From Dehalococcoidia bacterium (GTDB lineage Bacteria; Chloroflexota; Dehalococcoidia; GIF9; DYGU01): a DNA stretch of 64,000 bases. Below, in pieces: positions 1-64,000 of this stretch. Within the stretch, counting starts at the first letter, position 1. Each line of letters starts with the position of its first letter. The translations under genes were made by a program, and so were the position numbers. The notes under the pieces are model-generated. The model did not search any database. It was not told where the DNA came from and saw only the letters and a list, made by a program, of their open reading frames with translations. The stretch spans positions 6,348 to 70,347 of the forward strand of contig JBHOQK010000011.1 of NCBI GenBank assembly GCA_042408205.1, given 5' to 3'.

Positions 1-1245
1 TTTGACCGCAGTCTGATTACAGGTTTATTCTTGGCTTCAACCACCCTACCTTACAAAGAAAAGCAATCAGCAGCTACCGTTGCCGCTGCTATCGACTTGG
101 GACGAGAAAGTTTAACTATTGATTTTACCGATTCGATCAGGGCTGGCACCAGTGCCTTACTTGTGGCTGCTAATATGATTAAAGCTGGTGCCATGAAAAA
201 CGTTTTAGTAATTGCCTCTGATTGTCGCTTGGGTATCCCTAACTCGGAACTAGAGTCTCTTTTTGGTGACGGTGCCGCTGCTCTCCTCCTTAGTGATTCC
301 GAGGTAGCAGTTAATATCACCGGTAGCTGTACTATCGCTGAGGAGTTTATTGACTGGTGGCGGACTGAAGGGGATCCTTTTGTCCGCACCTGGGAAGACC
401 GCTTTGTTGTAAATCAAGGTTATATTAGAAACCTTCAGGAAGTTACCTTTAGAATACTCAAAAAATATAATCTCGCAACCAAAGACTTAACCAAAGCTAT
501 TTTCTATGCTCCTGACCCCCGAAGCCATACTGCTTTGGCACGGACTTTAGGCTTTGACTTGAAAACCCAGGTAATACCTCCTTTATTTGATACTATAGGA
601 AATACAGGAACCGCCTTTGCTTTGATGATGTTAGTCGCTGCTTTAGACGAAGCCAGAGCTGGAGATAAAATACTTCTGACTAATTATGGGGATGGGGCTG
701 AGGCTTTTATTCTTGAGGTAACAGAGCATATAGATAAATTAAAAAATAGACGAACTTTAGCGAATTACCTTAAATCAAAGATGATGCTTTCCAGTTACGA
801 GAAGTATCTCCACTTTCGCCATATTATACCGGCAGAGTTAACCCGTCGTCCTGAGTTAAGCTCTTCAGTTCCCATAGTTTGGCGGGACCGAGAAAGTATA
901 TACCAATTTTACGGCGCTAAATGTCGACATTGCGGCACAGTACAATTTCCCCCAAGAAAAGTTTGCATTAACTGCCAAACTAAGGATCAATTTGAAAAGA
1001 TAAGGATGAGTGATAAAAAGGCAGAAATTTTTTCCTTTACTTTAGACACTATTTTCCCCACTCCTGATCCCCCTACAGTTATGGCAGTAATCAACTTCGA
1101 AGGTGGTGGTAGGATGAACTGCCATTTAACGGATCGGGATCCGAACACTGTTAAAGTTGGTATGCCTGTGGAAATGACTTTCCGTCGGATGCATACCGGG
1201 GCTGGCTTTTATAATTATTTTTGGAAAGCAAGACCAATTAGGTAA
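1..1245 (+). CDS. Archaeal-type HMG-CoA synthase fused to a C-terminal DUF35 (OB-fold/Zn-ribbon) domain. The gene is 5'-truncated by the window edge.
   Basis: The reading frame is open from base 1 (FDRSLITGLFLASTTLPYKEKQ) and aligns with the paralog at 57978 (IDRNKIDGLFFASTTFPYKEKQ), so the TTG at 31 is not the true start. The sequence carries condensing-enzyme motifs (VLVIASDCRLG, FGDGAAALLL). The C-terminal rubredoxin-like ribbon CRHCGTVQFPPRKVCINCQ is typical of DUF35/SCP-x-associated proteins. Confidence 0.7.
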   Translation, partial: FDRSLITGLFLASTTLPYKEKQSAATVAAAIDLGRESLTIDFTDSIRAGTSALLVAANMIKAGAMKNVLVIASDCRLGIPNSELESLFGDGAAALLLSDSEVAVNITGSCTIAEEFIDWWRTEGDPFVRTWEDRFVVNQGYIRNLQEVTFRILKKYNLATKDLTKAIFYAPDPRSHTALARTLGFDLKTQVIPPLFDTIGNTGTAFALMMLVAALDEARAGDKILLTNYGDGAEAFILEVTEHIDKLKNRRTLANYLKSKMMLSSYEKYLHFRHIIPAELTRRPELSSSVPIVWRDRESIYQFYGAKCRHCGTVQFPPRKVCINCQTKDQFEKIRMSDKKAEIFSFTLDTIFPTPDPPTVMAVINFEGGGRMNCHLTDRDPNTVKVGMPVEMTFRRMHTGAGFYNYFWKARPIR

Positions 1246-1256
1246 GGGAGGTAAAA

Positions 1257-2447
1257 TTGTCAAGCATAAAAGACAAGGTAGCTATAATCGGGACTGGTTG
1301 TACTAAATTTGGGGAACACTGGGATAAAAGTGCTCAAGATTTGATAGTAGAAGCAGTATATGAAGCCTTTGCCGATGCCAATATTGAGCCTAAGGATATA
1401 CAAGCTGCTTGGTTAGGCATTGTCTGGTCTGGAGAATCAGGGGTTTTTTTATCCCATGCTCTTCGCCTACCCTATATACCAGTTACCCGAGTAGAGAACC
1501 GATGTGGCAGTGGCATTGATGCCATTAGAAATGCCGCTTATGCTGTTGCTTCTGGAGCCTATGATATTGTTTTAGCTGTAGGAGCTGAGAAGCTTAAGGA
1601 CAGTGGTATCGTGGGGGTTCCTGCTTTTGGTAGTGAAGCTCATCCCGCTTATAGTGCTGGACTTGGCGGTGGTCCAGCTGGAGAATTTGCCTTCAGAGCT
1701 ACCCGGTATTTTTATAAATATGGTATAAGCCCAGAAAAGGGAAAAGAAGCTTTAGCCAAGATTGCAGTGAAAAATCATTATAATGGCTCATTAAATCCTA
1801 AAGCCCAATTTCAGCGGGAAATAACTTTAGAACAAGCCTTAAATGCTCCCATTATTGCCTGGCCCTTAGGACTTTTTGATTGTTGCCCAGTTAGCGATGG
1901 AGCCGCAGCTGCCATTTTATGCCGAGCCGATTTAGCCACAAACTTTCGAAAGGATCCTATCTACATTAAAGGGTTAGGATTAAGTTGCGGCTTTGGGGCT
2001 GATTACGGTAAGGACGATTACGACTTAACCCACTTTGAAGAAACTGTAGTTGCCGGGAAACGAGCTTACCAAGAGGCTGGAATAGAAAATCCTTTTGAGG
2101 AGATAAGTTTAGCTGAAGTTCACGATTGCTTTACCATAACTGAGCTTCTAATCTATGAAGATTTGGGGTTTTGCCCCCGGGGTGAAGCTATAAACTACAT
2201 TGATAGAGGTACTTTTACCCTCCAAGGTAAACTACCCGTTAACACTGATGGTGGTTTAAAATGTTTCGGTCATCCTTTAGGCGCCAGTGGTTTAAGAATG
2301 ACCTACGAAATATGTAAGCAGCTTCAGGGCAAAGCAGAAAAACGTCAATTAAAGGAACCTAAAATAGGTCTGGTTCACAATTTAGGACTAATTATGGGTG
2401 GTTCTGCCGTATGTGGGGTGGCTATTTTAGGAAAAGACAAAGATTGA
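1257..2447 (+). CDS. SCP-x/archaeal-type thiolase (acetyl-CoA C-acetyltransferase-like), partner of the HMGCS::DUF35 gene.
   Basis: The N-terminus KVAIIGTGCTKFGE carries the nucleophile Cys. The C-terminal GHPLGASGLRM is the thiolase signature. The RBS GGGAGG lies 12 nt downstream of the preceding stop, consistent with co-transcription. Confidence 0.8.
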   Translation: MSSIKDKVAIIGTGCTKFGEHWDKSAQDLIVEAVYEAFADANIEPKDIQAAWLGIVWSGESGVFLSHALRLPYIPVTRVENRCGSGIDAIRNAAYAVASGAYDIVLAVGAEKLKDSGIVGVPAFGSEAHPAYSAGLGGGPAGEFAFRATRYFYKYGISPEKGKEALAKIAVKNHYNGSLNPKAQFQREITLEQALNAPIIAWPLGLFDCCPVSDGAAAAILCRADLATNFRKDPIYIKGLGLSCGFGADYGKDDYDLTHFEETVVAGKRAYQEAGIENPFEEISLAEVHDCFTITELLIYEDLGFCPRGEAINYIDRGTFTLQGKLPVNTDGGLKCFGHPLGASGLRMTYEICKQLQGKAEKRQLKEPKIGLVHNLGLIMGGSAVCGVAILGKDKD

Positions 2448-2457
2448 AATATAAATC

Positions 2458-3066
2458 TTAACTGGTAGCTTCCTGATAAGCTTTATAACCTAAATTAAAA
2501 GCCTCAATATTAACTTGAGCTACTTTTGGGTTTGGAAAGCGGGATTCAATAGTTTCTTTTATAGTTTCTATTTTTATGGGGATGAGTCCAGTGCCAAAAG
2601 CAGCTCCCAGCATTACTATATTAGCTGAGCGAGGATTTCCCACTTCCGTTGCCAGCTTAAAAATATCTAAAGCTACTACCTTCCCTGAGTTCGCTTTCAG
2701 TATTTCGACAATTTGTTCTAATGAGGGGTAATTGCTTTTACCTATCAGAACCATAACCGGAAGAATTTTCCGAGTGTTAAGGATGACTATACTAGATTGA
2801 GAAAGATAACCGATATTTCTGAGACACTCTCCAGGCTCCATCCCTAACATGATATCGCACTTCCCCATGGGAATAAGAGCCGCGTATGTCTCACCCCCAA
2901 GCCTTATGGTACTAATTACAGGTCCACCCCTCACTGCCATGCCTAACACGTCAGAGCTTCTAACACTGATACCTTGCCTAACTGCAGCTTCTCCTAAAAG
3001 CTCTGAGATCATAATTACCCCCTGACCCCCCACTCCAGCGATAAATATATTAATTTCAGTTTTCAT
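2458..3066 (-). CDS. iorB: Indolepyruvate:ferredoxin oxidoreductase, beta subunit.
   Basis: The N-terminus IFIAGVGGQGVI is the oxidoreductase gamma-domain motif. Its ~200-aa size and position immediately downstream of iorA fit the known arrangement. Confidence 0.8.
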   Translation of the reverse strand: MKTEINIFIAGVGGQGVIMISELLGEAAVRQGISVRSSDVLGMAVRGGPVISTIRLGGETYAALIPMGKCDIMLGMEPGECLRNIGYLSQSSIVILNTRKILPVMVLIGKSNYPSLEQIVEILKANSGKVVALDIFKLATEVGNPRSANIVMLGAAFGTGLIPIKIETIKETIESRFPNPKVAQVNIEAFNLGYKAYQEATS

Positions 3067-3077
3067 TCCGCTCCTTG

Positions 3078-5030
3078 CTACAAGATAGCTTTATAGGGAC
3101 AAATCTGGGCGCAGACTCCGCAGGGAAAGCATAAAGTAGTATCTATAACTGCTTTCCCATTCTCCTTTGATATAGCTGGACAACCTAAAAGTTGAATACA
3201 AGCATTACATTTGTTACTGCATTTTTGGGGATCAACCTGATAAGGACGAAGAGGTTCCTCTTCTCTCCCTTTTCCCTCGATCATAGTCCAAGCAAACATA
3301 GCTTCGCCCTTTTTTCTCCTTCTCTCCCGCTCCCGCATAGCTAATATAGTACACATCCGCCTCATAACCACAAATGCCGGACCATCAAACTTAATTGCCT
3401 TTTCCATAACTTCAATTGCCTGCTTCAGGTCGTAAGGGTCAACAACTTCGACAAATTTAACTCCACAAGCTTTAGCCACATCTTCAGGTTTCAGCTGGAC
3501 AGCTTCCTCACCCATAGCAGTGGAGCCTGTCCCTGGATGAGGCTGAAAACCAGTCATAGAAGTAGCCGAATTATCTAATACAACCATAGTTATATTGGCT
3601 TTATTCCAAACCGCATTTATTAATGGAGGTATCCCAGCATGGAAGAAGGTTGAGTCACCCAAATGAGCTACCACCGGATTATCAACTATATGGGCAAAAC
3701 CGTTAGCTAATCCAAAACCTCCCCCCATACAAATAATAGAATCTACAGTTTCCAAAGGAGGCTCCACAGCTAAGGCATAACAACCAATATCACTGGGATA
3801 AATGGGTATTAAATCTTTACCCATTTCCCGAGCCACGCGTCTTGCCGCTACCTTAATGGCGTAATTAGAAGCCCGATGAGGACAACCCGGACATAAAATG
3901 GGTGGTCTTTTAGGTAAAAGAGGAGCTACTTCTTGATTAAATTTATCCAGCTTGGTGAAATCAATAGGAGATGGTACACCAACAAAATCAGCAATGGCTT
4001 TCACCACCTTTTCCGTAGATAACTCGCCGATTAACGGCACCAAATCTTTACCATGAATTTTAACCACTATACCAGCCTCAGCAGCGATTATTTTGGTATG
4101 ATTTTCCACAAATGGTTCCAGTTCCTCCACAACCAGTACCTTCTCCACCGAAGTCAAAAGCTTTCTAACCAACTCAGCCGGCAATGGATAGGAAGTGCCA
4201 ATTTTTAACAAGGAGACCTTGTCTTCCAATTGTAACCATCTGAGGGCTTCTAAGACATAACTATAAGAGAGACCGGACGCAATTATACCTATCTTTGAGC
4301 CTTGACTAAGTTTTAATTGATTATAAGGGAGCTGGTTTACTGCTTCTTTTATTTTCTCAAATCTCTGAATCATTAATACTCGGTTCCTTCTGGCTCCAGC
4401 GGGAGTATAAACTAACCAGGGGATATTTCTTTCCCAGGAAGCTTTTCTCTTTTCCTTGGGTAACTCTCCTAATACCACGTCGCCTCGTGAATGACTTAAC
4501 CTAGTCACACTCCTCAGGATAAAAGGCTGACCGAATTCTTCAGACAATTTAAAGGCATCAACGGTCATATCTTTAGCCTCTTGAACAGTAGAAGGTTCAA
4601 GAACAGGTATATAAGCTTGTTCGGCAACATATCGAGTATCTTGTTCATTTTGAGAACTCCACATCCAAGGGTCATCAGCTACCACTAATAACAGACCACC
4701 TTTAGCTCCAATATAACCAGCAGTCATTAGTGGGTCATGGCATACATTTACACCTACGTGCTTCATACACGCCATAGCTCTCACTCCACATATAGAGCCA
4801 GCTAAAGCTACTTCAAAAGCCACTTTCTCATTAACTGACCATTCCACATACATGCCAACACTTTTGGCTACCCAACCCAAAGAGCCCACTATTTCACTGG
4901 AAGGGGTGCCCGGATAAGCTGCCGCTACTTGGACTCCCGCTTCTATAGCTCCTCTGGCTATAGCTTCATTGCCCAAAAGGAACATCTTTTCCCCCGGCGC
5001 ATCTGAAATAATAGTTAATTCTTTCGCCAA
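3078..5030 (-). CDS. iorA: Indolepyruvate:ferredoxin oxidoreductase, alpha subunit, comprising TPP-binding domains plus a C-terminal 2x[4Fe-4S] domain.
   Basis: The protein is 650 aa. Two ferredoxin motifs are present (CSNKCNACIQLLGCP and CFPCGVCAQICP). The GDSTFFHAG sequence is the TPP-binding motif. Confidence 0.85.
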   Translation of the reverse strand: MAKELTIISDAPGEKMFLLGNEAIARGAIEAGVQVAAAYPGTPSSEIVGSLGWVAKSVGMYVEWSVNEKVAFEVALAGSICGVRAMACMKHVGVNVCHDPLMTAGYIGAKGGLLLVVADDPWMWSSQNEQDTRYVAEQAYIPVLEPSTVQEAKDMTVDAFKLSEEFGQPFILRSVTRLSHSRGDVVLGELPKEKRKASWERNIPWLVYTPAGARRNRVLMIQRFEKIKEAVNQLPYNQLKLSQGSKIGIIASGLSYSYVLEALRWLQLEDKVSLLKIGTSYPLPAELVRKLLTSVEKVLVVEELEPFVENHTKIIAAEAGIVVKIHGKDLVPLIGELSTEKVVKAIADFVGVPSPIDFTKLDKFNQEVAPLLPKRPPILCPGCPHRASNYAIKVAARRVAREMGKDLIPIYPSDIGCYALAVEPPLETVDSIICMGGGFGLANGFAHIVDNPVVAHLGDSTFFHAGIPPLINAVWNKANITMVVLDNSATSMTGFQPHPGTGSTAMGEEAVQLKPEDVAKACGVKFVEVVDPYDLKQAIEVMEKAIKFDGPAFVVMRRMCTILAMRERERRRKKGEAMFAWTMIEGKGREEEPLRPYQVDPQKCSNKCNACIQLLGCPAISKENGKAVIDTTLCFPCGVCAQICPYKAIL

Positions 5031-5184
5031 TCTAAACCTCCTTTAATATTCAAACAACCTTCGAGAATATCGGGAATAATAAAGGATATAACAAATCATA
5101 ATACATCAAAAAAACTGGGACAAATCAAGATTAAAAGGTCTCTTTTAGAGGTCAATTTATTAACGAGGAGCTTTAGAAATGGTT

Positions 5185-5220
5185 AAAAAACAGAGGAGCC
5201 CCTTCTACAGGGGCTCCTCT
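5185..5220 (-). terminator. Rho-independent terminator for the minus-strand Pro-rich lipoprotein gene.
   Basis: A perfect 11-bp stem (agaggagcccc, loop ttctaca, ggggctcctct) spans 5192-5220. On the minus strand it is followed by TTTTTT (5185-5190). Confidence 0.7.
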
Positions 5221-5231
5221 CTCAAGCACTG

Positions 5232-5774
5232 CTACTTGGGTGGGTGAACTATCTCTATAGTCGTCCGGTCAACGCACCCAGATAAAGCCCCCACAGCCTT
5301 CACCACATAAATCCCTGGAGGAAGGGGATTAAAGGTTTTCGGATCCGGTAATAGTAAAGAAGTCGTGGGGTCTACTGGTCGAAGAGGATCACCCCGCATG
5401 AATACTTGGTGAGCTGCAGGACCTACAGTTGCTGTAAATCTACCTGCTTCATCGGCTTGACCCCAGGCAATAGCAACACCTCCGTCTATGTCAACTTCCC
5501 CTTTCACTGTTGGTGCTATATCTTTAGGTAACATTAGTTTAATTACCACAACCTCTTTAGGCGCCCAGCCATAGCCTTTAAAGACAATTGGGGAAGGCTT
5601 GATGGGCCAGGACAATTCTAATTTTCCTGGACCCTCAATAACCCCTTCTGCCGCTGGAGGTGGAGGCGGTGGCGGTGGTGGAGGGGGTGGTGCTGGGGCA
5701 CAAGCGACTAAGGGTAAAACTAAAAGGAGCAATACTCCCAGAATAAAGGTTGCTTTTTTCAAATTAAAATACAT
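5232..5774 (-). CDS. Lipoprotein with a 13-residue polyproline linker (hypothetical).
   Basis: A strong RBS (AGGAGGGAGGG) precedes the ATG at 5774 (MYFNLKK). The signal peptide carries lipobox LVAC. A P13 run follows the lipid-anchor Cys. The upstream M at 5795 overlaps the substrate-binding-protein gene and is less likely the start. Confidence 0.6.
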   Translation of the reverse strand: MYFNLKKATFILGVLLLLVLPLVACAPAPPPPPPPPPPPPAAEGVIEGPGKLELSWPIKPSPIVFKGYGWAPKEVVVIKLMLPKDIAPTVKGEVDIDGGVAIAWGQADEAGRFTATVGPAAHQVFMRGDPLRPVDPTTSLLLPDPKTFNPLPPGIYVVKAVGALSGCVDRTTIEIVHPPK

Positions 5775-5788
5775 TTTCCCTCCCTCCT

Positions 5789-7030
5789 TTACCACTTGAA
5801 TAGAGCCACAGCATCAGGAGTTTTTACTGCTTCCTTACCAGGGATAGGAAGCACTTTGCCACCTTTGATCTGGTAGAATCGGACAGCATCACTGGCACGG
5901 CGGTTGGTCTCGGAATAAGTGCAGGGAGAGAAGAGAAGACCTTTCTGGTCGAAGCCAGTAAGCCCTTTGTAATGTTTGAAAACATCATCGGGGCTAAGTT
6001 TCTCATAGCTAACTTCTTTAAGGGCTCTTCTAATTACCTCTTCAAACTGTCGACCACGGTTTATTCCAGCAGCATAAGCTCCCCACATTTCCTTAACTGG
6101 AGTCCCGCGCCACTTCTCCCAGGTCTCCTTGACTAAAGGATGAGCCCGAGCTTCGTCCTCCCTGAGATAAAAACTACAAGTGATACAACCTTCAACCGCT
6201 TCTGGAGCCATTTTGACACCAGAGTGCTCATAAAGTCCCCAAGTATCGTTGAGAAACTGAATTTTTGGTATTAATCCCATACCAAAAGCGTCCCTAAGCA
6301 CAATAGCTGGAGTAGGATCAAGAGCTCCTATGTAAATATAGTTAGCTCCGCCGGCATCCAGTCGGGTAAGATAAGGTTTGTGGTCAAGGGTACCTACTGG
6401 GAAATATTCTGGAGGCAAAACTTTTACCCCTACTTTTTCGGCATATTCCTTGCCACCACGGGGGTGTTCCCGACCATAGGCATTATCCCAACCCATGTAA
6501 CCCATTGTTGGTAACCCTGGCTTTCCTTTGGCTTTCCAGTCCGCGACTATAAAGTCAACCACAGCAGCAAACTGATCTTGGTAAGCTGGACCAAGGAGGA
6601 ACATTCTCCCCAGCTTTGCTTGCCATTCTCCATCAGCCGGAGTGAAAGAAACAACTTTGTCAGCTTCGGCTAAAGGACCACAAGCCTTACCCAAAGGAGT
6701 GCCACCAAACCAGACAGCCATCAGTTTAGGCTCTCCCCGATACCTCATGTAACCAGATACAGCTCGAGAAACATCATAACGAGTATCCACCGCTATAAAC
6801 TTTATTTTCACCCCATCAATACCACCCTTGGCATTCACTCCTTTAAACCAGTCTTCCACACCCATGGCCATAGCTAAGTCAGCAGTGGTAACTGGTCCTG
6901 TAGCATCATGGAGAGATAGATAGGTAACAAATTTCTCTGGTGCTGGGGCTTTGGGAGCACAGCCACTAACCACCAGCCCTACCACAAGAAGAACTGATAA
7001 AATCCCCACGCTTATTACTTTTGTTTTCAA
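5789..7030 (-). CDS. ABC transporter substrate-binding lipoprotein, Liv/branched-chain-amino-acid (type I PBP) family. Probably an aromatic or organic acid binder.
   Basis: The signal peptide ends in lipobox VVSGC. The sequence shows LivJ-like fold features (GYMGWDNAYG, the ~410-aa length). It is the first gene of a 5-gene permease/ATPase/ligase operon. Confidence 0.75.
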   Translation of the reverse strand: MKTKVISVGILSVLLVVGLVVSGCAPKAPAPEKFVTYLSLHDATGPVTTADLAMAMGVEDWFKGVNAKGGIDGVKIKFIAVDTRYDVSRAVSGYMRYRGEPKLMAVWFGGTPLGKACGPLAEADKVVSFTPADGEWQAKLGRMFLLGPAYQDQFAAVVDFIVADWKAKGKPGLPTMGYMGWDNAYGREHPRGGKEYAEKVGVKVLPPEYFPVGTLDHKPYLTRLDAGGANYIYIGALDPTPAIVLRDAFGMGLIPKIQFLNDTWGLYEHSGVKMAPEAVEGCITCSFYLREDEARAHPLVKETWEKWRGTPVKEMWGAYAAGINRGRQFEEVIRRALKEVSYEKLSPDDVFKHYKGLTGFDQKGLLFSPCTYSETNRRASDAVRFYQIKGGKVLPIPGKEAVKTPDAVALFKW

Positions 7031-7130
7031 ACCCCCTCCTTTCTCTTTTTAATTTTTAATTTTAAAAATTCTTTGAAGTTCTCTCCTCATATTTCCTACT
7101 CTCACCCCCTTTTAATTATTTAATTATTAT

Positions 7131-8174
7131 TTAATAAGCAAAGGGATAAAGTCGATAGGAAGCTTTAAAAATATGCCAACGATGGGCGATCCCTCTCGGC
7201 TCAAAGATCAAGAATAATATTATTACGATAGCTCCAGCAATACCAGTCAAAGCCGCTGTTGGTGCCATACCCCATATGGGAAATATAGCTGCAAAAGTTG
7301 GGGCAGAAAGCAATACAGCTTCATCTACTAAGCGTAGGAAAATCACCCCAAAAAAAGCTCCCGGAATACTCCCCATGCCACCCACAATCATCATTCCCAC
7401 CATCATCACCGCCAAGACAATACTATAATGCTCCGGATGAACCACCATCAACCAATGGGCATATAATGCTCCAGCAATACCAGCATAAAAGCAGCCAATA
7501 AAGAAAGCCAGTAATTTATAGTAAAAAAGATTAATCCCCATTACTTCAGCGGCTAAATCGTTATCCCGAATAGCCACAAAAGCTCTACCTACCCTAGTTC
7601 TAACTATATTTTGAGCCGCCATAGTCATTATTAGCATAACAGTTATAATAATATAATACATGCGTTCAGGAGTATTGAAGACAAAGTTGCCCAGCTTGGG
7701 TGGTGGTGGATGAAGTCCAGTAACAGTCCCAGTTATTTCCAGCCGAATTACCAGCCACATAATCAGGAAGTGAGTAGCAAAGGTAGCCAGAGCTAAATAG
7801 AAGCCTTTAACCCTCAGCGATGGTCCACCAGCCACGGCTCCAATTAAACCAGCCCCAATGCCAGCTAAGGGGAGAGCTACCCAAAAGGGAACACCCCGAA
7901 GAGTAAGAATAGCCGAAGTATAAGCACCTACAGCCATAAAAACAGCTTGCCCTAATGATACCTGACCACAATAGCCACTAACAATTTGAAGCCCGAGAAC
8001 AGCAATGACTAAAACTCCAATATGGTTTATTAATGCCACAAAATAACTACCACCATAAAGCGGTAAGGTAAAAAGCCAAAGTAAGGCACCTATGAAAATT
8101 AACCACTGCCACCGGGTACGGATAATAGCTATATCTTTAGCATAACTGGAATTGTAAGTGCCACAAGGAAGCAT
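7131..8174 (-). CDS. Branched-chain-type ABC transporter permease (LivM-like).
   Basis: The protein has multiple hydrophobic helices and sits in the Liv-type operon. Confidence 0.75.
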   Translation of the reverse strand: MLPCGTYNSSYAKDIAIIRTRWQWLIFIGALLWLFTLPLYGGSYFVALINHIGVLVIAVLGLQIVSGYCGQVSLGQAVFMAVGAYTSAILTLRGVPFWVALPLAGIGAGLIGAVAGGPSLRVKGFYLALATFATHFLIMWLVIRLEITGTVTGLHPPPPKLGNFVFNTPERMYYIIITVMLIMTMAAQNIVRTRVGRAFVAIRDNDLAAEVMGINLFYYKLLAFFIGCFYAGIAGALYAHWLMVVHPEHYSIVLAVMMVGMMIVGGMGSIPGAFFGVIFLRLVDEAVLLSAPTFAAIFPIWGMAPTAALTGIAGAIVIILFLIFEPRGIAHRWHIFKASYRLYPFAY

Positions 8175-8176
8175 TT

Positions 8177-9064
8177 TTATATCCTCTCAATTCTGACTAA
8201 ACCGAAAAGACCATAAGGTCTCACCAGCAAGATTAATAGTAACATAATATAAGCCGCAGCATCTTTAAAACCACCACCAACAAAGGGGTCTAAATAACCA
8301 GCGGTGACATTTTCAAAAATTCCGAGGATCAAGCCCCCCAAAAAAACTCCAAGTAGAGAATCCAGTCCACCAAAAAGAGCCGCTGCCACCCCTTTTATAA
8401 TCATAGCCGCTGGTAAAAAGAAGTGAATACCCATGATACTGGCTATACCAATACCACCCACCGTTGCCAAAATTGCTGCCATAACCCAAGTCACAAAGAA
8501 CACCCACTTCACATTTATCCCGGTACTTTGAGCCAATTGATGGTCTTCCGAAGTAGCTCTCATGCCCAAGCCAGCCTTGGTATACCGAAAGAAGAGTGCC
8601 AAAATAAGGAACAACAATATAACTACACCAAAGATGGTCAAATGGTCTATAGGAATAGTAATTCCAGCGAAGGAAAGATTTCCTTTGGGTAAAAAGGGAG
8701 GATAAACTCTACCTACTCCTTTAAGGATTAATGCCAGGGCTTGGTCTAAACCTAAAGAAATAGCGACAGTCATGAAGAAAGCGGCAAATAAAGGCTGCCC
8801 AATGAGGGGCCGCATGGCAAAGCGTTCCAGAGCTGCCCCCATAAGGGCAGCAAAAACAATTGTTAAGAGAAAACCAAGCCAGAAAGGCAATTTCCAAGCC
8901 GCAAAAACAAACCAGAAGAAAAGAGCCCCAATAGCTAATATAGAACCTTGAGCCAAACTAAGGACCTGGGTCGCCTTAAAAATTAAGACTACACTGGCAC
9001 CGACTATAGCATATAAACCACCGACCAATAATCCGGTAACAACCAATTGGAAAAATGTGGTCAT
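8177..9064 (-). CDS. Branched-chain-type ABC transporter permease (LivH-like).
   Basis: Polytopic membrane protein of ~295 aa, typical of LivH, in the Liv-type operon. Confidence 0.75.
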   Translation of the reverse strand: MTTFFQLVVTGLLVGGLYAIVGASVVLIFKATQVLSLAQGSILAIGALFFWFVFAAWKLPFWLGFLLTIVFAALMGAALERFAMRPLIGQPLFAAFFMTVAISLGLDQALALILKGVGRVYPPFLPKGNLSFAGITIPIDHLTIFGVVILLFLILALFFRYTKAGLGMRATSEDHQLAQSTGINVKWVFFVTWVMAAILATVGGIGIASIMGIHFFLPAAMIIKGVAAALFGGLDSLLGVFLGGLILGIFENVTAGYLDPFVGGGFKDAAAYIMLLLILLVRPYGLFGLVRIERI

Positions 9065-9076
9065 TTTTCTCCTTAC

Positions 9077-10972
9077 TTAATCCAGAGTAGTGAGTTTAAT
9101 AGCCGTCTGTATAACTCCTTTTCTGCCATCCCGATAAGTAATAGGGGCTTCCACCATAAGCTCAGTTTTATCTGAGTAAAGGGCATCTATTAAATAGCGA
9201 TAGCGGTCTTCAATAAAAGTTCGCCTTATTTTCCGAGTCCGAGTAAGCTCAGCTTCGTCAGGGTCAAACTCCTTATGTAAATTGGCAAATCTCTTTATCC
9301 GAGCCCATTCCGGCAAAGCTTTATTTACTCTTTGAATATCTTTACGGATAAGCTCAATTACTTCAGGCTTTTGGCTTAGGTCAACGAAAGTAGTATAAGG
9401 AATACGCCTGGCTTCAGCCCAGCGCCCTACATTATCTAGGTCAATATTAACTATAGCAGTAGCATAAGGCTTATCCTCGCCCCCAACAACTAAGACATCT
9501 TTAATGTACGGACTGAAACGTAACCTTGTCTCACAATATTGGGGCGAAAACCTACGCCCACCACTTAATTCCTTTAAGTCTTCCATCCGGTCAATAACAA
9601 TCAACTGACCATCTTCATCAAAGTGACCAAAATCTCCAGTATGAAACCAACCACCTTTTAATTTCTTAGCTGTTGTTTCGGGGTCTTTATAATAACCAAC
9701 AAGAAGGTTTGGATTTCTGACCAATATTTCACCTTCTTCAGAGAGTTTGATCTCCACTCCCGGTAAAGTCGGTCCACAGGTCTCCCACTTCAAATAATCA
9801 TCAGGTGCCACAGTAAGCATCCCCGTTTCGGAAAGACCATAGCTTAACTTGATGTCAACACCAATAGCTTGAAAATATTGAAGAATGCTTGGACTTATGG
9901 GGGCACCACCGGTATAAGTTCGTCTAAGGTGAGATAAGCCAACTTTGTCCCTAAGAGCTCGGAAAACGATTAAATCGGCAAGAAGGAAAAGAATTCGCCA
10001 AAACCAGCTTACACGTCTTTCCGTCAAGCGAAGTTCAGCTCTTTTGTAACCCACAGGTAGAAAAAGGTGATATAAAAACCGCCGCAACGGGCTGGTATCT
10101 ATGATTTTGGCTTGTATAGTGCGAACCACACTTTCCCATAACCTAACTCCATAAAGGAGAACAGTAGGACCTATTTCTCGCAGATTTTCCTGGACCGTTT
10201 CTGGTTCTTCCGGGAAGTTAACTTCCATTCCAGATACTAAAGAACCAGTAACACCAAACCATTGTTCTCCAACCCAACCCGGAGGGATAAAAGAAACATA
10301 TCTATCCTTATCCGTCCATTTATCCACACTCATCCACGACTCCAGGATAGATATTAAACTTTTGTGATTTACCATGGCTCCCTTAGGCAAACCTGTAGTC
10401 CCTGAAGTATATAAAAGAACCGCTATGTCTTCCCCTCTGCCTTTATCAATATTTTCTTCAAAAGCATTAGGATGGAATTTCTCATATTCTTTACCCAGCT
10501 CGATGACTTCATTAAAGCTCATCAAAAGAGGGTCATCATAGTTCCCCAACCCTTTAGGATCCCAATAAATTATCTTCTTTAGCAAGGGTAACTCGTCTTT
10601 AATCTGAAGCAATTTGTCTACCTGTTCTTGGTCATGAGCCACAACAAACTTTGAATCGGAATGCTCCACATAATATTTGACCTCTGAAGGAATACAATCA
10701 CTGAAAATACCCAAGATGGCACCACCAGCAGCATGAACGGCTAACTCAGCCCAATACCATTCTGGCTTATTCTCCCCAATTATGGATACTTTATCCCCCC
10801 GCTCTAAACCAAGACTAATCAGACCCAAGGAAAAATATTTTACCTTCTCATAATAATCCTTCCAGGTATATTCTTGCCAAATACCAAAGTCTTTTTCCCG
10901 CATTGCTACCTTTTTATCCCCATATTTCTGGTAATTCCGCCTTAAAAGTTTAGGTAATGTATCTTCCATCAA
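9077..10972 (-). CDS. AMP-forming acyl-CoA ligase embedded in the ABC-transporter operon (long-chain or aromatic acid--CoA ligase type).
   Basis: The AMP-binding motif LYTSGTTGLPKGAMVNH is present. The 631-aa length is typical of transporter-associated ligases. Confidence 0.8.
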   Translation of the reverse strand: MMEDTLPKLLRRNYQKYGDKKVAMREKDFGIWQEYTWKDYYEKVKYFSLGLISLGLERGDKVSIIGENKPEWYWAELAVHAAGGAILGIFSDCIPSEVKYYVEHSDSKFVVAHDQEQVDKLLQIKDELPLLKKIIYWDPKGLGNYDDPLLMSFNEVIELGKEYEKFHPNAFEENIDKGRGEDIAVLLYTSGTTGLPKGAMVNHKSLISILESWMSVDKWTDKDRYVSFIPPGWVGEQWFGVTGSLVSGMEVNFPEEPETVQENLREIGPTVLLYGVRLWESVVRTIQAKIIDTSPLRRFLYHLFLPVGYKRAELRLTERRVSWFWRILFLLADLIVFRALRDKVGLSHLRRTYTGGAPISPSILQYFQAIGVDIKLSYGLSETGMLTVAPDDYLKWETCGPTLPGVEIKLSEEGEILVRNPNLLVGYYKDPETTAKKLKGGWFHTGDFGHFDEDGQLIVIDRMEDLKELSGGRRFSPQYCETRLRFSPYIKDVLVVGGEDKPYATAIVNIDLDNVGRWAEARRIPYTTFVDLSQKPEVIELIRKDIQRVNKALPEWARIKRFANLHKEFDPDEAELTRTRKIRRTFIEDRYRYLIDALYSDKTELMVEAPITYRDGRKGVIQTAIKLTTLD

Positions 10973-10996
10973 CTTCCCCTCCTTAAAAAAGTTCTT

Positions 10997-11827
10997 TTAG
11001 CTCCCAGAAACTACTTCCTCCCCTAAATAGGCATTGATAACTAAAGGATTACGTTGTATTTCTTCAGGTGAACCTTCAGCAATTTTGCTACCAAAGTCAA
11101 GAACAATTACCCTATGAGCTATATCCATAACCACTTCCATATCATGTTCTACCAGAATTATACATTTAACACCATCCCTCAAAACAGGGTTATCAGGATA
11201 AGTCTCTCCCTGTCCCTCAAAAATATCGATTATGAATCGAGCCATATCTTCTTTCTCATCTACATTCATTCCTGCCATAGGCTCATCCAAGAGGAGAACC
11301 TTCGGGGCTAAAGCCAAAGCCCGACCTAACTCTACTCGCTTCCGCATTCCATAAGGAAGAAGAGCCACTACTTTTTTTCTGACTGGTTCTATTTCCAGAA
11401 AATCTATTATTTCTTCAGCTATTCGCCGGTGTTCTAATTCTTCCCGGTGAGCTGGACCAAAAAACAAGGCGCCAGTTAAGGCGCCTTGTTTCATGTGAAT
11501 GTGTCTGGCTGCCATAAGGTTATCTAAAGTGGTTAACCCTGTGTAAAGCTCAATATTCTGGAAAGTTCGCGCTATCCCCAGGGCAGCTATCTTATCAGGG
11601 CGCATCCGGGTAATGCGCTTTCCTTCAAAATAGATTTCACCCTTTTGGGGTTTGTAAAAGCCGTTTATGCAATTAAGGAGACAGGTCTTGCCCGCACCAT
11701 TTGGTCCAATAATTGCCAAAATCTCGTTGTTCCTAACTTCTAAACTGACATTATTAAGAGCCTTAAGACCACCGAAACTTAAAGAGAGGTTTTCAATTCG
11801 TATTTTTACCTCATCAGCTTTCCCCAT
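10997..11827 (-). CDS. ABC transporter ATP-binding protein (LivG-like).
   Basis: Walker A GPNGAGKT, the ABC signature region and Walker B LLLDEP are all present. Confidence 0.85.
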   Translation of the reverse strand: MGKADEVKIRIENLSLSFGGLKALNNVSLEVRNNEILAIIGPNGAGKTCLLNCINGFYKPQKGEIYFEGKRITRMRPDKIAALGIARTFQNIELYTGLTTLDNLMAARHIHMKQGALTGALFFGPAHREELEHRRIAEEIIDFLEIEPVRKKVVALLPYGMRKRVELGRALALAPKVLLLDEPMAGMNVDEKEDMARFIIDIFEGQGETYPDNPVLRDGVKCIILVEHDMEVVMDIAHRVIVLDFGSKIAEGSPEEIQRNPLVINAYLGEEVVSGS

Positions 11828-11951
11828 CCCAATTATCCCTATATTTAAATTTAAAGCTCATTTTAAATATAACTTGTGAACTTGTCAATAGCCCTTGCCA
11901 TTTTATGTCTGATGATATAGTATAATTAGAAAATTTCTGGAGGAAAGGGAA

Positions 11952-12746
11952 ATGCTTAAGTTAAACAACATTGAGGTTATTTACCTGGATGTTATTTTAG
12001 TTTTAAAAGGTGTCTCTTTAGAGGTGGGACCAGGGAAAATTGTTTGTCTTCTTGGCGCTAATGGAGCCGGCAAGACGACCACCTTAAAAGCTATTTCTGG
12101 GCTTCTCTACACCGAAGAAGGAAAAGTTAGTGACGGTAGTATAGAATTTGAAGGAGTAAGAATAGACAAATTAAGTCCGGAAGAAATTGTTAGAATGGGG
12201 ATCGTTCAGGTAATGGAAGGACGGCGTCTTTTTCAGCACCTAACTGTAGAAGAGAACCTGCTAACGGGAGCTTACATCCGTAAAGATGGGGTAAGCATTA
12301 AGAGAGACTTAGAAATGGTCTATCATTACTTCCCACGGCTCAAAGAGCTTCGCCATAACATAAGTGGTTATATTTCCGGTGGGGAAAGACAAATGTTGGT
12401 AATAGGAAGGGCTTTGATGTCCCATCCAAAACTGATGCTTCTGGATGAACCATCTTTGGGACTTAGCCCCATAATGGTTCGAGAAATCTTTCAGATAGTA
12501 GAAAGGATTAACCGAGAAGAAAAGACAGCTATTCTGCTAGTGGAGCAAAATGCTCGAGCTGCTCTTAATTTAGCTGAATACGGCTATGTAATGGAAAATG
12601 GCAGGGTAGTCATGGATGGCCCAGCCGAAAAATTAAGAGATAATGAAGACATAAAGGAGTTCTATTTAGGGTTAAGTAAGCTTGGACAGAGAAAAAGCTA
12701 CCGAGAGGTAAAACATTACAAGAGACGAAAGCGGTGGTTAGCTTAA
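11952..12746 (+). CDS. ABC transporter ATP-binding protein (LivF-like), divergently transcribed from the rest of the transporter operon.
   Basis: Walker A GANGAGKTT, the signature ISGGERQ and Walker B MLLDEPS are present. A putative promoter TTGCCA-N17/20-TAGTATAAT lies at 11895-11926. Confidence 0.85.
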   Translation: MLKLNNIEVIYLDVILVLKGVSLEVGPGKIVCLLGANGAGKTTTLKAISGLLYTEEGKVSDGSIEFEGVRIDKLSPEEIVRMGIVQVMEGRRLFQHLTVEENLLTGAYIRKDGVSIKRDLEMVYHYFPRLKELRHNISGYISGGERQMLVIGRALMSHPKLMLLDEPSLGLSPIMVREIFQIVERINREEKTAILLVEQNARAALNLAEYGYVMENGRVVMDGPAEKLRDNEDIKEFYLGLSKLGQRKSYREVKHYKRRKRWLA

Positions 12747-12793
12747 ACAGTTATTTTTATCCATTTACCTTTAATTTTAGGTTGTTACTTAAA

Positions 12794-12825
12794 GGGACAA
12801 CCAACAGGTTGTCCCTTTTTATTTT
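12794..12825 (+). terminator. Rho-independent terminator after the LivF-like gene.
   Basis: The stem gggacaacc / ggttgtccc flanks the loop aaca and is followed by TTTTTATTTT. Confidence 0.7.
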
Positions 12826-12857
12826 CGGAACCATAACAAATACTTAAGGGGATTATT

Positions 12858-13877
12858 GTGGACTTTAAAGTTGTGGCTACTTATGAGCACCCCATAAGAC
12901 CCCTCGATAAAAAAGATTTTGAACAAATAGGGGTTGAATTTATTCAGAAGGCATGTACTACTGGAGATGAAATTATAGCTGTTGCCGGGGATGCCGATGC
13001 TGTCATACCTTTAGTAGAGGAATACACAAAAAGAGTAATTGAAAATTTGAAAAAATGCCGGTTGATAGTTACACCCAAGGTGGGGGTGGAAAATATAGAT
13101 ATAGCCGCAGCCACAGAACAAGGCATTTTAGTAGCTAATGCTGCTGAATTGTGTCGAGAGGAAGTCGCAGAACACACTATGGCACTTCTTTTAGCCTGTG
13201 TGCGTAAATTAATAAAGCTCCATAAGGCAGCCGAGAAAGGTTTATGGAAAGGCTTAATGTGTGAAGAAATTCGCCAGATATGGCCCCCTATGTCACGTCT
13301 TTCTGGACAAACTTTAGGGCTTATTGGCTTTGGCAGAATTGCCCGAGCTGTGGTACCTAAAGCTAAAGGATTTGGCTTAAATATTATTGCTTATGATCCT
13401 TATGTTCCTGAAGCGGTGGCTAAAGAATTCGGAGTGGAGTTAGTTGATTTAGATAGGCTTCTTAAAGAGTCAGATTATATCTCCCTTCATGCGGCTCAAA
13501 CTAAGGAGAATTATCATTTAATAGGCTTGAAGGAATTTAAGAAAATGAAGCCGACTGCTTATATTATCAACACTGCCCGAGGAACGCTTATTGATGAACA
13601 AGCTCTTTATACCGCCTTGAAGGAAGGTTATATTGCTGGAGCTGGTCTTGATGTTTTAGAAACAGAGTTTATTCACCCAAATAACCCATTGCTCAGCTTA
13701 GACAATGTTATCATTTCTTGTCACTCTGCCCACTATTCTGATAATTCCTGGCCTCTCTATCCAAAACTCCCTGCGGAAGAAATAGCACGAGTTATACGAG
13801 GAGAATTACCTAAAAACTTAGTCAATCCAAAGGCTGTGGATAAATACTGGCAAAAGTGGGGAAAGGAGGGAAAGTAA
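12858..13877 (+). CDS. D-isomer-specific 2-hydroxyacid dehydrogenase (NAD-binding). A candidate aryl-lactate/aryl-pyruvate dehydrogenase.
   Basis: The Rossmann motif GLIGFGRIARAV and a catalytic region with CHSAHYSD are present. The gene has a GTG start with an RBS. Confidence 0.75.
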   Translation: MDFKVVATYEHPIRPLDKKDFEQIGVEFIQKACTTGDEIIAVAGDADAVIPLVEEYTKRVIENLKKCRLIVTPKVGVENIDIAAATEQGILVANAAELCREEVAEHTMALLLACVRKLIKLHKAAEKGLWKGLMCEEIRQIWPPMSRLSGQTLGLIGFGRIARAVVPKAKGFGLNIIAYDPYVPEAVAKEFGVELVDLDRLLKESDYISLHAAQTKENYHLIGLKEFKKMKPTAYIINTARGTLIDEQALYTALKEGYIAGAGLDVLETEFIHPNNPLLSLDNVIISCHSAHYSDNSWPLYPKLPAEEIARVIRGELPKNLVNPKAVDKYWQKWGKEGK

Positions 13878-13878
13878 A

Positions 13879-15087
13879 ATGCCTGGACCTTTAGATGGCG
13901 TCAGGGTTGTCGAAATAACTATGTTTCAGCAAGGACCAGTAGCTGGGATGAGGTTAGGGGATTTAGGAGCTGATGTAATTAAAGTCGAACCCAAAACTGG
14001 TGACCCAGGTAGGGGAATGATGAGAATTATTGGCACTATGACAGGTCTAAAAGGACGCAATTATTATTTTGAGAACTGCAATCGGAACAAAAGAAGTATT
14101 GCTCTTGACCTAAAAACCAAAAAGGGGATGGAGATATTTTTAAAATTGATTGATACGGCTGATGTTTTCCTTACCAATCTGAGTATTGAGGCACCAATAA
14201 AGATGGGTATTGGTCCTGAAGTTCTGCTTAAAAGAAATCCCCGATTAATTTATGCTCAGGCTTCCGGCTGGGGGCGGAAGGGTCCTGATGCCCACGAGCT
14301 TTCTTTTGATTACACGGGAATAGCTCGGTCGGGACTAATGATGTCGTGTGGTGAGCGTGGTTCACCTCCTGCCCAGATTCTGCCAGGAATGGGTGATGAG
14401 TTAGGCGGACTTATTTGCGCTTGGGCAGTAACTGCTGCCCTTTACGCTCGAGAAAAAACTGGGAAAGGACAACTGGTGGATACATCTCTAATGGGAAGCT
14501 TGATTGCCATGCTCAGTCTAATAATGGCAGCTCCAGCTATCTTGGGACAGGAATTTCCCCGGGAAATTAGAGCTGAAGCCGGCAACCCTCTCTGGAACCA
14601 CTATCGGTGTAAAGATGACAAATGGATTGCCCTTGCCCACCTCCAACCAGATAGATACTGGCCAAACGTTTGTCGGGCGCTGGGCATTACCGAATTGGAA
14701 AACGATCCCAGATTTAACAGTATTGAAAATAGGGGAAAGAATGCTAAAGAACTCATAGCCATTATGGATGAAAAATTTGCTTCCAAAACGAGAGACGAAT
14801 GGTTAGAAATTTTACGGAAAGAAGGTTGCATTTGTACCCCCATCCAATCGCCTATGGAAGTATCTAACGATCCCCAAGCTTTAGCTAACAATTATTTTAT
14901 TTATGTTGACCACCCAGTGTGGGGGAAAACAAAAGTAGTTGGTTTTCCTTGGGATTTCAGTGACACCCCAGCCTCTTGGCGCCGGGAAGCCCCAGAGCTT
15001 GGTCAGCACACTGAAGAAATATTATTAGAGCTGGGTTATACTTGGGATGATATTGTAGAATTGAAAGAAGAAGGGGTAATATTGTAG
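13879..15087 (+). CDS. Family III CoA-transferase (CaiB/BaiF/Frc family).
   Basis: The N-terminus GVRVVEITMFQQGPVAGMRLGDLGADVIKVEP is diagnostic of family III CoA-transferases. The protein is 402 aa. Confidence 0.8.
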   Translation: MPGPLDGVRVVEITMFQQGPVAGMRLGDLGADVIKVEPKTGDPGRGMMRIIGTMTGLKGRNYYFENCNRNKRSIALDLKTKKGMEIFLKLIDTADVFLTNLSIEAPIKMGIGPEVLLKRNPRLIYAQASGWGRKGPDAHELSFDYTGIARSGLMMSCGERGSPPAQILPGMGDELGGLICAWAVTAALYAREKTGKGQLVDTSLMGSLIAMLSLIMAAPAILGQEFPREIRAEAGNPLWNHYRCKDDKWIALAHLQPDRYWPNVCRALGITELENDPRFNSIENRGKNAKELIAIMDEKFASKTRDEWLEILRKEGCICTPIQSPMEVSNDPQALANNYFIYVDHPVWGKTKVVGFPWDFSDTPASWRREAPELGQHTEEILLELGYTWDDIVELKEEGVIL

Positions 15088-15109
15088 AAAACAAAAGGAG
15101 GTAAAACTA

Positions 15110-15871
15110 ATGTTAGATTACACTGGAAAAACAGCTATAGTAACGGGAGGAGCCCGAGGAATTGGCAAGGCTATTTGTCTAACTCTGGCAAGGCAAGGAG
15201 CTGACATAGCTATTGCTGATATTTTAGAAGAAGAAGGTGCCACCACAGCTAAAGAAATTCAACAATTGGGTCGACAAGCTTTGTTTGTCAAAACTGACCT
15301 GACCAAAAAGGAAGAAGTAGATAGGATGGTAAATCAGGTTCTTACGACCTTTGGCAAAATAGATATTTTGGTAAATAATGCTGGCTGGGATAAAATAGAA
15401 CTTTTTGTCAACAATTCCCCCGAATTCTGGGATAAAGTAATTGCCATAAACTTTAAGCACCAAATATATACCACCAGAGCCGTCCTTGACCATATGATGA
15501 AAAGAAAATATGGTCGGATTATAAATATTGGCTCTGATGCCGGTAGAGTTGGTAGTACTGGAGAAGCCGTTTACTCAGGCTGTAAGGGAGCTTTAATTGC
15601 CTTTACCAAAACCCTGGCTCGAGAACTGGCACGATATGGTATAACCGTAAATTGCATTTGTCCCGGACCAACCGAAACTCCTTTAGCTGAGCAAATGAAG
15701 CAAGAAGAACTGGGGAGCAAGATTTTTGCCGCTATGGAGAAAATAATTCCCTTAGGCAGACTATGTACCCCTCAAGACGTTGCCAATGCTGTAGCCTTTT
15801 TTGCTTCTGACGAAGCCAGTTATATTACTGGGCAAACCTTAAGTGTTAGCGGTGGACTAACTATGGTATAA
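15110..15871 (+). CDS. Short-chain dehydrogenase/reductase (FabG-like 3-oxoacyl/3-hydroxyacyl dehydrogenase).
   Basis: The NAD-binding motif TGGARGIGKA is present. The catalytic residues fall in YSGCKGAL (YxxxK). Confidence 0.8.
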   Translation: MLDYTGKTAIVTGGARGIGKAICLTLARQGADIAIADILEEEGATTAKEIQQLGRQALFVKTDLTKKEEVDRMVNQVLTTFGKIDILVNNAGWDKIELFVNNSPEFWDKVIAINFKHQIYTTRAVLDHMMKRKYGRIINIGSDAGRVGSTGEAVYSGCKGALIAFTKTLARELARYGITVNCICPGPTETPLAEQMKQEELGSKIFAAMEKIIPLGRLCTPQDVANAVAFFASDEASYITGQTLSVSGGLTMV

Positions 15872-15919
15872 AGATATAGTTTGCCTGCCCAATCTTCCTT
15901 ACCACGCTAAAGGAATTGG

Positions 15920-16519
15920 TTAATGGGGCATAATTAAAGTAAAATAAGAAGGAAGTATACCTGTAGGACAGAGAGGATAGCACTCTTGACAACCTGGGCA
16001 TTCCTTACGAGCTATTGCAGGAAATAGAACAACCTCCTTTTGTGTTCCTCTGCCAATAAAGCCAATAGCATGTTTCTTTTTCACCTCTGCACAATAACGG
16101 ACACATAGACCACAAAGAATACAGAAGGTAGGTTCAGTCTCAAATCTTTTGGCTTGGGCTTCGGTTATACCATATTTTAATCCGTAATTTCGTAATTCAT
16201 AGTTTCTTAAGGCTTGGATTCCCGGAACCCGAGCCCACAAAAGTTCTAATAAAAGCTTCCGAATTTTGACTACCCTTTCCGATTCTGTCTCTACTATTAA
16301 TCCATCCTCAACCGGATAAACACAAGAAGCAACCAATCTTGAGTGCTTTCCTCTAATTATCTCCACAGTGCAAAGGCGGCAAGCACCATAAGGAGCTAAC
16401 TTTTCATGGTAACAAAGAGTAGGAATGTCAATACCAATTCCTTTTGCTGCTTGAAGAATGGTCATTTCCGTTTCTGCGGTAACCTTTATGCCATTGATAA
16501 CTAAATTAATCGCCTTCAT
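15920..16519 (-). CDS. Ferredoxin resembling the NuoG/HndD N-terminus, with a [2Fe-2S] site plus 2x[4Fe-4S]. Likely the terminal electron-transfer subunit of the Bam-like complex, BamI-like but truncated.
   Basis: The 2Fe-2S ligands are CYHEKLAPYGACRLC. The 4Fe-4S ligands are CILCGLCVRYC and CPGCQECYPLCP. It is the last gene of the bam-like operon. Confidence 0.6.
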   Translation of the reverse strand: MKAINLVINGIKVTAETEMTILQAAKGIGIDIPTLCYHEKLAPYGACRLCTVEIIRGKHSRLVASCVYPVEDGLIVETESERVVKIRKLLLELLWARVPGIQALRNYELRNYGLKYGITEAQAKRFETEPTFCILCGLCVRYCAEVKKKHAIGFIGRGTQKEVVLFPAIARKECPGCQECYPLCPTGILPSYFTLIMPH

Positions 16520-16546
16520 TTTCCTTTGCCCGGCTTCTTCCTTCTT

Positions 16547-17110
16547 TTACTTCCAGTAACTCCACCACCAGCTTTGTCCTTTTTTAGTTAAAGCCTCTTG
16601 CCTTTTAGTAATGTAGTCTGAGATTAAATCTTTATTCTCCCGGACATACCTTTCAACTGCTTCGAGATCTTGTCTTAATCGCCCCAGGTCTTTCCCTTCA
16701 CTTATCCCAAGGGGTCCCAATTCCTTTAGTTGATGGGTGAATTTAGTCATAATTTCTGCAAAACGAATTCCTTCAGAAGCTGATACCCATTCTATCCGTA
16801 GTCTTTCCGGATTCAACCCTATTTGAGAAAGTAGTTTCTTACATAAATTTGTCATCTCTAATGCCTTATAATTTCCTTCTGTGACATAATGGCATTCCCC
16901 AAGCCAACAACCACCAATAAACACCCCATCAGCCCCTTTCAGGAAAGCCCGAAAAACAAAAACGGGGTCGACCCTTCCTGAACACATCACCCTTATTACC
17001 CTTATATTAGGGGGATATTGGTAACGAGAGACTCCTGCCAGGTCAGCCCCAGCATAGGCACACCAATTGCATAAAAAGCCTAAAATCTTTGGTTCATAAC
17101 CATATTTCAT
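16547..17110 (-). CDS. bamF: MvhD/FlpD-like [2Fe-2S] protein, BamF-like.
   Basis: The MvhD signature is LGFLCNWCAYAGAD...CSGRVDP. A 4-nt overlap with the upstream HdrA-like gene suggests translational coupling. Confidence 0.7.
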   Translation of the reverse strand: MKYGYEPKILGFLCNWCAYAGADLAGVSRYQYPPNIRVIRVMCSGRVDPVFVFRAFLKGADGVFIGGCWLGECHYVTEGNYKALEMTNLCKKLLSQIGLNPERLRIEWVSASEGIRFAEIMTKFTHQLKELGPLGISEGKDLGRLRQDLEAVERYVRENKDLISDYITKRQEALTKKGQSWWWSYWK

Positions 17111-20100
17111 GAACTAACCTCAACAAGAGCTGGAAACGCAGCATCAATTTGGGCTAATATTTGTTCATCAGTAAAGTGTTTTAAGGAAATAGCCCTGGCA
17201 GGACAAACAGTATTACATAGACCATCCCCTTTACATAGTACAGAAATTACCCTGGCTTTCTTGCCCTCAGAGGTATCATAAAGCTCTATCGCACCGTATT
17301 TACAAACTGCTTGACACTGACCACACCCAATACAGTAGCTTTCATTCACTTCGCAAATAGCACCCGGAACTGTCACTGAATCCTTAGAAAGAATAGTAGC
17401 TGCTCTGCCAGCAGCTCCATAAGCCTGCCGAATGGTTTCTGATATATGCTTGGGATAGTGAGCCATCCCACATAGAAAAATACCTTCAGCAGCGCAATCA
17501 ACTGGTCTTAGCTTGACATGAGCTTCCAAGAAGAAACCATCGGGGTTTAAAGGTACTTTGAATAATCGGGATATTTCCGCATTGGTTTCGGAGGGGATAA
17601 CCGCCGCTGCTAAAGCCAGGAAATCAGTATCAATGAGAAGCTTCTTACCTAAAATAGGGTCAGTTAGAGTAACCCTGAGACGACGTTGATCACCTTCTTC
17701 AACAACTTCCACTTTGGGTTTATCTTCAGGCTCATACCGGATGAATTTCACTTCTCGGTTAGCGGCTTCTCGGTAATAATCTTCCTTAAATCCATAGGTT
17801 CTTATATCTCGATAAATAATATAAATATCCTTTCGAGGATTTATTTCTTTTAGTTTCAAAGCACATTTTATAGCCTGACTACAGCAGACTCGGCTACAGT
17901 AATTTCTACTTTTCTCTCGGCAACCAACACATAAGATCATTACCAAGTTTTCAGCGTTAATCACTTTCTCATCTCTTTTAGCAATTTTTTCTTCCAGCTC
18001 CAATAAAGTAAATACCCTCTCATCTTTACCATAAAGGTATTCAGTAGGTTTATATTCCTGAGCACCAGTAGCAATAATGGCTATTCCATGTTTTATTTCC
18101 CTAGCCTTTCCTTCAGATACTATCTTAGTCACAAAATTCCCGACATAACCAGAAACTTCAGTAACGGTAGAATCGGTAAAAATATGAATTAAGGGGTGCC
18201 GATAAACTTTATGTATAAGGTCCTTTAAATAGGCTTGAACATCAATCCCTTCTAAAGTGTAATGAATCCTTCGAGCTATCCCACCCAAATCTTTCTCCTT
18301 TTCTATTAGATAAACCTCAAATCCCTGGTTGGCTAAACTAAGAGCACTAATCATTCCAGCTATACCACCACCGATGACTAACCCCTTTTTATCCACAGGG
18401 AGTTCAAATTCTTTCAAAGGTTGTAGCAAAGTAGCTCGGGCTACTGACATCCGAACCAAATCCTTCGCTTTTTGGGTAGCAGCCTCCTTGTCCCGGGAGT
18501 GCACCCAAGAACAGTGTTCTCTTATGTTAGCCATATCGAAGAAATATTGATTGACCCCTCCTTCTCGCAGGGTATCCCGGAATAATGGTTCGTGTGTCCT
18601 AGGAGTGCATGCAGCTACAACTACTCGATTAAGCTGTTTTTCTTTAATTGCCTCTGCTATTTGCTGAGCAGCATCGGTGGAACAAGACCAGGGGTTTTCT
18701 TGAACATGAACAACGTTAGGTAAGGTAGAAGCATATTCAACTACTGAAGGAACGTCTACCACTCTTCCAATATTGGCTCCACAATGGCACACAAATACTC
18801 CAATCCTTGGTTTTTCCCCCGAGACATCTCTTTCTGGCGGATACTCCCTTTCTCGGGCTAATTTCCCTCGCCGGTAGGAAAGAAGTTCACTACAAAGGGC
18901 AGCAGCACCACTGGCAGTCATAATGGCTTCTGGAATATCCATAGGACCCTGAAAGGCACCACTGACAAAAATTCCCTTGCGAGATGTTTCTATAGGATTA
19001 GAAGGATTACCTTTGCAAAATCCATAAGAATTTAATTCGATGCCAAACTTATTAGCCAGCTCTCTTACATTTTCAGGAGGGTTTAAACCAACAGACAATA
19101 CAACAAGGTCAAATTCCTCTTCTTTCACTATCCCATTAGCAGAGTACCTGATAGTTACATTCTGGCTTTCCGGAAGCTCCTTTCCTAAGGACACGTAGCT
19201 TCTTATAAATCTGACTCCAGGAAGGTTTGCAGCTCTTTGATAAAATCGCTCAAAATCTTTACCCCAGGACCGGATATCATTATGAAATATAGTCGCTTCA
19301 ATATCAGGGTCGTGGTCTTTAGCTAAGATTACCTGCTTTTGGGTATAGGTGCAGCATACCGTGGAGCAATAACTATTACCACCCGGGATGACTTGCCTGG
19401 AACCAACACATTGAATCCAGGCTATTTTCTTAGGATGCCTCCCATCCGAAGGACGTCTTATCTCACCCTCATAAGGTCCACTGGAACATAATATCCGCTC
19501 AAAGTCAAGACTGGTTACTACATTCTTTATCTTTCCATACCCATAATCACCTCTTAGCCTTGGGTCAAAAATCTCATAGCCCGGGGATAGAATTATAGCT
19601 CCTACTTCTATTTCTATTTTTTCTTCTTTTTGATAAAGGTCAATAGCATGTTGGGGACAGACCGTCTCACAGATACTGCATTTTTTATCTTTGAGGAAAA
19701 GACATTTTTCGGGATCTATATAAGTAACCAAAGGAATTGATTGGGGAAAATATATATGGCTACATTTAGTAAAAGATAAGTTTTGATTATATCTATCAGG
19801 GACTTTTACAGGACAATATACAGAGCAGGTAGTACAACCTTTGCATATATCATCTAAAATATATCTTGGCTTTTTAATCAAGGTTACTTTGAAATTTCTT
19901 GCCTCCCCTTCTACCTTATCTACTTCAGTATAGGTAAGAATGTTAATGTTAGGATGTCGGCTACATTCAATAAACTTAGGGGATTCAATACATAAAGAGC
20001 AATCATTAGTAGGAAAAGTCTTATCCAGCTGAGCCATTTTCCCACCAATAGCCGGTAATTTGTCCACCAAATAAACCTTAAAACCCATATCTCCAAGATC

Positions 20101-20178
20101 TAGAGAAGCTTGGATACCACTTATTCCAGCCCCTACCACCATAACATCGCCAACATAAGCTAATTTTTCTTCTTCCAT
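17107..20178 (-). CDS. bamE: Double HdrA-like FAD/Fe-S oxidoreductase (BamE-like, 1023 aa), with two HdrA modules plus ferredoxin domains.
   Basis: Two FAD-binding Rossmann motifs are present (VMVVGAGISGIQAS and VIGGGIAGMISALS). There are numerous CxxCxxC clusters. The size matches G. metallireducens BamE (~1000 aa). No in-frame TGA is present, so the protein is not a selenoprotein here. Confidence 0.7.
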   Translation of the reverse strand: MEEEKLAYVGDVMVVGAGISGIQASLDLGDMGFKVYLVDKLPAIGGKMAQLDKTFPTNDCSLCIESPKFIECSRHPNINILTYTEVDKVEGEARNFKVTLIKKPRYILDDICKGCTTCSVYCPVKVPDRYNQNLSFTKCSHIYFPQSIPLVTYIDPEKCLFLKDKKCSICETVCPQHAIDLYQKEEKIEIEVGAIILSPGYEIFDPRLRGDYGYGKIKNVVTSLDFERILCSSGPYEGEIRRPSDGRHPKKIAWIQCVGSRQVIPGGNSYCSTVCCTYTQKQVILAKDHDPDIEATIFHNDIRSWGKDFERFYQRAANLPGVRFIRSYVSLGKELPESQNVTIRYSANGIVKEEEFDLVVLSVGLNPPENVRELANKFGIELNSYGFCKGNPSNPIETSRKGIFVSGAFQGPMDIPEAIMTASGAAALCSELLSYRRGKLAREREYPPERDVSGEKPRIGVFVCHCGANIGRVVDVPSVVEYASTLPNVVHVQENPWSCSTDAAQQIAEAIKEKQLNRVVVAACTPRTHEPLFRDTLREGGVNQYFFDMANIREHCSWVHSRDKEAATQKAKDLVRMSVARATLLQPLKEFELPVDKKGLVIGGGIAGMISALSLANQGFEVYLIEKEKDLGGIARRIHYTLEGIDVQAYLKDLIHKVYRHPLIHIFTDSTVTEVSGYVGNFVTKIVSEGKAREIKHGIAIIATGAQEYKPTEYLYGKDERVFTLLELEEKIAKRDEKVINAENLVMILCVGCREKSRNYCSRVCCSQAIKCALKLKEINPRKDIYIIYRDIRTYGFKEDYYREAANREVKFIRYEPEDKPKVEVVEEGDQRRLRVTLTDPILGKKLLIDTDFLALAAAVIPSETNAEISRLFKVPLNPDGFFLEAHVKLRPVDCAAEGIFLCGMAHYPKHISETIRQAYGAAGRAATILSKDSVTVPGAICEVNESYCIGCGQCQAVCKYGAIELYDTSEGKKARVISVLCKGDGLCNTVCPARAISLKHFTDEQILAQIDAAFPALVEVSS

Positions 20179-20190
20179 TTTCTCCTACCT

Positions 20191-21000
20191 TCAATCAATT
20201 TGACGCTCTATCTTTAGCCCAAACCGCTGTGGGTGAGAATAAACAGAAAGGCGATTACCTCGGGCATAACCAACCAAAGTAATATCTAAATCCCTTGCCA
20301 ACGATATAGCACGCCAGGTAGGGGAGCTCCTGGAAATAATAACTGGAACCCTCATCTTTGCCACTTTGAGCACCATCTCCGAAGAAATGCGACCAGTAGT
20401 AAAGAGTATTCCATCTTTTATTGATAAATTCCTGAGCAGACACTCACCTTGGATCTTGTCTAAAGTATTATGTCGCCCCACATCCTCAGCCATTACCATC
20501 AAGTCCTTGGTATCCCATAGAGCCGAGGCATGCACTCCACCACAAAAACGATACAATTCCATTTGTTCTTGAAATTGCTTCATTAGATTTAGCACTTCCG
20601 TTGGTGTAACAACAAGATTTGAATTGACCCTCTCTCCTTGAGTTTTAAAACCGAACCCACCACCACAGCCAGAAGTAAGTACTCGCTGTCTGGGCAATCG
20701 GTATTCAGGATTGGTTAGCCTGACATCAGCCATTAACATGTTTTGGCAAATCTCTAATCTGGCGACGTCGCTTATTTTTGAAATAATTCCTTCTGTGTAC
20801 AAAAACCCAAGAACAAGACAATCCAACTTGGTTGGAGTACATAGGATAGAAACCAGTTCTTGAAGATTTACGTAGATGGTAAGCTCTATTTCATCCGGTA
20901 CTGAGGTTAAGATAGTACTCCATCCCTCATCAGTAAACCGATGAGAGACTACGTTCTCAATAGCACCTTTAATTGTAAATTCACTAATCGCTTTTGACAT
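20191..21000 (-). CDS. fdhD: FdhD-like sulfurtransferase (formate-dehydrogenase accessory family).
   Basis: FdhD motifs are present (LTSGCGGG, GGVHASALW, VGRHNTLDKIQG). The protein is 269 aa. It is inserted between the BamD-like and BamE-like genes. Confidence 0.55.
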   Translation of the reverse strand: MSKAISEFTIKGAIENVVSHRFTDEGWSTILTSVPDEIELTIYVNLQELVSILCTPTKLDCLVLGFLYTEGIISKISDVARLEICQNMLMADVRLTNPEYRLPRQRVLTSGCGGGFGFKTQGERVNSNLVVTPTEVLNLMKQFQEQMELYRFCGGVHASALWDTKDLMVMAEDVGRHNTLDKIQGECLLRNLSIKDGILFTTGRISSEMVLKVAKMRVPVIISRSSPTWRAISLARDLDITLVGYARGNRLSVYSHPQRFGLKIERQID

Positions 21001-21016
21001 GTTAAACTTTTTGATT

Positions 21017-22159
21017 CTAAATTACTTCCTGAACGACCTCAGTAATATCTTTTATCTCAATAGCTTCATTATTCCCAAAGGTTAACTTACTATCCTCAAA
21101 ATTGATAATACAATATGGACAGGAAGTAACTAATTCTTTAGCCCCAACTTCTATAGCTTGTTTTACTCTGATATCGGAGAATCTTTCACCTTTTGGAGTA
21201 TCCATCCAAATCCTGCCCCCTCCCCCACCACAGCAAAGACTGCTTTCTCTCGCCTCCGGCATTTCTACCAATTCTACACCGGGTATCTTCTTTAAAATAT
21301 CCCGAGGTTCATCATATATGTTATTATGGCGACCAAGGTAACAAGGATCGTGGTAAGCGACTTTCTTGGGATATTCCTTAGTTAGCTTAAGTTTGTCTTG
21401 GTTGATAAGCTGAGATAGATACTGAGTAATATGAATTACCTCAAAATTCACTTTAAATTCGGAATATTCGTTTCGGAAAGTATGATAACAATGGGGGGAA
21501 GAAACAACAATTTTTTTAACACCCTTATCAATAAAAGTTTTAATATTTTCCTTAGCTAAACGTTTAAATAATCCCTCATCCCCAGTCTTACGGAGACTCT
21601 CCCCACAACAATTCTCTTCAGAACCTAATATCCCAAAATCCACCCCCACTTTATTGAGAATATTAGCTGTAGCGATAGCTACCTTCTTTACTCTGGGGTC
21701 ATAATTTAAGTAGCAACAGGTAAAATATAAAACTTCTGTCTCCTCAGTAAAATTTTTCACCAATAATCCTTTTGCCCACTCTGCCCTTTTTTCTCGTTTT
21801 TCACCAAGGGGATTACCTAAGGTGCCAAGACTAGTTCTTACACTGCGAATCGGAGCTGGAGAAATACCAGCTCCCGAGGCAATCCGACGCAAAGACATAC
21901 TAACATTTATTGTTTCTACCCCCCTTGGACACCACTGGGGACATATGCCACAAGTAGTACATCGCCATATATCCTCACTTTCTATTTCAGCCAAACCAAA
22001 GGTAGCCTGCCGGACGATATAGCGCATGCTAAAATTTCTAACTTTGTTCCAAGGACAAACCGTATCACACATTCCGCATTGATAGCAAAGCTTGAAGGAT
22101 TCTCCGCCAGCTTCTTTTATAGCAACTATGGCTTCTTTAAAAGGAGCTAAGGTTTCCAC
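21017..22159 (-). CDS. bamD: HdrD/GlcF-like Fe-S oxidoreductase with two CCG domains (BamD-like).
   Basis: Two ferredoxin motifs are present (CYQCGMCDTVCP and CTTCGICPQWCP). Two CCG motifs are present (FTCCYLNYDP and SSLCCGGGGG). The 380-aa size is close to BamD (387 aa). Confidence 0.7.
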   Translation of the reverse strand: METLAPFKEAIVAIKEAGGESFKLCYQCGMCDTVCPWNKVRNFSMRYIVRQATFGLAEIESEDIWRCTTCGICPQWCPRGVETINVSMSLRRIASGAGISPAPIRSVRTSLGTLGNPLGEKREKRAEWAKGLLVKNFTEETEVLYFTCCYLNYDPRVKKVAIATANILNKVGVDFGILGSEENCCGESLRKTGDEGLFKRLAKENIKTFIDKGVKKIVVSSPHCYHTFRNEYSEFKVNFEVIHITQYLSQLINQDKLKLTKEYPKKVAYHDPCYLGRHNNIYDEPRDILKKIPGVELVEMPEARESSLCCGGGGGRIWMDTPKGERFSDIRVKQAIEVGAKELVTSCPYCIINFEDSKLTFGNNEAIEIKDITEVVQEVI

Positions 22160-22178
22160 CTTCCCAATTCCTTTTTAG

Positions 22179-22709
22179 CTACTTTCGCCCTTTACTAATT
22201 CGGGTAACGGTATCCATTACCGTCTTTAAGCCATATTTCTTTATTAATGAGTCTAACCCTATTTCCAACTCCCCAGGCTTCTTTTCTTCTTCCCCTTCCA
22301 CTTCTCTTTCTTCATAAGTTAAAGCGTCCGATAGGCACCACTGAACACACATTGGTTCCGGTAATGGTGGTTCTTCTTCACACATGTCACATTTTAAAGG
22401 TAAACCAGAATCAGGTTCTTTAAAAAGACTGCGGGAAGGACAAGAAGCTCGGCAAAAGCTACATTCGTCATATTCCTTGCCGTCAATGATATAAATGTTT
22501 CTGCCATTACATTCGGCTTCAGTATATTCCCCAGCAAATACTGGAACAAAAATATTTCTTCTGGGGTCAAAAAATACCCGAATCCGAGACCTTTCTGGAT
22601 TGATACTGCTATATTTAGGTGAAGCGTGAAAAGCAGAACAAACCACTTCACAGGCTCGGCAACCATTGCATTTATCCACATCAATTTTTATTACCTTAAT
22701 TTTCTTCAC
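22179..22709 (-). CDS. bamC: Poly-[4Fe-4S] ferredoxin subunit (BamC-like).
   Basis: Three cluster-ligand sets are present (CNGCRACEVVC, CSFCRASCP and CDMCEE...CVQWC). The protein is 176 aa. It overlaps the bamB stop by 14 nt. Confidence 0.65.
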   Translation of the reverse strand: MKKIKVIKIDVDKCNGCRACEVVCSAFHASPKYSSINPERSRIRVFFDPRRNIFVPVFAGEYTEAECNGRNIYIIDGKEYDECSFCRASCPSRSLFKEPDSGLPLKCDMCEEEPPLPEPMCVQWCLSDALTYEEREVEGEEEKKPGELEIGLDSLIKKYGLKTVMDTVTRISKGRK

Positions 22710-24663
22710 TGGTTATAATCCCCCTTTGTTCCAAGTCTTGGCTAACATAATCTAAACCTAATTCATGTAAGGTTTTTTTAGTAGGAATCCCTTCATTATT
22801 CCAGCCTTTAAATTTGTAATATTCATCAAGCAACTTTGCTTCATACTCCGGAAACCTTTTCTTCCAATGGTCTTCTGGCGGACGCTCGTCTTTTCTTCTC
22901 AAACCCCTTCTGACGTTGATAGCTCTAACTAAATTTCGGTTTCTTCGCGTTATTTTCCATAGTTCAGCTTCATCAATATCAAGCCCGGTGGCAAAGGAGA
23001 TTACCTGAGGCAAATTATGTATATGATAAGGAGGCTTTAGAGGAAACGATGATAAACCGGCACAAATACCAGTGCAATCATCTATGTAATGCATTGTCTC
23101 CTGCCAATCAACAAGCTCGCAAACTAAGTCAATAGATGGATAAAAGGGGAAGGAATGTTCTCCGCGAGGCTCCCATTCTAAAATAAATTGCTTAAACCTT
23201 TCATTAGGAACCTGGATCCAATCTTTGACAAACTCCTCTTTCTCCTCCCTGGTAGCAAAAGGAGCTTGAGGCAGATTACCTTCAATTTGGGTGATGCTTA
23301 TTTTTTCTCCAGTAGCATACATGAGATAAAAAATAGGATTTAGCATACCAAGTTTAATGGGCATCTGCTCCAGTTTTTTAGTTGTATTATGGTCATAGGC
23401 TTCTGCCCCTTTACCAATCTGACGCGCTGCCCAATAAACGCCATTAGCCAAAATATCCCCTATCCCTTCTCGCCGGACGATCCGGTCAAGGAGCCAGAAA
23501 AATCTTCCCTCAGGATCAGAGGGCATTCCTGCCATGTCCTGGTCAGTTAAAATGCCTGCCTCATAAAGTTCAAGAGCAAAAGCTATAACTTGAGGCGTTG
23601 AATATCCATCTACTCCATACTCCTGAGCCACACCAGCGATTCTAAAACCGAAATCCAAGTCTAACATGGCTGCCATAGTATACGTCAGTTTGGAATAGCA
23701 TTTCATCATGTATCTTTTAATCGTGGGATGCCTTATTATCCCGCCACATTTAAGGGGACAGTTATAGCAGCTTATCAGCCGTTCTACTGCCTTGTCTTGT
23801 ATCTCTTTCCATGTTTCTGAGGTTTCCTTAGTCCAGAAACCGGTTCTTCTAAGACGAGCATTTCCCCAAGCAAAATTTTCCGTATGCCAGGCTTCATCGT
23901 GGATTGCCATTTCTTGAGGTGCCCCAAGAAAAGCTAAAATGGGCGGTACGCCTTTAATTGGATTTTGTTGCCGCCATTGTATATATTTGAGGATTTCATT
24001 ACATAGGTTAGTAAATTCAGCTGGTCGAGCAATAAAAATGTCCTTTGTACCTCGGACGGCTATAGCCTTCAACTTTTTATCCCCCATAATAGCACCTATC
24101 CCCCCTCGGCTGGCACTAGATCTGCCATGCTCGATAGAGGCAAAATAAACCCTGTTTTCCCCAGCCAGACCAATAGCCGCTACTTGGGCTTTTGGCTCCT
24201 TGAGCTCTTGACGGATAAGCTCTGCCGTTTCCAGACAACCTTTCCCTGCCAGATGCCGAGCATCCCGAATTTCCACTTTATCATTGTTTATCCACAAATA
24301 AACTAAATCGGGAGACTTACCCCGAATAATGATTTTATCGTAGCCAGCATATTTCAGCTCTGGTCCAAAAAATCCCCCCATCATGGAATAGGCCATCAGT
24401 AAAGTTTGGGGCGAAAAAGTAGAAATAATCGTCCGATTAGCTCCAATAGTCGGTGTGCCATCTAAGAGACCGGCGCTAAATATGAGTAAATTATCTGAGG
24501 AAAAGGGCTCAACTTCAGGAGGCACCCTATCCCATAAAATCTTGGCGTTAGTGCCTAAACCTCCTAAATGAAGCTCGGTTAATTTTGGGTCAGTAGTCAC
24601 TCTTTCAATGTTGCCTCGAGATAAATCAATTTCTAAATTAACTCCTGTCTCAGCATACCTCAA
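22696..24663 (-). CDS. bamB: Tungsten aldehyde:ferredoxin-oxidoreductase-family enzyme, most likely the class II benzoyl-CoA reductase active-site subunit BamB or a paralog for another aryl-CoA.
   Basis: The N-terminus MRYAETGVNLEIDL...LGGLGTNAKILWDRVPPEVEPFS...KYAGYDKIIIRGKSPDLVYLWINNDKVEIRD matches the highly conserved BamB N-terminus as recalled from the literature. The protein is 655 aa. It is followed by BamC/D/E/F-like genes in canonical order. Confidence 0.7.
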   Translation of the reverse strand: MRYAETGVNLEIDLSRGNIERVTTDPKLTELHLGGLGTNAKILWDRVPPEVEPFSSDNLLIFSAGLLDGTPTIGANRTIISTFSPQTLLMAYSMMGGFFGPELKYAGYDKIIIRGKSPDLVYLWINNDKVEIRDARHLAGKGCLETAELIRQELKEPKAQVAAIGLAGENRVYFASIEHGRSSASRGGIGAIMGDKKLKAIAVRGTKDIFIARPAEFTNLCNEILKYIQWRQQNPIKGVPPILAFLGAPQEMAIHDEAWHTENFAWGNARLRRTGFWTKETSETWKEIQDKAVERLISCYNCPLKCGGIIRHPTIKRYMMKCYSKLTYTMAAMLDLDFGFRIAGVAQEYGVDGYSTPQVIAFALELYEAGILTDQDMAGMPSDPEGRFFWLLDRIVRREGIGDILANGVYWAARQIGKGAEAYDHNTTKKLEQMPIKLGMLNPIFYLMYATGEKISITQIEGNLPQAPFATREEKEEFVKDWIQVPNERFKQFILEWEPRGEHSFPFYPSIDLVCELVDWQETMHYIDDCTGICAGLSSFPLKPPYHIHNLPQVISFATGLDIDEAELWKITRRNRNLVRAINVRRGLRRKDERPPEDHWKKRFPEYEAKLLDEYYKFKGWNNEGIPTKKTLHELGLDYVSQDLEQRGIITSEEN

Positions 24664-25523
24664 TTTTTACCCCCTATTTTCTGATAGTCGTTAAATACGG
24701 AATCAAAATACTTATTGGCTTTGTCAGCTAAAAGATTATGATATTCTCGGAATAAAGCTGCAGCTTGAGGACGCAACCAATCATCAGGTAACAGTTCCTT
24801 AGGCAAGTCAGGGTCAAAAAAAGGAAATTTACGGTATTCGTGAATAAGCATAAACCTTTCCACAAAACACTCACTATCTTCAATAATTTCCCCGCGACGA
24901 AGGCGCTCTAAATGTTTTTCCAATTTAGGCTGATATTTAGCAATGAAAGCAGCATATTTCTCCTGGATTTTTGTCAAATTCCAACATCGAGTCACTATAC
25001 GCCGGGGGTCAGTAAAACCCTGATGTTTGGCTTGAAAGATTTCAACATATTCCCGGATTTGGAGAGAATCGACTAATTCCTCAACCTCTTTAGTTAAATC
25101 ATAAGGAGAAATCCAGGTAGCCTCACTCAAAGCGCCATATCCCATCCAGCTTAATTCTTGACGTAAACGGTTTCTTATCTCTCGCTTGTTTTCCGGGATA
25201 GAGTAAGTAACAATATACCACACTCCTTCCCAGTGATTATCTTTCCGCTTAAAGATACGCTCAGCTCCCTTAACCAAAAGGTCATTTCCTTTAGGGGTTA
25301 ATGAATAAAAGCTCTTTTTACCTATCCGCCTCGCTTTTAATAAACCTATCCGGCACATCCGGGATACTGCTGACCGTATAGCCTGCTCCGATAATCCAAA
25401 GTTAGATAGTATCCGGATTAGACTACCAATCCCAATTTCACCCCCCCTATGGCGAATATAATCCCCATATAAGGTAAGTATGGTGGATTGAGGACGCAAT
25501 AGATTTATAGTTTTATATGTCAT
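24660..25523 (-). CDS. paaX: PaaX-family transcriptional regulator (aryl-CoA-responsive repressor type).
   Basis: The N-terminal winged helix and PaaX-like core are recognisable (LRPQSTILTLYGDYI...GIGSLIRILSNFGLSEQAIRSAVSRM). The ATGA stop/start overlap with bamB places it in the same transcription unit. Confidence 0.65.
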   Translation of the reverse strand: MTYKTINLLRPQSTILTLYGDYIRHRGGEIGIGSLIRILSNFGLSEQAIRSAVSRMCRIGLLKARRIGKKSFYSLTPKGNDLLVKGAERIFKRKDNHWEGVWYIVTYSIPENKREIRNRLRQELSWMGYGALSEATWISPYDLTKEVEELVDSLQIREYVEIFQAKHQGFTDPRRIVTRCWNLTKIQEKYAAFIAKYQPKLEKHLERLRRGEIIEDSECFVERFMLIHEYRKFPFFDPDLPKELLPDDWLRPQAAALFREYHNLLADKANKYFDSVFNDYQKIGGKN

Positions 25524-25548
25524 AATTTTTAATAGCGTTTATTTTGCG

Positions 25549-25570
25549 ATATGTTTATTTTATAACATAT
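25549..25570. promoter_or_regulatory. Perfect 7-bp inverted repeat ATATGTT-N8-AACATAT located 26 bp upstream of paaX. A candidate operator.
   Basis: The repeat was read directly from the sequence. It sits in the 358-bp divergent intergenic region between paaX and the thiolase operon. Confidence 0.35.
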
Positions 25571-25790
25571 TTACCTTGATTTGTCAACTTTTCCATTTAG
25601 TCTTTATGAGAGGTTAAAAATAAGAGCTTTGTACTAGGATAGACTTTTCAGGGTTTAACCAAAAAAACAGAGGAGCAATTTTATCGCTGGGCAAAAGGTG
25701 ACTGAGCCACATCTAATTAATTTCAGTCAATATTTTGGTGATTTAACAAACCTTCTTTTGGGTATATGCTCGATAATTTAAATCGCCATC

Positions 25791-25820
25791 TTGACAAGCA
25801 ACTCGTTGGTAAAGCATAAT
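25791..25820 (+). promoter_or_regulatory. Sigma-70-like promoter (TTGACA-N18-CATAAT) for the plus-strand thiolase/DUF35 operon.
   Basis: A consensus -35 and a near-consensus -10 lie ~60 bp upstream of the ATG at 25882. The RBS AAAGGAGG is present. Confidence 0.4.
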
Positions 25821-25881
25821 ACAAAAAGTTTTTGTCCCTTAATCCCTTGTAATAAGCTTATACAAAGGAGGTCACTAAAAT

Positions 25882-27036
25882 ATGCAACGTCGGGTAGCTA
25901 TAATCGGTGTTGGTTACACCCCCTTTCGGTCAATAACTCCCGATATTTCTTTTAAAGAAATGATGTTTGAAGCCGCCCAAAAAGCTTATGAAGATGCCGG
26001 TGTCTGCCCTCAGCACGATATTGACGCTTTTGTCACCTGTGGGGACGACTTTACTCATGGCAGAAGCATTTTCAATATTCATACTCCGGATAATCTTGGA
26101 GCAGTGCTTAAGCCTATTCACACTCTCTCTGCTGAAGGTATTTATGGTCTGGCAGATGCTTACATGCTAATAAATACTGGTTTAGTCGATATTATGGCGG
26201 TAGAATCCCACAGTAAAGCCTCAAACATCCTTACCCCCTATTACTTAATTGCTCATGCTATGGATCCAATTTATAACAAACCCTTGGGTTATAATCCTTA
26301 TTTTATTGCTGGTATGGAAATGAACCGTTATATGTTTGAAAGTGGGACAACCAAAGAACAGTGTGCTTTAGTTTCAGTCAAAAATAAAGCAAATGCTTTA
26401 CTTAATCCTTTAGCTGCCCATGGGGATAAGATAACAGTAGAAGATGTCTTTAACTCGGAAATGATGTTTTATCCTCTAAACCGTTTAGATATAAGTCCTC
26501 CCGCTGATGGTGGTATTGTCATGGTTTTAGCTTGTGAGGAAAAAGCCAAGATTTTATGTGAGAAACCAATATGGATAAGAGGTGTTGGCTGGTGTTCGGA
26601 TGCTCCGAGTTTAGAGACAAGGGAGTGGGGAGAAGCTGTGTATGCTCGGTTAGCCGGTGAAATGGCATATAAAATGGCGGGGATAAAAAACCCAAGAAAA
26701 GAAATTGATTTTGCTGAAGTAGATGACACTTTCTCATACAAAGAACTTCAACATCTGGAAGCTTTAAAACTCTGTCGCCCTGGAGAAGCTGGCTTTATGG
26801 TGGCTGAAGGCGCAACTCAAAGGGAAGGCGAGTTTCCGGTAAATGTCTCCGGGGGAAGTTTAGGTATTGGCTGGTTATATGAAGCTACAGGCCTGCAAAG
26901 AGTTTTAGAGGTAGTGCTCCAGCTCCGGGGTGAAGCCGGTAAAAGACAATTACCCAACGTCAAAATAGGTTTAGCCCAATCATGGCGAGGTATCCCCGCC
27001 AATAGCGGGGCAGTAATAATTTTAAGCAATGAGTAA
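25882..27036 (+). CDS. SCP-x-type thiolase (paralog 1 of a tandem pair).
   Basis: The N-terminus RVAIIGVGYTPF is thiolase-like. The gene is followed by a second thiolase and two DUF35 genes. Confidence 0.75.
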   Translation: MQRRVAIIGVGYTPFRSITPDISFKEMMFEAAQKAYEDAGVCPQHDIDAFVTCGDDFTHGRSIFNIHTPDNLGAVLKPIHTLSAEGIYGLADAYMLINTGLVDIMAVESHSKASNILTPYYLIAHAMDPIYNKPLGYNPYFIAGMEMNRYMFESGTTKEQCALVSVKNKANALLNPLAAHGDKITVEDVFNSEMMFYPLNRLDISPPADGGIVMVLACEEKAKILCEKPIWIRGVGWCSDAPSLETREWGEAVYARLAGEMAYKMAGIKNPRKEIDFAEVDDTFSYKELQHLEALKLCRPGEAGFMVAEGATQREGEFPVNVSGGSLGIGWLYEATGLQRVLEVVLQLRGEAGKRQLPNVKIGLAQSWRGIPANSGAVIILSNE

Positions 27037-27048
27037 AAGGAGGAAAAA

Positions 27049-28206
27049 ATGCGTAAGGTTGCTATTGTTGGTGCCGGCATGACCAAATTCATGCGACGAG
27101 CTCAGGAAACCGGGAAGGAATTGGCTTGGCAAGCTGCCAAGATGGCTCTTGACTCTTGTGAGTTAACTTTAAAAGATGTAGATTGTGTAGTAATGGGTTC
27201 AGCCCCTGATGCCTTTGATATGGTTCACCTGAAGGCTGAATATCTGAGTGATGGTGCTGGAGCCTGGAGAAAGCCTTATGTGAGGGGTTTTCTTGGTGGT
27301 GGCACCGGTGTCTTTACCGCCTGTCAAGCTTGGTATCATGTAGCTTCAGGACTATTTGATATCTGTTTAGCTGTAGCTGAGGAGAAGATGTCTTCATGTA
27401 TGCCCCATCCCCAGGGAGCCTTTGTTACCTGCTGGGATCAGTTTACCGAAAGCCCCTTGGGGACAAGCCTTCTCTGGTTCTTTGCTTGGGAAATGAACCG
27501 GTATATGACTGTCCATGGTATTACTGAACGAGAAATAGCTTTGGTCTCAGTTAAAAATAAGAAAAATGCCCTAGACCATCCTTGTGCTCAATTAGCTGCT
27601 GAAATTACCGTAGATGATGTGATGAATTCAGAAATTATGGCCTGGCCAGTAAAGAGACTGGATGTTAGTCCGACCAGCGACGGAGCCGTAGCTTTGGTTT
27701 TTGCTTCCGAAAATATCGCTAAACGGATTACTGATAAACCAGTTTGGGTCTTAGGGGTAGGCTGGTGTCTCGATACTATGTATATTGGACAAAGGGACCT
27801 TTATTATCCCAAATACGTGGAGTATGCAGCTCGGATGGCTTACAATATGGCAGGAATTAAAGAGCCCGCTAAAGAAATAGATATTGCTGAACCTTATGAT
27901 CCTTTTGACTATAAAGAGCTTCACAATGCAGAAGGACTTCTTCTTTGTGGCAAAGGCGAAGCAGTAAAGCTTTTGCTCGATGGAGTGACTCAAAGAACAG
28001 GTCGTCAGCCTTGGTGCCCTTCAGGAGGGCTATTAGGGGTAGGCAACGCTATTGCAGCTGCTGGCTTAATGAAGGTAGCCGAACTTTTTTGGCAATTGCG
28101 GGGTGAGGCGGGTAAAAGACAAGTGCCAGGAAAACCAAGGAAGGGGGTAGCTCAAGCTTGGGGAGATGAGATGCAAGTAGGCACCGTTATCGTAGTAGGA
28201 ATATAA
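27049..28206 (+). CDS. SCP-x-type thiolase (paralog 2 of a tandem pair).
   Basis: KVAIVGAGMTKF and the ~385-aa size fit the family. Its stop lies 13 nt after the first thiolase, with an RBS. Confidence 0.75.
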   Translation: MRKVAIVGAGMTKFMRRAQETGKELAWQAAKMALDSCELTLKDVDCVVMGSAPDAFDMVHLKAEYLSDGAGAWRKPYVRGFLGGGTGVFTACQAWYHVASGLFDICLAVAEEKMSSCMPHPQGAFVTCWDQFTESPLGTSLLWFFAWEMNRYMTVHGITEREIALVSVKNKKNALDHPCAQLAAEITVDDVMNSEIMAWPVKRLDVSPTSDGAVALVFASENIAKRITDKPVWVLGVGWCLDTMYIGQRDLYYPKYVEYAARMAYNMAGIKEPAKEIDIAEPYDPFDYKELHNAEGLLLCGKGEAVKLLLDGVTQRTGRQPWCPSGGLLGVGNAIAAAGLMKVAELFWQLRGEAGKRQVPGKPRKGVAQAWGDEMQVGTVIVVGI

Positions 28207-28216
28207 AGGAGGAACC

Positions 28217-28720
28217 ATGAGCGAAAAAATAAAAGTCTGGCCAGGAACCTCTCTTAGCGAAGAGGATATAAAGGAGAAGAAAGTCTTATTAACAGAATGG
28301 TACCCTAATCTTAAATATGCTTGGGATGCCGGTATTGGTTACGGCAGGTATTTTGCTGAGCTAAAAAAGGGCAGAATTATAGGCACAAAATGTCATAAAT
28401 GCCACCGAGTGTTACTCCCTGCCAGAGTTTTTTGTGAGTGGTGTTTTCGGACAGTAGACGAATGGGTCTATCTACAAGATACCGGTACTATTAATACTTT
28501 CTCCATTGCTTATACTGGTACTATGGCTGAACGATTAACTGAGCCACGTATTCCAGCACTAATTGAAATTGACGGCTCGGGGGGAGTAGCTATTATGCAT
28601 CTCATCGGCGAAGTTGACCCCTGGAAAGTAAAAATTGGGATGAGAGTCAAAGCAGTTTGGAAACCAGAACCAGAGCGGGAAGGTGCCATAACTGATATAA
28701 AATACTGGAAACCGATTTAG
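28217..28720 (+). CDS. DUF35 OB-fold/Zn-ribbon protein (BbsA-like thiolase partner), copy 1.
   Basis: The ribbon CHKCHRVLLPARVFCEWC is present. The protein is 167 aa. Confidence 0.75.
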   Translation: MSEKIKVWPGTSLSEEDIKEKKVLLTEWYPNLKYAWDAGIGYGRYFAELKKGRIIGTKCHKCHRVLLPARVFCEWCFRTVDEWVYLQDTGTINTFSIAYTGTMAERLTEPRIPALIEIDGSGGVAIMHLIGEVDPWKVKIGMRVKAVWKPEPEREGAITDIKYWKPI

Positions 28721-28729
28721 GAGGTGAAG

Positions 28730-29206
28730 ATGCCTTTAGAGAAGTTGACTCAAGTTGGTCAAACTAAACCATGGTTTGGTGAAATTCCCGTATATGCCCA
28801 ATATACTTTCGGTATTGCTGGGGAAAGGTTCTTCCGAGAGATTAAAGATAATGGCAGAATTATGGGGGCAAAATGTGACAAATGTAACCTTGTTTATCTC
28901 CCACCTAGGATTTATTGCGAGCGTTGTTTTAGCGAGTTGACTGAATGGGTAGAAATACCAAATAAAGGCGTAGTTCATACTTTTAGTGTTTCCTATGTAG
29001 ATTTAGATGGCAACCGATTAAGCCAGCCAGTAATTATAGCTTTAGTCAAATTTGATGGCATTCATGGGGGGCTGGTACATCGCCTTGGGGAGATAGAACC
29101 GGAAAAGGTAAAGATTGGCATGTCTGTGGAAATAGTCTTTAAGCCTAAAGGCGAGAGAAATGGTTCAATTCTTGACATAAAATACTTCAAACCACAAGCA
29201 AAATAA
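28730..29206 (+). CDS. DUF35 OB-fold/Zn-ribbon protein, copy 2.
   Basis: The ribbon CDKCNLVYLPPRIYCERC is present. The ATG at 28730 with AGGAGG 6 nt upstream is preferred over the GTG at 28724. Confidence 0.7.
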   Translation: MPLEKLTQVGQTKPWFGEIPVYAQYTFGIAGERFFREIKDNGRIMGAKCDKCNLVYLPPRIYCERCFSELTEWVEIPNKGVVHTFSVSYVDLDGNRLSQPVIIALVKFDGIHGGLVHRLGEIEPEKVKIGMSVEIVFKPKGERNGSILDIKYFKPQAK

Positions 29207-29253
29207 CTTAGTAGCTACTATCCTTTCCTCTTTTTGATAACTGATAACGAATT

Positions 29254-30495
29254 ATGAAACGAAGGGTTGTCGTAACTGGTATGGGGATGGTTACCCCCTT
29301 AGGTATTGGGGTAGAAAAAAACTGGAAAGCTTTATGTGAAGGCAAATCAGGCATTGGTCCTATCACCCGTTTTGATGCGTCTTTTCTTAAATGCCAGGTA
29401 GCTGGGGAAGTTAAGGATTTCCACCCAGAAGACTTCATGGACAAAAAATTTATTCGAAGGTTTGACCCCTTTATTCAATATGCAGTAGCAGCATCCCGGA
29501 TGGCAGTAGAAGACGCCGGGCTTAAAATAGATGTCAGTAATCAAGATAGAGTTGGTGTGGTAATAGGAACTGCCTGTGGAGCTTGTTCTTCTTTCGAGAC
29601 CGCTCATAGCCTGATAGTTCAAGGAAGATATGGAGATGTTTCTCCCTTTTTTGTAGTCAATGCTTCAGGCAATTTAGTAGCTGGGGTAGTCGCCATCCAG
29701 TTTGGAGCTAGAGGTCCACATCATTGTCTCATGGAAGCTTGTGCTGCTGGGACTAACGCCATTGGCTTGGCTTTCAAACTTGTCCAGCAAGGGAAAGCCG
29801 ATGTGGTTATTGCGGGTGGTTCTGATGCCGGAATTACCCCTACTTGGTTTGCTTCTTTGGATGCTATTGGAGCCCACACTACTAAAAGAAATAAGCAACC
29901 TGAGAAAGCCTGTCGCCCCTTTGACAGGGACAGAGACGGTTTTATTACCAGTGAAGGGAGCGGGGTAGTCATTGTCGAAGCATTAGACATAGCTTTAAGA
30001 CGAGAAGCTAAAATTTATGGTGAAATTATTGGCTTTGGGAATAATTGTGATGCTTACCATTATACTTCTCCATCACCAGAAGGAGAGGTTCCAGCTAAAT
30101 GTATGAAGTTAGCTTTAGATGACGCAGGCATAAAGCCTGAAGAAGTAGATTATATTAATGCCCACGGCACCTCAACTATTCTTAACGATAAAGTCGAGAC
30201 TAAAGCCATAAAGAAGGTTTTCGGTGTTCACGCTAAGAAGTTACTCATCAGTTCCAATAAATCGATGATTGGGCATATGTGGGGGGCAGCTGGTGTTGTG
30301 GAGGCTATCTTTGCTTTACTCACCATAAAGCACGATATTGTCCCGCCAACTATCAACTATGAATTTCCTGACCCAGAATGTGATCTGGATTATGTGCCTA
30401 ATAAGGCAAGAAAAGCTAAAGTCAGGATAGCCCTTTCCAATTCTTTTGGTTTTGGTGGTATTAATGGATGTTTGGTTTTAAAGGAATTCCCCTAA
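29254..30495 (+). CDS. Beta-ketoacyl synthase of KAS I/II (FabF/FabB) type, with a complete catalytic triad.
   Basis: The Cys is in MEACAAGTNAIG. The two His residues are in AHGTST and GHMWGAAG. The C-terminal SFGFGGINGCLVL is typical of the family. The protein is 413 aa. Confidence 0.8.
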   Translation: MKRRVVVTGMGMVTPLGIGVEKNWKALCEGKSGIGPITRFDASFLKCQVAGEVKDFHPEDFMDKKFIRRFDPFIQYAVAASRMAVEDAGLKIDVSNQDRVGVVIGTACGACSSFETAHSLIVQGRYGDVSPFFVVNASGNLVAGVVAIQFGARGPHHCLMEACAAGTNAIGLAFKLVQQGKADVVIAGGSDAGITPTWFASLDAIGAHTTKRNKQPEKACRPFDRDRDGFITSEGSGVVIVEALDIALRREAKIYGEIIGFGNNCDAYHYTSPSPEGEVPAKCMKLALDDAGIKPEEVDYINAHGTSTILNDKVETKAIKKVFGVHAKKLLISSNKSMIGHMWGAAGVVEAIFALLTIKHDIVPPTINYEFPDPECDLDYVPNKARKAKVRIALSNSFGFGGINGCLVLKEFP

Positions 30496-30516
30496 TTTTT
30501 AGTGAGGTGAAAGACA

Positions 30517-31662
30517 ATGGACTTTGAATTAAAGGAGCATCACCTAGTTTTGAAAAAAATGGTACGAGATTTTGCTGAAAAGGAAATAGAGCCAGTGATA
30601 GCCGAATTTGACGAAGCTGAGAAATTCCCTCTGGAAATTATCCAGAAAATGGGTGATTTAGGGTTATTGGGTTTGCCTTTTCCCGAGGAATATGGAGGAG
30701 GTGGGGCTGACCATCTTTCCTATGTCATTCTACTTGAAGAGCTGGGTAGAGTAGATTTAGGGATAGCTTTAACAGTAGATGCTGATTGTACTTTAGCTGG
30801 CTTTCCCCTTAATCGTTTTGGCAACGAAGAACAGAAAAGAAAATGGCTCACCCCCTTAGCCCAAGGGAAAATTTTGGGTTGCTTTGGTTTAACCGAGCCA
30901 GGCGCTGGTTCCGATGCTGGTGGGGGTATGACTACTACAGCCACCTTACAAGGAGGAGAGTGGGTTATCAATGGCACTAAAGCCTTCATAACTAATGCCG
31001 GTGCCCCTAATTGTGCTTTTTGTGTTGTAGCCGCAGTAACTGGGAAACGCCCTGATGGAAAAAAGGAAATAAGTAATTTCATTGTCCCTCATGGAACACC
31101 AGGTTTTTCTATTTCTAAACCTTACCGAAAGTTAGGTTTCCGAACTTCCGACACCAGAGAGCTTTCCTTTGATAATTGTCGAATACCTAAGGAGAACTTA
31201 TTGGGGGAAAGGGGAGCCGGCTTCCGACAATTCTTAACTACTCTTGACGAAGGGCGACTGACTATCGCGGCGATGAGTGTGGGTGCAGCTCAGCGCTGCC
31301 TTGAGCTATCCACAAAATATGCTAAGGAAAGAGTTCAGTTTGGGCAACCTATCTTTAACTTCCAAGCTATTCAGTTTAAGCTTTCAGATATGGCAATGAA
31401 TGTAGAATTAGCTCGTCTGATAACTTATAAGGCTGCCTGGCTTGAAGACCAGAATAAACCCTTTACCAAAGAGGTAGCTATGGCAAAACTTTTTGCTTCT
31501 GAAATAGCCCAGAAGGCAGCTGCTGACGCTATTCAAATTCATGGAGGAATTGGCTTTACTAAAGAATATCCGTTGGAGAGATTTTACCGAGACTGCCGAT
31601 TATTAACTATTGGTGAAGGAACCTCTGAAATTATGCGCTTAATAATTGCCCGCTACCTTTAA
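30517..31662 (+). CDS. Acyl-CoA dehydrogenase (FAD).
   Basis: ACAD N-, middle and C-domains are present. The catalytic Glu lies in IGEGTSEI near the C-terminus. The protein is 381 aa. Confidence 0.85.
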   Translation: MDFELKEHHLVLKKMVRDFAEKEIEPVIAEFDEAEKFPLEIIQKMGDLGLLGLPFPEEYGGGGADHLSYVILLEELGRVDLGIALTVDADCTLAGFPLNRFGNEEQKRKWLTPLAQGKILGCFGLTEPGAGSDAGGGMTTTATLQGGEWVINGTKAFITNAGAPNCAFCVVAAVTGKRPDGKKEISNFIVPHGTPGFSISKPYRKLGFRTSDTRELSFDNCRIPKENLLGERGAGFRQFLTTLDEGRLTIAAMSVGAAQRCLELSTKYAKERVQFGQPIFNFQAIQFKLSDMAMNVELARLITYKAAWLEDQNKPFTKEVAMAKLFASEIAQKAAADAIQIHGGIGFTKEYPLERFYRDCRLLTIGEGTSEIMRLIIARYL

Positions 31663-31673
31663 TTTTGTGAAAG

Positions 31674-33635
31674 TTACTCTTTACTTAACTCTTCCTTTAT
31701 CCTCTCATAAAAGTCTAGTGATTCAGGATTAATTAAGGCATCTCGGTTTGTCACTGGTCTATTATGCAAAATATTAGTAACGGCACTTTCTACCTTTTTC
31801 ATATTGAAGGTATACGGAATATCTGGTACTGCAATTATCTTAGCTGGAACATGTCTTGGAGAAGCTTTCTCTCGTAGAGTTTTTTTAATCTTGTTTTCCA
31901 AATCTGGTGTTAGCTGGGAGCCAGCAGCTAATTTGACAAAAAGGATGATACGCTGATCCCCCTCCCAGCTTTGCCCTATAGCTAAACTATCAACAATTTC
32001 CGGTAGCCCTTCGACAACACTGTATATTTCGGCAGTACCTATTCGAACACCGGAAGGCTTCAACACCGAATCAGAACGCCCATAAAAAGTAATACCTCCA
32101 GTATCACTATGGATTAAAATATAATCGCCATGGCGCCAAACATTAGGATAAAACTCAAAATAAGCTGCCCTATATTTACTCCCATCAGGGTCATTCCAAA
32201 AATAAAGGGGCATAGACGGAGCCGCAGCTTCACAGACCAGCTCCCCTTCTTGGTCAAGGACAGAGTTGCCTTTCTCATCATAAGCTTTGATTTTCATGCC
32301 TAAAGCTGGACCCTGGAGTTCGCCAGCATATACCGGTTGAATAGGAGTCCCAGCAGCAAAACAGCCATTAATATCAGTACCACCCGAGATTGAATTAAAA
32401 TGCAGGTCTTTCTTGACTTCTTGATATATCCACTCAAAGCCTTCAGCTGAAAGGGGCGAACCTGTTTGCGATATTTCTTTTAAGGAAGATAAGTCGTAAT
32501 TCTGGGCTGGCTTAAACTTTTCACTCCTAAGAAAGTTAATATAACTGGCGCTACAGCCGAACATCGTCACCTTTTCGTCTTGAATTAATTTCCACATAGC
32601 ACCAGGGTCAGGATAATTAGGGTTACCATCATACAAGACTATAGTATTCCCTGTCGCCAGAGAACTTAACATCCAGTTCCACATCATCCAGCTACAGGTG
32701 GTTATGTAAAAATGAACGTCTTCCCGTTTTAAGTCAGTATGGATTATCAATTCCTTCAGGTGATTGATAAGAACCCCGGCAGCACCCTGAACCATACATT
32801 TGGGCTTACCTGTAGTCCCGGAAGAAAACATGATATACACAGGATGGTCTGAGGGTAATTGCTCAAATTCAATCTCAGGGGTTTTTCCTTTAGCTAAAAA
32901 ATCCTCCCAATGTATAGAGTTAGGAATGAAACTGATATCAGGTTTTTCTTCCCCATATTGAACTACTACAACTTTTTCAATCGACGGTATTGCCTTAACA
33001 ATTTCAGCAGCATTGGAAAGGGTATTAAAACGCTTCCCTTTATAATAATATCCATTAACTGTGAACAAAACCTTAGGTTCGATTTGACCAAAGCGGTCTA
33101 TGGCTGCTGCCGGACCGATATCAGTAGCGCAAGAAGACCATATAGCCCCTACGCTGGTACTGGCAAGCATAGCCGCAGCTGTTTCTATCATATTAGGCAT
33201 ATAGGCAGCTACTCTGTCCCCAGGCTGAACTCCCATTTGACGTAAAGATTTGGCTAAACGGGCAACCAAATCATAAAGCTCAGCATAACTTATCTTTTTA
33301 GTTATTTGTGTTTCACCTCTAAATATAAAAGCAGTGTGGTCATCTCTATATCTGAGAAGATTTTCAGCGAAGTTTAACTTTGCCCCAATAAACCATTGGG
33401 CTCCAGGCATTTTGTAAACATTGTCAACAACAACATCATACTTCCGAGACGCTTTTATCCCCACGAAGTCCCATATTGAAGCCCAAAAGTCAGGTATTTT
33501 TTCTATTGACCATTGGTAGAGCTCAGGGTAAGTGCGAAAATTTTTTCCATATCGTTTATTTACGAAATTAATATATTTGGTTATATTTGCTTGCTTTTTT
33601 CGTTCTTCAGACGGCTCCCAAAGTAACTTACCCAT
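31674..33635 (-). CDS. Acetoacetyl-CoA synthetase (acetoacetate--CoA ligase).
   Basis: The ~650-aa length, the characteristic N-terminus (LWEPSEERKKQANITKYINFVNKRYG...YPELYQWSIEKIPDFW) and the AMP-binding motif SSGTTGKPK support the call. Confidence 0.8.
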   Translation of the reverse strand: MGKLLWEPSEERKKQANITKYINFVNKRYGKNFRTYPELYQWSIEKIPDFWASIWDFVGIKASRKYDVVVDNVYKMPGAQWFIGAKLNFAENLLRYRDDHTAFIFRGETQITKKISYAELYDLVARLAKSLRQMGVQPGDRVAAYMPNMIETAAAMLASTSVGAIWSSCATDIGPAAAIDRFGQIEPKVLFTVNGYYYKGKRFNTLSNAAEIVKAIPSIEKVVVVQYGEEKPDISFIPNSIHWEDFLAKGKTPEIEFEQLPSDHPVYIMFSSGTTGKPKCMVQGAAGVLINHLKELIIHTDLKREDVHFYITTCSWMMWNWMLSSLATGNTIVLYDGNPNYPDPGAMWKLIQDEKVTMFGCSASYINFLRSEKFKPAQNYDLSSLKEISQTGSPLSAEGFEWIYQEVKKDLHFNSISGGTDINGCFAAGTPIQPVYAGELQGPALGMKIKAYDEKGNSVLDQEGELVCEAAAPSMPLYFWNDPDGSKYRAAYFEFYPNVWRHGDYILIHSDTGGITFYGRSDSVLKPSGVRIGTAEIYSVVEGLPEIVDSLAIGQSWEGDQRIILFVKLAAGSQLTPDLENKIKKTLREKASPRHVPAKIIAVPDIPYTFNMKKVESAVTNILHNRPVTNRDALINPESLDFYERIKEELSKE

Positions 33636-33651
33636 AATATTCTCTCCTCCT

Positions 33652-34203
33652 TCACAAATCTAGTTCTGAAGCAACAGCTTTCATTGCTTCTAATCCTAAA
33701 CCTAGGAATTCTTCCAAGTCAAGTCCAATTTCACGACACAAGGCAATTTGCTCCCGATTAGCTCCAGCAGCAAAACGTTTTTCAGAAAAACGCTTTTTTA
33801 CTGATTCTAAAGTTAACCCGGCTAACTTTCTATCAGGGCGAACCAAAGCAGCAGCAATTATTAGCCCGGTTAACGGATCGGCACAGAAAAGAGCTTTGTC
33901 TAATTTTGTCATTAAAGGAATCCCATGAGCTTCATTATGACGTAAAATAGCGTTGACTATGGTTTCATCAACCCCTAACTGCCGAAGCCATTCAGCACCA
34001 ACTTTACTATGACTCTTCGGATCACCCTCAGTAGCTTCAACATCAATATCATGGAGCAATCCTGTCAGCCCCCATTCTGGTTCACTTTCATTCAAGCGTC
34101 GAGCTAAAGCTTTCATAACAGCTTCAGTAGCTAACATGTGTTTTATCAAGTTCTGATTACGGACACGAGTCTTAACATAGGTTAAAGCTTCTTCTCGGGT
34201 CAT
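33652..34203 (-). CDS. HD/HDIG-domain phosphohydrolase.
   Basis: The motif ...LLHDIDVE with upstream His is present. The protein is 183 aa. Confidence 0.6.
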   Translation of the reverse strand: MTREEALTYVKTRVRNQNLIKHMLATEAVMKALARRLNESEPEWGLTGLLHDIDVEATEGDPKSHSKVGAEWLRQLGVDETIVNAILRHNEAHGIPLMTKLDKALFCADPLTGLIIAAALVRPDRKLAGLTLESVKKRFSEKRFAAGANREQIALCREIGLDLEEFLGLGLEAMKAVASELDL

Positions 34204-34210
34204 TTCTTAT

Positions 34211-37087
34211 TTAGACTCCTGAAGAATAGACCTTTTCTTTTAGTATTTGGCGCAGGTAATATCCAGTAAGAGAGGTTTCTACTTGGGCAACTTCTTCAGG
34301 TGTTCCTGTAGCTATGACATAGCCGCCTTCATCACCAGCGCCCGGACCAAGGTCAATAATGTAGTCAGCATTCTTAATTACATCGGGGTGATGCTCAATA
34401 ATAATGACTGTATTACCACTATCAACCAAGCGGTGGAGCACATTAAGCAGGCAAGCTACATCGGCAAAAGACAATCCTGTAGTTGGTTCATCAAGAATAT
34501 AAAGAGTTTTCCCAGTAGCCCGACGGGATAGTTCTGTAGCTAACTTCACTCTTTGGGCTTCGCCTCCGGAAAGGGTGGGTGCCGGCTGTCCTAATTTAAT
34601 ATAACCTAAACCAACATCATGAAGCGTTTGGAGTTTACTTTTAATCTGAGGAAAATTTTCAAAAAAGGCGAGAGCTTCATCAACACTCATATCCAAGATG
34701 TCAGCAATGTTCTTGCCTTTAAATCTGATTTCCAGAGCTTCCCGGTTATAGCGTTTACCCTTACATACCTCGCAGGGAACGGTAACGTCAGGGAGGAATT
34801 GCATTTCAATTTGCACATAACCCTCCCCTTGGCAAGCTTCACAGCGTCCTCCCTTAACATTGAAGGAAAAGCGACCTGGTAGATAGCCACGCATTCGGGA
34901 CTCAGGAAGAGTAGCAAAAAGTTCCCGAATAGGGGTAAAAGCCCCAGTATAGGTAGCTGGATTACTTCGGGGAGTTCGCCCGATAGGTGATTGGTCAATA
35001 TTGATTACTTTATCAATATGTTCAATACCAGTAATACGGTCAAACTTCCCAGGTCGGTCTTTAGCTCCATAAAATATTTGAGCTAATTTCTTATAAAGAA
35101 CTTCGTTAATCAAAGTACTTTTGCCGCTGCCTGATACGCCAGTGATACAGACAAACCTACCCAAAGGAATAGCAACATCAATCCCTTTCAAATTATTTTC
35201 CCGAGCTCCATAAATTGTCAGCCACTTACCCGAACCTGAACGACGTCTTTGGGGTAAAGAGATTTTTTTAGCCCCACTCAAATATTGCCCGGTCACAGAG
35301 TGAGGACAGTTCATGATATCCTGAATCGTCCCTGTAGCGACGACCCACCCTCCTTTTTCCCCAGCCCCTGGTCCTAGGTCAATAATATAATCAGCAGCCC
35401 TCATCACAGCTTCATCATGCTCCACCACAAGTATAGTATTTCCTAAATCTCTAAGCTTTTTCAGAGTGTCAATAAGTCTGGAAGCATCTGCTAGATGAAG
35501 CCCAACAGTCGGCTCATCACAAATATAAAGCACCCCCATAAGGCCGCTACCAATTTGAGTGGCTAATCTAATTCTCTGAGCCTCGCCGCCACTCAAGGTG
35601 CGGGAAGGACGGTCCAAAGTAAGATATCCTAAGCCTATATCTTTAAGGAAACCAAGGCGAGCCTCAATTTCCTTTAGAATCTGGTGAGCTATGGTTAGCT
35701 CTCGGGGAGTCAGGCGAGGTTTACCATCAGCCTCCCCAGTAAGAGACTTTATCCAATCTAAAGCTTCCCCTACAGAGAGAGCTGTTACATCCATAATATT
35801 TTTCCCATCTATAGTCACCGCTAAAGCTTCTGGTTTAAGTCTTTTTCCGTGACAGGCAGGGCAAGGATAAGAAGACATATAACGCTCAATATCCGCCCGA
35901 ACTGTCTCGGACTCTGTCTCTCGGTAGCGGCGTTCCAGGTAAGGAATGACACCTTCAAAATCCGTGTAATACTCGTGAATTCTACCATAGCGGTCTTCAT
36001 ATTTAGCTCGGACAGTTTCTCCCCCATTGCCATAAAGAATCAAACGAAGGATCCCAGGATTTAAGTCACGTACGGGTACAGAGAGAGAAAAACCATAGCG
36101 TCGGGCTAAAGATTCTAAAATACTCATATACCACAGGTTGGTAGAGCCATGTCGAACCCAGGGCTGAATGGCTCCTTCAGCTAAACTCAGATCTTTGTTA
36201 GGAATGACCAGCTCCGGGTCAATCTCCAGTTTACATCCGAGACCAGTGCAGGCAGGACAAGCCCCATGGGGGCTGTTAAAACTAAAAGTCCTCGGGGCGA
36301 TTTCCCCTATACTAACGCCACAATAGACACAAGCAAAATGTTCAGAAAAAAGCAATTCGGGTCCGTCTAAAATAGAGATCAAAACCACCCCACCACCTAA
36401 TTTCAAAGCTGTTTCCACAGAATCAGCGATCCGATTAGTATCCCCCCCTTGTCCAATTTGTAAACGGTCGACTACAGCTTCTATGGTATGCCTTTTGTTT
36501 TTATCCAGCTGAAACTCTTCGGAAAGATCATAAATACGCCCATCAATTCGAACTCGAACAAATCCGGCTTTCCTTAAGTCTTCAAAAACTGTCTGATGCT
36601 CACCTTTCCTGTCTTTGACTAATGGGGCTAAAATCATAATCCGACTTCCAGCGGGTATTTCTAAGACTGCATCCACAATTTGTTGTACCGTTTGTTTAGA
36701 AATTTGGCGACCACACTTAGGACAATGAGGTTTGCCGATGCGAGCAAAAAGAAGACGCAAATAATCATAAACTTCAGTTACCGTCCCCACAGTGGAGCGG
36801 GGATTATGGGGGGGTCCTTTCTGATCGATAGATATAGCCGGGCTCAATCCTTCAATATAATCCACATCCGGCTTTTCCATTTGTCCTAAAAATTGGCGAG
36901 CATAGGCAGACAAAGATTCTAAATAACGGCGCTGCCCTTCGGCATAAATAGTGTCAAAGGCTAAAGAGCTCTTCCCTGAACCAGAAACGCCAGTAATGAC
37001 CACCAGCTTATCTCGGGGAATAATCACATCTATATTTTTGAGGTTATGTTCCCTTGCCCCTTTGACAATAATACAATCTAAAGCCAT
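34211..37087 (-). CDS. uvrA: Excinuclease ABC subunit A.
   Basis: The canonical N-terminus ([57 protein letters not shown]) is present. There are two ABC modules and zinc fingers. The start is assigned to M at 37087 (MALDCII) by homology rather than to the ORF start at 37126. Confidence 0.9.
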
Positions 37088-37210
37088 TTCAAAGTTTATT
37101 GTAGCATGGGCTAAAGGGGGCAACAAGACAAAGAAGTTTCTCCCTAAACTAAACTAAGGCATAATTCGTTTATAAATGAATGCGAGCATCAACTTAAAGA
37201 GAGTATTAAG

Positions 37211-38488
37211 GTGAAAAAGGTAATATTGCTCCTGCTGGTATTAGTAATGTTATTTGGGCTATTGGGTTGTGGTCAACCAGTGTCAAGTGAGGTGTTATGG
37301 TCAGATAAACCACGGAATATCTCACCGGCAATAGATATGACTGAGCTAACAACTCTGGTGGACGGCAATAACACCTTTGCCTTTAATTTATATCAGGTAT
37401 TAAAACAAGCTGACGGTAACCTCTTTTATTCACCTTACAGTATATCCATGGCGCTGGCGATGACCTATGCGGGTGCTCGGGGGAAGACAGAAGAAGATAT
37501 GGCTAAAGCATTAAACTTCCGTTTGTCCCAGGACCGTCTACATCCAGCGTTTAATAACCTTGACCTTGAACTGAAACAGCGGGGTAAAGGAGCCAAAGGT
37601 AAAGATGGGGAAGGCTTTCGATTGCATATAGTCAATGCCATTTGGGGACAAAAAGACTATGGATTCGTAGCCGAATTTCTCGATATTTTAGCCCAGCACT
37701 ATGGAGCCGGGCTGAGGATATTAGACTTCGTTAGGGAAACAGAACAGTCCCGAATCACCATTAATAAATGGGTTAGTGACCAGACTGAAGGGAAGATTAA
37801 AGACCTGATTCCACCGGGGGGAATAAACCCTTTGACACGCCTTATCTTGACCAATGCAATTTATTTTAATGCCGCCTGGCAATATCCCTTCAACAAGGAT
37901 ACTACTTCTCAAGGCATGTTCCATCTCCTGAACGGGACCACAGTCCTGGTACCAATGATGAAGCAAACTCAATTCTTCCCCTATGCCGAAGATACTAATT
38001 ATCAGGCAGTTGAATTACCATATGATGGGCAGGAACTCTCTATGGTAATTTTGCTGCCCAAAGCCGGGCAGTTTGAAGCTTTTGAAAAATCTTTGAATGG
38101 GGAGTTTGTTAAAACAATCATCAATAAATTAAGAACACATCGAGTTGCCCTGACAATGCCTAAATTTGAGTATGAATCCAGCTTCAGTTTACGAAAAGCT
38201 CTCAGTGCTCTTGGTATGGAGATAGTTTTCACCCCAAACGCTGACTTTTCAGGTATGAATGGCAAGCATGACTTATTCATACACGATGTGCTACACAAAG
38301 CCTTCGTCTCTGTAGATGAAGCAGGAACTGAAGCAGCAGCGGCTACAGCAGTAATAATAGGAATAACGGCTGTGCCAAAACAGCCAATTCAAGTTACCAT
38401 TGACCGTCCTTTCTTCTTCCTTATCCGGGACATACCCACAGGTAGCATAATATTTGTGGGACGCGTCTTAAATCCAGCAGGTAAATAA
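37211..38488 (+). CDS. Serpin (serine protease inhibitor) with a lipoprotein signal peptide.
   Basis: The signal peptide ends in lipobox LLGCG. Serpin core motifs NAIYFNAAWQYPF are present. The inhibitory-type hinge GTEAAAATAV lies before the reactive loop, and the C-terminal PFFFLIRD is conserved. Confidence 0.8.
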   Translation: MKKVILLLLVLVMLFGLLGCGQPVSSEVLWSDKPRNISPAIDMTELTTLVDGNNTFAFNLYQVLKQADGNLFYSPYSISMALAMTYAGARGKTEEDMAKALNFRLSQDRLHPAFNNLDLELKQRGKGAKGKDGEGFRLHIVNAIWGQKDYGFVAEFLDILAQHYGAGLRILDFVRETEQSRITINKWVSDQTEGKIKDLIPPGGINPLTRLILTNAIYFNAAWQYPFNKDTTSQGMFHLLNGTTVLVPMMKQTQFFPYAEDTNYQAVELPYDGQELSMVILLPKAGQFEAFEKSLNGEFVKTIINKLRTHRVALTMPKFEYESSFSLRKALSALGMEIVFTPNADFSGMNGKHDLFIHDVLHKAFVSVDEAGTEAAAATAVIIGITAVPKQPIQVTIDRPFFFLIRDIPTGSIIFVGRVLNPAGK

Positions 38489-38610
38489 ACCGAGCAATAA
38501 AGCAAACTTTTTGGGGTCTTATTTGGTACCAAAGGCGACTTTCACCTTGTGGCGGACTTATGCTACTATTTTGTCAGTCTAAACAGACAAAAACTTAATG
38601 AGAGGGGTAA

Positions 38611-39235
38611 AGTGATTATTAAGACTTTAGTTGTTGGCCCTTTCGCTACCAATTGCTATATTATAGGTTGTGAACTAACAAAGAGAGGGGTGATTATTGA
38701 TCCGGGGGCTGAAGCCATTACTATTGTGAAAGCAGTAAGGCAGTTAGGGTTATCTATACCTTTAATTGCAGTGACTCATACTCATATAGACCATATTGGT
38801 GCGGTCAAGGCAGTTAAAGACGAACTTAAAGCTGAATTTGCCGTTCATCAAGCAGAAAGCAAAAGTATATTCCAAGCCCATTCCTGGATATTAAGCCCCT
38901 TTATTGGTGGTTCTTTCCAGCCACCTAAACCAGACAGGTTACTTAAGGACGGGGATATGATAACCGTAGGTGATTTGACTTTTTCAGTTCTCCATACCCC
39001 TGGTCACAGCCCCGGGGGCATCAGCCTTTGCGGGCATGGAGTAGTTTTCACAGGGGACACTTTGTTTAATTTTGGTATTGGTAGGACCGATTTTCCTGGC
39101 TGTAGTTATAAACAGCTAATGAAAAGTATTTACGATAAACTTATGGTTTTACCCGATGAAACCATCGTCTATCCAGGACATGGACCTTCAACTACTATTG
39201 GTAATGAGCGTCAAGCTAACCCCTTCCTTAGATAA
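38611..39235 (+). CDS. MBL-fold metallo-hydrolase (glyoxalase II-like).
   Basis: The metal-binding motif THTHIDHIG and downstream His/Asp ligands are present. The start is taken as GTG at 38611 after an RBS. The upstream part of the listed ORF lacks homology. Confidence 0.7.
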
Positions 39236-39238
39236 ACA

Positions 39239-41389
39239 TTAGATAAACAGAGGACACATGACTAAAGTAATAGTGCTTAAAAGTTTAACTAAGACATGTA
39301 ATGAGGGTCCAGCACAATCCTTAAGGGGATCGCCTACTGTATCACCAACTACAGCGGCAGCATGAACGGGTGTTCCTTTCTTTATGGGGTTTCCACGCTC
39401 ATCTTTAAGTTGACCATCCTCAATAAGTTTTTTAGCATTGTCCCAGGCACCGCCACCGTTATTCATAAAAGAAGCCAAAATAATGCCAGCAATGGTACCA
39501 ACCATAAGGAGAGCAGCTACAACCATAGCCGCATCATAACCCTCTACCAGATTGAAAAGAACTCCAATAGCCACTGGGGCAACTACAGGTAATAGTCCTG
39601 GAGCAATCATTTCTCTAAGTCCCGCCCGCGTAGTAATGTCAACCGCCCGAGCATAGTCTGGACGCGATGTACCGGAAAGGATGCCAGGGTCAGCCCTGAA
39701 CTGACGCCGGACCTCTTCAATAATTTTACTAGCAGTAGCACTAACGGCTCTAATTGCCCAAGAACTGAAAAGAAAGACTAGCATTACAGCTAAAAGAGCA
39801 CCAACAAAGACTTCTACTTTGGCTAGATTCACAATATCAAACTTACCTTCTTCACCAAAGCGCAAGAAAGAAACTCTATCTAAGTAAGCTTGGAATAAAA
39901 GAAACGCCGCCAGACCAGCTGAAACCATAGCGTAACCTTTAGTTAATGCCTTAGTAGTATTGCCAACAGCATCTAAGCGATCGGTAATCTTTCGCACCTT
40001 TTCCCCAGCCCCAGCCATCTCATTGATTCCATTAGCGTTATCCGTTATGGGACCAAAAGTATCCATGGATAGAATGTAAGGGCAAGTCATCAGCATGCCC
40101 ATGGTGGCTACCGCAGTGCCAAAGGGACCAGCTCCAGGAACACCACTCATTATTCCCAGCCAATAAGCTAAGAGGAGAGCAATGCCAATAACGACAGCAG
40201 TAGCTAAGGTTGTCTCATAACCGACAGCAGTACCCATAACAATATTAGTTGCTGGACCAGTTCGGGAAGCTTCAGCAATCTGTTTCACCGGACGAAACCG
40301 GGGTTCAGTGTAGTATTGAGTAATATAAACTACAGCCACACTAGTCAGGATACCAACTAAACCAGCCCAGAAGAGCCAATAATTGCCTAACATAGTGGCT
40401 ACGGTGACATACATACCAAGTACCGATAAAGCGATAGCCACATAGTAGCCCCGGTTTAAGGCATTCATAGGGTTTTCCTCCTCTTTTCCCCGAACCACCA
40501 TGACTCCAATCATACTGGCTATAAGACCAAAAGCACGGACAACTAATGGGAAAAGCACCCAGGCCGGGTTATGAGTGATAACATAAACGACTATGCCTAA
40601 AATCATAGCTCCAATATTTTCAGCAGCTGTAGATTCAAAAAGGTCAGCACCACGACCAGCACAGTCCCCTACATTGTCACCAACTAAATCAGCGATAACA
40701 GCAGCATTGCGAGGGTCATCCTCGGGAATACCAGCTTCCACTTTACCAACCAAGTCAGCCCCCATATCAGCTGCTTTGGTATAAATACCACCCCCAAGCT
40801 GAGCAAAAAGAGCCACAAAACTAGCACCAAAACCAAAACCAACTATTAGATGAGGAGCAATGTCAGGATGCTTAGCCCCACCATAAGCAAAGTAAATAAT
40901 AGTAACTCCGAGGAGACTGAGAGCTACAATGAGGAAGCCAGAAACAGCCCCACCCCGCAAGGCTACAGTTATAGCTTCTCGTAAACTGCGCTGGGCAGCA
41001 CTGGCACAGCGGACGTTAGATTTTACCGCTATATACATTCCGATAAACCCCGAGATAGCAGAGCAAAAAGCACCAGCCAAAAAAGCCAAAGCTGTTCTCC
41101 AAGCGATTCCAAAAGGTGTCATGCCTTCTATTCCTTTTTCACCACCAAGAATGCCAACTAAAGTTCCTATAATCACTGCCACTAAAATAGCTAACATAGC
41201 AATGGTGCCGTATTGACGTTTCAAAAAAGCCCAAGCACCTTCAAAAATCATACCCCCAATTTCAGCCATTCTTGGTGTTCCCGTGTCTCGCTTGAGCACA
41301 TCCCGAGCTAAATAGATGGCAAAAAGAACAGCAATTACTCCGGCAATTGGTACAACCCAAAAAATTCCCGGCATCATTACCTCCTTCAC
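39239..41389 (-). CDS. hppA: Membrane-bound proton/sodium-translocating pyrophosphatase.
   Basis: The protein is 716 aa and polytopic. Conserved H+-PPase segments are present (GGIYTKAADMGADLVGKVE, DNVGDNVGD, GDTVGDPLKD). Confidence 0.9.
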   Translation of the reverse strand: MKEVMMPGIFWVVPIAGVIAVLFAIYLARDVLKRDTGTPRMAEIGGMIFEGAWAFLKRQYGTIAMLAILVAVIIGTLVGILGGEKGIEGMTPFGIAWRTALAFLAGAFCSAISGFIGMYIAVKSNVRCASAAQRSLREAITVALRGGAVSGFLIVALSLLGVTIIYFAYGGAKHPDIAPHLIVGFGFGASFVALFAQLGGGIYTKAADMGADLVGKVEAGIPEDDPRNAAVIADLVGDNVGDCAGRGADLFESTAAENIGAMILGIVVYVITHNPAWVLFPLVVRAFGLIASMIGVMVVRGKEEENPMNALNRGYYVAIALSVLGMYVTVATMLGNYWLFWAGLVGILTSVAVVYITQYYTEPRFRPVKQIAEASRTGPATNIVMGTAVGYETTLATAVVIGIALLLAYWLGIMSGVPGAGPFGTAVATMGMLMTCPYILSMDTFGPITDNANGINEMAGAGEKVRKITDRLDAVGNTTKALTKGYAMVSAGLAAFLLFQAYLDRVSFLRFGEEGKFDIVNLAKVEVFVGALLAVMLVFLFSSWAIRAVSATASKIIEEVRRQFRADPGILSGTSRPDYARAVDITTRAGLREMIAPGLLPVVAPVAIGVLFNLVEGYDAAMVVAALLMVGTIAGIILASFMNNGGGAWDNAKKLIEDGQLKDERGNPIKKGTPVHAAAVVGDTVGDPLKDCAGPSLHVLVKLLSTITLVMCPLFI

Positions 41390-41472
41390 TCTAACTCCTC
41401 TTTATTTTTCTCCTTAATTTAAACAAGAAATTTAATTTAACATTCAAAATTAAGAAGGTCAAGACATTTCCC

Positions 41473-42183
41473 TTAAGATTTTTGGTTACTTCCTTGTATT
41501 TTTTTATCTATTTCACTCCCAAAAGTAGCCAGCTTTTCTTCAAGTTGTCTTTGGCGCAAAATTAAAGTCAAGTCTGCCCGTGTCTTTTCCAAAACTCCCC
41601 GAGCAACATCGGTGGTCCTTCTCAATCCATAAGTAATAGCCTCAGAAAAGTCCATAGTCACCAAAACTCCATAAATTTCATCCATTTTTGCTAGCAATTC
41701 CTCACACCGAATAAGCTCATCCCGACGGAGACTATCTAAAAGATAACGTCTAAGCTCACCTATAGTCTCACCCAGCCCATTAAGGTAAGCCGGGTAGCTA
41801 ATTTTGAGATCCCCCGGTTCAGGGGGAGGCTTACCCCTAACTAAGGCGAAAGTAATGTTCGCCTCAGCAAACTCTTTTTGGGCATCGTGAATAAAACCAG
41901 CAGCCACAAAGTCGGGATGTTTTTCCACTATGAGGTTAATTTGGCGAATTACCTTGCGGGCTGAGTTCAAAAATTTCTTAGCTTCAGCCATATTTTGCTG
42001 ATGCACCGCATGAATAGAATTAGCACTATAACGAATTACTTCACGGCAAAGCTGAAGCGTTTTTTCCCTAACTTTGTCCTTAATTAAAAAATGACTACGA
42101 ATTTCTTGAGCGATGTCGTCTAACCGCTTTGAAGAAGCACTTTTTCTTTTATTGGGGTAATTCTTCAGCTTCAATTCTGGCAA
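41473..42183 (-). CDS. Translin-family protein (putative nucleic-acid binding/RNase-like).
   Basis: The protein is predicted all-helical. The segments YLNGLGETIGELRRYLLDSL and LRRTTDVARGVLEKTRADL parallel the translin C-terminal half (YIYGVCDLAGELMRYAI... LRKRYDGLKYDVKKVEEVV) as recalled from memory. Confidence 0.45.
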   Translation of the reverse strand: MPELKLKNYPNKRKSASSKRLDDIAQEIRSHFLIKDKVREKTLQLCREVIRYSANSIHAVHQQNMAEAKKFLNSARKVIRQINLIVEKHPDFVAAGFIHDAQKEFAEANITFALVRGKPPPEPGDLKISYPAYLNGLGETIGELRRYLLDSLRRDELIRCEELLAKMDEIYGVLVTMDFSEAITYGLRRTTDVARGVLEKTRADLTLILRQRQLEEKLATFGSEIDKKIQGSNQKS

Positions 42184-42787
42184 TTAATTGGATTAAGTCT
42201 TGTTTGACCTGTCCTGGTAAATATTCCTCAAACAGGTCAAGATATTTGTGAAGTAATACTTTACTTTCTGAAGACGAAGGAAGAACTTTACCTTCATAGA
42301 ATTTGAGTATTATTCTATGGCAACTGGCACATAAATCGGCAATAATATCAGTATTTAAATAAGTCTGTTCCTCGTGGCTAACTACTAAATGTTCTTCTAA
42401 TAAGTCAGGGTTAATATTTCCGCATAAAACACATCTTTTCTCAGACTTAATTTCAGGGCTCACTATACCAGCTCTAAGGTATTGGAGAGTAACATTTTCC
42501 ATGGCGGCTCTAAGCTCATTTTGAAGTCTCTTACCTAAGGGGGTCGGCAGAGAATCAAGGAAAACAAAAAATTTATCAACAATTGTATGGCTGATATCGC
42601 CAATCAAAGTCCAACAACAGCGATGGATTATCCGATGGCAATTGACACACAAAGTTATATATAAAGGAGGTCCCAACTCCCCTTCCTCAGCCCCTTCACC
42701 AACAAGAGCTGCTAAATGTTCTTCCAGAACATCCAAATTGCTCTCCCCACAAATAGGGCATCTCTTTTTTTCCATTTCTGGCACCAT
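42149..42787 (-). CDS. Hypothetical protein with two tandem degenerate HNH-like zinc-finger modules.
   Basis: Module 1 is CPICG-x10-EEHL-x~20-LCVNCHRIIH. Module 2 is CVLCG-x10-EEHL-x13-N-x7-CASCHRII. The gene overlaps the translin-like gene by 35 nt. Confidence 0.5.
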   Translation of the reverse strand: MVPEMEKKRCPICGESNLDVLEEHLAALVGEGAEEGELGPPLYITLCVNCHRIIHRCCWTLIGDISHTIVDKFFVFLDSLPTPLGKRLQNELRAAMENVTLQYLRAGIVSPEIKSEKRCVLCGNINPDLLEEHLVVSHEEQTYLNTDIIADLCASCHRIILKFYEGKVLPSSSESKVLLHKYLDLFEEYLPGQVKQDLIQLIARIEAEELPQ

Positions 42788-42811
42788 TCAGGTAAGTTTT
42801 TTAACCCTTAT

Positions 42812-44368
42812 TTACTCTAAATATTTTTCTCTCAGAACTCGTCGCAAAATCTTTCCAGTAGGATTTTTAGGTATCTCTGAAACGAATTCTATAGACTTAG
42901 GCACAGCATAAGGAGGAAGCCTTTGTTCACAAAATTGCCTTATTTCATCAGGTTCCACCTTTGTTTGAGGCTTTAGAACGACAAAAGCTCTAATAACCTC
43001 ACCACTTTCTTTATCAGGTATTCCTACCACAGCTGCTTCTAAAACCGCTGGATGGCAATAAATAACTTCCTCTATTTCGCGTGGGAAAAGCCTATATCCC
43101 TGACTGAGAATCATGTCTTTCTTCCGATCACTTAAGTAGATATAACCGTCTTCATCAATTGTCCCCATATCCCCTGTATAAAGGTAACCATTCTTTATGG
43201 CTAAAGCAGTAGCTTCAGGCATCTTCCAGTAACCTACCATTAGTTCGTCACTTTTACCGATTATCTCCCCAATTTCTCCCGGAACTACATCATTTCCTAA
43301 TTCGTTAACCACCCTTACTTCTGCATTCAAAGCTTCTCTACCACAAGAAGCTAATCTACGGAGTTCGGTGGGTTTTCCTTCTATTACTAATTCACCAGCA
43401 TAAATCCAGGTGAGATTTCGACATTCCGTCAAGCCATAATTTTGTGTCACTTTCCCTTCAAATATTTTTAGCAATTTTTTAAGCCTATCTATCGGCATTG
43501 GGCTACCAGCATAATGAACTCGGCGAATACAACTCAAGTCATATTTGCCTAGTTCAGGATATTCTATCAAGGAAATTAATAGGGCTGGTGGGCTAAAGAG
43601 AATAGTAACTTTTTCTCTTTGAATACAATTTAAGATAGCTTCAACAGTAGTCTCTTTTAGCCCAGCAAAAGTAGCACCTACGTAAAAAGCCGGTAAAAAT
43701 CCGTAAGGAAAGGCAGTAGTACTAAAAGAGAAAACTCCGAGAAGTATATCTGTCGGTTTAATCTCATTAAGAAATGCCAAATTCGCACCAGTAGCTAACC
43801 AATTTTTATTACTTAGCATGACTCCTTTTGGTAAACCAGTAGTACCACTAGTGTAGGAAATGGAGAAAAGGTCATTTTCGCTGAGCTCTATCTGAGGCTC
43901 TTGGGGCGGAAAGGTCGAAATTAATTTCCGGTAGTCATGGCTATATTCAGTTACTCCATCAATGCAAATAAAATGCTTTACGGATTTAAGTTGGGCCTTT
44001 AAGTTATCAATTATTCCACTATAGTTTTGCCCAAAGAAAAGAGCACTGGCTTCAGTGTGATTAACAATGTAAGCAATTTCTTTGTCAGTAAGCATGGTAT
44101 TAATAGGAACATAGATAATGCCTGTTTTAGCTCCCGTCCAGGCTATTTCAAAATATTCAGGGCAGTTATCAGCTAATATAGCAAATCTGTCTCCCTTTTT
44201 CATTCCAAGACTCAGGAGAGCTGTAGCTAATTGGTTTACCTTATTATTTAATTGTTTAAAGGTGTATCTGGTGTTGTTAAAGATGAAGCCTATTTTGTCA
44301 GGATAACGGCGGGAATTACGGATGATAAGGTCACGGATAAGCATTACCTCCCCTTTCCATATTGGCAA
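42812..44368 (-). CDS. AMP-forming acyl-CoA ligase (medium-chain, aromatic or alicyclic acid type).
   Basis: The AMP-binding motif YTSGTTGLPKGVMLS is present. The protein is ~510 aa. An alternative start at M9 (44344) is preceded by GGGGAGG. Confidence 0.8.
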   Translation of the reverse strand: MPIWKGEVMLIRDLIIRNSRRYPDKIGFIFNNTRYTFKQLNNKVNQLATALLSLGMKKGDRFAILADNCPEYFEIAWTGAKTGIIYVPINTMLTDKEIAYIVNHTEASALFFGQNYSGIIDNLKAQLKSVKHFICIDGVTEYSHDYRKLISTFPPQEPQIELSENDLFSISYTSGTTGLPKGVMLSNKNWLATGANLAFLNEIKPTDILLGVFSFSTTAFPYGFLPAFYVGATFAGLKETTVEAILNCIQREKVTILFSPPALLISLIEYPELGKYDLSCIRRVHYAGSPMPIDRLKKLLKIFEGKVTQNYGLTECRNLTWIYAGELVIEGKPTELRRLASCGREALNAEVRVVNELGNDVVPGEIGEIIGKSDELMVGYWKMPEATALAIKNGYLYTGDMGTIDEDGYIYLSDRKKDMILSQGYRLFPREIEEVIYCHPAVLEAAVVGIPDKESGEVIRAFVVLKPQTKVEPDEIRQFCEQRLPPYAVPKSIEFVSEIPKNPTGKILRRVLREKYLE

Positions 44369-45395
44369 CTAACTGGCGAGTAGCCTCTTCTATATTATTT
44401 TCTCTAAAAATAGCACTAATAACAGCTACTGAACTAGCACCAGCACCCATAACCTGAGCAATATTATCTTTATTTATCCCGCCAATAGCAACTATCGGTA
44501 GAGATACAGACTCCCTAATCTGCTTCAGTTTCTCCAATCCGACTACTTGACTGCTGGGTTTAGTAGGAGACAGAAAAATTGACCCAACAGCAATGTAATC
44601 TGCCCCTTCTGTCTCCGCTTTTACTGCTTGAGTTACTGTGGATACCGAACATCCGATAACTTTGTCTATCGGAAGCTTTTCCCTGGCAATAGCTACCGGT
44701 AAATCTTCCTGCCCTAAATGTAGCCCATCAGCATCTGTAGCTAAAACTAAGTCTAAGTAGTCATTAATAATAAATAAAACATTGGCTTCATGGCAATTCT
44801 TCCTAAGTTCCTCAGCAATAGATAACAGTTCACGCCGACTACGCTGTTTGTCCCGGAGTTGGATAATTTTAGCCCCACCTTTAATAACTTGTTGGGCTAC
44901 TTGGCTCTCACTTCTTCCTCTTAAGGCTTCGGCATCTATAATAACATAAAGTCCCTTTATTCTATCTCTTTTATCTTGGCGGATTAGGCGCGAGAACAAC
45001 CTTTGTTCCAGACTATAAAGGGTGAAACGATTTTTTTGTAGCTGGATTGAATTTAAGATAGGACTAATTTCAGGGAGTTTAGCCAACTCTTCTAAGACAC
45101 GGAGAGCTTCCTCCACCCTCCTGGCATTGGCTCGGAGGAGATTAAGTAGGTTAGGTTTTACTTCAGGGGAGATATTACCGATGCTTACACCTACATCTTG
45201 TTCTGAATCCCGTTGAGATAGAAGGGAGGCTGAATAATTATTGAGGCTCTGAACTATATTATGGCGCAAAGTCCTCAATTGCTCAGTGAGAGAAGTATCA
45301 TTAAGAATAAAACGAGCAATTTCTTCCAAAAAACGCAGCCCTTCGCCAACACGATTAACGTTCGCATCAATGATACGCAGCGTCTGGGGTAGCAC
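44331..45395 (-). CDS. thiE: Thiamine-phosphate synthase with a ~140-aa N-terminal extension of unknown function.
   Basis: The C-terminal 210 aa carry ThiE motifs (LYVIID..., GADYIAVGSIF, VAIGGIN). The N-terminal domain (IDANVNRVGEGLRFLEEIARF) has no assigned function. The start is GTG at 45395. Confidence 0.8.
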   Translation of the reverse strand: MLPQTLRIIDANVNRVGEGLRFLEEIARFILNDTSLTEQLRTLRHNIVQSLNNYSASLLSQRDSEQDVGVSIGNISPEVKPNLLNLLRANARRVEEALRVLEELAKLPEISPILNSIQLQKNRFTLYSLEQRLFSRLIRQDKRDRIKGLYVIIDAEALRGRSESQVAQQVIKGGAKIIQLRDKQRSRRELLSIAEELRKNCHEANVLFIINDYLDLVLATDADGLHLGQEDLPVAIAREKLPIDKVIGCSVSTVTQAVKAETEGADYIAVGSIFLSPTKPSSQVVGLEKLKQIRESVSLPIVAIGGINKDNIAQVMGAGASSVAVISAIFRENNIEEATRQLVANMERGGNAYP

Positions 45396-45741
45396 TTTTC
45401 AAATCCTTTAACGGCTCCGGTAACTCTCCTTCTCTGGCAGCCTGAATTTTCTCTTTAAGGGAAGGAGGCATTTCTATTCCCATTTCTTTGAATCGCTTCT
45501 CTGCCCATCTGCCAATGTTTCGCGGGTCTTTATAATAGTCTGGGGAAGGAAACAAAGTTGGTTCACCACTTTCTTCCCAGATTGTTTTTATTGATTTGTG
45601 GTAGGCAAAACTGGAGATAGTGCGAACTAGATTAATATTGCCACAAGTTGGGCACTTGGCAGTAAAAGAAGAGGATATACTCTTAACTAAAAAACTTACC
45701 CTCTTACAGCAATCTGAACACCAAAACTCGTAAATAGGCAT
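45367..45741 (-). CDS. FmdB-family zinc-ribbon protein (CxxC-x~17-CxxC) with a C-terminal extension.
   Basis: The N-terminus MPIYEFWCSDCCKRV...CPTCGN has the FmdB pattern. The 3' end overlaps the thiE start by 29 nt. Confidence 0.7.
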   Translation of the reverse strand: MPIYEFWCSDCCKRVSFLVKSISSSFTAKCPTCGNINLVRTISSFAYHKSIKTIWEESGEPTLFPSPDYYKDPRNIGRWAEKRFKEMGIEMPPSLKEKIQAAREGELPEPLKDLKSATPDAAYH

Positions 45742-45747
45742 AGTACC

Positions 45748-46098
45748 TTATCCAGTCTCTTTCTTAAGTTGACTAGGAGAAATAACTGGCATTTCCCCTC
45801 TTTCCATTTTTTCTACCATTTCTTCATATTCAGGAGCCGGCTTTTCCCCTCGACTCATCCGTCTATTCCATTCAGCTAAAGCTTTAGGGTCATTACGCAG
45901 CATCCCTTTAATTAATTGAGAGTCGGAGAGTATATCTTCATAAATAGCCTTGTCTGTTTTTCTCACCAAAAAGGGAGAAAAAAGGCGAGTCAAAGGATTA
46001 TCACATTGTGGGCATAAGGGCAGAGACTGAGGTAGCCTTTGAAAATATAAATCCACTTTCTTTAAGCAATTATGACACCAATACTCATAAATAGGCAT
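45748..46098 (-). CDS. FmdB-family zinc-ribbon protein, paralog of the adjacent gene.
   Basis: The N-terminus MPIYEYWCHNCLKKV...CPQCDN has the FmdB pattern. Confidence 0.7.
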   Translation of the reverse strand: MPIYEYWCHNCLKKVDLYFQRLPQSLPLCPQCDNPLTRLFSPFLVRKTDKAIYEDILSDSQLIKGMLRNDPKALAEWNRRMSRGEKPAPEYEEMVEKMERGEMPVISPSQLKKETG

Positions 46099-46129
46099 CT
46101 TTCCTTAAATTGTAGCATAAAGAAAAATG

Positions 46130-47557
46130 TTATTCATACCGTCTAGAGTAGTATCGGTGCACATTTGCTATTGCTTTAGCAGCTCGAGCTATAGAAGGAA
46201 AGACAGCTATTCCGCCTTGACGAAGTTTATTGAGCAACTTCAAACGGTCACTTTCGGCACTCCCTGGTGGGAGGACAATTATTATGGGCTTATTTTGCTT
46301 ATGGGCAAAATTGAGGAATACATTATTGAGTTGCTGGAACTGCTTTTTATTATTTACATAGGGTAATATTAGTTCTACGTCCTCCTGAACCAATATAAGG
46401 TCAATATTCGGGTCGGCAATAACTATCTCCATTACTTTTTCCAGGACAGAGGGGGAGCCAAGAGTTGGAGTTATATCTAAAGGATTATGCAAAATACTAC
46501 CAATAGGACCCAAGAGCCTCATTAGCTTAGTTTTGGTCTCATAGGAAAGGGGAGGGAGGTTAAGACTAAACTGGGCACAGGTATCAGCAGCTGAAACAGC
46601 CGCCCCACCACCAGCACCACAAAGCCCAGTAATTATAGCTATATTGTTGCCACGCCAGAAACTAATCTGCTGAAAAAGGAGTAAAGTATCAACAAACTCC
46701 TCAAGATTATAGACTTCGATAGCACCAGCCTGTTTTATAGCCGTTGACCAAGCAACACTAGAACTGGTCAATGACCCCGTGTGAGAGGCAGCGATAACAG
46801 TGCCGGCTTCTGTTCTTCCGCCTTTCCAGATAACTAGAGGTTTGACTTTGGCTATTTCTTTTATGATAGTAAAGAAACGGTGCCCGTCTTTTACCCCCTC
46901 AATATAAAGACCAATAACTCTGGTCTTAGGGTCAGCACCAAGATATTCCAGGAAGTCAACAGCATCTAGGTCAATGCCATTGCCGAAACTGACGCCTTTG
47001 CTGTAATTTATGCCGTAACTAATGCCAAGACTAATTAATTTCGCAGCTATACCACCACTTTGAGAAATAAAACCAATTTCTCCTGGAGTTCCTACGGCAC
47101 CTTCAATAAGAGGTAGCTTACATTCCGGGGAATAAACCCCGAGGCAGTTGGGACCAATAATACGAAAACCACCTTTACGAGCTTTGGCTAACATTGCTGC
47201 TTCAGCTTGTTTCCAAACTTTGTCTCCAGTCTCTCTAAAGCCAGCGGTAAAAAAGGTGACAACTTTTACTCCCTTAGCTGTACATTCATCGAGTAATGAA
47301 AGAATAAACTGTCGCGGGATGGAGACAAGAACATAGTCTACTTGTCCTGGTATGGATTGAAGATTGGGGTATATTTTTAAACCCAGGATCTCCCCCCCAT
47401 TAGGACTTACAGGGTAAATTTCACCTTTATAACCAGCATTTACCAATGCCCTTACCCAAATGTAACCAGCCTTTGTTTTGTTGGGCGAAGCACCAATAAC
47501 TGCTATCGACTTTGGATAAAAGATAGGCTCAAATAGACGAAGTTTTATTTCATTCAT
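46130..47557 (-). CDS. ADP-forming acyl-CoA synthetase alpha subunit (CoA-binding plus CoA-ligase domains). No adjacent beta or ATP-grasp subunit was found.
   Basis: The N-terminal CoA-binding region (PKSIAVIGASPNKTKAGY) and the succinyl-CoA-synthetase-alpha-like core support the call. The protein is 475 aa. Confidence 0.7.
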   Translation of the reverse strand: MNEIKLRLFEPIFYPKSIAVIGASPNKTKAGYIWVRALVNAGYKGEIYPVSPNGGEILGLKIYPNLQSIPGQVDYVLVSIPRQFILSLLDECTAKGVKVVTFFTAGFRETGDKVWKQAEAAMLAKARKGGFRIIGPNCLGVYSPECKLPLIEGAVGTPGEIGFISQSGGIAAKLISLGISYGINYSKGVSFGNGIDLDAVDFLEYLGADPKTRVIGLYIEGVKDGHRFFTIIKEIAKVKPLVIWKGGRTEAGTVIAASHTGSLTSSSVAWSTAIKQAGAIEVYNLEEFVDTLLLFQQISFWRGNNIAIITGLCGAGGGAAVSAADTCAQFSLNLPPLSYETKTKLMRLLGPIGSILHNPLDITPTLGSPSVLEKVMEIVIADPNIDLILVQEDVELILPYVNNKKQFQQLNNVFLNFAHKQNKPIIIVLPPGSAESDRLKLLNKLRQGGIAVFPSIARAAKAIANVHRYYSRRYE

Positions 47558-47626
47558 AGAGAAAATCCTTTTTCAGAAAGACTTTCCAATATAATTATAG
47601 CCTATAATTATGGTAATTATGGTAGT

Positions 47627-48805
47627 TTAGAATTTACTGTTAAGCCGGAGCAAGATAGCACAAACTAAAGCCATAAAAGCAAATCCGGCAGCAATAATAA
47701 AACTCCAGTTAATCCCTAACTGGTCAGCAGTATAGCCTAATATACTTGCTGAAAAAGAACCAAGACCAAAAGTAAGGAAATAGTAGATACCATAGCTGCG
47801 CCCTCGCCAAGCAATTGAACTATAATCGGCCACAAGGCTGTTAAAGACTGGCTGCCCCATAAAATGGAAAAAGGCAAAAATGATAGCCGCAATCATTAGG
47901 ATAAGCCCATAACTAATGGCTACTACTATGAGAAAAAGTGATGTTACAAAGGTTATGAGAATAGCCAGAGACTCTCGTCGCCTTTGGTCTGAAAGATAGC
48001 CCCCAAGAAGTTGCCCACCGACCCCAAAGATAAGAGCTATAGTAGTAAAGGAACCAGCTAACAGCTGAGTATCTAAATTTAAGAAAGGAAAGGAGACTCG
48101 TTCCCCAAGATATAACGGTAAAAAAGTCACTGCACCCCGGTAGATAAAGCCACTAAGTATAGCAATGGTAAAAACGAGGGCTAACGGTAAAATCATGGGT
48201 GTTGAGGATGTTTTATTGGCGGAGGTAGAACGGTGAAATAAAGGAGCATCGTGAACAGAAACACGAACAAAAGACCAGAATACTACAGCCAGCAGCAAGG
48301 CTGCTATAGCAAAAGCGAAATACGAAGCTCGCCAGTTTACGAAATAGGCGATAGTGCTAGCAAGAATAGGCCCTAAGGCAACTCCAAAATTGCCACCGGC
48401 ACCAAAATATCCAAAAGCTAGCCCACGATGAGGAACTACCTTGGCAATATGAGTAGCGCCTACTGGATGATAAACACCTAAGGCTAATCCTAAGAATGTT
48501 AGAGTTACCCCCAATATAAATATATTAGGAGAGACTCCAACAGCTATAGAAGCGATACCTATCCCCAAGCAACAGAAAAATAATAGTCGCCTTTCGCCCA
48601 GCCGGTCAGCTAAAAAACCGGAAGGTAAAGCAGCAGCTCCAAAAGCAAAACCAGAAAAATTAGCTAACAAACCTAAAAGAAAGAGAGTAGAATGGAACTC
48701 TCGACTGATACTTATTAAAAGAGCCCCGTAGCTCAGCTCAAGAATATGGACCAAACCGTGACAAGCAGCATTATAAGCTATGACTTGTCTCTCAACCTTC
48801 TTCAT
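47627..48805 (-). CDS. Major-facilitator-superfamily transporter.
   Basis: The protein has 12 predicted TM helices and is 392 aa. Confidence 0.75.
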   Translation of the reverse strand: MKKVERQVIAYNAACHGLVHILELSYGALLISISREFHSTLFLLGLLANFSGFAFGAAALPSGFLADRLGERRLLFFCCLGIGIASIAVGVSPNIFILGVTLTFLGLALGVYHPVGATHIAKVVPHRGLAFGYFGAGGNFGVALGPILASTIAYFVNWRASYFAFAIAALLLAVVFWSFVRVSVHDAPLFHRSTSANKTSSTPMILPLALVFTIAILSGFIYRGAVTFLPLYLGERVSFPFLNLDTQLLAGSFTTIALIFGVGGQLLGGYLSDQRRRESLAILITFVTSLFLIVVAISYGLILMIAAIIFAFFHFMGQPVFNSLVADYSSIAWRGRSYGIYYFLTFGLGSFSASILGYTADQLGINWSFIIAAGFAFMALVCAILLRLNSKF

Positions 48806-48807
48806 TT

Positions 48808-49167
48808 TTAACTTATAGCATTTTCGATAAGTTCAATTCTTTTGGTTTTATTCTTTTCGTCTAATTCTATAACTATAATGTCTATTCGCCAATTTGGAGA
48901 TAAGTTCTGGCGATCCTTTAAATAAGTGAGAGCTGAGGTAACCAGTCTTTCTTTTTTAGCCTGAGTCACCGATTCTTCCGGAGCACCAAATTGGTAACTA
49001 CTTTTGGTACGGACTTCAACAAAGACAATATAATCACCTTTCCGAGCAATAATATCAATTTCGCCATCACGACAACGGAAGTTAGTCTCTAAAATGCGGT
49101 AACCTCGCTTTTTAAGGAAGTGAGTAGCGATTTTTTCACCCAAAGCCCCTAGTTGTTTTCGCTTCAT
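48808..49167 (-). CDS. yraN: YraN-family (UPF0102) endonuclease.
   Basis: The motif GALGEKIATHFLKKRGYRIL...GEIDIIA is present. The protein is 119 aa. Confidence 0.8.
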   Translation of the reverse strand: MKRKQLGALGEKIATHFLKKRGYRILETNFRCRDGEIDIIARKGDYIVFVEVRTKSSYQFGAPEESVTQAKKERLVTSALTYLKDRQNLSPNWRIDIIVIELDEKNKTKRIELIENAIS

Positions 49168-49808
49168 TTGAATTTTCCAATTTTTAATGTAGTGTTATTT
49201 TTAATTGGGGCAAAGGAATAGCGGTGAATAGAAGAAGGTCCTAAGCGTTGTAAACAAGTTAAATGTTCTTGAGTCGCATAACCTTTATGGCGAGCCAAGC
49301 CGTAACCTGGATAAATTTGGTCAAGTTCTTTCATAATTTTGTCTCGGGTAACTTTGGCTAAAATAGACGCGCAAGCAATTGAGAAACAAATTTTGTCACC
49401 TCGGATTATTTTACGTTGAGGTATAGCTAAGTTAGGCAAGGCAGTACCATCAATGAGGAGGAAATGGGGTTGACAAGATAATTGACGGATAGAAGCCTCC
49501 ATTGCCAGCCAAGTAGCTTTGAGAATACCTAAAGAATCTATATCTTGTGGAGAAACAATACCAGTACCAATAGCGATAGCTTCATTTTGGATAGCCTGAT
49601 AGAGAAATTCACGGCGAGATGGATGAAGCTGCTTACTATCCCGAACAAGACCGAGCCAGACAGGATTGAAATCAGAGGGTAATATAACGGCACACGCTAC
49701 TACAGGACCAGCTAAAGCCCCTCGCCCCGCTTCATCAACCCCAGCAACCAAATGATAACCCAAAGACCAGAGTTGTTTTTCTTCATTAAAGTTTGGCAAA
49801 AGGGACAT
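49164..49808 (-). CDS. rnhB: Ribonuclease HII.
   Basis: The active-site motif GVDEAGRGALAGPVV is present. The gene overlaps yraN by 4 nt. Confidence 0.85.
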   Translation of the reverse strand: MSLLPNFNEEKQLWSLGYHLVAGVDEAGRGALAGPVVACAVILPSDFNPVWLGLVRDSKQLHPSRREFLYQAIQNEAIAIGTGIVSPQDIDSLGILKATWLAMEASIRQLSCQPHFLLIDGTALPNLAIPQRKIIRGDKICFSIACASILAKVTRDKIMKELDQIYPGYGLARHKGYATQEHLTCLQRLGPSSIHRYSFAPIKNNTTLKIGKFK

Positions 49809-49830
49809 AATTTTAACTCTTTTCTTATAG

Positions 49831-50916
49831 TCAAGACTTCGAAATTAGTTCTGGCTCACAAATGGTTCCACCTCCAAGTACTTCATCCCCTTGATAGAAA
49901 ACAACAGCCTGACCTGGAGTAACGGCTCGTTGAGGTTGGTCAAAAATTACTTCCACAAAATCGGAATAAGGAAAAAGAATAGCTGCTGCTTCTGGAGACT
50001 TATAACGTATTTTAGCCGTAATAGCTATAGGCTCTGACGGCATTATCCCTGAAACCCATCTCACCTTATAAGCAACAAGTCTTTGAGTATAAAGCTTATC
50101 TTCTGTGCCAACAATGATTTGATTTAATTTTGGGTCTAATCTCAGGACATAGAGACGCTCGTTGGAATGGGTTTTAGCCGGATACCTTTGCCCAATTGTA
50201 TAACCAAATATTCCTTGATGTTTTCCTATGACTCTACCTTCCACATCAACCACATCACCTGGAGAAAATACCAGAAAACTACTGAGAAAATTGCGGTAGT
50301 CGTTAAAGATAAAACACAAGTCTTGGCTATCTGGTTTGTCAGCAACAGGTAGGCCTTTCTCCCGAGCTAATTGTCTAACCTTAATTTTGGAATAATTACC
50401 TAAAGGGAAGAGAAGATGCTTAAGTTCTTCCTGACCCAGAGTATAAAGGAAGTAAGATTGGTCTTTTTTTGTGTCTACGGCTTTCAAGAGATGATAACGA
50501 TTTTGCCAGAAAGTAATTCGGGCATAATGGCCAGTAGCTAAGTAGTTGGCATCTAAAGCCAGACATCGTTGAAGTAGAAAGTGAAACTTTATATATTGAT
50601 TACAGGCGATGCAAGGATTAGGAGTGTGCCCTTGCTGGTATTCTCGACAAAAATAATCGATCACGTATTGTTGAAATTCCTCCTCTAAATTAAGGACATA
50701 AAAAGGAATATTTAAAAGATGACAGACTCGCTCTGCATCGTAGATACTGGTGATAGAACAGCAAGGGCGTCTTTGATTCACAGGTCTCCCCTTTTCTTCA
50801 CACCATAGACGCATAGTTACACCAATAACTTTGTAGCCTTCTTCTTTAAGGAGAAAAGCAGCTACCGAAGAATCAACACCACCACTTAAAGCAACGACTA
50901 CTTTTGTTTTAGGCAT
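49831..50916 (-). CDS. mnmA: tRNA-specific 2-thiouridylase.
   Basis: The PP-loop VVALSGGVDSSV is present. The protein is 361 aa. Confidence 0.85.
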   Translation of the reverse strand: MPKTKVVVALSGGVDSSVAAFLLKEEGYKVIGVTMRLWCEEKGRPVNQRRPCCSITSIYDAERVCHLLNIPFYVLNLEEEFQQYVIDYFCREYQQGHTPNPCIACNQYIKFHFLLQRCLALDANYLATGHYARITFWQNRYHLLKAVDTKKDQSYFLYTLGQEELKHLLFPLGNYSKIKVRQLAREKGLPVADKPDSQDLCFIFNDYRNFLSSFLVFSPGDVVDVEGRVIGKHQGIFGYTIGQRYPAKTHSNERLYVLRLDPKLNQIIVGTEDKLYTQRLVAYKVRWVSGIMPSEPIAITAKIRYKSPEAAAILFPYSDFVEVIFDQPQRAVTPGQAVVFYQGDEVLGGGTICEPELISKS

Positions 50917-51548
50917 GTCTTAAGAATACCTTTTGTAGATAACAATTGGCTAACTTTTTCCCAAACAATTTTAGCAATTCTTTGCTTAGACAAAGTAGCA
51001 TCTATTACTACCCACCGCTCTGGCTCTTCAGCTGCTAACTTTAAATAACCTTCCCTAACCCGCCGGTGGAAATCAAGACTTTCTTGTTCAAACCGGTCTA
51101 ATCTCTTACCCCCACGCCGAGCTAAACCAGATTCCACAGGAAGGTCAAGAAGAATGGTTAGATCTGGCTTTAGCCCTTGTGTTACTAGAGCGTTTATACC
51201 TCTAATTATGTCTAAGTCAATCCCCCTACCATAACCTTGATAAGCTAAAGTAGAATCAGCAAATCGGTCGCAAAGGATTATCTTTCCCTCTTTTAATTTA
51301 GGATAGATTACTTCAGTTACTAATTGAGCTCGAGCAGAAGCAAAAAGAAGTAACTCAGAAATAACAGAAGGAGCCTTGGGACGATTTTTTTTAAGGGTAT
51401 GTCTGATTTCTCTGCCTAAAGGAGTACCACCTGGTTCATGGGTAAGAACTACTGGAACATCTTGCTGGCGAAGCTTGAACGCTAAAGCTTTAGCTTGAGT
51501 ACTCTTACCACAGCCTTCAATACCTTCAAAAGTAATAAAAAGACTCAA
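50898..51548 (-). CDS. tmk: Thymidylate kinase.
   Basis: The P-loop FITFEGIEGCGKST is present. Confidence 0.85.
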   Translation of the reverse strand: MSLFITFEGIEGCGKSTQAKALAFKLRQQDVPVVLTHEPGGTPLGREIRHTLKKNRPKAPSVISELLLFASARAQLVTEVIYPKLKEGKIILCDRFADSTLAYQGYGRGIDLDIIRGINALVTQGLKPDLTILLDLPVESGLARRGGKRLDRFEQESLDFHRRVREGYLKLAAEEPERWVVIDATLSKQRIAKIVWEKVSQLLSTKGILKTCLKQK

Positions 51549-51558
51549 AAGCTATCCT

Positions 51559-52989
51559 TTAATCTGCAAGCTTCTTGGAAACGACTGCCCGTTTCTTGAG
51601 TTCTTTAGACTGAGCAGGAGCATAGTGTTCAGTCAAAAGATGCTGAAGACGACGGACAAAAGTATTTTGAGGACTGACAGATTCAGCCTGTAAAGGATAA
51701 AGAGTATTAAGGCATTGTCTTATGTGATGGAGATTATTACTTTTGAGGACATAAATAGGTATGCCAGAAGCCTCAGCATCACGGATTTTTTGAGGTTTTC
51801 GTCGGTAATAATTTCGGGTAGTCAAGAAGAAGTCGGCTTCTTTTAAATCAGACACAATTTCTAAAGAAAGCTGTCTGTCTCTGGCGACTTGCTCAACTCG
51901 GGATCGATTGACGCCAAAAAGATATAACCGGGGTAACTTTCTGGGTAAAGTTGTCTTTTTTAGTTGAGGAAGCGAGGAAGGTGTAGCTTTAGCTTTTCTT
52001 ATTCTACCGCTTTTATCCACCCAGCGGACTTCAGCTTCAGGAAATTGCCCAGACAAAATAGCGTCAACGGCGTTAGCCACATTAGGGTGAATAATGACTC
52101 TGTCCCGGTCTTGAATTTCAACAACTATCTGAAAAGTTGGGGGAGCTTTTCTCTCTAAAATAGATTTTTGGGTACCCCGCCTTTTGGCTTCCTCATCCCC
52201 TAAAGTTACCGTTTGGATACCACCCACCAGGTCAGAAAGGGTAGGGTTTAGGATAAGATTTTCTAAGGTATTTCCATGGGCAGTACCAATTAATTGGACA
52301 CCTCGTTCAGCAATAGTTCTGGCTGCCTGGGCTTCAAGCTCAGTGCCAATCTCATCAATTATAATAACCTCAGGCATATGATTTTCTACAGCCTCAATCA
52401 TCACCGCATGTTGCTTTTCCGGCACTGGCACCTGCAGTCTTCGAGCATGTCCGATTGCTGGATGAGGGATATCACCATCTCCAGCAATTTCATTGGAGGT
52501 ATCAACAACAATTACTCTCTTTTTGAGATCGTCAGCCAAAACTCTGGCAACTTCCCGAAGCATGGTTGTTTTACCTACCCCAGGTCTTCCCAAGAGAAGG
52601 ACACTTTTTCCCGACTCCACTAAGTCTTGAATTATCTTTACAGTTCCAAAAACAGCTCGACCAACCCGACAGGTCAGCCCGATAATACGTCCTTCACGAT
52701 TACGTATAGCTGAAATGCGATGCAACGTGCGTTCAATCCCAGCCCGGTTATCACCATTAAAACTACCGACACGATGGATAACATATTCTATATCGGCTAA
52801 CGTAACTTCCTTCGGGGAAAGAAGTAGTTCCCGTTGAGGAAAACGAGCCTCGGGAGGACGACCCAAGTCTAAAATTACTTCAAGTAATTCACTACAGTCA
52901 GGCTGCTTAGATAATGCCTCTCGGATAGGGGGAGGTAAGACATTAAGTAAAGCATCCAAATCATCAGTAATTACCTTCTCTAAAGCCAT
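51559..52989 (-). CDS. P-loop ATPase related to SpoIIIAA/Ycf45 (putative R3H-type nucleic-acid-binding ATPase).
   Basis: Walker [10 protein letters not shown] and Walker B VIIIDEIG are present. The protein is 476 aa. Confidence 0.55.
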
Positions 52990-52992
52990 AAC

Positions 52993-53574
52993 TTAAACCG
53001 TTTTACCTCGAACTAAGCTAAGAAAATATTCGTGAAATCTCAAGTCATCCGTAAGCTCCGGATGGAAAGCACAAGCCAATAATTTGCCCTGCCTTACGGC
53101 TACCGGTCTATCCCCATTTAATTGACATAAGATATCAACACCAGCATTTACTTTGGTTATTAGCGGAGCTCTAATAAAGATGCCACGAAATTTATCTTGA
53201 CCCAGAACAGGAATAAATAGGTCCGTTTCAAAACTATCTCTCTGCCTGCCAAAGGCATTACGCTTGACTTCAATATTTAGCACTCCTAAAGGTGTGACAA
53301 TAGTATCAGTTACTTTTTTAGCCAATAAAATCATTCCAGCGCAAGTACCAAAAATGGGAAAACCCTGATTAGCAAGTTCCTTGATCGGTTCGGCAAGGTT
53401 ATAATCCAACATTAATCGCATCATGGTAGTGCTTTCGCCTCCAGGAATTATTAGGCCATCTAAACCATATAACTCTTTAGGCAAACGTACTTCCCTTGTC
53501 TTAACACCAAGTCGATTAAGCATAATGATATGTTCGGAGACAGCTCCCTGGAGAGAAAGGACACCAATTTCCAT
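52993..53574 (-). CDS. pdxT: Pyridoxal 5'-phosphate synthase glutaminase subunit.
   Basis: The start is taken at MEIGVLSLQGAV rather than the upstream ORF start. The catalytic Cys is in GTCAGMIL. The gene overlaps the pdxS stop. Confidence 0.85.
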   Translation of the reverse strand: MEIGVLSLQGAVSEHIIMLNRLGVKTREVRLPKELYGLDGLIIPGGESTTMMRLMLDYNLAEPIKELANQGFPIFGTCAGMILLAKKVTDTIVTPLGVLNIEVKRNAFGRQRDSFETDLFIPVLGQDKFRGIFIRAPLITKVNAGVDILCQLNGDRPVAVRQGKLLACAFHPELTDDLRFHEYFLSLVRGKTV

Positions 53575-53575
53575 T

Positions 53576-54466
53576 TTACCAGCCTCGGGGTGCCAATAAC
53601 TCTTGCGGCGGAATTGTCCGTATATCAATTCCTGGCATAGGAGCCCCTAAAGCTTTAGACACCTCAGCAATGATAGCAGGATCACGGTAATGAGTGGTGG
53701 CTTTCACTATAGCCTTAGCCCTGGCTTCAGGATTAGCTGATTTGAAAATTCCAGAACCAACAAAAACACCATCAGCTCCTAATTGCATCATTAGAGCAGC
53801 ATCAGCTGGTGTAGCTATACCACCAGCAGCAAAATTAACCACAGGTAACTTCCCGGTTTTATGTATTTCCATTACCAGTTCTAAAGGAGCACCCAAGGCT
53901 TTAGCTTCAGCAGGTAATTCATCCACAGGTAAAGCTTGAATTCGGCGGATACCATCCTGAACAGCTCGCATATGCCTAACGGCTTCGACAATGTTACCAG
54001 TACCCGCCTCCCCTTTAGTACGAATCATAGCTGCCCCCTCAGCAATTCTACGTAAAGCTTCGCCCAAATCTCGGCAACCACAGACAAAAGGAACCTTAAA
54101 GTCATGTTTCCAAATATGATGACTTTCATCAGCTGGAGTGAGAACTTCTGATTCATCAATAAAGTCAACCCCGAGAGCTTCCAGTACTTGAGCTTCAACA
54201 AAATGTCCAATGCGACATTTAGCCATAACCGGAATAGTTACAGCTTCCATTATAGCTAAGATTATGGCTGGGTCAGCCATTCGGGCAACTCCACCGGCAG
54301 CTCTTATATCGGCAGGCACCCTCTCCAATGCCATAACGGCACACGCCCCAGCCTCTTCAGCAATCTTCGCTTGTTCTGGGGTAACTACATCCATAATTAC
54401 CCCACCCTTAAGCATCTGGGCTAATCCAGCCTTCACTTTCCAAGTTCCTTTGTCTAGTATTAGCAT
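53576..54466 (-). CDS. pdxS: Pyridoxal 5'-phosphate synthase lyase subunit.
   Basis: The N-terminus [40 protein letters not shown] matches PdxS. Confidence 0.9.
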
Positions 54467-54578
54467 ACTGTTTTGCCTTAATTTAAATTGAGCATCTAAG
54501 TGCCCTTTTGTTTATATTTTACTCTTGCCGTATTATTCAAGCAAGTCAACCTGCGTTGCCTTTACTTTAATAGTAAAA

Positions 54579-55448
54579 TTAATTGACATTGCTAATGTGA
54601 GGGATAAATGCTTCCACAATCATCCATGTTGCTAACCCCGTCAGAACAATAGCTAATATTATCTTGAGTCTTGGCACACTAATACGGACAGAAAAAGCTT
54701 GCCCTAGCAAAGCTCCCAGGAAAGTTATCACCATTAAAGGGAGTGCTAACCAAATATTAAAAGTAATTCCACTAAACACATGCCCCAAAAAACCAGATAA
54801 GGCAACTATCCCAACATAAGTTGAGGAAATACCGATAGCAATCCGGGTGGGGCAACCTAACAATAATATTAACAGCGGTAAAAGAAATAACCCGCCGCCT
54901 ATTCCAACCATGGCAGCTAAGAAACTTATTAGAGAGGCAGTTGGAATAAGTACTAACATAGAGATGCGGTACTGATACTCACCGCAGCATCTATTCCAAC
55001 ATCCCCAATTAGGTACAAAGCGTAAGCTTTGCCCCCCCTCAGAAAACCTGAATAGGAAAGGAACAGCCACAATAAGAATTGCAGACAAAACAAATTTCAA
55101 GATTAACGGATTTATCCAGTGAGCAATATAGCCCCCAACCAAAGAGCTCAAAAAAGATAGAGGTATAATAGCAGTCAATAGTCCCCAGTCCACTAATTTC
55201 TTATAACCGAAGAATAGAGTAGAAGGAATACTACTCCCTATAATCATGAGCAAACTTAGAGGAACAGCTTCGCGGAAAGGTATACCTGCTGCTATCAGGA
55301 TAGGTACATAGACAACTCCTCCTCCTATCCCAACCATGGAGAAAAGGACAACTAATAAAGCTATAGGTACACAGATAAAGACAATGGTTTTAATGAGCAT
55401 CGTAACTCCGAGTGATAATAAATTATAATGACCTTGGTAGTAAGTCAA
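54579..55448 (-). CDS. TauE/SafE-family anion exporter (membrane protein).
   Basis: The protein shows two repeated 4-TM halves with Gly-rich motifs. Confidence 0.6.
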   Translation of the reverse strand: MTYYQGHYNLLSLGVTMLIKTIVFICVPIALLVVLFSMVGIGGGVVYVPILIAAGIPFREAVPLSLLMIIGSSIPSTLFFGYKKLVDWGLLTAIIPLSFLSSLVGGYIAHWINPLILKFVLSAILIVAVPFLFRFSEGGQSLRFVPNWGCWNRCCGEYQYRISMLVLIPTASLISFLAAMVGIGGGLFLLPLLILLLGCPTRIAIGISSTYVGIVALSGFLGHVFSGITFNIWLALPLMVITFLGALLGQAFSVRISVPRLKIILAIVLTGLATWMIVEAFIPHISNVN

Positions 55449-55494
55449 TAAATAAAGGTAGATTGCAGCCGTATTAAGGTCTATCTTACAATAG

Positions 55495-56730
55495 TTGCTT
55501 AGGAGAAAGCCTGTGAAACGAAAGTATAATTCCTTGACTACTTGGATTTATCGCTTCTGGTCCAGAGTACCACCAGTTAAGCATCCATCTGTTAATCACG
55601 CAAATAAGTCCGGTAATGCCTATACCCTTAGCGAATGGGCGGGAGCTTTCGGTGACTTAGGTACTCTTATCCCTTTTGTAGTGGCTTATATTTCAGTAAT
55701 GAAGTTAAATCCTGTGGGAATCCTTGGAGCTTTTGGAGTGGCTATGATTGCCATAGGTCTTTTCTACAAAACCCCTGTTCCGGTACAGCCTATGAAGGCT
55801 ATTGGGGCAGCGGCCATTGCCCACTCAGGTACTATAACTCCTGGAATGGTTTACGGGGCTGGTTTAGTCACAGGATTCGTTTGGTTAGTGTTAGGGATTA
55901 CCAACCTGATAGGAGTAGTAACCAAGTTGATAGCTAAGCCTGTAGTACGGGGCATAATGCTCGGTTTAGGCTTACTTCTTATCGCTGAAGGAATAAAAAT
56001 GATGCTGTCCAGTCTCTGGATAGCCGGTATGATGGTGACGGTTACCTTTTTTCTTTTATCCAACCCAAGGATACCAGTTATGTTTGTGTTATTAATAGTT
56101 GGAGGAATGATAGCTTTGTGGAAAGAACCAAATATAGTTAGAGAGCTTTCCCAATCGATTTTTAGTTTTCATTTTCCAGGCTTTGCTTTGGCAAGCCTTA
56201 GTTGGCGAGATATAGTTCAGGGGGCTTTTTTCTTAGCTCTTCCACAAATTCCTCTTACTCTGGGTAATGCTATCATCGCTACTGCTGAAGAGCATAACGA
56301 ACTCTTTCCCCATCGTAAGCTCTCAGAACGAAAACTTTCTATTACTACTGGGCTTATGAATATTTTTTCACCCATAGTTGGCGGTGTCCCTATGTGCCAT
56401 GGAGCCGGGGGCATGGCAGGACATGTCCGCTTTGGAGCACGAACCGGCGGAGCCTTAGTAATTCTTGGATCCCTTATCCTTGTGATAGCTATTTTCTGGG
56501 GTAATTCAATAAACGTGTTTTTTAAAATGTTTCCTCAGGTGATCCTTGGGGTAATCTTATTCTTTGCCGGAGCCGAACTGGCTGTCACAGCCTGGGATAC
56601 AGATATTCAGAAAAAAGATCTTTATGTGATGATAACCACTACCGGATTAGCCATGTGGAATATGCTGGCTGCCTTTATTGTCGGAATAGGACTTTATAAC
56701 TTACTTCGTCGAGGTTGGGTTAAGCTTTAA
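55495..56730 (+). CDS. SulP-related anion transporter, possibly of the MOT1-like molybdate/tungstate type.
   Basis: The protein is polytopic. The motif PMCHGAGGMAGHVRFGARTGGA resembles the conserved MOT1-family motif as recalled from memory, and the match is uncertain. Confidence 0.4.
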   Translation: MLRRKPVKRKYNSLTTWIYRFWSRVPPVKHPSVNHANKSGNAYTLSEWAGAFGDLGTLIPFVVAYISVMKLNPVGILGAFGVAMIAIGLFYKTPVPVQPMKAIGAAAIAHSGTITPGMVYGAGLVTGFVWLVLGITNLIGVVTKLIAKPVVRGIMLGLGLLLIAEGIKMMLSSLWIAGMMVTVTFFLLSNPRIPVMFVLLIVGGMIALWKEPNIVRELSQSIFSFHFPGFALASLSWRDIVQGAFFLALPQIPLTLGNAIIATAEEHNELFPHRKLSERKLSITTGLMNIFSPIVGGVPMCHGAGGMAGHVRFGARTGGALVILGSLILVIAIFWGNSINVFFKMFPQVILGVILFFAGAELAVTAWDTDIQKKDLYVMITTTGLAMWNMLAAFIVGIGLYNLLRRGWVKL

Positions 56731-56739
56731 TAAACAAGT

Positions 56740-56928
56740 TTAATAACTCTTTTTTAATTCCTCTATTTCCTTTTCTATTTCTTTCAGTTCTTCTTCCAAG
56801 TCTTTTTTATATTCCTCCAGCATCTGCAGATATTCTTCCCGACTGGGAAAAGGTCTGGGACCATAGATAAAGAAGCCGAAGGGTGGGAAACCAAAACGAA
56901 AACTCCAATAGCGCCGGCGATGCCACAT
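56740..56928 (-). CDS. Small DUF5320-like protein with an Arg/aromatic/Gly/Pro-rich N-terminus and an acidic coiled-coil C-terminus.
   Basis: The full sequence is MWHRRRYWSFRFGFPPFGFFIYGP...EEYLQMLEEYKKDLEEELKEIEKEIEELKK. Confidence 0.4.
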   Translation of the reverse strand: MWHRRRYWSFRFGFPPFGFFIYGPRPFPSREEYLQMLEEYKKDLEEELKEIEKEIEELKKSY

Positions 56929-56957
56929 CTATATCACCTCCTTCTCTAAGATGCTCT

Positions 56958-57671
56958 TCATAGTATAGGTCGCTTTGCCGGTATTCCAGGACGGCGGGGA
57001 TAATTTAGAGGTGTTGGCTGGGTTTTGTCAATAATTATCAGATATCTTTGGTCATTAAGACCAGCTAAGTCTAACTTTTTAACTTCGCGAAGATTTCCCC
57101 CCAAAATGTTTATGGCTTTAGCAGCAGAAGAAACTTCTTGGCTGATTTCCCCCTTTTTATGAAGTATAACCTGTCCATTTAATTTACAAAAAGGTAAAGT
57201 TAATTCAGCCAAGGTGGGTAGATTAGCCACAGCTCGAGAAAGAACCAAAGAGAATTGCTCCCGATATTGCGGCTGATGGGCTATTTCTTCAGCCCGTCCC
57301 GTTACTATTTCTACCCCCTCTAATTTCAATTGTTTCACCAGATAATGGAGAAAAGCCGTCTTTTTAGCTACTGATTCCAGGAGTACCAGTTTTATTTGGT
57401 CAAAGACTATTTTGAGGGGAAGACCGGGGAAACCAGCTCCAGTGCCGACATCTATAACTTTTAAGCCAGCTGGTATCTGGGTAAGGGCTAAAGTTATTGT
57501 TAGCGAGTCAACAAAATGTTTAACCTGCACCTCGTTATAGTTTGTGATACGGGTAAGGTTTACCTTTTTATTCCACTTTATCAGCTCGTGGTAGTAACAA
57601 TGGAACTGTTCCTGTTGCTGAGGAGTGAGTATTAGTCCGAGGGCAATAGCTCCTGTGATGAGTTTTTCCAT
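56958..57671 (-). CDS. rsmG: 16S rRNA (guanine527-N7)-methyltransferase.
   Basis: The SAM-binding motif VIDVGTGAGFPGLPLKI is present. The protein is 237 aa. Confidence 0.85.
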   Translation of the reverse strand: MEKLITGAIALGLILTPQQQEQFHCYYHELIKWNKKVNLTRITNYNEVQVKHFVDSLTITLALTQIPAGLKVIDVGTGAGFPGLPLKIVFDQIKLVLLESVAKKTAFLHYLVKQLKLEGVEIVTGRAEEIAHQPQYREQFSLVLSRAVANLPTLAELTLPFCKLNGQVILHKKGEISQEVSSAAKAINILGGNLREVKKLDLAGLNDQRYLIIIDKTQPTPLNYPRRPGIPAKRPIL

Positions 57672-57774
57672 ATTACAAATTATACTTTGATATGCCTGAG
57701 ATTGCTATGTTTTTTATTGGGAGAGACTTACTTATGTGGGCAATTTAATCTCTTGATAATAAGCATTGCTTTTT

Positions 57775-57895
57775 GGAAGACCAGGGAAGCCGGCTCCCCT
57801 GCCCACATGGTCAAGAGCCAAAGCTACTGTTAGAGAGTCAACCAAAGTGTTTCAACTACTCATTTAGTCAGTTATACGGGTTAAGTTTACCTGAT
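57775..57895 (-). pseudogene. Degenerate duplicate of the rsmG 5' coding region (residues ~35-85). It is a non-functional remnant.
   Basis: The segment aligns at ~80% nt identity to 57415-57560 of intact rsmG. In rsmG's frame it reads QVNLTRITD*MSS*NTLVDSLTVALALDHVGRGAGFPGLP, against KVNLTRITNYNEVQVKHFVDSLTITLALTQIPAGLKVIDVGTGAGFPGLP in the intact gene. It has in-frame stops and a 27-nt deletion. Confidence 0.7.
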
Positions 57896-57919
57896 AATTT
57901 TCCATCTCAAATAAAGGAC

Positions 57920-57948
57920 TTGATTTAGCTGGTAATTAAGTTTAAACT
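57920..57948 (+). promoter_or_regulatory. Possible sigma-70-like promoter (TTGATT-N17-TAAACT) ~30 bp upstream of the HMGCS::DUF35 start.
   Basis: The hexamers were read from the sequence, and the match to consensus is weak. Confidence 0.25.
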
Positions 57949-57977
57949 ATCATAGTTTTTTCAGAGAAAGGAGAAAA

Positions 57978-59414
57978 TTGGAAGTTGGTATTGTGTCTTT
58001 TGGTGTTTATGTTCCTTTTTATCGTCTAAGCCGGGATTTGATAGCCAAAGCTTGGGGTGGGCGGTCTATTGGAGGTGAAAGAAGTGTCGCCAATTATGAT
58101 GAAGACAGTATCACTATGGCAGTACAGGCGGCTGTCAATTGCTTGGGTGATATAGACCGGAACAAAATTGATGGTTTATTTTTCGCCTCCACCACTTTTC
58201 CCTATAAAGAAAAGCAGTGCTCAAGCATAGTAGCAGGAGCAGTGGATTTGCGACGGGACATTATTACCGTTGATTTTGCCAATTCTTTGCGGGGCAGCAC
58301 TAATGCCTTAAGATTAGCTATCGATACTGTTAGTAACAAGTCAGCCAGAAATGTTCTGGTAGTAGCTGCCGATAGTCGCCTTGGCTACCCGCAGTCCCTG
58401 CATGAACAAAGTTTTGGTGACGGAGCCGCGGCTATTCTTGTAGGAAATTCATCACCTATTGCCTATATAGAAGCTCAAGTATCCATTTCTGACGATATAA
58501 TCGATGTTTGGCGATTAGATACAGATACCTTTGTCCGCTCCTGGGAAGACCGCTGGGTACTCAGTTATGGTTATGCTAAAAATGTGAAAGAAGCTGTATC
58601 ACGAATTATGAAGGAAAATAATTTGGTTGCTGGAGATATAGCGAGGGTAGCCATTTGCGCTCCTGAAGTTAGGAGTCAAAGGGAGCTGGCGCGGGATTTA
58701 GGCTTTACCACCTCTCAGCTTCAAGAACCCTTGTTAGAAAATATAGGCAATACTGGAGCGGCTCATCCACTACTTTTGTTAGCTTTAGCTTTGGACGAAG
58801 CTAAGACTGGAGAAAGGATCCTTTTAGCCAGTTATGGAGATGGAAGTGACGCTTTTCTTTTGCGAGTAACTAAGCCCATCAAAGAAGCTAAAAGCCACCA
58901 AGACATAAAAAGACATTTGGCAACTAAAAAAGCCTTACCCACTTACGAAAAGTATTTAGTTTACCGCCAATTGTTAGCTCAGCCTGAAGAATTTGTCCGT
59001 CTTTTCCCTTCGGCAACAGTAATGTGGCGGACGCGAAATTGGGTCTTAGCTGGTCATGGGAGTAAATGTAAGCGCTGTGGTTTAGTTACTTTTCCTATCC
59101 AACGAATCTGCTACGGCTGTCAGGCTAAAGATGAATACGAAGAAATAAGGCTCACTGACAAAAAGGGAAAAGTTTTTACTTTTTCTTTAGATTATTTGGC
59201 AGGGACTCCTAACCCGCCGGTAATTCAGACCATAGTTGAGTCTGAAGGAGGGGCAAGAATCTATTGTTTAATGACCGATTGCGAGCCTGAAGAAGTTAAA
59301 GTAGATATGCCTGTAGAAATGGTATTCCGCAAATTTCATCAAATTGGTGGTTTCCATAACTATTTCTGGAAGTGTCGTCCAGTAAGGGAGGTATTAAATT
59401 ATGGAGAGCATTAA
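57978..59414 (+). CDS. Archaeal-type HMG-CoA synthase fused to a C-terminal DUF35 domain (full-length paralog of the gene at 1-1245).
   Basis: A TTG start follows AGGAG. The archaeal-HMGCS-type N-terminus VGIVSFGVYVPFYRLSRDLIAKAWGG...NYDEDSITMAVQAA is present. The condensing-enzyme Cys region VVAADSRLG and FGDGAAAILV are present. The C-terminal ribbon is CKRCGLVTFPIQRICYGCQ. Confidence 0.75.
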   Translation: MEVGIVSFGVYVPFYRLSRDLIAKAWGGRSIGGERSVANYDEDSITMAVQAAVNCLGDIDRNKIDGLFFASTTFPYKEKQCSSIVAGAVDLRRDIITVDFANSLRGSTNALRLAIDTVSNKSARNVLVVAADSRLGYPQSLHEQSFGDGAAAILVGNSSPIAYIEAQVSISDDIIDVWRLDTDTFVRSWEDRWVLSYGYAKNVKEAVSRIMKENNLVAGDIARVAICAPEVRSQRELARDLGFTTSQLQEPLLENIGNTGAAHPLLLLALALDEAKTGERILLASYGDGSDAFLLRVTKPIKEAKSHQDIKRHLATKKALPTYEKYLVYRQLLAQPEEFVRLFPSATVMWRTRNWVLAGHGSKCKRCGLVTFPIQRICYGCQAKDEYEEIRLTDKKGKVFTFSLDYLAGTPNPPVIQTIVESEGGARIYCLMTDCEPEEVKVDMPVEMVFRKFHQIGGFHNYFWKCRPVREVLNYGEH

Positions 59415-60588
59415 GGACAAAGTAGCTATTGTTGGTATGGGCTGTTGTAAGTTTGGGGAAAACTGGGAGCAGAGTCCCGAAGATATGATAATAGAAGCTG
59501 CCTATGAAGCTTATGCTGATGCCGGGATTGAACCCAAAGATATTCAGGCAGCCTGGGTAGGAACAGTTAGTGCTCATTGGATAGGTATAGGAGGGTTATG
59601 CTTAGCCGAACCGTTAAAGCTTCCACGAATCCCAGTAACCCGAGTCGAAAATTATTGTGCTACTGGACATGAAGCTCTTAGAAATGCCGTTTTTGGTGTT
59701 GCCAGCGGTATGTATGATATTGTTTTAGCTTTAGGTTTTGAGAAACTGAAAGACACGGGTTTTCCAGGGCTGGGTGTAGGGAGAGGGATGCACCCAGTTT
59801 TGGAGATGCGGCGAACTGCTCCAGGTTCATTTGCTTTAATTGCTACCAGATATTTTTATACTTATGGTTTAAGCCCGAATGAGGGTAAAAGAATTTTGGC
59901 TAAGATTGCTGTTAAAAATCACTATAACGGGAGCTTGCATCCTAAGGCTCATCTACGACGGGAAGTAACTTTAGAACAAGTCTTAAACGCTCCCATTATT
60001 GCCTGGCCTTTAGGGCTGTTTGATTGTTGTGGGAATAGTGATGGCGCCGCAGCAGCGATATTAGTTCGGGGAGATATGGCAAAGAAGTTTCGCGATGACC
60101 CTGTTTATATAAAAGGAATAGGTCTATCCCAGAACCCCATGATGCCCCATTTTGAGCCTGGTTTTGATTGGACTGGTTTTGAGGTAAACCGAATTGCCAG
60201 CCGACAAGCGTATCAGCAAGCAGGGATAACTAAGCCACGGCAACAGCTGGATTTGGCTGAAGTTCATGATTGTTTTACTATTACTGAACTTGTAATATAT
60301 GAAGATTTTGGTTTTAGCCCAAAAGGAGCTGCCAAAGAGGATGTAGAAGCTGGAAGTTTTACCTTAAATGGTGAGTTGCCTGTTAACAGTGATGGAGGAT
60401 TAAAAGCTTTCGGACACCCTGTGGGTGCCAGTGGACTGAGGATGACTTATGAAGTCTATAAACAGCTCCAAGGAAAAGCCGAGCTACCTTCTCGTCAGTT
60501 AAAGAAAGCCGAATTGGGCTTGTCTCATACCTTAGGTGGCCATCCTCAAGTAAGTTGTGTGGCTATTTTTGGCATTAATCCGGGGTGA
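59401..60588 (+). CDS. SCP-x/archaeal-type thiolase, paralog of 1257-2447 with ~70% identity over the N-terminus.
   Basis: KVAIVGMGCCKFGE and GHPVGASGLRM are present. The gene overlaps the upstream gene by 14 nt. Confidence 0.8.
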   Translation: MESIKDKVAIVGMGCCKFGENWEQSPEDMIIEAAYEAYADAGIEPKDIQAAWVGTVSAHWIGIGGLCLAEPLKLPRIPVTRVENYCATGHEALRNAVFGVASGMYDIVLALGFEKLKDTGFPGLGVGRGMHPVLEMRRTAPGSFALIATRYFYTYGLSPNEGKRILAKIAVKNHYNGSLHPKAHLRREVTLEQVLNAPIIAWPLGLFDCCGNSDGAAAAILVRGDMAKKFRDDPVYIKGIGLSQNPMMPHFEPGFDWTGFEVNRIASRQAYQQAGITKPRQQLDLAEVHDCFTITELVIYEDFGFSPKGAAKEDVEAGSFTLNGELPVNSDGGLKAFGHPVGASGLRMTYEVYKQLQGKAELPSRQLKKAELGLSHTLGGHPQVSCVAIFGINPG

Positions 60589-60678
60589 GTTTACCTTTGT
60601 TCATTGTCTTTTAATCTGGGATATTGTATATTTTAATTTAATCGGAAAAGAGTTACTAATTTTTATTTTTGAGGTTAA

Positions 60679-61974
60679 ATGACACAACTTGAACTAGCAC
60701 GAAAGGGTATTATTTCACCTCAGATGAGACATGTCGCCCGAACTGAAAACCTTGATGTAGAGTTAATTCGGGAAGGCTTGGCTGAGGGGAAGATTGTTAT
60801 TCCTGCAAATATTAATCATATCGGTCTCACTCCTTGTGGAATAGGTAAAGGGCTGAGGACTAAAGTTAATGCCAATATTGGCACTTCCTCTGACTTTGCC
60901 ACTATTGAGGGTGAACTTGAGAAACTTAAGGTAGCTATCAGTTTTGGTGCCGATACCATCATGGATTTGAGTACTGGTGGTGATATACGAGCCATAAGGC
61001 AAGCAATCATTGCCAATTGCCCCTTACCTTTAGGCACGGTACCTATATACCAGGCTGGCATTGAGGCTATTGAAAAACATGGTGCCATAGTGAATATGAC
61101 TGTAGATGACCTCTTTGCTGTCATTGAAGAACAAGCCCGAGAAGGAGTTGACTTCATGACGGTTCATTGCGGGGTTACCCAAGCAACCCTTGAACGATTG
61201 CGGCACCAGCGAAGAGTCACCGATGTTGTCTCAAGAGGTGGTGCTTTTTTAATAGGATGGATGCTCCATAAAGAGCAAGAGAATCCCCTTTATCAGTATT
61301 ACGATCGATTATTAGATATAGCTCACCAATTTGATGTTACCTTGAGCCTTGGTGATGGCATGCGCCCGGGAAGTTTGGCTGATGCTACTGACCGGGTTCA
61401 AGTAGAAGAGTTAATTATTTTGGGTGAGCTGGTAGAACGAGCGTGGCAAGCTGGTGTCCAAGTGATAGTAGAAGGTCCCGGGCATTTACCTTTAGACCAG
61501 ATAACAACTAACGTTCGTTTACAGAAGAGTTTATGCCGAGGGGCTCCTTTTTATGTTTTAGGTCCCCTGGTAACCGATATTGGTGCTGGCTATGATCATA
61601 TTACCAGTGCTATTGGCGGTGCTATTGCTGCGGCAGCCGGTGCCGATTTTTTATGTTACGTGACTCCGGCTGAGCATCTCTCTTTGCCTGATGCAGAAGA
61701 TGTGAAGATGGGTGTAATTGCCTCTCGCATTGCTGCCCATGCTGCCGATATTGTTAAGGGTATCAAGGGAGCTTGGGAATGGGATAAAAACATGTCTTTA
61801 GCCCGGAAGCGACTTGATTGGGAAAGTCAAGCTAAATTATCTTTAGATCCAGAGAGGGTACGTCAAATTCATGACAAATATGCTACCAAAGGACCTGCCT
61901 GCAGTATGTGTGGTAAATACTGCGCCATGGCGTTAGTAGAAAAATATTTAGGAATTTCAGCAATTCGCTGTTAA
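60679..61974 (+). CDS. thiC: Phosphomethylpyrimidine synthase.
   Basis: Radical-SAM ThiC hallmarks are present ([10 protein letters not shown], the C-terminal CSMCGKYC cluster motif). The protein is 431 aa. Confidence 0.9.
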
Positions 61975-61985
61975 TGATAGGATAA

Positions 61986-63227
61986 GTGAAGGCTGAGATA
62001 ATTTCTGTCGGTACTGAACTTCTGCTCGGAGAAATAATTGATACTAATGCCCCTTTTCTTGCCAGCCAGCTACCTTTGCTTGGAATTGACCTATATTTTA
62101 TTTCTGCAGTCGGGGATAATCAGGGGCGATTGGTTAGTGCCTTAAGGCAAGCCTGGGAACGTTCTGACATTATTATTACTACAGGTGGCTTAGGACCGAC
62201 TCAAGATGATATTACTCGGGAAGCTATTGCCGAATTACTTGGTGAAGAGCTTAGGATAAACACAACTTTAGTGGAGGAACTAAAGTCTTTCTTTGCTCAT
62301 CGGGGTTTAGAAATGCCATTAAGTAACATAAAACAAGCTGCCGTCATTCCCTCAGCCCAAATAATTCCTAACTCCCGAGGTACAGCACCTGGCTGGTGGG
62401 TAGAGAAAGAAGGGCGAACTCTTATTGCTTTACCGGGTCCACCAGGAGAAATGCAATCAATGTGGGAAAGAGAAGTTTTTCCTAAACTACAACAGAAAAG
62501 TAAAGCTGTCATCCTTTCCCGAACAGTGAAAACTTTTGGTTTGCCTGAAGCTAAAGTAGATGAACTGGTAAGTCCTTTTCTTTCTTCAATGGATCCGACT
62601 TTAGCTACTTATGCCAAACCCAATGGTATTCATCTACGAATTACGACTAAAGCGAAGGAAATAGAAGAAGCTAAACAAAAACTTGACTCCAGAGAGGCTG
62701 ATATTCGAGCTATTTTAAAGGATTATATATGGGGCGTGGACTCTGAAACTTTAGAAACCGTGATTGGTAATTTACTTATCACTAAGAAATTAAGTTTAGC
62801 CACTGTTGAATTTGGCACTGGTGGCTTTTTAGCTAACCTTATTACTAATGCCCCAGGAAGTTCAGATTATTTCAAAGGTGGTTTAGTAACTCCTTCCAAG
62901 GAGGCGCTGATAGCTTTTGGAATTGATAATAATCTTTTGGCTCAATATGGGGTAGTTAGTCCCGAAGTAACCCGAGCTATGGCGATGGAAGTCCGGCAAA
63001 AATTTGGAGCCCATATTGGCTTAGCTATAAGCGGCATTACTTTAAGCGATGAGAAGACTAAGCCAACAGGTAGTATGTTTATTGGCATTAATGATGGTAA
63101 AAAGGAAGATTTTGTCCAAAGTTACTCTGGGCTTCTGCTCCATTTAAAACCAAGGGCGGCTTTTATGGCTCTTTTTGAGCTGAGAAAATTTTTAATGAAA
63201 GGAAACGAAGATGCATTTAATTATTGA
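61986..63227 (+). CDS. cinA: CinA-family protein (competence/damage-inducible protein, NMN amidohydrolase domain).
   Basis: The N-terminal MocF-like AEIISVGTELLLGEIIDTN and the C-terminal CinA domain are present. The start is GTG. Confidence 0.85.
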   Translation: MKAEIISVGTELLLGEIIDTNAPFLASQLPLLGIDLYFISAVGDNQGRLVSALRQAWERSDIIITTGGLGPTQDDITREAIAELLGEELRINTTLVEELKSFFAHRGLEMPLSNIKQAAVIPSAQIIPNSRGTAPGWWVEKEGRTLIALPGPPGEMQSMWEREVFPKLQQKSKAVILSRTVKTFGLPEAKVDELVSPFLSSMDPTLATYAKPNGIHLRITTKAKEIEEAKQKLDSREADIRAILKDYIWGVDSETLETVIGNLLITKKLSLATVEFGTGGFLANLITNAPGSSDYFKGGLVTPSKEALIAFGIDNNLLAQYGVVSPEVTRAMAMEVRQKFGAHIGLAISGITLSDEKTKPTGSMFIGINDGKKEDFVQSYSGLLLHLKPRAAFMALFELRKFLMKGNEDAFNY

Positions 63228-63609
63228 TGGCTACAGCGATGAACCACAAATTATGCAGGATGAAGAATTCCTGTATCAACTTCTTGATTCTTACCCTTCC
63301 AAAATTGGGATGAGCAAGATTTGTTCACCTTTCGTTTTCCGATATGTTGGGTCTCATCCCGAAGATTGGGGAATCTCCGGTTTTGTGCTTATTGCTGAAA
63401 GTCACATTAGTATTCATACCTTTGTTGAACGCAGCTACATTAATATTGATATCTTCTCCTGCCGAGATTTTGATGCTCAGCAAGTAATTAATGATTTGAA
63501 AGAAAAGTTCCGGCTAACGAAATTTAGAAGTTATCTAATAGATAGAGAATGGTCAGTTCCTTGCCCGATTATCCCGTATAAAGTAGAACTTTATCTTGAT
63601 GAAAAGTGA
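63211..63609 (+). CDS. speD: S-adenosylmethionine decarboxylase proenzyme (small archaeal/bacterial SpeH type).
   Basis: The self-processing site IAESHISIHT (Glu-Ser) is present. The protein is 132 aa. Confidence 0.8.
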   Translation: MHLIIDGYSDEPQIMQDEEFLYQLLDSYPSKIGMSKICSPFVFRYVGSHPEDWGISGFVLIAESHISIHTFVERSYINIDIFSCRDFDAQQVINDLKEKFRLTKFRSYLIDREWSVPCPIIPYKVELYLDEK

Positions 63610-64000
63610 AGAATTTTTCTTACCATACCGAAGTTTTGGAGGTCTTTCTCTTCCTTATACAGATAGACAAAAAGCCCAGGTATTAATTCTACCAGTACCT
63701 TACGATGGTACTACAGAATGGCGCAGTGGCGCTCGAGATGGTCCCCGAGCAATTATTGATGCTTCTCAATATTTAGAGCTTTATGATTTAGAGTTGGGTC
63801 AAGAAACCCATAAAATAGGGATTTATACTTTCCCAGAAGTCCAACCGTTGGTGAGCGGACCTGAAGCAATGATTGAGCGAGTTTACCAAATAGGTAAAGA
63901 GTTAATCACCGAAGGAAAATTGATTGTAATGTTAGGGGGTGAACATTCCCTTACCCTGGGAATGGTTAAAGCTTATTTAGACAAATTTCCTAACTTGTGC
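63599..64000 (+). CDS. speB: Agmatinase/arginase-family enzyme, 3'-truncated by the window edge.
   Basis: The sequence MKSEEFFLPYRSFGGL...LILPVPYDGTTEWRSGARDGPRAIIDAS fits the ureohydrolase N-terminus. The frame is open to the end of the window. Confidence 0.7.
   Translation, partial: MKSEEFFLPYRSFGGLSLPYTDRQKAQVLILPVPYDGTTEWRSGARDGPRAIIDASQYLELYDLELGQETHKIGIYTFPEVQPLVSGPEAMIERVYQIGKELITEGKLIVMLGGEHSLTLGMVKAYLDKFPNLC

What the first reader, a model, noticed from the sequence alone, without database searches (positions are those of the whole stretch)
1..2447. Archaeal-type HMG-CoA synthase::DUF35 fusion plus thiolase module (copy 1), directly abutting iorAB
The thiolase/HMGCS/DUF35 trio is known from the archaeal mevalonate pathway as a substrate-channelling complex, where DUF35 is a separate scaffold protein. 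Here DUF35 is fused to the C-terminus of the HMGCS-like enzyme and the module occurs twice in 64 kb (see 57978-60588). This copy is adjacent to aryl-pyruvate oxidoreductase genes rather than isoprenoid genes. The HMGCS-like enzymes may therefore have been recruited for a different Claisen-type C-C chemistry on CoA esters.
Basis: partly seen in the sequence, partly recalled or inferred. Interest (0 to 1): 0.55.

Follow-up and report, generated by a model that had tools for sequence, protein, structure and literature searches.

The report
Inactive HMGS–DUF35 scaffold with active thiolase
Two gene pairs on this Dehalococcoidia contig each encode a working thiolase next to an HMG-CoA-synthase look-alike that has lost its catalytic residues and is fused to a zinc-ribbon/OB scaffold; this is a widespread, recently described kind of thiolase complex linked to acyl-CoA breakdown, not a mevalonate-pathway module.

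Summary
An HMGS-like::DUF35 fusion gene sits directly upstream of an archaeal/SCP2-type thiolase gene, once at 1-2447 (5' end cut by the window edge) and once at 57978-60588. The interpretation needs correcting. In both fusions the HMG-CoA synthase catalytic residues are gone: Glu82 is Thr, Cys114 is Ile or Leu, and His238 is Tyr or Cys. Every relative I examined also lacks the Glu and Cys. These comprise 120 protein-database hits, 82 genes from genome loci spanning many bacterial phyla and Bathyarchaeia, and five fusions from further loci, four of them on plasmids of cultured bacteria and a haloarchaeon. The partner thiolases keep Cys, HDCF and GHP. This matches the PfACAT/HMGS-DUF35 complex of Pseudomonas fluorescens (Nat Commun 2026), which cleaves acetoacetyl-CoA and makes no HMG-CoA. 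Neighbouring genes elsewhere are beta-oxidation enzymes, CoA-transferases and, in one locus, an acetone carboxylase operon. None are mevalonate genes, and Dehalococcoidia are reported to be MEP-only. The two copies are old paralogues (46% and 61% identity). The iorBA genes are convergent, and this arrangement recurs only in close orthologues of copy 1. My verdict is a new member of a known kind. It is of moderate interest, mainly as an annotation pitfall and as a stable pseudo-enzyme scaffold.

The parts
1..1245 (+). Copy 1 fusion gene, 5'-truncated by the window edge (the first window codon is residue 58 of 471). It carries an HMGS-like domain with no catalytic residues, fused to DUF35. The HMGS-like domain runs to about nt 819, the Zn ribbon CxxC...CxxC is at 922-975, and the OB fold is at about 1012-1185. 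Former catalytic positions: Thr (40-42), Ile (136-138), Tyr (505-507), Asn (601-603).
1257..2447 (+). Copy 1 thiolase, 396 aa, archaeal/SCP2 type. Nucleophile Cys83 is at 1503-1505, the HDCF motif starts at His289 (2121-2123), and the GHP His339 is at 2271-2273. The TTG start follows a GGGAGG Shine-Dalgarno sequence.
   Evidence: (NF004810: 548 bits, cutoff 403)
57978..59414 (+). Copy 2 fusion gene, complete at 478 aa. Former catalytic positions are Thr72 (58191-58193), Leu104 (58287-58289), Cys227 (58656-58658) and Asn258 (58749-58751). The Zn ribbon is at 59067-59120 and the OB fold at about 59160-59330.
59401..60588 (+). Copy 2 thiolase, 395 aa, overlapping the fusion gene by 14 nt. Cys86 is at 59656-59658, the HDCF His289 at 60265-60267, and the GHP His339 at 60415-60417.
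   Evidence: (NF004810: 540 bits, cutoff 403)
2458..5030 (-). Context only: iorB (2458-3066) and iorA (3078-5030), convergent with the copy 1 thiolase. This synteny is kept only in close orthologues of copy 1.

Best explanation
Each gene pair encodes a two-protein thiolase complex.

- Catalytic subunit (sequence shown, activity inferred): the archaeal/SCP2-type thiolase, which has the Cys nucleophile, the HDCF acid/base motif and the GHP oxyanion His.
- Non-catalytic subunit (inferred): the HMGS-like::DUF35 protein. Its thiolase-fold domain has lost Glu, Cys and His, so it cannot form an acyl-enzyme or make HMG-CoA.
- How they fit together (inferred by analogy with the solved archaeal, Phl and Muc complexes): the DUF35 zinc-ribbon/OB part clamps the pseudo-HMGS dimer to the thiolase, and the pseudo-HMGS completes the shared CoA-binding chamber and keeps the thiolase soluble and active.
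- Likely reaction (inferred): thiolysis of acetoacetyl-CoA or other short, branched or aryl 3-oxoacyl-CoAs at the end of beta-oxidation-like pathways. This rests on gene neighbourhoods in relatives and on the biochemistry of the P. fluorescens member. The reaction is reversible in principle.
- Not involved: the mevalonate pathway.
- The two copies are long-diverged paralogues and probably differ in substrate. Copy 2 sits among housekeeping genes (rsmG, thiC). Copy 1 sits in a locus for amino-acid uptake and indolepyruvate oxidoreductase.
For: Catalytic residues:
- Catalytic-site replacements were read from the PDB alignment and from MAFFT alignments against M. thermolithotrophicus HMGS.
- Position 82 is Thr and position 114 is Leu, Ile, Val, Thr or Pro in 120 of 120 database homologues and in 82 of 82 genes from genome loci of many phyla.
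- The same positions are Thr or Ala and Leu, Pro or Thr in Novosphingobium, Rhodococcus, Azoarcus and Haladaptatus plasmid homologues.
- Partner thiolases keep HDxF and GHP in 66 of 69 cases and are named acetyl-CoA acetyltransferase by NF004810.

The dead domain is not decaying:
- Mean pairwise identity is 48% for the HMGS-like domain, 48% for DUF35 and 58% for the thiolase over 61 gene pairs.

Structure and gene order:
- The AF2 model's best fold matches are the archaeal complex HMGS (TM-score normalised to the target 0.85), then PhlA and MucA.
- The fusion-then-thiolase order recurs in most loci, and in the window the genes have overlapping or tightly spaced starts.

Gene neighbourhoods:
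- Over 74 loci: enoyl-CoA hydratase in 16, acyl-CoA dehydrogenase in 13, 3-hydroxyacyl-CoA dehydrogenase in 9, family III CoA-transferase in 8, methylmalonyl-CoA mutase in 7, acyl-CoA ligase in 6.
- One locus has fusion-thiolase, 3-oxoacid CoA-transferase A/B and acetone carboxylase, an operon whose logic needs an acetoacetyl-CoA thiolase.
- Others have fusion-thiolase-ACAD-ECH-MCM and fusion-thiolase-MaoC-MaoC-SDR.
- Cultured-organism plasmids carry the pair inside ACAD/SDR/ECH operons.

Literature (PMC12960953):
- A fused HMGS-DUF35 lacking E-C-H-N, paired with an ACAT that keeps Cys, HDxF and GHx, made no HMG-CoA or acetoacetyl-CoA but cleaved acetoacetyl-CoA.
- The H294Y change in its HDxF motif nearly abolished that activity.
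Against: - No biochemistry exists for these proteins, and complex formation is inferred only from homology and gene order.
- The physiological substrate and direction are unknown. Neither window copy has beta-oxidation genes immediately beside it.
- Several charged residues conserved in at least 95% of the family but different in real HMGS (E77, R104, R133, D147, E189 in copy-1 numbering) could mark a ligand site rather than a mere interface.
- The AF2 model is only moderate (pLDDT 70.8), and its linker is unmodelled.
- Direct sequence comparison with the P. fluorescens protein was not possible because the sequence is not held.
Confidence: 0.7

Rival explanations
1. [quoted passage not shown]
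For: - The best fold and sequence matches include the archaeal complex 6ESQ.
- The NCBIfam HMGS model NF003274 scores 233 and 240 bits, just under its cutoff of 244.
- Many MAG annotations call these proteins HMG-CoA synthase.
Against: - Glu82, Cys114 and His238 are replaced in both copies and in every relative examined.
- Mutating the tetrad kills HMG-CoA formation.
- TIGR00748 scores 166-170 bits against a cutoff of 353.
- No HMG-CoA reductase motif was found in any ORF of the related loci, and none of the neighbour gene families annotated at 74 loci is a mevalonate enzyme.
- Dehalococcoidia are reported as MEP-only.
- Bathyarchaeia, which need a real HMGS, also carry the dead fusion.
Confidence: 0.02
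2. The complex is a PhlACB/MucABC-like Friedel-Crafts C-acyltransferase that moves acetyl groups onto a phenolic or tetramic-acid acceptor.
For: - PhlA is the top PDB sequence hit (3e-36).
- PhlA and MucA are also catalytically dead HMGS homologues that work with a thiolase-like subunit and DUF35.
Against: - PhlC and MucB lack the HDxF motif, whereas both window thiolases and most partners keep HDCF.
- PhlA has Cys, Gly, Gln and Asp at the tetrad positions, not Thr, Leu/Ile, Tyr/Cys and Asn.
- No PKS or NRPS genes lie near either copy.
- The thiolases match the archaeal ACAT far better than PhlC (5e-65 against 3e-31).
Confidence: 0.05
3. The thiolase works mainly in the condensing direction. 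Possible roles are reverse beta-oxidation, an archaeal-FAS-like pathway, or, for copy 1, condensing IOR-derived aryl-acetyl-CoA with acetyl-CoA. The dead HMGS/DUF35 part would recruit a downstream enzyme that pulls the unfavourable reaction.
For: - KT/DUF35 pairs act biosynthetically in the proposed archaeal fatty acid synthase (bioRxiv 2024.07.05.601840).
- One copy-1 relative is followed by MaoC, MaoC and SDR genes, as in that system.
- The convergent iorBA and the flanking flavoprotein gene are kept in close copy-1 orthologues. A distant Novosphingobium homologue also has an IOR-family gene 3.5 kb away.
Against: - The P. fluorescens complex gave no detectable acetoacetyl-CoA from acetyl-CoA.
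- The commonest neighbours include acyl-CoA dehydrogenases, acyl-CoA ligases and an acetone carboxylase operon, which point to catabolism.
- IOR adjacency is absent from 80 diverse loci.
Confidence: 0.15
4. The HMGS-like domain is not just a scaffold. It has gained a new Cys-independent catalytic or regulatory ligand-binding function.
For: - It is almost as conserved as the thiolase (48% against 58% mean identity).
- It carries family-specific, near-invariant charged residues around the old active site.
- Thr82 and Leu114 are themselves fixed rather than drifting.
Against: - Conservation is equally expected for an obligate interface and a shared CoA chamber.
- Positions 238 and 270 drift freely.
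- No new activity was reported for the characterised member.
Confidence: 0.08

Closest known systems
PfACAT/HMGS-DUF35 complex of Pseudomonas fluorescens (Nat Commun 2026, PMC12960953)
   Same: - Single polypeptide with an HMGS-like domain fused to DUF35.
- The catalytic Glu, Cys and His of HMGS are lost.
- The adjacent thiolase keeps Cys, HDxF and GHx.
- No PKS or NRPS neighbours.
- It belongs to the large uncharacterised class of bacterial HMGS/ACAT/DUF35 loci (1,001 of 1,030).
   Different: - The host is an anaerobic Dehalococcoidia with two diverged paralogous modules.
- Asn270 of the tetrad is retained here.
- No activity data exist for the window proteins.
- Sequence identity to the Pseudomonas protein is unknown.
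- The paper calls its complex an evolutionary intermediate. The breadth and conservation found here point to a stable, selected family.
[quoted passage not shown]
   Same: - The same three modules and folds, and the best structural match (TM-score normalised to the target 0.85).
- The thiolase shares Cys, HDCF and GHx.
- DUF35 has the Cys4 zinc ribbon and OB fold.
   Different: - There the HMGS is active (E82, C114, H238, N270) and drives mevalonate synthesis by channelling.
- DUF35 is a separate protein there.
- Here the HMGS part is dead and fused, and no mevalonate context exists.
PhlACB (PDB 5M3K/5MG5) and MucABC (PDB 9VBO/9VBT) C-acyltransferases
   Same: A dead HMGS homologue, a thiolase-like catalytic subunit and DUF35 assembled into one complex.
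   Different: - Their thiolase-like subunit has lost HDxF and acylates aromatic or tetramic-acid acceptors.
- Their DUF35 is a separate protein.
- They sit in PKS or NRPS clusters.
- Their replacement residues at the tetrad differ (Cys, Gly, Gln, Asp).
BbsAB benzoylsuccinyl-CoA thiolase (PDB 7PXP)
   Same: An SCP2-type thiolase with the HDxF motif that needs a non-catalytic DUF35 partner and works in anaerobic beta-oxidation-like catabolism.
   Different: It has no HMGS-like domain. Matches are weak (DUF35 part 9e-4, thiolase 1e-44).

Membership tests
Archaeal thiolase/HMGCS/DUF35 mevalonate complex | HMGS subunit with the catalytic E-C-H-N tetrad | tested here: not met
   Copy 1 has T, I, Y, N and copy 2 has T, L, C, N.
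Archaeal thiolase/HMGCS/DUF35 mevalonate complex | SCP2/archaeal-type thiolase with Cys, HDxF and GHx | tested here: met
   VENRCGSG or VENYCATG, VHDCF, and GHPLG or GHPVG. 6esq_A matches at 5e-65.
Archaeal thiolase/HMGCS/DUF35 mevalonate complex | DUF35 zinc ribbon plus OB fold | tested here: met
   Pfam zf-ChsH2 and OB_ChsH2_C. CxxC...CxxC present. 6esq_E matches at 1.5e-15. Here it is fused, not a separate protein.
Archaeal thiolase/HMGCS/DUF35 mevalonate complex | Operates in a genome or locus with the rest of the mevalonate pathway | tested here: inconclusive
   None is in the window, among the annotated neighbour families at 74 related loci, or in an HMG-CoA reductase motif scan of the related loci. 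The contig is Dehalococcoidia, reported as MEP-only. The whole genome could not be scanned.
PfACAT/HMGS-DUF35-type thiolase complex | HMGS-like domain and DUF35 in one polypeptide | tested here: met
PfACAT/HMGS-DUF35-type thiolase complex | HMGS catalytic residues lost | tested here: met
   Glu, Cys and His are lost. Asn is retained in both window copies but is variable in the family.
PfACAT/HMGS-DUF35-type thiolase complex | Adjacent thiolase retains catalytic Cys, HDxF and GHx | tested here: met
PfACAT/HMGS-DUF35-type thiolase complex | No PKS/NRPS or other secondary-metabolite genes nearby | tested here: met
   Pfam scans of nearly all window ORFs of at least 110 aa found no PKS or NRPS; the two permease genes were read from the L001 gene table. 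A fabF-like KAS II gene (29254-30495) lies more than 26 kb from either copy.
PfACAT/HMGS-DUF35-type thiolase complex | Cleaves acetoacetyl-CoA and forms no HMG-CoA | not testable with these tools
   Needs enzyme assays. The operon with acetone carboxylase and 3-oxoacid CoA-transferase in a 56% relative is only circumstantial.
PfACAT/HMGS-DUF35-type thiolase complex | Sequence orthology to the characterised P. fluorescens proteins | not tested
   The sequence or accession is not available in the held text, and no supplement is held.
PhlACB/MucABC Friedel-Crafts acyltransferases | Thiolase-like subunit lacking the HDxF motif | tested here: not met
   HDCF is present in both copies.
PhlACB/MucABC Friedel-Crafts acyltransferases | Embedded in a type III PKS or NRPS-PKS gene cluster | tested here: not met
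Ltp2/Sal-type DUF35-bound steroid aldolases | Thiolase-fold subunit without the nucleophilic Cys | tested here: not met
   Cys83 and Cys86 are present. By contrast, the separate cluster at 25882-28206 does lack the Cys.

The most novel reading that the evidence does not exclude
The pseudo-HMGS domain is more than a scaffold. Its family-specific conserved charged residues would form a new binding or catalytic site. In the copy-1 lineage this site would present IOR-derived aryl-acetyl-CoA or branched acyl-CoA to the thiolase. The result would be an IOR-coupled C-C bond forming or cleaving complex, specific to anaerobic Dehalococcoidia, with a substrate range unlike any characterised thiolase.
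Probability: 0.08. Interest if true: 0.6.

Novelty: new member of a known kind. Interest (0 to 1): 0.3.

Why it matters
- Annotation: many MAG records label these proteins 'hydroxymethylglutaryl-CoA synthase'. That label can create a false mevalonate pathway in metabolic reconstructions of Dehalococcoidia, Thermodesulfobacteriota, Bathyarchaeia and others. Checking two residues (Thr for Glu82, Leu or Ile for Cys114) removes the error.
- Biology: a dead enzyme has been kept under purifying selection as an obligate partner of a thiolase in hundreds of species of bacteria and archaea, often in two or more paralogous copies per genome. This argues for a stable functional class rather than the transient 'evolutionary intermediate' proposed from the single characterised member.
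- Open question: the physiological substrates of this large family remain unknown.

Tried and rejected
- Rfam scan of the whole window at gathering thresholds gave no hits. There is therefore no detectable TPP riboswitch between the copy-2 thiolase and thiC.
- The promoter and terminator consensus scan around copy 2 found no more than the shuffled controls.
- Vogeli et al. 2018 (PMC5879682) is not held, so its content is cited only through PMC12960953.
- No supplement is held for PMC12960953, so the P. fluorescens sequences could not be compared.
- The cluster-member lookup gave no organism names. Taxonomy was instead inferred from named UvrA hits.
- A BLAST search for iorA, iorB, thiC and cinA homologues in 80 diverse related loci found none. 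Only rsmG recurs, in 4 Dehalococcoidia loci.
- An HMG-CoA reductase motif search in those loci found nothing.
- I considered that copy 1 matches the second gene of the tandem double modules seen in other Dehalococcoidia (L004, L005, L025, L053, L062). Identities of 45-52% do not single out an orthologue.
- The AF2 monomer model has only moderate confidence, so it was used for fold assignment only.
Full report
**What is in the sequence**

Frame 1 of the + strand is open from base 1 to a stop at 1245. The first gene therefore runs off the left edge of the window. An overlapping public contig, L001, supplies the whole gene, which is 471 aa, and shows a divergently transcribed Pyr_redox_2 flavoprotein gene upstream.

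Pfam finds the KAS-III/HMGS-type thiolase fold (ACP_syn_III and ACP_syn_III_C), followed by zf-ChsH2 and OB_ChsH2_C. Those last two domains together make up DUF35.

The next gene, 1257-2447, is a thiolase of the Thiolase_C_1 (SCP2/archaeal) type. It starts 11 nt after the fusion's stop, behind a GGGAGG ribosome-binding site.

The same pair recurs at 57978-59414 and 59401-60588 with a 14-nt overlap.

Two details need correcting:
- Copy 1 is truncated by the window edge.
- iorB (2458-3066) and iorA (3078-5030) lie on the opposite strand, tail-to-tail with the thiolase. They abut it but cannot share a transcript. They are IOR-type: iorA scores 768 bits on TIGR03336 against a cutoff of 651, and iorB falls just under the TIGR03334 cutoff.

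**The HMGS-like part has no catalytic residues**

PDB searches give PhlA (3e-36) and the HMGS of the Methanothermococcus thiolase/HMGS/DUF35 complex (6esq_I, 2e-35) for residues 1-330. They give the DUF35 chain of that complex (6esq_E, 1.5e-15) for residues 360-470.

In the printed alignment the acyl-accepting Cys114 of the archaeal enzyme faces a Leu. A MAFFT alignment against the archaeal sequence shows the E82/C114/H238/N270 tetrad as follows:

| Protein | E82 | C114 | H238 | N270 |
|---|---|---|---|---|
| Copy 1 | T | I | Y | N |
| Copy 2 | T | L | C | N |

This is a property of the whole family, not a local accident:
- Among the 120 best database homologues, position 82 is Thr in 118 and Ser in 2. 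Position 114 is Leu in 116, Ile in 3 and Pro in 1.
- In 82 fusion genes from 80 genome loci the pattern is the same. These loci come from Chloroflexota, Thermodesulfobacteriota, Actinomycetota, Acidobacteriota, Armatimonadota, Nitrospinota, Peptococcaceae and Bathyarchaeia.
- Full-length homologues at 25-36% identity on plasmids of Novosphingobium, Rhodococcus, Azoarcus and the haloarchaeon Haladaptatus also lack Glu and Cys.
- Positions 238 and 270 drift.

NCBIfam agrees. The fusions fall just below the HMGS model NF003274 (233 and 240 bits against a cutoff of 244). They fall far below TIGR00748 (166-170 bits against 353).

**The thiolases look fully competent**

Both match the archaeal acetoacetyl-CoA thiolase 6esq_A best (5e-65). 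Both keep the nucleophile Cys, the HDCF motif and the GHP histidine. They pass NCBIfam NF004810, acetyl-CoA acetyltransferase, with 548 and 540 bits against a cutoff of 403. Of 69 partner thiolases in the related loci, 66 keep both HDxF and GHP.

**The dead domain is under selection**

Over 61 fusion/thiolase gene pairs the mean pairwise identities are:

| Part | Mean pairwise identity |
|---|---|
| HMGS-like domain | 48% |
| DUF35 | 48% |
| Thiolase | 58% |

Divergence of the HMGS-like domain and the thiolase is correlated (r = 0.63).

Twenty-six residues conserved in at least 95% of the family are shared with real HMGS. Sixteen are family-specific, including E77, R104, R133, D147 and E189.

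An AlphaFold2 model of copy 2 (pLDDT 70.8, pTM 0.69, linker 317-353 unmodelled) finds the archaeal complex HMGS as its best fold match, with a TM-score normalised to the target of 0.85. PhlA follows at 0.80 and MucA at 0.76.

**What is already known**

A 2026 paper (PMC12960953) describes this architecture.
- In Pseudomonas fluorescens, a fused HMGS-DUF35 lacking the E-C-H-N tetrad is paired with an ACAT that keeps Cys, HDxF and GHx.
- The purified complex makes neither HMG-CoA nor acetoacetyl-CoA from acetyl-CoA, but it cleaves acetoacetyl-CoA.
- An H294Y change in the HDxF motif nearly abolishes that activity.
- Replacing the tetrad in the archaeal complex abolishes HMG-CoA formation.
- The authors counted 1,030 bacterial HMGS/ACAT/DUF35 loci, of which 1,001 have no secondary-metabolite neighbours and remain uncharacterised.
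- The PhlACB and MucABC acyltransferases differ because their thiolase-like subunit has lost HDxF. The window thiolases have not.

PhlA carries Cys, Gly, Gln and Asp at the tetrad positions, a different set of replacements from the Thr/Leu family.

**Gene context**

Neither window copy has mevalonate genes nearby.
- Copy 2 lies between rsmG and thiC-cinA-speH. That synteny is kept in a 77% orthologue, and rsmG recurs upstream in four Dehalococcoidia loci.
- Copy 1 lies between the flavoprotein gene and iorBA. A Liv-type ABC transporter and an acyl-CoA ligase follow.

Across 74 related loci the commonest neighbours are:

| Neighbour | Loci |
|---|---|
| Enoyl-CoA hydratase | 16 |
| Acyl-CoA dehydrogenase | 13 |
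| 3-hydroxyacyl-CoA dehydrogenase | 9 |
| Family III CoA-transferase | 8 |
| Methylmalonyl-CoA mutase | 7 |
| Acyl-CoA ligase | 6 |

No HMG-CoA reductase motif was found.

Individual operons are informative:
- Fusion-thiolase, 3-oxoacid CoA-transferase A/B and acetone carboxylase. Here acetoacetyl-CoA thiolysis is the logical last step.
- Fusion-thiolase-ACAD-ECH-MCM.
- Fusion-thiolase-MaoC-MaoC-SDR.
- ACAD-SDR-fusion-ACAT-ECH-ECH on a Novosphingobium plasmid, next to a FadD3-type ligase.
- Similar layouts in Rhodococcus, Azoarcus and Haladaptatus.

The order is fusion then thiolase in most loci, and the reverse in the four Bathyarchaeia loci where a partner thiolase was found and in Haladaptatus.

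**The iorAB adjacency**

No iorA or iorB homologue occurs in the 80 diverse loci. Close orthologues of copy 1, at 72% and 80% identity, keep the same layout: divergent flavoprotein, then fusion-thiolase, then convergent iorB-iorA. In one lineage IorA is fused to a Pyr_redox_2 domain. Relatives at 65%, 57% and 56% identity do not keep the layout.

A distant Novosphingobium homologue has an IOR-family gene 3.5 kb away.

This can be explained by shared ancestry of a small lineage. It leaves a low-probability functional link open but does not establish one.

**Organism and isoprenoid pathway**

The window's UvrA has its best named matches (79-81% identity) only in Dehalococcoidia/Chloroflexi MAGs. 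GC content is 42%.

A published survey states that the Dehalococcoidia, Ktedonobacteria and SAR202 clade contains only MEP-pathway species (PMC6107057). It is largely moot, because neither copy can be a canonical HMGS.

**Paralogy**

The two fusions are 46% identical and the two thiolases 61%. The duplication is therefore old. Several Chloroflexota genomes carry two modules in tandem (L004, L005, L025, L053, L062) or divergently. This suggests specialisation for different substrates.

**Conclusion**

The finding is a real, twice-occurring gene pair. It is a member of the recently described class of thiolase complexes with an inactive, DUF35-fused HMGS scaffold.

- Shown here: the domain architecture, the loss of catalytic residues across the family, the intact thiolase motifs, the conserved gene order, and the beta-oxidation-type neighbourhoods.
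- Inferred: physical complex formation, the scaffold and CoA-chamber role of the dead domain, thiolysis as the physiological direction, and the substrates.

Noticed in passing
window 25882-29206 (+), with 22696-25523 (-) and 29254-31662 (+): A third thiolase/DUF35 cluster. Two SCP2-type thiolase-like genes both lack the nucleophile Cys (Ser, Gly), the HDxF His (Asp, Tyr) and the GHP His (Trp, Asn). Two separate DUF35 genes with intact zinc ribbons follow, then a fabF-like KAS II and an acyl-CoA dehydrogenase. A PaaX-family regulator and an aldehyde:ferredoxin oxidoreductase lie just upstream on the other strand. This could be an Ltp2/Sal-like retro-aldolase whose aldehyde product is oxidised by the AOR. 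That idea is untested.
   Followed up: partly
L001:801-2048 (-), immediately left of the window; L084:9734-13054: A Pyr_redox_2 flavoprotein with partial similarity to CoA-disulfide reductase and PadH is transcribed divergently from copy 1. In orthologous loci IorA itself is fused to a Pyr_redox_2 domain (1106 aa), which hints at an NAD(P)H-linked IOR. The thiolase module sits between these two possibly linked genes.
   Followed up: partly
window 37211-38488 (+): A full-length serpin (Pfam Serpin, 1.7e-122) on a Dehalococcoidia contig, between uvrA and a metallo-beta-lactamase-fold gene.
   Followed up: no
window 5232-5795 (-): A 187-aa ORF with a hydrophobic N-terminus followed by a run of 12 prolines. 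It has no Pfam match and is wedged between iorA and the Liv-type periplasmic binding protein gene.
   Followed up: no
window 15920-22159 (-): A block of a 1023-aa HdrA-like flavoprotein, FlpD (MvhD-like), a 2Fe-2S/4Fe-4S protein, a CCG-domain HdrB/D-like protein and FdhD, next to the AOR gene. It looks like an electron-bifurcation-type module.
   Followed up: no
window 12858-15871 (+): A D-2-hydroxyacid dehydrogenase, a family III CoA-transferase and an SDR in a row, downstream of the IOR/ABC-transporter block. This is reminiscent of the reductive aryl-lactate branch of amino-acid fermentation, but no dehydratase was seen.
   Followed up: no
copy-1 numbering T71, T72, E77, R104, R133, G146, D147, E189 (window copy 1 codons about 40-396; equivalent positions in copy 2): These residues are at least 95% conserved in 82 dead-HMGS fusions but differ from the archaeal active HMGS. 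Several are charged and lie near the former active-site motifs. Whether they form an interface or a new ligand site is unexplained.
   Followed up: partly
L004, L005, L025, L053, L062 (tandem); L090 and L023 (divergent): Many Chloroflexota genomes carry two fusion-thiolase modules side by side. In this window the two paralogues are 56 kb apart.
   Followed up: partly

What the first reader, a model, noticed from the sequence alone, without database searches (positions are those of the whole stretch)
15920..25523. paaX-led, tungsten class-II benzoyl-CoA-reductase-like operon (BamB-C-D-[FdhD]-E-F-ferredoxin) in a non-canonical configuration
Eight co-directional, tightly packed or overlapping genes reproduce the order and protein sizes of Geobacter BamBCDEF. 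From the sequence the sizes are 655, 176, 380, 1023 and 187 aa, against ~653, 190, 387, 1017 and 176 aa for BamBCDEF from memory. Three departures stand out. First, a PaaX-type regulator is translationally coupled (ATGA overlap) at the head of the operon. Second, an FdhD-like sulfurtransferase is inserted between BamD and BamE. Third, the NADH-binding BamGHI module is replaced by a single 199-aa NuoG-N-terminal-like 2Fe-2S/4Fe-4S ferredoxin. This points to a ferredoxin-coupled, possibly electron-bifurcating, aryl-CoA dearomatising reductase. Its electron-donor side and regulation differ from the described enzyme. Its substrate may be an aryl-CoA other than benzoyl-CoA, given the PaaX regulator and the Ior genes nearby.
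Basis: partly seen in the sequence, partly recalled or inferred. Interest (0 to 1): 0.75.

Follow-up and report, generated by a model that had tools for sequence, protein, structure and literature searches.

The report
Tungsten benzoyl-CoA reductase, rewired electron input
This is a real operon for the oxygen-sensitive tungsten enzyme that breaks the aromaticity of benzoyl-CoA, probably from an uncultured Dehalococcoidales bacterium. Its catalytic and electron-splitting parts are ordinary, but the NADH-using electron entry module has been deleted and replaced in a way not seen in any other sequence searched.

Summary
The eight co-directional genes at 15920-25523 (- strand) exist with the stated sizes. 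The 655-aa protein is a true BamB: it scores 1063 bits, gapless over 651 residues, to Geobacter BamB, against 226 bits to the best aldehyde oxidoreductase. Cys322 and Glu251/His255/Glu257/His260 are present. BamC, BamD, BamE (CxxC, Lys281) and the BamF core are also orthologous.

Two of the three claimed departures are not unique. A PaaX gene upstream recurs in five Dehalococcoidales loci, each with one copy of a shared 21-bp motif. FdhD between bamD and bamE occurs in six of 80 loci and in two published, expressed clusters.

The third departure is real but differs from the description. bamG and bamH are absent from the 64 kb. About half of related clusters also lack bamGHI, but in those BamF carries the ferredoxin-accepting domain of BamH. 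Here BamF (187 aa) has neither that domain nor the BamI-docking helix-turn-helix. It ends in a tail borrowed from a response-regulator gene. The 199-aa protein is a HoxU-like paralogue of BamI from a NuoE-NuoF-HoxU operon, and a scar marks the nuoEF deletion.

I read this as a class II reductase fed at ferredoxin level. It is a new variant of a known kind, and this input layout is a singleton.

The parts
25532..25552 (-). Conserved 21-bp imperfect inverted repeat ATATCGCAAAATAAACGCTAT. It lies just upstream of the PaaX start and downstream of a TTGACA-N17-TATAAA element. It is a candidate operator of the PaaX-like repressor.
   Evidence: The motif ATANCGNRAAWWWAWCGCNAT occurs once in the window, against 0.08 expected by chance. 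It occurs once upstream of PaaX in each of L001, L002, L005, L018 and L069, and in none of 83 other loci. L001 was not used to derive the pattern. Protein binding was not tested.
24660..25523 (-). PaaX-family transcriptional regulator (287 aa), the first gene of the operon.
   Evidence: Pfam PaaX, PaaX_M and PaaX_C match at 1e-25 to 4e-30. TIGR02277 scores 259.9 bits, just under its 264.55 cut-off. Its TGA stop overlaps the TTG start of BamB. Orthologues of 60-68% identity sit upstream of bamB in five Dehalococcoidales loci.
22696..24663 (-). BamB, the tungsten-bis-metallopterin catalytic subunit of class II benzoyl-CoA reductase (655 aa).
   Evidence: It scores 1063 bits, gapless over residues 1-651, to G. 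metallireducens BamB (PDB 4z3w_A). The next best match is Pyrococcus AOR at 226 bits. Identity to the Geobacter sequence is 68%. Cys322, Glu251, His255, Glu257, His260 and Cys299/302/306/534 are present. These residues are defined in PMC12096430.
22179..22709 (-). BamC, the [4Fe-4S] polyferredoxin partner of BamB (176 aa).
   Evidence: It scores 254 bits to PDB 4z3w_E, covering residues 4-175 of the query and 10-179 of the chain.
21017..22159 (-). BamD, an HdrD/HdrBC-like subunit with two CCG domains and a 2x[4Fe-4S] domain (380 aa). It is the high-potential output arm.
   Evidence: Pfam CCG matches twice (3.8e-38) and Fer4_8 also matches. It is 62-76% identical to the BamD ORFs in the 80 loci. 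The role follows from bioRxiv 10.64898/2026.04.10.717634.
20191..21000 (-). FdhD-family protein (269 aa) of a single-cysteine subtype (SGCG--GG). It is presumably a W-cofactor chaperone or sulfurtransferase for BamB.
   Evidence: PF02634 matches at 2.7e-72, and TIGR00129 scores 178 bits against a 140.9 cut-off. It holds the same position in L008, L011, L020, L031, L034 and L048, at 57-66% identity. The loop lacks the second Cys of the canonical SCGICG.
17107..20178 (-). BamE, a fused double HdrA-like flavoprotein (1023 aa). It is the electron-bifurcating core and is the selenium-free (Cys) version.
   Evidence: NCBIfam HdrA2 scores 965 bits. Two FAD Rossmann folds start at residues 11 and ~600, and a C-terminal Fer4 domain spans 943-996. 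It has Cys60-x-x-Cys63; position 63 is Sec in 38 of 50 orthologues and Cys in 12. Lys281 is invariant in 50 of 50. These match Cys59/Cys62 and Lys280 of the Geobacter structure.
16634..17110 (-). BamF core, an MvhD/FlpD-like [2Fe-2S] adaptor (residues 1-159). It has Cys where Geobacter has Sec19 (CNWC versus CNWU).
   Evidence: PF02662 matches at 3.7e-53. The closest homologues are ferredoxin-fused BamF proteins, up to 84% identical over the first ~89% of the protein.
16547..16633 (-). Foreign 28-residue tail of BamF (KDLISDYITKRQEALTKKGQSWWWSYWK*). It replaces the C-terminal domain that every other BamF carries.
   Evidence: The tail is homologous, at protein and DNA level, to the C-terminus of the response-regulator gene 'X' that precedes nuoE in L082, L083, L086 and L088. 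No other BamF among the best 120 covers this tail.
16520..16546 (-). 27-nt spacer that is a scar of the deleted nuoF.
   Evidence: In another reading frame the spacer reads ...KKPGKGK followed by TGA, which overlaps the next ATG. This matches the NuoF 3' end ...IRKRGKGK* with the same ATGA junction in L083.
15920..16519 (-). HoxU-like / BamI-like iron-sulfur wire protein (199 aa) with one [2Fe-2S] and two [4Fe-4S] motifs. All 12 Cys are intact.
   Evidence: Pfam Fer2_4, Fer4_7 and Fer4_Nqo3 match; NCBIfam gives HoxU and NuoG N-terminal hits. It is 50-57% identical to BamI of bam clusters. It is 64-70% identical to the third gene of NuoE-NuoF-HoxU operons, in five of five contexts examined. A neighbour-joining tree places it in that clade, not in the BamI clade.

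Best explanation
The operon encodes a selenium-free class II (tungsten, ATP-independent) benzoyl-CoA reductase of the BamGH-less type, under a PaaX-like repressor that probably senses an aryl-CoA.

What is shown by homology to the solved Geobacter enzyme:
- BamB reduces the ring at a Cys-ligated W-cofactor.
- BamC wires BamB to BamE.
- The N-terminal FAD of BamE (Lys281, Cys60-Cys63) splits electron pairs. The low-potential electron goes to BamC/BamB. The high-potential electron goes through BamD to an external acceptor, which is ETF in Geobacter.
- The [2Fe-2S] cluster of BamF feeds the bifurcating flavin.

What is inferred:
- There is no NuoE/NuoF (BamG/BamH) FMN/NADH module, so NADH is not a co-donor and electrons enter at ferredoxin potential.
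- In other BamGHI-less clusters, entry is through the BamH-type 2x[4Fe-4S] domain fused to BamF.
- In this window that domain was replaced. A recombination joined the BamF core to the C-terminal tail of a response-regulator gene from a sigma-54-controlled X-NuoE-NuoF-HoxU operon. nuoE-nuoF were then deleted.
- This left a stand-alone HoxU-like three-cluster protein as the entry wire into the E1/E2 clusters of BamE. The borrowed tail possibly serves as its docking peptide.
- The in-operon single-Cys FdhD most likely matures or inserts the W-cofactor of BamB.
For: Identity of the core:
- BamB scores 1063 bits versus 226 bits for the best AOR, with all hallmark residues present.
- BamC scores 254 bits to the solved chain.
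- BamD, BamE and BamF domain content is as expected.
- Synteny with 80 bam loci holds at 61-90% identity per subunit.
- The bifurcation hallmarks are conserved.
- The mechanism is taken from bioRxiv 10.64898/2026.04.10.717634.

Absence of BamG and BamH:
- The ~150-aa and ~642-aa genes of canonical loci are NuoE-like and NuoF-like.
- They have no homologue in the window.

The BamGHI-less class:
- 26 of 26 ferredoxin-fused BamF loci lack BamI, while 20 of 24 non-fused loci have BamG-H-I (Fisher p = 2e-10).
- The fused domain is 65-77% identical to the last 83 aa of BamH.

The rearrangement:
- Tail homology is shown.
- The nuoF scar is shown.
- The paralogous origin of the 199-aa gene is shown.
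- All cluster ligands of the 199-aa protein are intact (sequence).
- Both junctions are reproduced in a second assembly.

FdhD: it holds the same position in six loci and in clusters that are transcribed or detected as protein (PMC5852087; PMC13101534).
Against: - No activity, expression or complex data exist for this organism.
- The helix-turn-helix of BamF that contacts BamI in Geobacter is absent, so docking of the HoxU-like protein is unproven.
- The layout is a singleton. No other BamF among the best 120 homologues from 5.8 billion proteins has it. A junction search in JGI metagenomes gave only chance hits. It could therefore be a recent, neutral or deleterious scar.
- Only 64 kb is visible. 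NuoEF homologues, ETF, bamA/dch/had or a second intact bam cluster may lie elsewhere in the genome.
- No ETF genes and no ring-hydrolysis genes were seen in the window.
- Substrate-pocket residues beyond the catalytic set were not compared.
Confidence: 0.6

Rival explanations
1. The input module is complete but split. NuoE/NuoF-type proteins encoded elsewhere in the genome, for example in an X-NuoE-NuoF(-HoxU) operon, dock onto the HoxU-like subunit in trans. The enzyme would then still use the Geobacter-type NADH plus ferredoxin confurcation.
For: The 199-aa protein belongs to a clade whose members always follow NuoE-NuoF, in five of five contexts. It should therefore retain the NuoF-facing surface. 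Dehalococcoidia commonly carry such operons next to Hdr/MvhD-type genes (L083, L088).
Against: No such genes are present in 64 kb. In all 25 loci examined where a homologue of this protein sits in a bam cluster or a NuoEF operon, nuoEF lie immediately upstream. The scar shows they were deleted here. A resident intact operon would supply its own HoxU.
Confidence: 0.2
2. The BamF tail and the 199-aa gene are a non-functional scar of a recent deletion. The reductase either takes electrons directly at BamE/BamF from ferredoxin, or it is crippled and a second bam cluster does the work.
For: The layout is a singleton. The deletion scar is still readable at DNA level. Both known docking or entry domains of BamF are lost. 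Dehalococcoidales MAGs can carry more than one bamB: L001 and L007 come from one MAG.
Against: All eight ORFs are intact and tightly spaced. The 12 cluster cysteines of the 199-aa protein and its Shine-Dalgarno sequence and ATG are preserved. The fusion to the tail is in frame and ends at the native stop of X.
Confidence: 0.2
3. The enzyme is a BamB-type reductase for a different aryl-CoA, such as a substituted benzoyl-CoA derived from aromatic amino acids. Alternatively it works mainly in the aromatising direction.
For: The regulator is of PaaX type. IorAB, CoA ligases, a family III CoA-transferase and a 2-hydroxyacid dehydrogenase lie nearby. No bamA/dch/had was seen in the window. BamB paralogues of unknown specificity are common; D. 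gibsoniae has six copies (PMC4148979).
Against: Identity to the biochemically verified BamB is 68%, gapless, with identical catalytic and proton-relay residues. The closest relatives sit in complete bam clusters. PaaX-bamB is a lineage habit of Dehalococcoidales and not specific to this locus.
Confidence: 0.12
4. The BamF/HoxU junction is an assembly chimera.
For: The source is a metagenome, and two unusual junctions lie within 120 bp.
Against: The identical 187-aa and 199-aa genes, in the same order with the same flanks, occur on a separately assembled Logan contig of 21.8 kb. The NCBI contig is 73.9 kb. The fusion is in frame and the scar is biologically coherent.
Confidence: 0.03

Closest known systems
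Geobacter metallireducens class II benzoyl-CoA reductase Bam[(BC)2DEFGHI]2 (PDB 4Z3W-4Z40; cryo-EM preprint 10.64898/2026.04.10.717634)
   Same: BamB and BamC are orthologous and colinear (1063 and 254 bits). The W-ligand Cys322 and the Glu251/His255/Glu257/His260 relay are conserved. BamD has two CCG domains. BamE is a double HdrA with the CxxC pair and the bifurcating-FAD lysine. BamF has the MvhD core. Gene order is B-C-D-E-F.
   Different: There is no BamG or BamH (the NuoE/NuoF FMN-NADH confurcation module). BamF lacks the winged-helix domain that binds BamI. The BamI position is held by a paralogue from another operon. Cys replaces Sec19 of BamF. The operon additionally contains PaaX and FdhD.
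BamGHI-less bam clusters with ferredoxin-domain-fused BamF (for example L002 and L018 Dehalococcoidales, L020 Peptococcaceae BRH_c8a, L031 Dethiobacteria, L004 Deltaproteobacteria). I found no description of them as a class in the library searched.
   Same: The core is closest to this group: BamB 73-83% and BamF core up to 84% identical. There is no NADH module. PaaX lies upstream in the Dehalococcoidales members. FdhD lies between bamD and bamE in the Bacillota and Chloroflexota members.
   Different: Those clusters keep the BamH-type 2x[4Fe-4S] ferredoxin-accepting domain on BamF and have no BamI-like gene. The window lost that domain and instead has a stand-alone HoxU-like protein.
bamBCD-fdhD-bamE clusters of benzene-degrading consortia (Peptococcaceae contig-100_37, PMC5852087; Desulfobacterota ORM2a, PMC13101534)
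   Same: FdhD is encoded between BamD and BamE. It is transcribed in the first case and detected by proteomics in the second.
   Different: ORM2a keeps BamGHI. In the Peptococcaceae paper the FdhD gene was listed as 'bamI'. Neither cluster has PaaX or the chimeric BamF.
Sigma-54-regulated response-regulator(X)-NuoE-NuoF-HoxU operons of Dehalococcoidia (L082, L083, L084, L086, L088), related to the HydBC/HoxEFU diaphorase modules
   Same: These operons are the source of the 199-aa gene (64-70% identity), of the SWWWxYW tail now on BamF, and of the nuoF 3' remnant.
   Different: In those operons NuoE and NuoF are always present and the module is not attached to a bam cluster.
E. coli / Pseudomonas PaaX, the phenylacetyl-CoA-responsive repressor
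   Same: It has the same three-domain architecture and a near-threshold TIGR02277 score.
   Different: It heads an anaerobic ring-reduction operon rather than the aerobic paa genes. The candidate operator (ATANCG-N9-CGCNAT) was defined here from six Dehalococcoidales-type loci and was not compared with any published PaaX-binding site. The effector is unknown.

Membership tests
Class II benzoyl-CoA reductase (BamB-I) | The catalytic subunit is closer to BamB than to aldehyde-oxidising AOR/FOR/GAPOR/WOR members. | tested here: met
   It scores 1063 bits to 4z3w_A, against 226 bits or less to 1aor, 9mqx, 8c0z, 1b25 and 6x1o.
Class II benzoyl-CoA reductase (BamB-I) | Cys322 as protein ligand to W, and the Glu251/His255/Glu257/His260 Zn-site/proton conduit (PMC12096430). 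| tested here: met
   All five residues are present at identical positions, as are Cys299/302/306/534 for the [4Fe-4S] cluster.
Class II benzoyl-CoA reductase (BamB-I) | BamC polyferredoxin, BamD (HdrD-like with two CCG domains) and BamE (fused double HdrA with CxxC and the bifurcating-FAD Lys). | tested here: met
   Cys60/Cys63 and Lys281 are conserved.
Class II benzoyl-CoA reductase (BamB-I) | BamF is an MvhD-like adaptor with an extended C-terminal domain: winged HTH in Geobacter, or a ferredoxin domain in BamGHI-less clusters. | tested here: not met
   The MvhD core is present (PF02662). The protein stops at 187 aa with a foreign tail.
Class II benzoyl-CoA reductase (BamB-I) | BamG (NuoE-like) and BamH (NuoF-like, FMN/NADH) input module. 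| tested here: not met
   No homologue exists in the 64 kb. A deletion scar is present. The rest of the genome was not available.
Class II benzoyl-CoA reductase (BamB-I) | BamI (HoxU-like [2Fe-2S] plus 2x[4Fe-4S]). | tested here: inconclusive
   The fold class and cysteines match. However, the protein is only 50-57% identical to BamI and groups with NuoEF-associated paralogues.
Class II benzoyl-CoA reductase (BamB-I) | Selenocysteine in BamF, and in BamE in most orthologues. | tested here: not met
   The window has CNWC and CSLC instead of CNWU and CSMU. The Cys variants occur in 12 of 50 BamE orthologues.
Class II benzoyl-CoA reductase (BamB-I) | Benzoyl-CoA to cyclohexa-1,5-diene-1-carbonyl-CoA activity, and induction by aromatic substrates. 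| not testable with these tools
   This needs biochemistry or transcriptomics.
PaaX regulator family | PaaX N-terminal, middle and C-terminal domains, and the equivalog score. | tested here: inconclusive
   All three Pfam domains are met. TIGR02277 scores 259.9 against a 264.55 cut-off. The effector and the operator were not tested.
FdhD/NarQ sulfurtransferase family | Family HMM match, and the two-cysteine loop (SCGxCG; its functional importance is recalled from memory). | tested here: inconclusive
   TIGR00129 scores 178 against a 140.9 cut-off. The loop is SGCG--GG with one Cys only, as in the other in-operon Bam FdhDs.

The most novel reading that the evidence does not exclude
BamGH-less reductases show that the NADH/ferredoxin confurcation step described for Geobacter is dispensable. 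A single HdrA-type bifurcation fed only at ferredoxin potential would suffice for ring reduction. This window would then carry a third, independently evolved entry device: a HoxU-like wire captured from another complex and tethered to BamF by a borrowed 'SWWWxYW' docking tail. That would be a natural example of plug-and-play exchange of electron-input modules on a bifurcating enzyme.
Probability: 0.3. Interest if true: 0.65.

Novelty: new variant of a known kind. Interest (0 to 1): 0.5.

Why it matters
Class II benzoyl-CoA reductase performs the most reducing reaction known in biology without ATP. The 2026 structure explains this by two coupled bifurcation modules.

The comparison made here shows that about half of the closest bam clusters lack the first module (BamGH) altogether. 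These clusters keep only its ferredoxin-accepting domain, grafted onto BamF. This bears directly on which donors are really needed.

The window adds an extreme case in which even that domain is gone and a foreign HoxU-like subunit sits in its place. If the enzyme is active, it marks the minimal input requirement and offers a smaller, selenium-free and NADH-independent enzyme for expression studies.

The recurrent in-operon single-Cys FdhD points to an unstudied step in maturation of the Cys-ligated tungsten cofactor. The PaaX-plus-operator pair gives a testable regulator for anaerobic aromatic degradation in Dehalococcoidia.

Tried and rejected
- The promoter/terminator consensus scan of 15700-26000 gave fewer promoter-like sites than shuffled controls (19 versus 24.5), so I did not use it.
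- The first inverted-repeat call failed on strand syntax. It was replaced by a script.
- Organism identity could not be established. Exact-sequence cluster look-ups gave singletons without names. The window matches only unnamed NCBI and Logan contigs. 'Dehalococcoidales' rests on best hits only.
- Literature searches for a description of BamGH-less or 'bamBCDEF' clusters, and for PaaX with bam genes, found nothing relevant. One of these was swamped by unrelated 'BamH/BAMG' papers.
- The junction-specific DNA pattern search in JGI metagenomes gave 57 hits, all chance. None encodes any of the eight proteins.
- The generic-AOR reading of the 655-aa protein was rejected.
- I first considered that the 199-aa protein is BamI retained in situ. 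The phylogeny and the nuoF scar reject this.
- No structure prediction was run. The tools fold single chains only, and the open question is a subunit interface.

Full report
OBSERVATION

One search lists eight ORFs on the - strand between 15920 and 25523. They are packed with 4-, 14- and 4-nt overlaps and 12-27-nt gaps.

Pfam and NCBIfam give these assignments:
- PaaX (three domains)
- an AOR-family protein
- a polyferredoxin
- an HdrD-like protein with two CCG domains
- FdhD
- a double HdrA-like flavoprotein (HdrA2 model, 965 bits)
- an MvhD/FlpD protein
- a Fer2_4 + 2x[4Fe-4S] HoxU/NuoG-N-terminal-like protein

The PaaX stop and BamB start overlap as TTGA, because BamB starts with TTG behind a GGGGG Shine-Dalgarno sequence.

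IDENTITY OF THE CORE

The 655-aa protein aligns without a single gap over residues 1-651 to G. metallireducens BamB (PDB 4z3w_A, 1063 bits). The best aldehyde oxidoreductase scores 226 bits. Identity to the Geobacter sequence is 68%.

The features that separate BamB from aldehyde-oxidising relatives are described in PMC12096430. They are the tungsten ligand Cys322 and the Zn-site/proton conduit Glu251, His255, Glu257 and His260. All are present at the same positions, as are the four cluster cysteines.

The 176-aa protein scores 254 bits to the solved BamC.

In an alignment of 50 BamE orthologues, the window has the Cys60-x-x-Cys63 pair and the invariant Lys281. These correspond, with an offset of one, to the Cys59-Cys62 disulfide and to Lys280 at the bifurcating FAD of the Geobacter cryo-EM structure (bioRxiv 10.64898/2026.04.10.717634).

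Position 63 is selenocysteine (in-frame TGA) in 38 of 50 orthologues and Cys in 12, including the window. The Sec19 position of BamF is also Cys here. The enzyme is therefore a selenium-free version.

COMPARATIVE CONTEXT

BamB relatives are abundant. There are 7,978 proteins at E <= 1e-50 and more than 592 stretches in GTDB species genomes. The best are 83% identical and come from Dehalococcoidales MAGs. I annotated the 80 best loci by BLAST with the eight window proteins.

The canonical order is BamB-C-D-E-F followed by genes of ~150, ~642 and ~204 aa. The first two are NuoE-like and NuoF-like, so they are BamG and BamH. The third is a homologue of the window's 199-aa protein (50-57% identity), so it is BamI.

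1. PaaX. A PaaX orthologue (60-68% identity) lies directly upstream of bamB in L001, L002, L005, L018 and L069, all Dehalococcoidales. One lies divergently in L048 (Chloroflexota). A 21-bp imperfect inverted repeat, ATANCGNRAAWWWAWCGCNAT, occurs exactly once just upstream of the PaaX start. This holds in the window (25532-25552) and in each of the five loci, and in none of 83 other loci. It is a candidate auto-operator. A PaaX-led bam operon is thus a lineage habit, not a peculiarity of this window. Only the 4-nt overlap is specific; relatives have 26-55-nt gaps.

2. FdhD. An FdhD gene (57-66% identical) sits between bamD and bamE in L008, L011, L020, L031, L034 and L048. The same arrangement is in the literature:
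   - In a Peptococcaceae benzene-degrading consortium, contig-100_37 genes run bamB, bamC, bamD, 'FdhD' (listed as bamI), bamE, and are transcribed (PMC5852087).
   - In Desulfobacterota ORM2a, the FdhD protein was detected by proteomics and called a chaperone (PMC13101534).
   
   These in-operon FdhDs form a subtype with a single cysteine in the catalytic loop (SGCG--GG). Other FdhD genes near bam clusters have the canonical SCGICG. FdhD has also been proposed as a maturation factor for a YdhV-clade, Cys-ligated WOR (PMC13328260).

3. The input module. Lack of bamGHI is common, and it correlates perfectly with the form of BamF.
   - In 26 loci BamF ends in a 2x[4Fe-4S] domain, and none of them has BamI downstream.
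   - In 24 loci BamF lacks that domain (winged-helix type), and 20 of them have BamG-H-I. Most of the rest are cut by contig ends.
   - Fisher p = 2e-10.
   
   The fused domain is 65-77% identical to the last 83 residues of BamH. The cryo-EM study identifies that part of BamH as the H1/H2 acceptor site for external reduced ferredoxin. BamGHI-less enzymes therefore keep the ferredoxin port and drop the FMN/NADH site. I found no description of this in the searchable literature.

WHAT IS UNUSUAL IN THE WINDOW

BamF is only 187 aa and has neither C-terminal domain. Among the best 120 BamF homologues from 5.8 billion proteins, only the identical sequence is this short. All the others are 232-318 aa and carry Fer4 or HTH domains (one lists only the FlpD core). 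The closest, at up to 84% identity, are ferredoxin-fused and align only to the first ~89% of the window protein.

The last 28 residues (…RQEALTKKGQSWWWSYWK*) are homologous, at protein and DNA level, to the C-terminus of a response-regulator/TPR/Cys-rich gene ('X'). In Dehalococcoidia, X precedes a NuoE-NuoF-HoxU-like operon controlled by a sigma-54 activator and a HydA-like sensor kinase.

The 199-aa protein is 64-70% identical to the HoxU-like third gene of exactly those operons, in five of five contexts examined. In a neighbour-joining tree it falls inside that clade, sister to the L088 protein, and well apart from the BamI clade.

The 27-nt spacer before its ATG still encodes, in another frame, the last codons of NuoF. 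The window reads …KKPGKGK-TGA overlapping ATG, while L083 reads …IRKRGKGK-TGA overlapping ATG.

The locus is therefore a chimera: BamF core :: X tail, then a nuoE-nuoF deletion, then HoxU-like.

No BamG or BamH homologue is present anywhere in the 64 kb. All 12 cluster cysteines of the 199-aa protein are intact. A separately assembled Logan contig reproduces the BamE-BamF(187)-199 aa-SDR order, so an assembly artefact is unlikely. A junction-specific pattern search in JGI metagenomes returned only chance matches. The layout is a singleton.

MECHANISM

Shown by homology to the solved enzyme:
- ring reduction at the Cys-ligated W-cofactor of BamB
- the BamC wire
- HdrA-type bifurcation at the first FAD of BamE
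- high-potential output through BamD
- the BamF [2Fe-2S] cluster feeding the flavin

Inferred:
- NADH is not a co-donor, because there is no FMN/NADH subunit.
- Electrons enter at ferredoxin potential. A 2-oxoacid:ferredoxin oxidoreductase such as IorAB (2458-5030) could supply them.
- Entry is through the three clusters of the HoxU-like protein into the C-terminal ferredoxin-like domain of BamE (Fer4 at 943-996).
- The borrowed X tail may be what tethers the HoxU-like protein to BamF, replacing the lost winged-helix interface. Supporting this, response-regulator domains are found fused to NuoE and to HoxU-like proteins in the donor operons, so the response-regulator protein X may associate physically with that module.
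- FdhD most likely acts on the W-cofactor of BamB.
- The PaaX-like protein most likely represses the operon until an aryl-CoA accumulates.

RIVALS

- NuoEF may be supplied in trans. This is plausible because the HoxU-like clade always partners NuoEF, but the scar shows local loss.
- The tail and the 199-aa gene may be a functionless scar. The singleton status and the readable scar favour this; the intact ORFs and ligands argue against it.
- The substrate may be a different aryl-CoA, or the enzyme may run in reverse. There is no positive evidence, and the catalytic residues are identical to Geobacter.
- The junction may be an assembly chimera. A second assembly argues against it.

SURROUNDINGS

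The flanks encode:
- three thiolase-like + DUF35 sets (31-2447, 25882-29206, 57978-60588)
- a KAS-like enzyme and an acyl-CoA dehydrogenase
- a family III CoA-transferase, a 2-hydroxyacid dehydrogenase and an SDR (12858-15871)
- a branched-chain-type ABC transporter
- three AMP-forming ligases and one ADP-forming acyl-CoA synthetase
- IorAB

No ETF, no crotonase-type ring hydrolase/hydratase and no phenylglyoxylate pathway genes were seen. The window alone therefore does not define the pathway or the high-potential acceptor.

VERDICT

The BCR assignment is strongly supported. Two of the three 'departures' are already-seen lineage traits.

It is a new variant of a known kind. The broader by-product of the comparison may interest specialists more than this single locus. 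That by-product is two BamF architectures that track the presence or absence of BamGHI, with the BamH ferredoxin port grafted onto BamF.

Noticed in passing
L002, L004, L008, L014, L018-L021, L024, L027, L028, L031, L034, L036, L039, L045, L048, L049, L052, L056, L058, L061, L067, L069, L070, L074, compared with L009, L012, L016, L030, L035, L037, L047, L054, L055, L060, L062, L065, L066, L068, L072, L073, L075, L078-L080: BamF comes in two architectures. One has a C-terminal 2x[4Fe-4S] domain that is 65-77% identical to the last 83 aa of BamH; these loci have no BamGHI (26 of 26). The other is the winged-helix type, and 20 of 24 of these loci have BamGHI. About half of the closest bam clusters thus lack the NADH module but keep its ferredoxin port.
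   Followed up: yes
BamE codon 63 (window 19990-19992, - strand) and the orthologues in L004-L080: The second residue of the BamE CxxC pair is selenocysteine (in-frame TGA) in 38 of 50 orthologues and Cys in 12. The window, L002, L009, L018, L030, L034 and L047 are Cys types.
   Followed up: partly
window 20191-21000; L008, L020, L031, L034, L048, L018: FdhD genes inside or next to bam operons form a single-cysteine subtype (SGCG--GG). Other bam-neighbour FdhDs (L019, L021, L030, L057, L068) have the canonical SCGICG loop.
   Followed up: partly
L082 1-8729; L084 1-8044; L086 1-7624; L088 4606-13363: A conserved Dehalococcoidia-type operon has this content: a sigma-54-related gene, a sensor kinase with a [FeFe]-hydrogenase-like domain, a sigma-54 activator, a response-regulator/TPR/Cys-rich protein ending in SWWWxYW, then NuoE-NuoF-HoxU-like. 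In L084 receiver domains are fused to NuoE and to HoxU. In L083 and L088 it lies beside MvhD/FdhA-like or HdrABC-like genes.
   Followed up: partly
L017, L018, L061, L070 (downstream of BamF): A ~670-aa BamD-like (34-38% identity) protein, followed by two ORFs of ~250-330 aa, lies directly after bamF in several BamGHI-less clusters. By size and position these could be an ETF:quinone oxidoreductase plus ETF, which would fit the ETF acceptor proposed for Geobacter. Their domains were not checked here.
   Followed up: no
window 31-2447, 25882-29206, 57978-60588: Three separate sets of thiolase-like (SCP-x type) genes paired with DUF35/ChsH2 OB-fold genes lie in one 64-kb window. One set is divergent from the PaaX promoter region.
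   Followed up: no
window 37211-38488: A full-length serpin (PF00079, 1.7e-122) is encoded between uvrA and a metallo-beta-lactamase-fold gene.
   Followed up: no
window 55495-56730: An MFS MOT1-type molybdate transporter homologue is present. It is possibly relevant to tungstate or molybdate supply for BamB.
   Followed up: no
L001 and L007: Two contigs of the same Dehalococcoidales MAG (RS_16_7) each carry a bamB, 83% and 79% identical to the window. Multiple bam copies per genome therefore occur in this lineage.
   Followed up: no

What the first reader, a model, noticed from the sequence alone, without database searches (positions are those of the whole stretch)
20191..21000. FdhD-like sulfurtransferase embedded inside the bam-like operon
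FdhD is known for delivering the sulfido ligand to Mo/W-bis-PGD formate dehydrogenases. An FdhD-family gene sits between the BamD-like and BamE-like genes (motifs GGVHASALW, VGRHNTLDKIQG). It has only a single Cys in the usual CxxC position (SGCGGG). Its placement suggests that the tungsten cofactor of the BamB-like enzyme needs a dedicated sulfuration or maturation step. The identity of the sixth W ligand in BamB has been debated, so this is of interest.
Basis: inference. Interest (0 to 1): 0.55.

Follow-up and report, generated by a model that had tools for sequence, protein, structure and literature searches.

The report
FdhD cofactor chaperone inside benzoyl-CoA reductase operon
A gene of the FdhD family, known only for preparing the metal cofactor of formate dehydrogenases, sits inside the operon for the tungsten enzyme that breaks aromatic rings without oxygen, and at least three unrelated FdhD lineages keep this association across several bacterial phyla, which points to an unrecognised maturation factor for that enzyme.

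Summary
Window 20191-21000 (- strand) encodes a 269-aa canonical FdhD: Pfam 243.8 bits, TIGR00129 above its cut-off, predicted fold TM 0.76-0.90 to 2PW9/4PDE, all family-conserved residues present. It lies 16 and 12 nt from bamD and bamE in the operon paaX-bamB-C-D-fdhD-E-F-(bamI-like). BamB is a true orthologue (1063 bits to G. metallireducens BamB; W-ligand Cys322 conserved).

The single loop Cys is not distinctive: 113 of 139 diverse FdhD representatives have one Cys and none has CxxC.

The link to bam is recurrent. Close homologues are bamD-fdhD-bamE in 4 of 4 long contigs and about 10 of 11 informative metagenome loci. FdhD genes occur in 20 of 80 bamB genome loci. Two other FdhD lineages, each about 25-30% identical to this one, are also bam-linked in 4 of 4 contigs: a CxxC type after bamI, and a loop-less, Cys-less type divergent from paaX. 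The window has no Mo/W-bisPGD gene.

Best reading: a BamB-dedicated tungsten-cofactor chaperone, with sulfuration optional. This is inferred from gene context, not shown. The characterised Geobacter operon lacks the gene. The claim about a sulfido sixth ligand remains open. The gene order is already listed in two papers, without analysis.

The parts
20191..21000 (-). fdhD-family gene (269 aa), lineage 1, the type embedded in bam operons
   Evidence: Gaps of 16 nt to the bamD stop and 12 nt to the bamE start. GC is 0.40-0.42, like its neighbours.
20665..20667 (-). Codon of Cys112, the loop cysteine equivalent to E. coli FdhD Cys121
   Evidence: Alignment. It lies in the low-confidence loop of the model (pLDDT 58-70 for residues 101-120). 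That is consistent with the disordered loop described for the FdhD crystal structures (PMC10609526).
20467..20532 (-). Family-invariant core from His157 (= E. coli His171) to E172-D173-x-G175-R176-H177-N178
   Evidence: Conserved in 99-100% of lineage 1 and 91-100% of diverse representatives. Invariant in alignments A1 and A2.
22696..24663 (-). bamB, the W-pyranopterin catalytic subunit of class II benzoyl-CoA reductase and the proposed client
   Evidence: 1063 bits to 4Z3W over the full length. MMKC (Cys322) and E251/H255/E257/H260 are conserved. AFOR_N plus AFOR_C domains.
22179..22709 (-). bamC (polyferredoxin)
   Evidence: Fer4 domains. 64-85% identical to the gene after bamB in the related loci.
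21017..22159 (-). bamD (HdrBC/HdrD-like, two CCG domains)
17107..20178 (-). bamE (double HdrA-like flavoprotein)
   Evidence: HdrA2 model 965 bits.
16547..17110 (-). bamF (MvhD/FlpD-like)
   Evidence: PF02662, 179 bits.
15920..16519 (-). bamI-like 2Fe-2S plus 4Fe-4S protein. No bamG or bamH lies between it and bamF.
   Evidence: Fer2_4 and Fer4 domains, HoxU/NuoG N-terminal type. 54% identical to L044 BamI.
24660..25523 (-). PaaX-family regulator, first gene of the unit
   Evidence: TIGR02277, 259.9 bits. The same position is held in Dehalococcoidia loci.

Best explanation
The gene encodes a canonical FdhD-family protein that has been recruited as an accessory (maturation) factor of class II benzoyl-CoA reductase.

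Proposed mechanism, all of it inferred:
1. It is co-transcribed with bamBCDEF.
2. The FdhD dimer binds the newly made tungsten bis-pyranopterin cofactor on its conserved nucleotide/pterin-binding face.
3. It protects the cofactor and hands it to apo-BamB.
4. In this lineage Cys112, on the flexible loop, may carry a persulfide sulfur from a cysteine desulfurase to tungsten. That sulfur could be a transient or a permanent ligand.

The function shared by all bam-linked FdhD lineages is cofactor binding and insertion. Sulfuration is an optional extra.

Shown here: family membership, operon position, and the recurrence and specificity of the bam association. Inferred: the client (BamB) and the chemistry.
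For: 1. Tight operon embedding: 16-nt and 12-nt gaps, no composition break, and no excess of promoter-like or terminator-like sites.

2. Specificity of lineage 1. Homologues 57-72% identical lie between bamD and bamE in 4 of 4 long contigs and in about 10 of 11 informative metagenome loci.

3. Of 80 species-representative bamB loci, 20 carry an FdhD-family gene within about 10 kb. With one or two fdhD genes per genome of several megabases, fewer than 1 in 80 would be expected (rough inference).

4. Independent recruitment. Four FdhD lineages, 25-40% identical to each other, sit at different positions.
   - Lineage 4 (CxxC) lies directly after bamBCDEFGHI in 4 of 4 contigs from Myxococcota, Aminicenantaceae and Desulfobacteraceae.
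   - Lineage 3 (loop deleted) is divergent from paaX-bamBCDE in 4 of 4 contigs.
   - One locus (L108) carries lineages 1 and 3 together.

5. Co-inheritance. FdhD pairwise distances track those of BamB, BamD and BamE as well as the Bam subunits track each other (r 0.49-0.60; Mantel 0-15 of 2000 permutations). Mean divergence is similar: 0.29 against 0.24-0.27.

6. No alternative client nearby. The window has no Mo/W-bisPGD gene. The neighbours checked beside lineages 2-4 are unrelated genes.

7. All family-conserved residues and the FdhD fold are retained, so the protein is functional rather than decayed.

8. Expression with Bam subunits elsewhere. FdhD was detected in the ORM2a proteome within the bam cluster (PMC13101534). 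It was transcribed in the Peptococcaceae BF culture (PMC5852087).

9. From the cited literature: BamB has W bound by four dithiolene S, one Cys and a sixth ligand (PMC12096430). From established knowledge of formate dehydrogenases: FdhD's known clients have Mo/W bound by four dithiolene S, one Cys or Sec, and a sixth ligand. The two first coordination spheres therefore have the same composition.
Against: - 60 of 80 bamB loci sampled show no FdhD gene in the region fetched. The only biochemically and structurally characterised enzyme, from G. metallireducens, has bamB-I as consecutive locus tags with no fdhD (PMC1924859).
- FdhD is known to bind bis-MGD through its GDP moieties (PMC6239281, PMC10609526), whereas the BamB cofactor is W-bis-MPT without nucleotide (PMC12096430). 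The bam-linked lineages show no loss of family-conserved residues.
- The three bam-linked lineages share no convergent signature.
- No BamB residue distinguishes loci with FdhD from loci without it.
- Unclassified Mo/W-bisPGD genes lie near some bam loci (L084, L086, L100, L054, L012).
- Everything rests on gene context. There is no biochemical evidence.
Confidence: 0.6

Rival explanations
1. The FdhD serves a conventional client encoded elsewhere, and it merely shares the bam operon's regulation. The client would be a formate dehydrogenase or another Mo/W-bisPGD oxidoreductase. One plausible reason for shared regulation is that formate or another bis-MGD-dependent reaction is needed during aromatic degradation.
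For: - The protein is a fully canonical FdhD with every conserved residue of the family, including those presumed to bind the guanine dinucleotide.
- FdhD is promiscuous among FDHs and even TorA in vitro (PMC6239281).
- Unclassified Mo/W-bisPGD genes lie within 1-9 kb of bam clusters in L084, L086, L100, L054 and L012. A Sec-FDH lies upstream of bamB in L027.
- Most bam clusters work without a linked fdhD.
Against: - The 64-kb window has no Mo/W-bisPGD gene.
- Mo-bisPGD neighbours are not clearly enriched at loci with FdhD: 3 of 15 against 4 of about 50, which are small numbers.
- L027, which has the adjacent Sec-FDH, has no fdhD.
- fdhD normally lies beside fdh operons (PMC10609526). Yet three separate lineages sit beside bam in 12 of 12 long contigs examined.
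- Placing a housekeeping FDH factor under a PaaX-type aromatic regulator would be odd (inference).
Confidence: 0.2
2. FdhD installs a terminal sulfur ligand on the BamB tungsten. The sixth ligand would then be sulfido or sulfhydryl, as in FDH, and sulfuration would be the essential function.
For: - BamB and FDH have the same kind of first coordination sphere: four dithiolene S, one Cys or Sec, and a sixth ligand. The FDH sulfido is what FdhD supplies (PMC12096430; PMC10609526).
- The loop Cys is conserved in 117 of 120 lineage-1 members, and CxxC is conserved in 119 of 120 lineage-4 members.
- The identity of the sixth ligand rests on computation and is still disputed, water against carbonyl.
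Against: - Lineage 3, bam-linked in 4 of 4 contigs, lacks the loop and its Cys in 120 of 120 members.
- Published crystallographic and EXAFS interpretations treat the sixth ligand as a light O or C donor (PMC11858030).
- The field's current mechanism uses W-OH2.
- The loop cysteines are not essential even for FDH maturation by FdsC.
Confidence: 0.12
3. The protein acts on another part of the complex rather than on BamB. Candidates are sulfur supply for the unusual non-cubane Fe-S clusters of BamD and BamE, or some interplay with the selenoprotein machinery.
For: - In lineage 1 the gene lies exactly between bamD and bamE.
- One lineage-1 member lies outside bam, next to selA, selB and selD.
- A lineage-3 gene is followed by SufC-like and SufBD-like genes.
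Against: - No FdhD-family member is known to act on Fe-S clusters.
- The conserved core is the pterin/nucleotide-binding fold.
- Lineages 3 and 4 sit at other positions, before paaX or after bamI, so adjacency to bamD is not general.
Confidence: 0.05

Closest known systems
E. coli FdhD (PDB 4PDE) and R. capsulatus FdsC: formate dehydrogenase sulfurtransferase and bis-MGD chaperone
   Same: Same family by HMM, by fold (TM 0.78-0.85 to 4PDE) and by every conserved residue, including Cys121 and His171. Probably the same kind of job: binding a bis-pyranopterin cofactor and delivering it to an apo-enzyme.
   Different: - About 25-30% identical.
- One loop Cys instead of CxxC.
- Encoded inside a class II benzoyl-CoA reductase operon with no FDH nearby.
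- The putative client belongs to the AOR/WOR family, whose cofactor is W-bis-MPT without the GDP groups that FdhD is known to bind.
Desulfotalea psychrophila FdhD-like protein (PDB 2PW9)
   Same: Best solved relative (E=1.4e-31). Same single-Cys loop, SGCGG. Fold TM 0.76-0.90.
   Different: Function untested. About 28% identical. Its context was not examined here.
FdhD genes already listed in bam clusters: Desulfobacterota ORM2a (PMC13101534) and the Peptococcaceae BF culture (PMC5852087)
   Same: Same gene order, bamB-C-D-fdhD-E. The gene is expressed, by proteome and by transcripts respectively.
   Different: Those papers only list the gene, as 'an FdhD chaperone' in one and mislabelled bamI in the other. 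They propose no role. ORM2a also has bamGHI, whereas this window has only a bamI-like gene.
FdhD next to the WOR clade-41 operon of Cetobacterium somerae (PMC13328260)
   Same: [quoted passage not shown]
   Different: A different WOR clade: a periplasmic class V enzyme, not BamB clade 62. The gene is downstream of the operon, not embedded. Also untested.
Dedicated molybdoenzyme chaperones of other folds (NarJ/TorD family, XdhC)
   Same: The same logic: a system-specific cofactor chaperone encoded in the structural operon. XdhC also handles sulfurated cofactor (PMC10609526, PMC13653126).
   Different: Unrelated folds and families.

Membership tests
FdhD/NarQ family (PF02634, TIGR00129) | Profile score above the curated cut-off over the full domain | tested here: met
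   PF02634: 243.8 bits against a cut-off of 27.2, profile positions 2-236 of 237. TIGR00129: 178.1 against 140.9. The E. coli-type equivalog NF001943 is below its cut-off (186.3 against 269).
FdhD/NarQ family (PF02634, TIGR00129) | FdhD fold: N-terminal beta domain plus C-terminal cytidine-deaminase-like alpha/beta domain | tested here: met
   Model pLDDT 92.4. Foldseek hits 2PW9 and 4PDE at E about 1e-22, TM 0.76-0.90. The next hits have E above 1e-3.
FdhD/NarQ family (PF02634, TIGR00129) | Family-invariant residues (E. coli numbering: E40, H171, E187-D188, G190-R191-H192, D196-K197, G200, R219, E223, K227, R274) | tested here: met
   All are present. They are conserved in 97-100% of lineage 1 and invariant in A1 and A2.
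FdhD/NarQ family (PF02634, TIGR00129) | Catalytic loop cysteine (E. coli Cys121), and a second Cys (Cys124) in the E. coli type | tested here: met
   Cys112 aligns with Cys121. There is no second Cys, but that is the majority state: 113 of 139 representatives have a single Cys. It is a known variation (PMC10609526).
FdhD/NarQ family (PF02634, TIGR00129) | Binds Mo/W-bis-MGD or GDP, and accepts sulfur from a cysteine desulfurase | not testable with these tools
   Needs purified protein: Form A against Form A-GMP analysis, GDP binding, and persulfide transfer assays.
FdhD/NarQ family (PF02634, TIGR00129) | Genomic proximity to a formate dehydrogenase operon (a usual feature, not a strict one) | tested here: not met
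   No Mo/W-bisPGD catalytic subunit occurs among the window ORFs of at least 100 aa. tblastn with two Mo-bisPGD queries found none. The remaining unscanned ORFs are shorter than 240 aa.
Class II (Bam-type) benzoyl-CoA reductase gene cluster | BamB orthologue with the W-ligand Cys322 and the E251/H255/E257/H260 site | tested here: met
   1063 bits over residues 1-651 of 4Z3W. The motifs YMMKC and PQEMAIHDEAWH are conserved.
Class II (Bam-type) benzoyl-CoA reductase gene cluster | bamC, bamD, bamE and bamF following bamB in order | tested here: met
   Domain content. Collinear with 60 or more related loci.
Class II (Bam-type) benzoyl-CoA reductase gene cluster | bamGHI (NuoE/NuoF/HoxU-like NAD module) | tested here: not met
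   Only a BamI-like gene is present (15920-16519). The window has no BamG or BamH homologue. Many related loci also lack GHI.

The most novel reading that the evidence does not exclude
Class II benzoyl-CoA reductase needs an FdhD-type factor because its tungsten centre is built like that of formate dehydrogenase, with four dithiolene sulfurs, one cysteine and a terminal sulfur. In that case the disputed sixth ligand of BamB would be a sulfido or sulfhydryl group delivered by FdhD. The hydrogen-atom donor in the Birch-like ring reduction would be W-SH rather than W-OH2. Organisms without a bam-linked fdhD would use their housekeeping copy in trans.
Probability: 0.12. Interest if true: 0.85.

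Novelty: new variant of a known kind. Interest (0 to 1): 0.62.

Why it matters
Class II benzoyl-CoA reductase is the key enzyme of aromatic-ring degradation in strict anaerobes, and it operates at the lowest redox potential known in biology. How its tungsten cofactor is assembled and inserted is unknown, and the identity of its sixth tungsten ligand is still argued over (water or carbonyl).

A conserved, operon-encoded FdhD would be the first candidate maturation factor for an AOR/WOR-family tungstoenzyme. It gives three concrete handles:
- a gene to co-express when attempting heterologous production of active BamB;
- a direct test of whether sulfur is delivered to the tungsten;
- a genomic marker that separates sub-types of bam clusters.

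It would also extend the FdhD family beyond formate dehydrogenases and beyond guanine-dinucleotide cofactors.

Tried and rejected
1. The single Cys as a special feature: rejected, because it is the majority state in the family and is present in 2PW9.

2. An FDH or other bis-MGD client in the window: none found.

3. BamB residues that differ between loci with and without FdhD: none. The best column differs by only 0.5 in frequency.

4. A convergent signature shared by the three bam-linked FdhD lineages but rare in other FdhDs: only three conservative hydrophobic columns.

5. Loss of family-conserved residues, which might signal adaptation to a nucleotide-free cofactor: none. The actual GDP-contact residues of 4PDE could not be mapped, because no coordinates or residue list were available in the papers read.

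6. Recent insertion of the gene: GC is uniform at 0.37-0.45 across the operon, and distances co-vary with the Bam subunits.

7. Single origin on the BamB tree. Loci with embedded FdhD are scattered over a neighbour-joining BamB tree (for example L076 has the gene and its near-sister L077 does not). The tree is poorly resolved, so repeated gain and repeated loss could not be told apart.

8. Anticorrelation with bamGHI: suggestive in the genome loci (0 of 11 embedded clusters are followed by GHI), but contradicted by ORM2a and by the bamI-like gene in this window. Inconclusive.

9. Promoter and terminator scan: counts do not exceed those of shuffled sequence, so it is uninformative.

10. Two NCBIfam calls failed on in-frame stop codons. 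These turned out to be TGA codons, probably selenocysteine.

11. Literature searches for any analysis of FdhD with BamB or YdhV found only listings or speculation.

Full report
**1. What is there**

Window 20191-21000 on the - strand is an ATG-started ORF of 269 codons. It matches Pfam FdhD-NarQ at 243.8 bits over almost the whole profile, and TIGR00129 above its curated cut-off. Its only solved relatives are the Desulfotalea FdhD-like protein 2PW9 and E. coli FdhD 4PDE.

A model built on a 64-sequence alignment (pLDDT 92.4) superposes on those two entries with TM 0.76-0.90 and on nothing else convincingly. The only poorly predicted stretch is residues about 101-125, the loop that carries Cys112. 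This fits the disordered cysteine loop described for FdhD crystals (PMC10609526).

**2. Context**

The gene lies in a co-directional, tightly packed unit on the - strand:
- a PaaX-family regulator (24660-25523);
- bamB (22696-24663);
- bamC (22179-22709);
- bamD (21017-22159);
- fdhD (20191-21000);
- bamE (17107-20178);
- bamF (16547-17110);
- a bamI-like 2Fe-2S/4Fe-4S gene (15920-16519).

The gaps around fdhD are 16 and 12 nt. GC content is uniform, and promoter-like and terminator-like sites do not exceed those found in shuffled sequence.

BamB is a true orthologue of the structurally characterised G. metallireducens enzyme. It scores 1063 bits over residues 1-651, with the tungsten-ligand Cys322 and the E251/H255/E257/H260 site conserved.

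The rest of the window encodes aromatic and aryl-acid catabolism and housekeeping functions. It has no formate dehydrogenase or any other Mo/W-bisPGD catalytic subunit.

**3. The 'single Cys' point**

Cys112 aligns with E. coli Cys121, and the Cys124 position is Gly. Among 139 diverse representatives of the family (34-50% identical, from an exhaustive HMMER search), 113 have a single Cys, none has CxxC, and the rest have none. 2PW9 has the same SGCGG loop. Variation in loop cysteines is already described (PMC10609526), and the cysteines are dispensable for FdsC (PMC6239281). The feature is real but ordinary.

**4. Is the bam association more than an accident?**

Three tests were made.

(a) *Starting from the FdhD.* Its closest relatives (57-72% identical, from Chloroflexota, Bacillota, Nitrospirota, Zixibacteria and 'Deltaproteobacteria' bins) lie between bamD and bamE in all four long contigs examined. 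The same holds in about 10 of 11 informative metagenome loci. The one exception is a locus flanked by an EamA transporter and selA/selB/selD. The next nearest family representatives are at most 50% identical, so this is a discrete clade, called lineage 1 here.

(b) *Starting from BamB.* Among the 80 best species-representative bamB loci, 60 were informative for the bamD-bamE junction. Nine of these carry the embedded lineage-1 gene. A more sensitive scan found an FdhD-family gene in 20 of the 80 loci.

(c) *The other eleven belong to three further lineages* that are only 25-40% identical to lineage 1 and to each other.
- Lineage 2 has a single Cys and is divergent upstream of paaX (L007, L028).
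- Lineage 3 has the whole Cys loop deleted and holds the same divergent position (L001, L002, L009).
- Lineage 4 has a CxxC loop (SCGICG) and lies downstream of bamF or bamI (L018, L029, L033, L044, L052, L064).

Homologues of lineage 4 (65-75% identical) sit immediately after bamBCDEFGHI in 4 of 4 long contigs, from Myxococcota, Aminicenantaceae, Desulfobacteraceae and an unnamed bin. Homologues of lineage 3 (72-87% identical) sit divergently next to paaX-bamBCDE in 4 of 4 contigs. One of those contigs (L108) also carries an embedded lineage-1 gene, beside two BamB paralogues.

The neighbours on the far side of these genes are unrelated: acyl-CoA dehydrogenase, URO-D, GNAT, EamA, transglutaminase-like, ETF and SufCB-like genes. 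None is a molybdopterin enzyme.

Within lineage 1, FdhD distances co-vary with BamB, BamD and BamE distances about as well as the Bam proteins do with each other. The FdhD correlations are r 0.49-0.60, against 0.53-0.75 among the Bam proteins; the Mantel test gave 0-15 of 2000 permutations. FdhD diverges at a similar rate.

Several unrelated FdhD lineages, each specific to bam clusters but inserted at different places, are hard to explain except by a functional tie to the reductase.

**5. What it most likely does**

The three well-sampled bam-linked lineages differ in their sulfur-relay loop: single Cys in 117 of 120 members, CxxC in 119 of 120, and no loop in 120 of 120. What they share is the conserved core of the family.

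The function most likely common to them is therefore cofactor binding and delivery (a chaperone role), with sulfur transfer as an optional addition. The client that is always present is BamB, the only pyranopterin protein of the complex.

From the cited literature, the BamB tungsten is bound by four dithiolene sulfurs, Cys322 and one further ligand (PMC12096430). From established knowledge of formate dehydrogenases, this is the same kind of first shell as in FdhD's known clients, where the sixth ligand is the sulfido that FdhD provides. This makes BamB a chemically sensible client. I put this explanation at about 0.6.

**6. What argues against it**

- Three quarters of the sampled bamB loci, and the characterised Geobacter operon (Gmet_2087 to Gmet_2080; PMC1924859), have no linked fdhD. 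If FdhD is needed there, it must act in trans.
- FdhD is known to hold bis-MGD through its GDP groups, whereas BamB carries nucleotide-free W-bis-MPT.
- The bam-linked lineages have lost no family-conserved residue and share no convergent signature.
- BamB itself shows no residue that tracks the presence of FdhD.
- Unclassified Mo/W-bisPGD oxidoreductases occur near some bam loci. Their best hit is Fdh-alpha at 338-391 bits, far below the cut-off of 666. A conventional client in some genomes therefore cannot be excluded; I put this rival at about 0.2.
- The specific idea that the sixth tungsten ligand is sulfur is weakened by the Cys-less lineage. It is also weakened by published assignments of water or carbonyl (PMC11858030). 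I put it at about 0.12. It is still the most interesting reading, and it is directly testable.

**7. Comparison with what is known**

The protein is a member of the FdhD family by every feature that could be tested: profile score, fold, invariant residues and loop Cys. The exception is the usual proximity to an fdh operon, which is not met here. Cofactor binding and sulfur transfer could not be tested.

The gene order bamD-fdhD-bamE has already appeared in tables for Desulfobacterota ORM2a and for a Peptococcaceae benzene degrader. In ORM2a the protein was detected and called 'an FdhD chaperone' (PMC13101534). In the Peptococcaceae case it was transcribed and mislabelled bamI (PMC5852087).

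A 2026 survey speculated that an FdhD next to a different WOR clade might activate that enzyme (PMC13328260).

No paper in the searchable library analyses the association, its breadth, or its several lineages. I therefore rate it a new variant of a known kind: a known chaperone family with a probable new client class.

**8. Verdict**

The functional link to the bam enzyme is well supported by comparative genomics. The emphasis on the single Cys is misplaced. Sulfuration and the sixth ligand remain open.
- Interest is moderate to high (0.62). The finding gives a concrete and cheap experimental handle on the maturation of a difficult tungstoenzyme, but it rests on gene context only and has been partly noticed before.

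Noticed in passing
window 15920-17110: The bam operon here has no bamG or bamH (NuoE/NuoF-like). A 199-aa BamI-like 2Fe-2S plus 4Fe-4S gene follows bamF directly. Most loci with an embedded FdhD end after bamF, so this is an intermediate architecture.
   Followed up: partly
window 24660-25523: A PaaX-family repressor is the first gene of the bam unit. This arrangement is conserved in the Dehalococcoidia-type loci, which suggests regulation by an aryl-CoA effector.
   Followed up: partly
L084 15781-17874; L054 3226-5268; L100 3-1913; L012 40-2082: Unclassified Mo/W-bisPGD oxidoreductases of about 680-700 aa recur next to bam clusters. Their best NCBIfam hit is Fdh-alpha at 338-391 bits, far below the cut-off of 666. 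The L012 copy has an in-frame TGA (context GAGNI*YGPG), possibly selenocysteine.
   Followed up: partly
L027 2512-8873: A selenocysteine-type formate dehydrogenase (motif CARL-TGA-HSS) lies just upstream of bamB. It is preceded by BamE-like and BamF-like (HdrA/MvhD) paralogues. This locus has no fdhD.
   Followed up: no
L108 584-8753: One Dehalococcoidia-type locus holds two BamB paralogues (62% and 71% identical to the window BamB) and two different FdhD genes. One is lineage 1, embedded after bamD. The other is Cys-less lineage 3, divergent upstream.
   Followed up: partly
L110 9001-11931: The Cys-less lineage-3 fdhD is followed by SufC-like and SUFBD-core genes. This recalls the published note that Cys-less FdhDs occur in organisms with minimal Fe-S machineries (PMC10609526).
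   Followed up: no
L105 10001-14858; L109 8001-12887: fdhD lies directly beside etfB-etfA and a CCG-domain Fe-S oxidoreductase. A 2026 preprint proposes this module as the high-potential electron acceptor of class II BCR.
   Followed up: no
L093 6802-7707; L101 1-6753: This is the only lineage-1 FdhD found outside a bam cluster. It lies between an EamA transporter and an MFS transporter plus selB, selA and a selD-like gene.
   Followed up: partly
window 55495-56730 and 61986-63227: An MFS_MOT1-type molybdate (possibly tungstate) transporter and a CinA/MoCF_biosynth-domain protein lie 35-40 kb from the bam operon.
   Followed up: no
window 1-15871 and 25882-33635: The bam operon is flanked by the following genes:
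- an indolepyruvate-type 2-oxoacid:ferredoxin oxidoreductase;
- a branched-chain-type ABC transporter;
- AMP-forming CoA ligases;
- a 2-hydroxyacid dehydrogenase;
- a family III CoA-transferase;
- thiolase and ChsH2-like pairs;
- an acyl-CoA dehydrogenase.

Together they suggest an aromatic amino acid or aryl-acid degradation island.
   Followed up: no
proteins P0131, P0146, P0162, P0175, P0179, P0185, P0188, P0208, P0251: Several FdhD-family representatives are 413-533 aa fusion proteins, with an extra domain of about 170-230 aa. It is usually N-terminal. Its identity was not determined.
   Followed up: no
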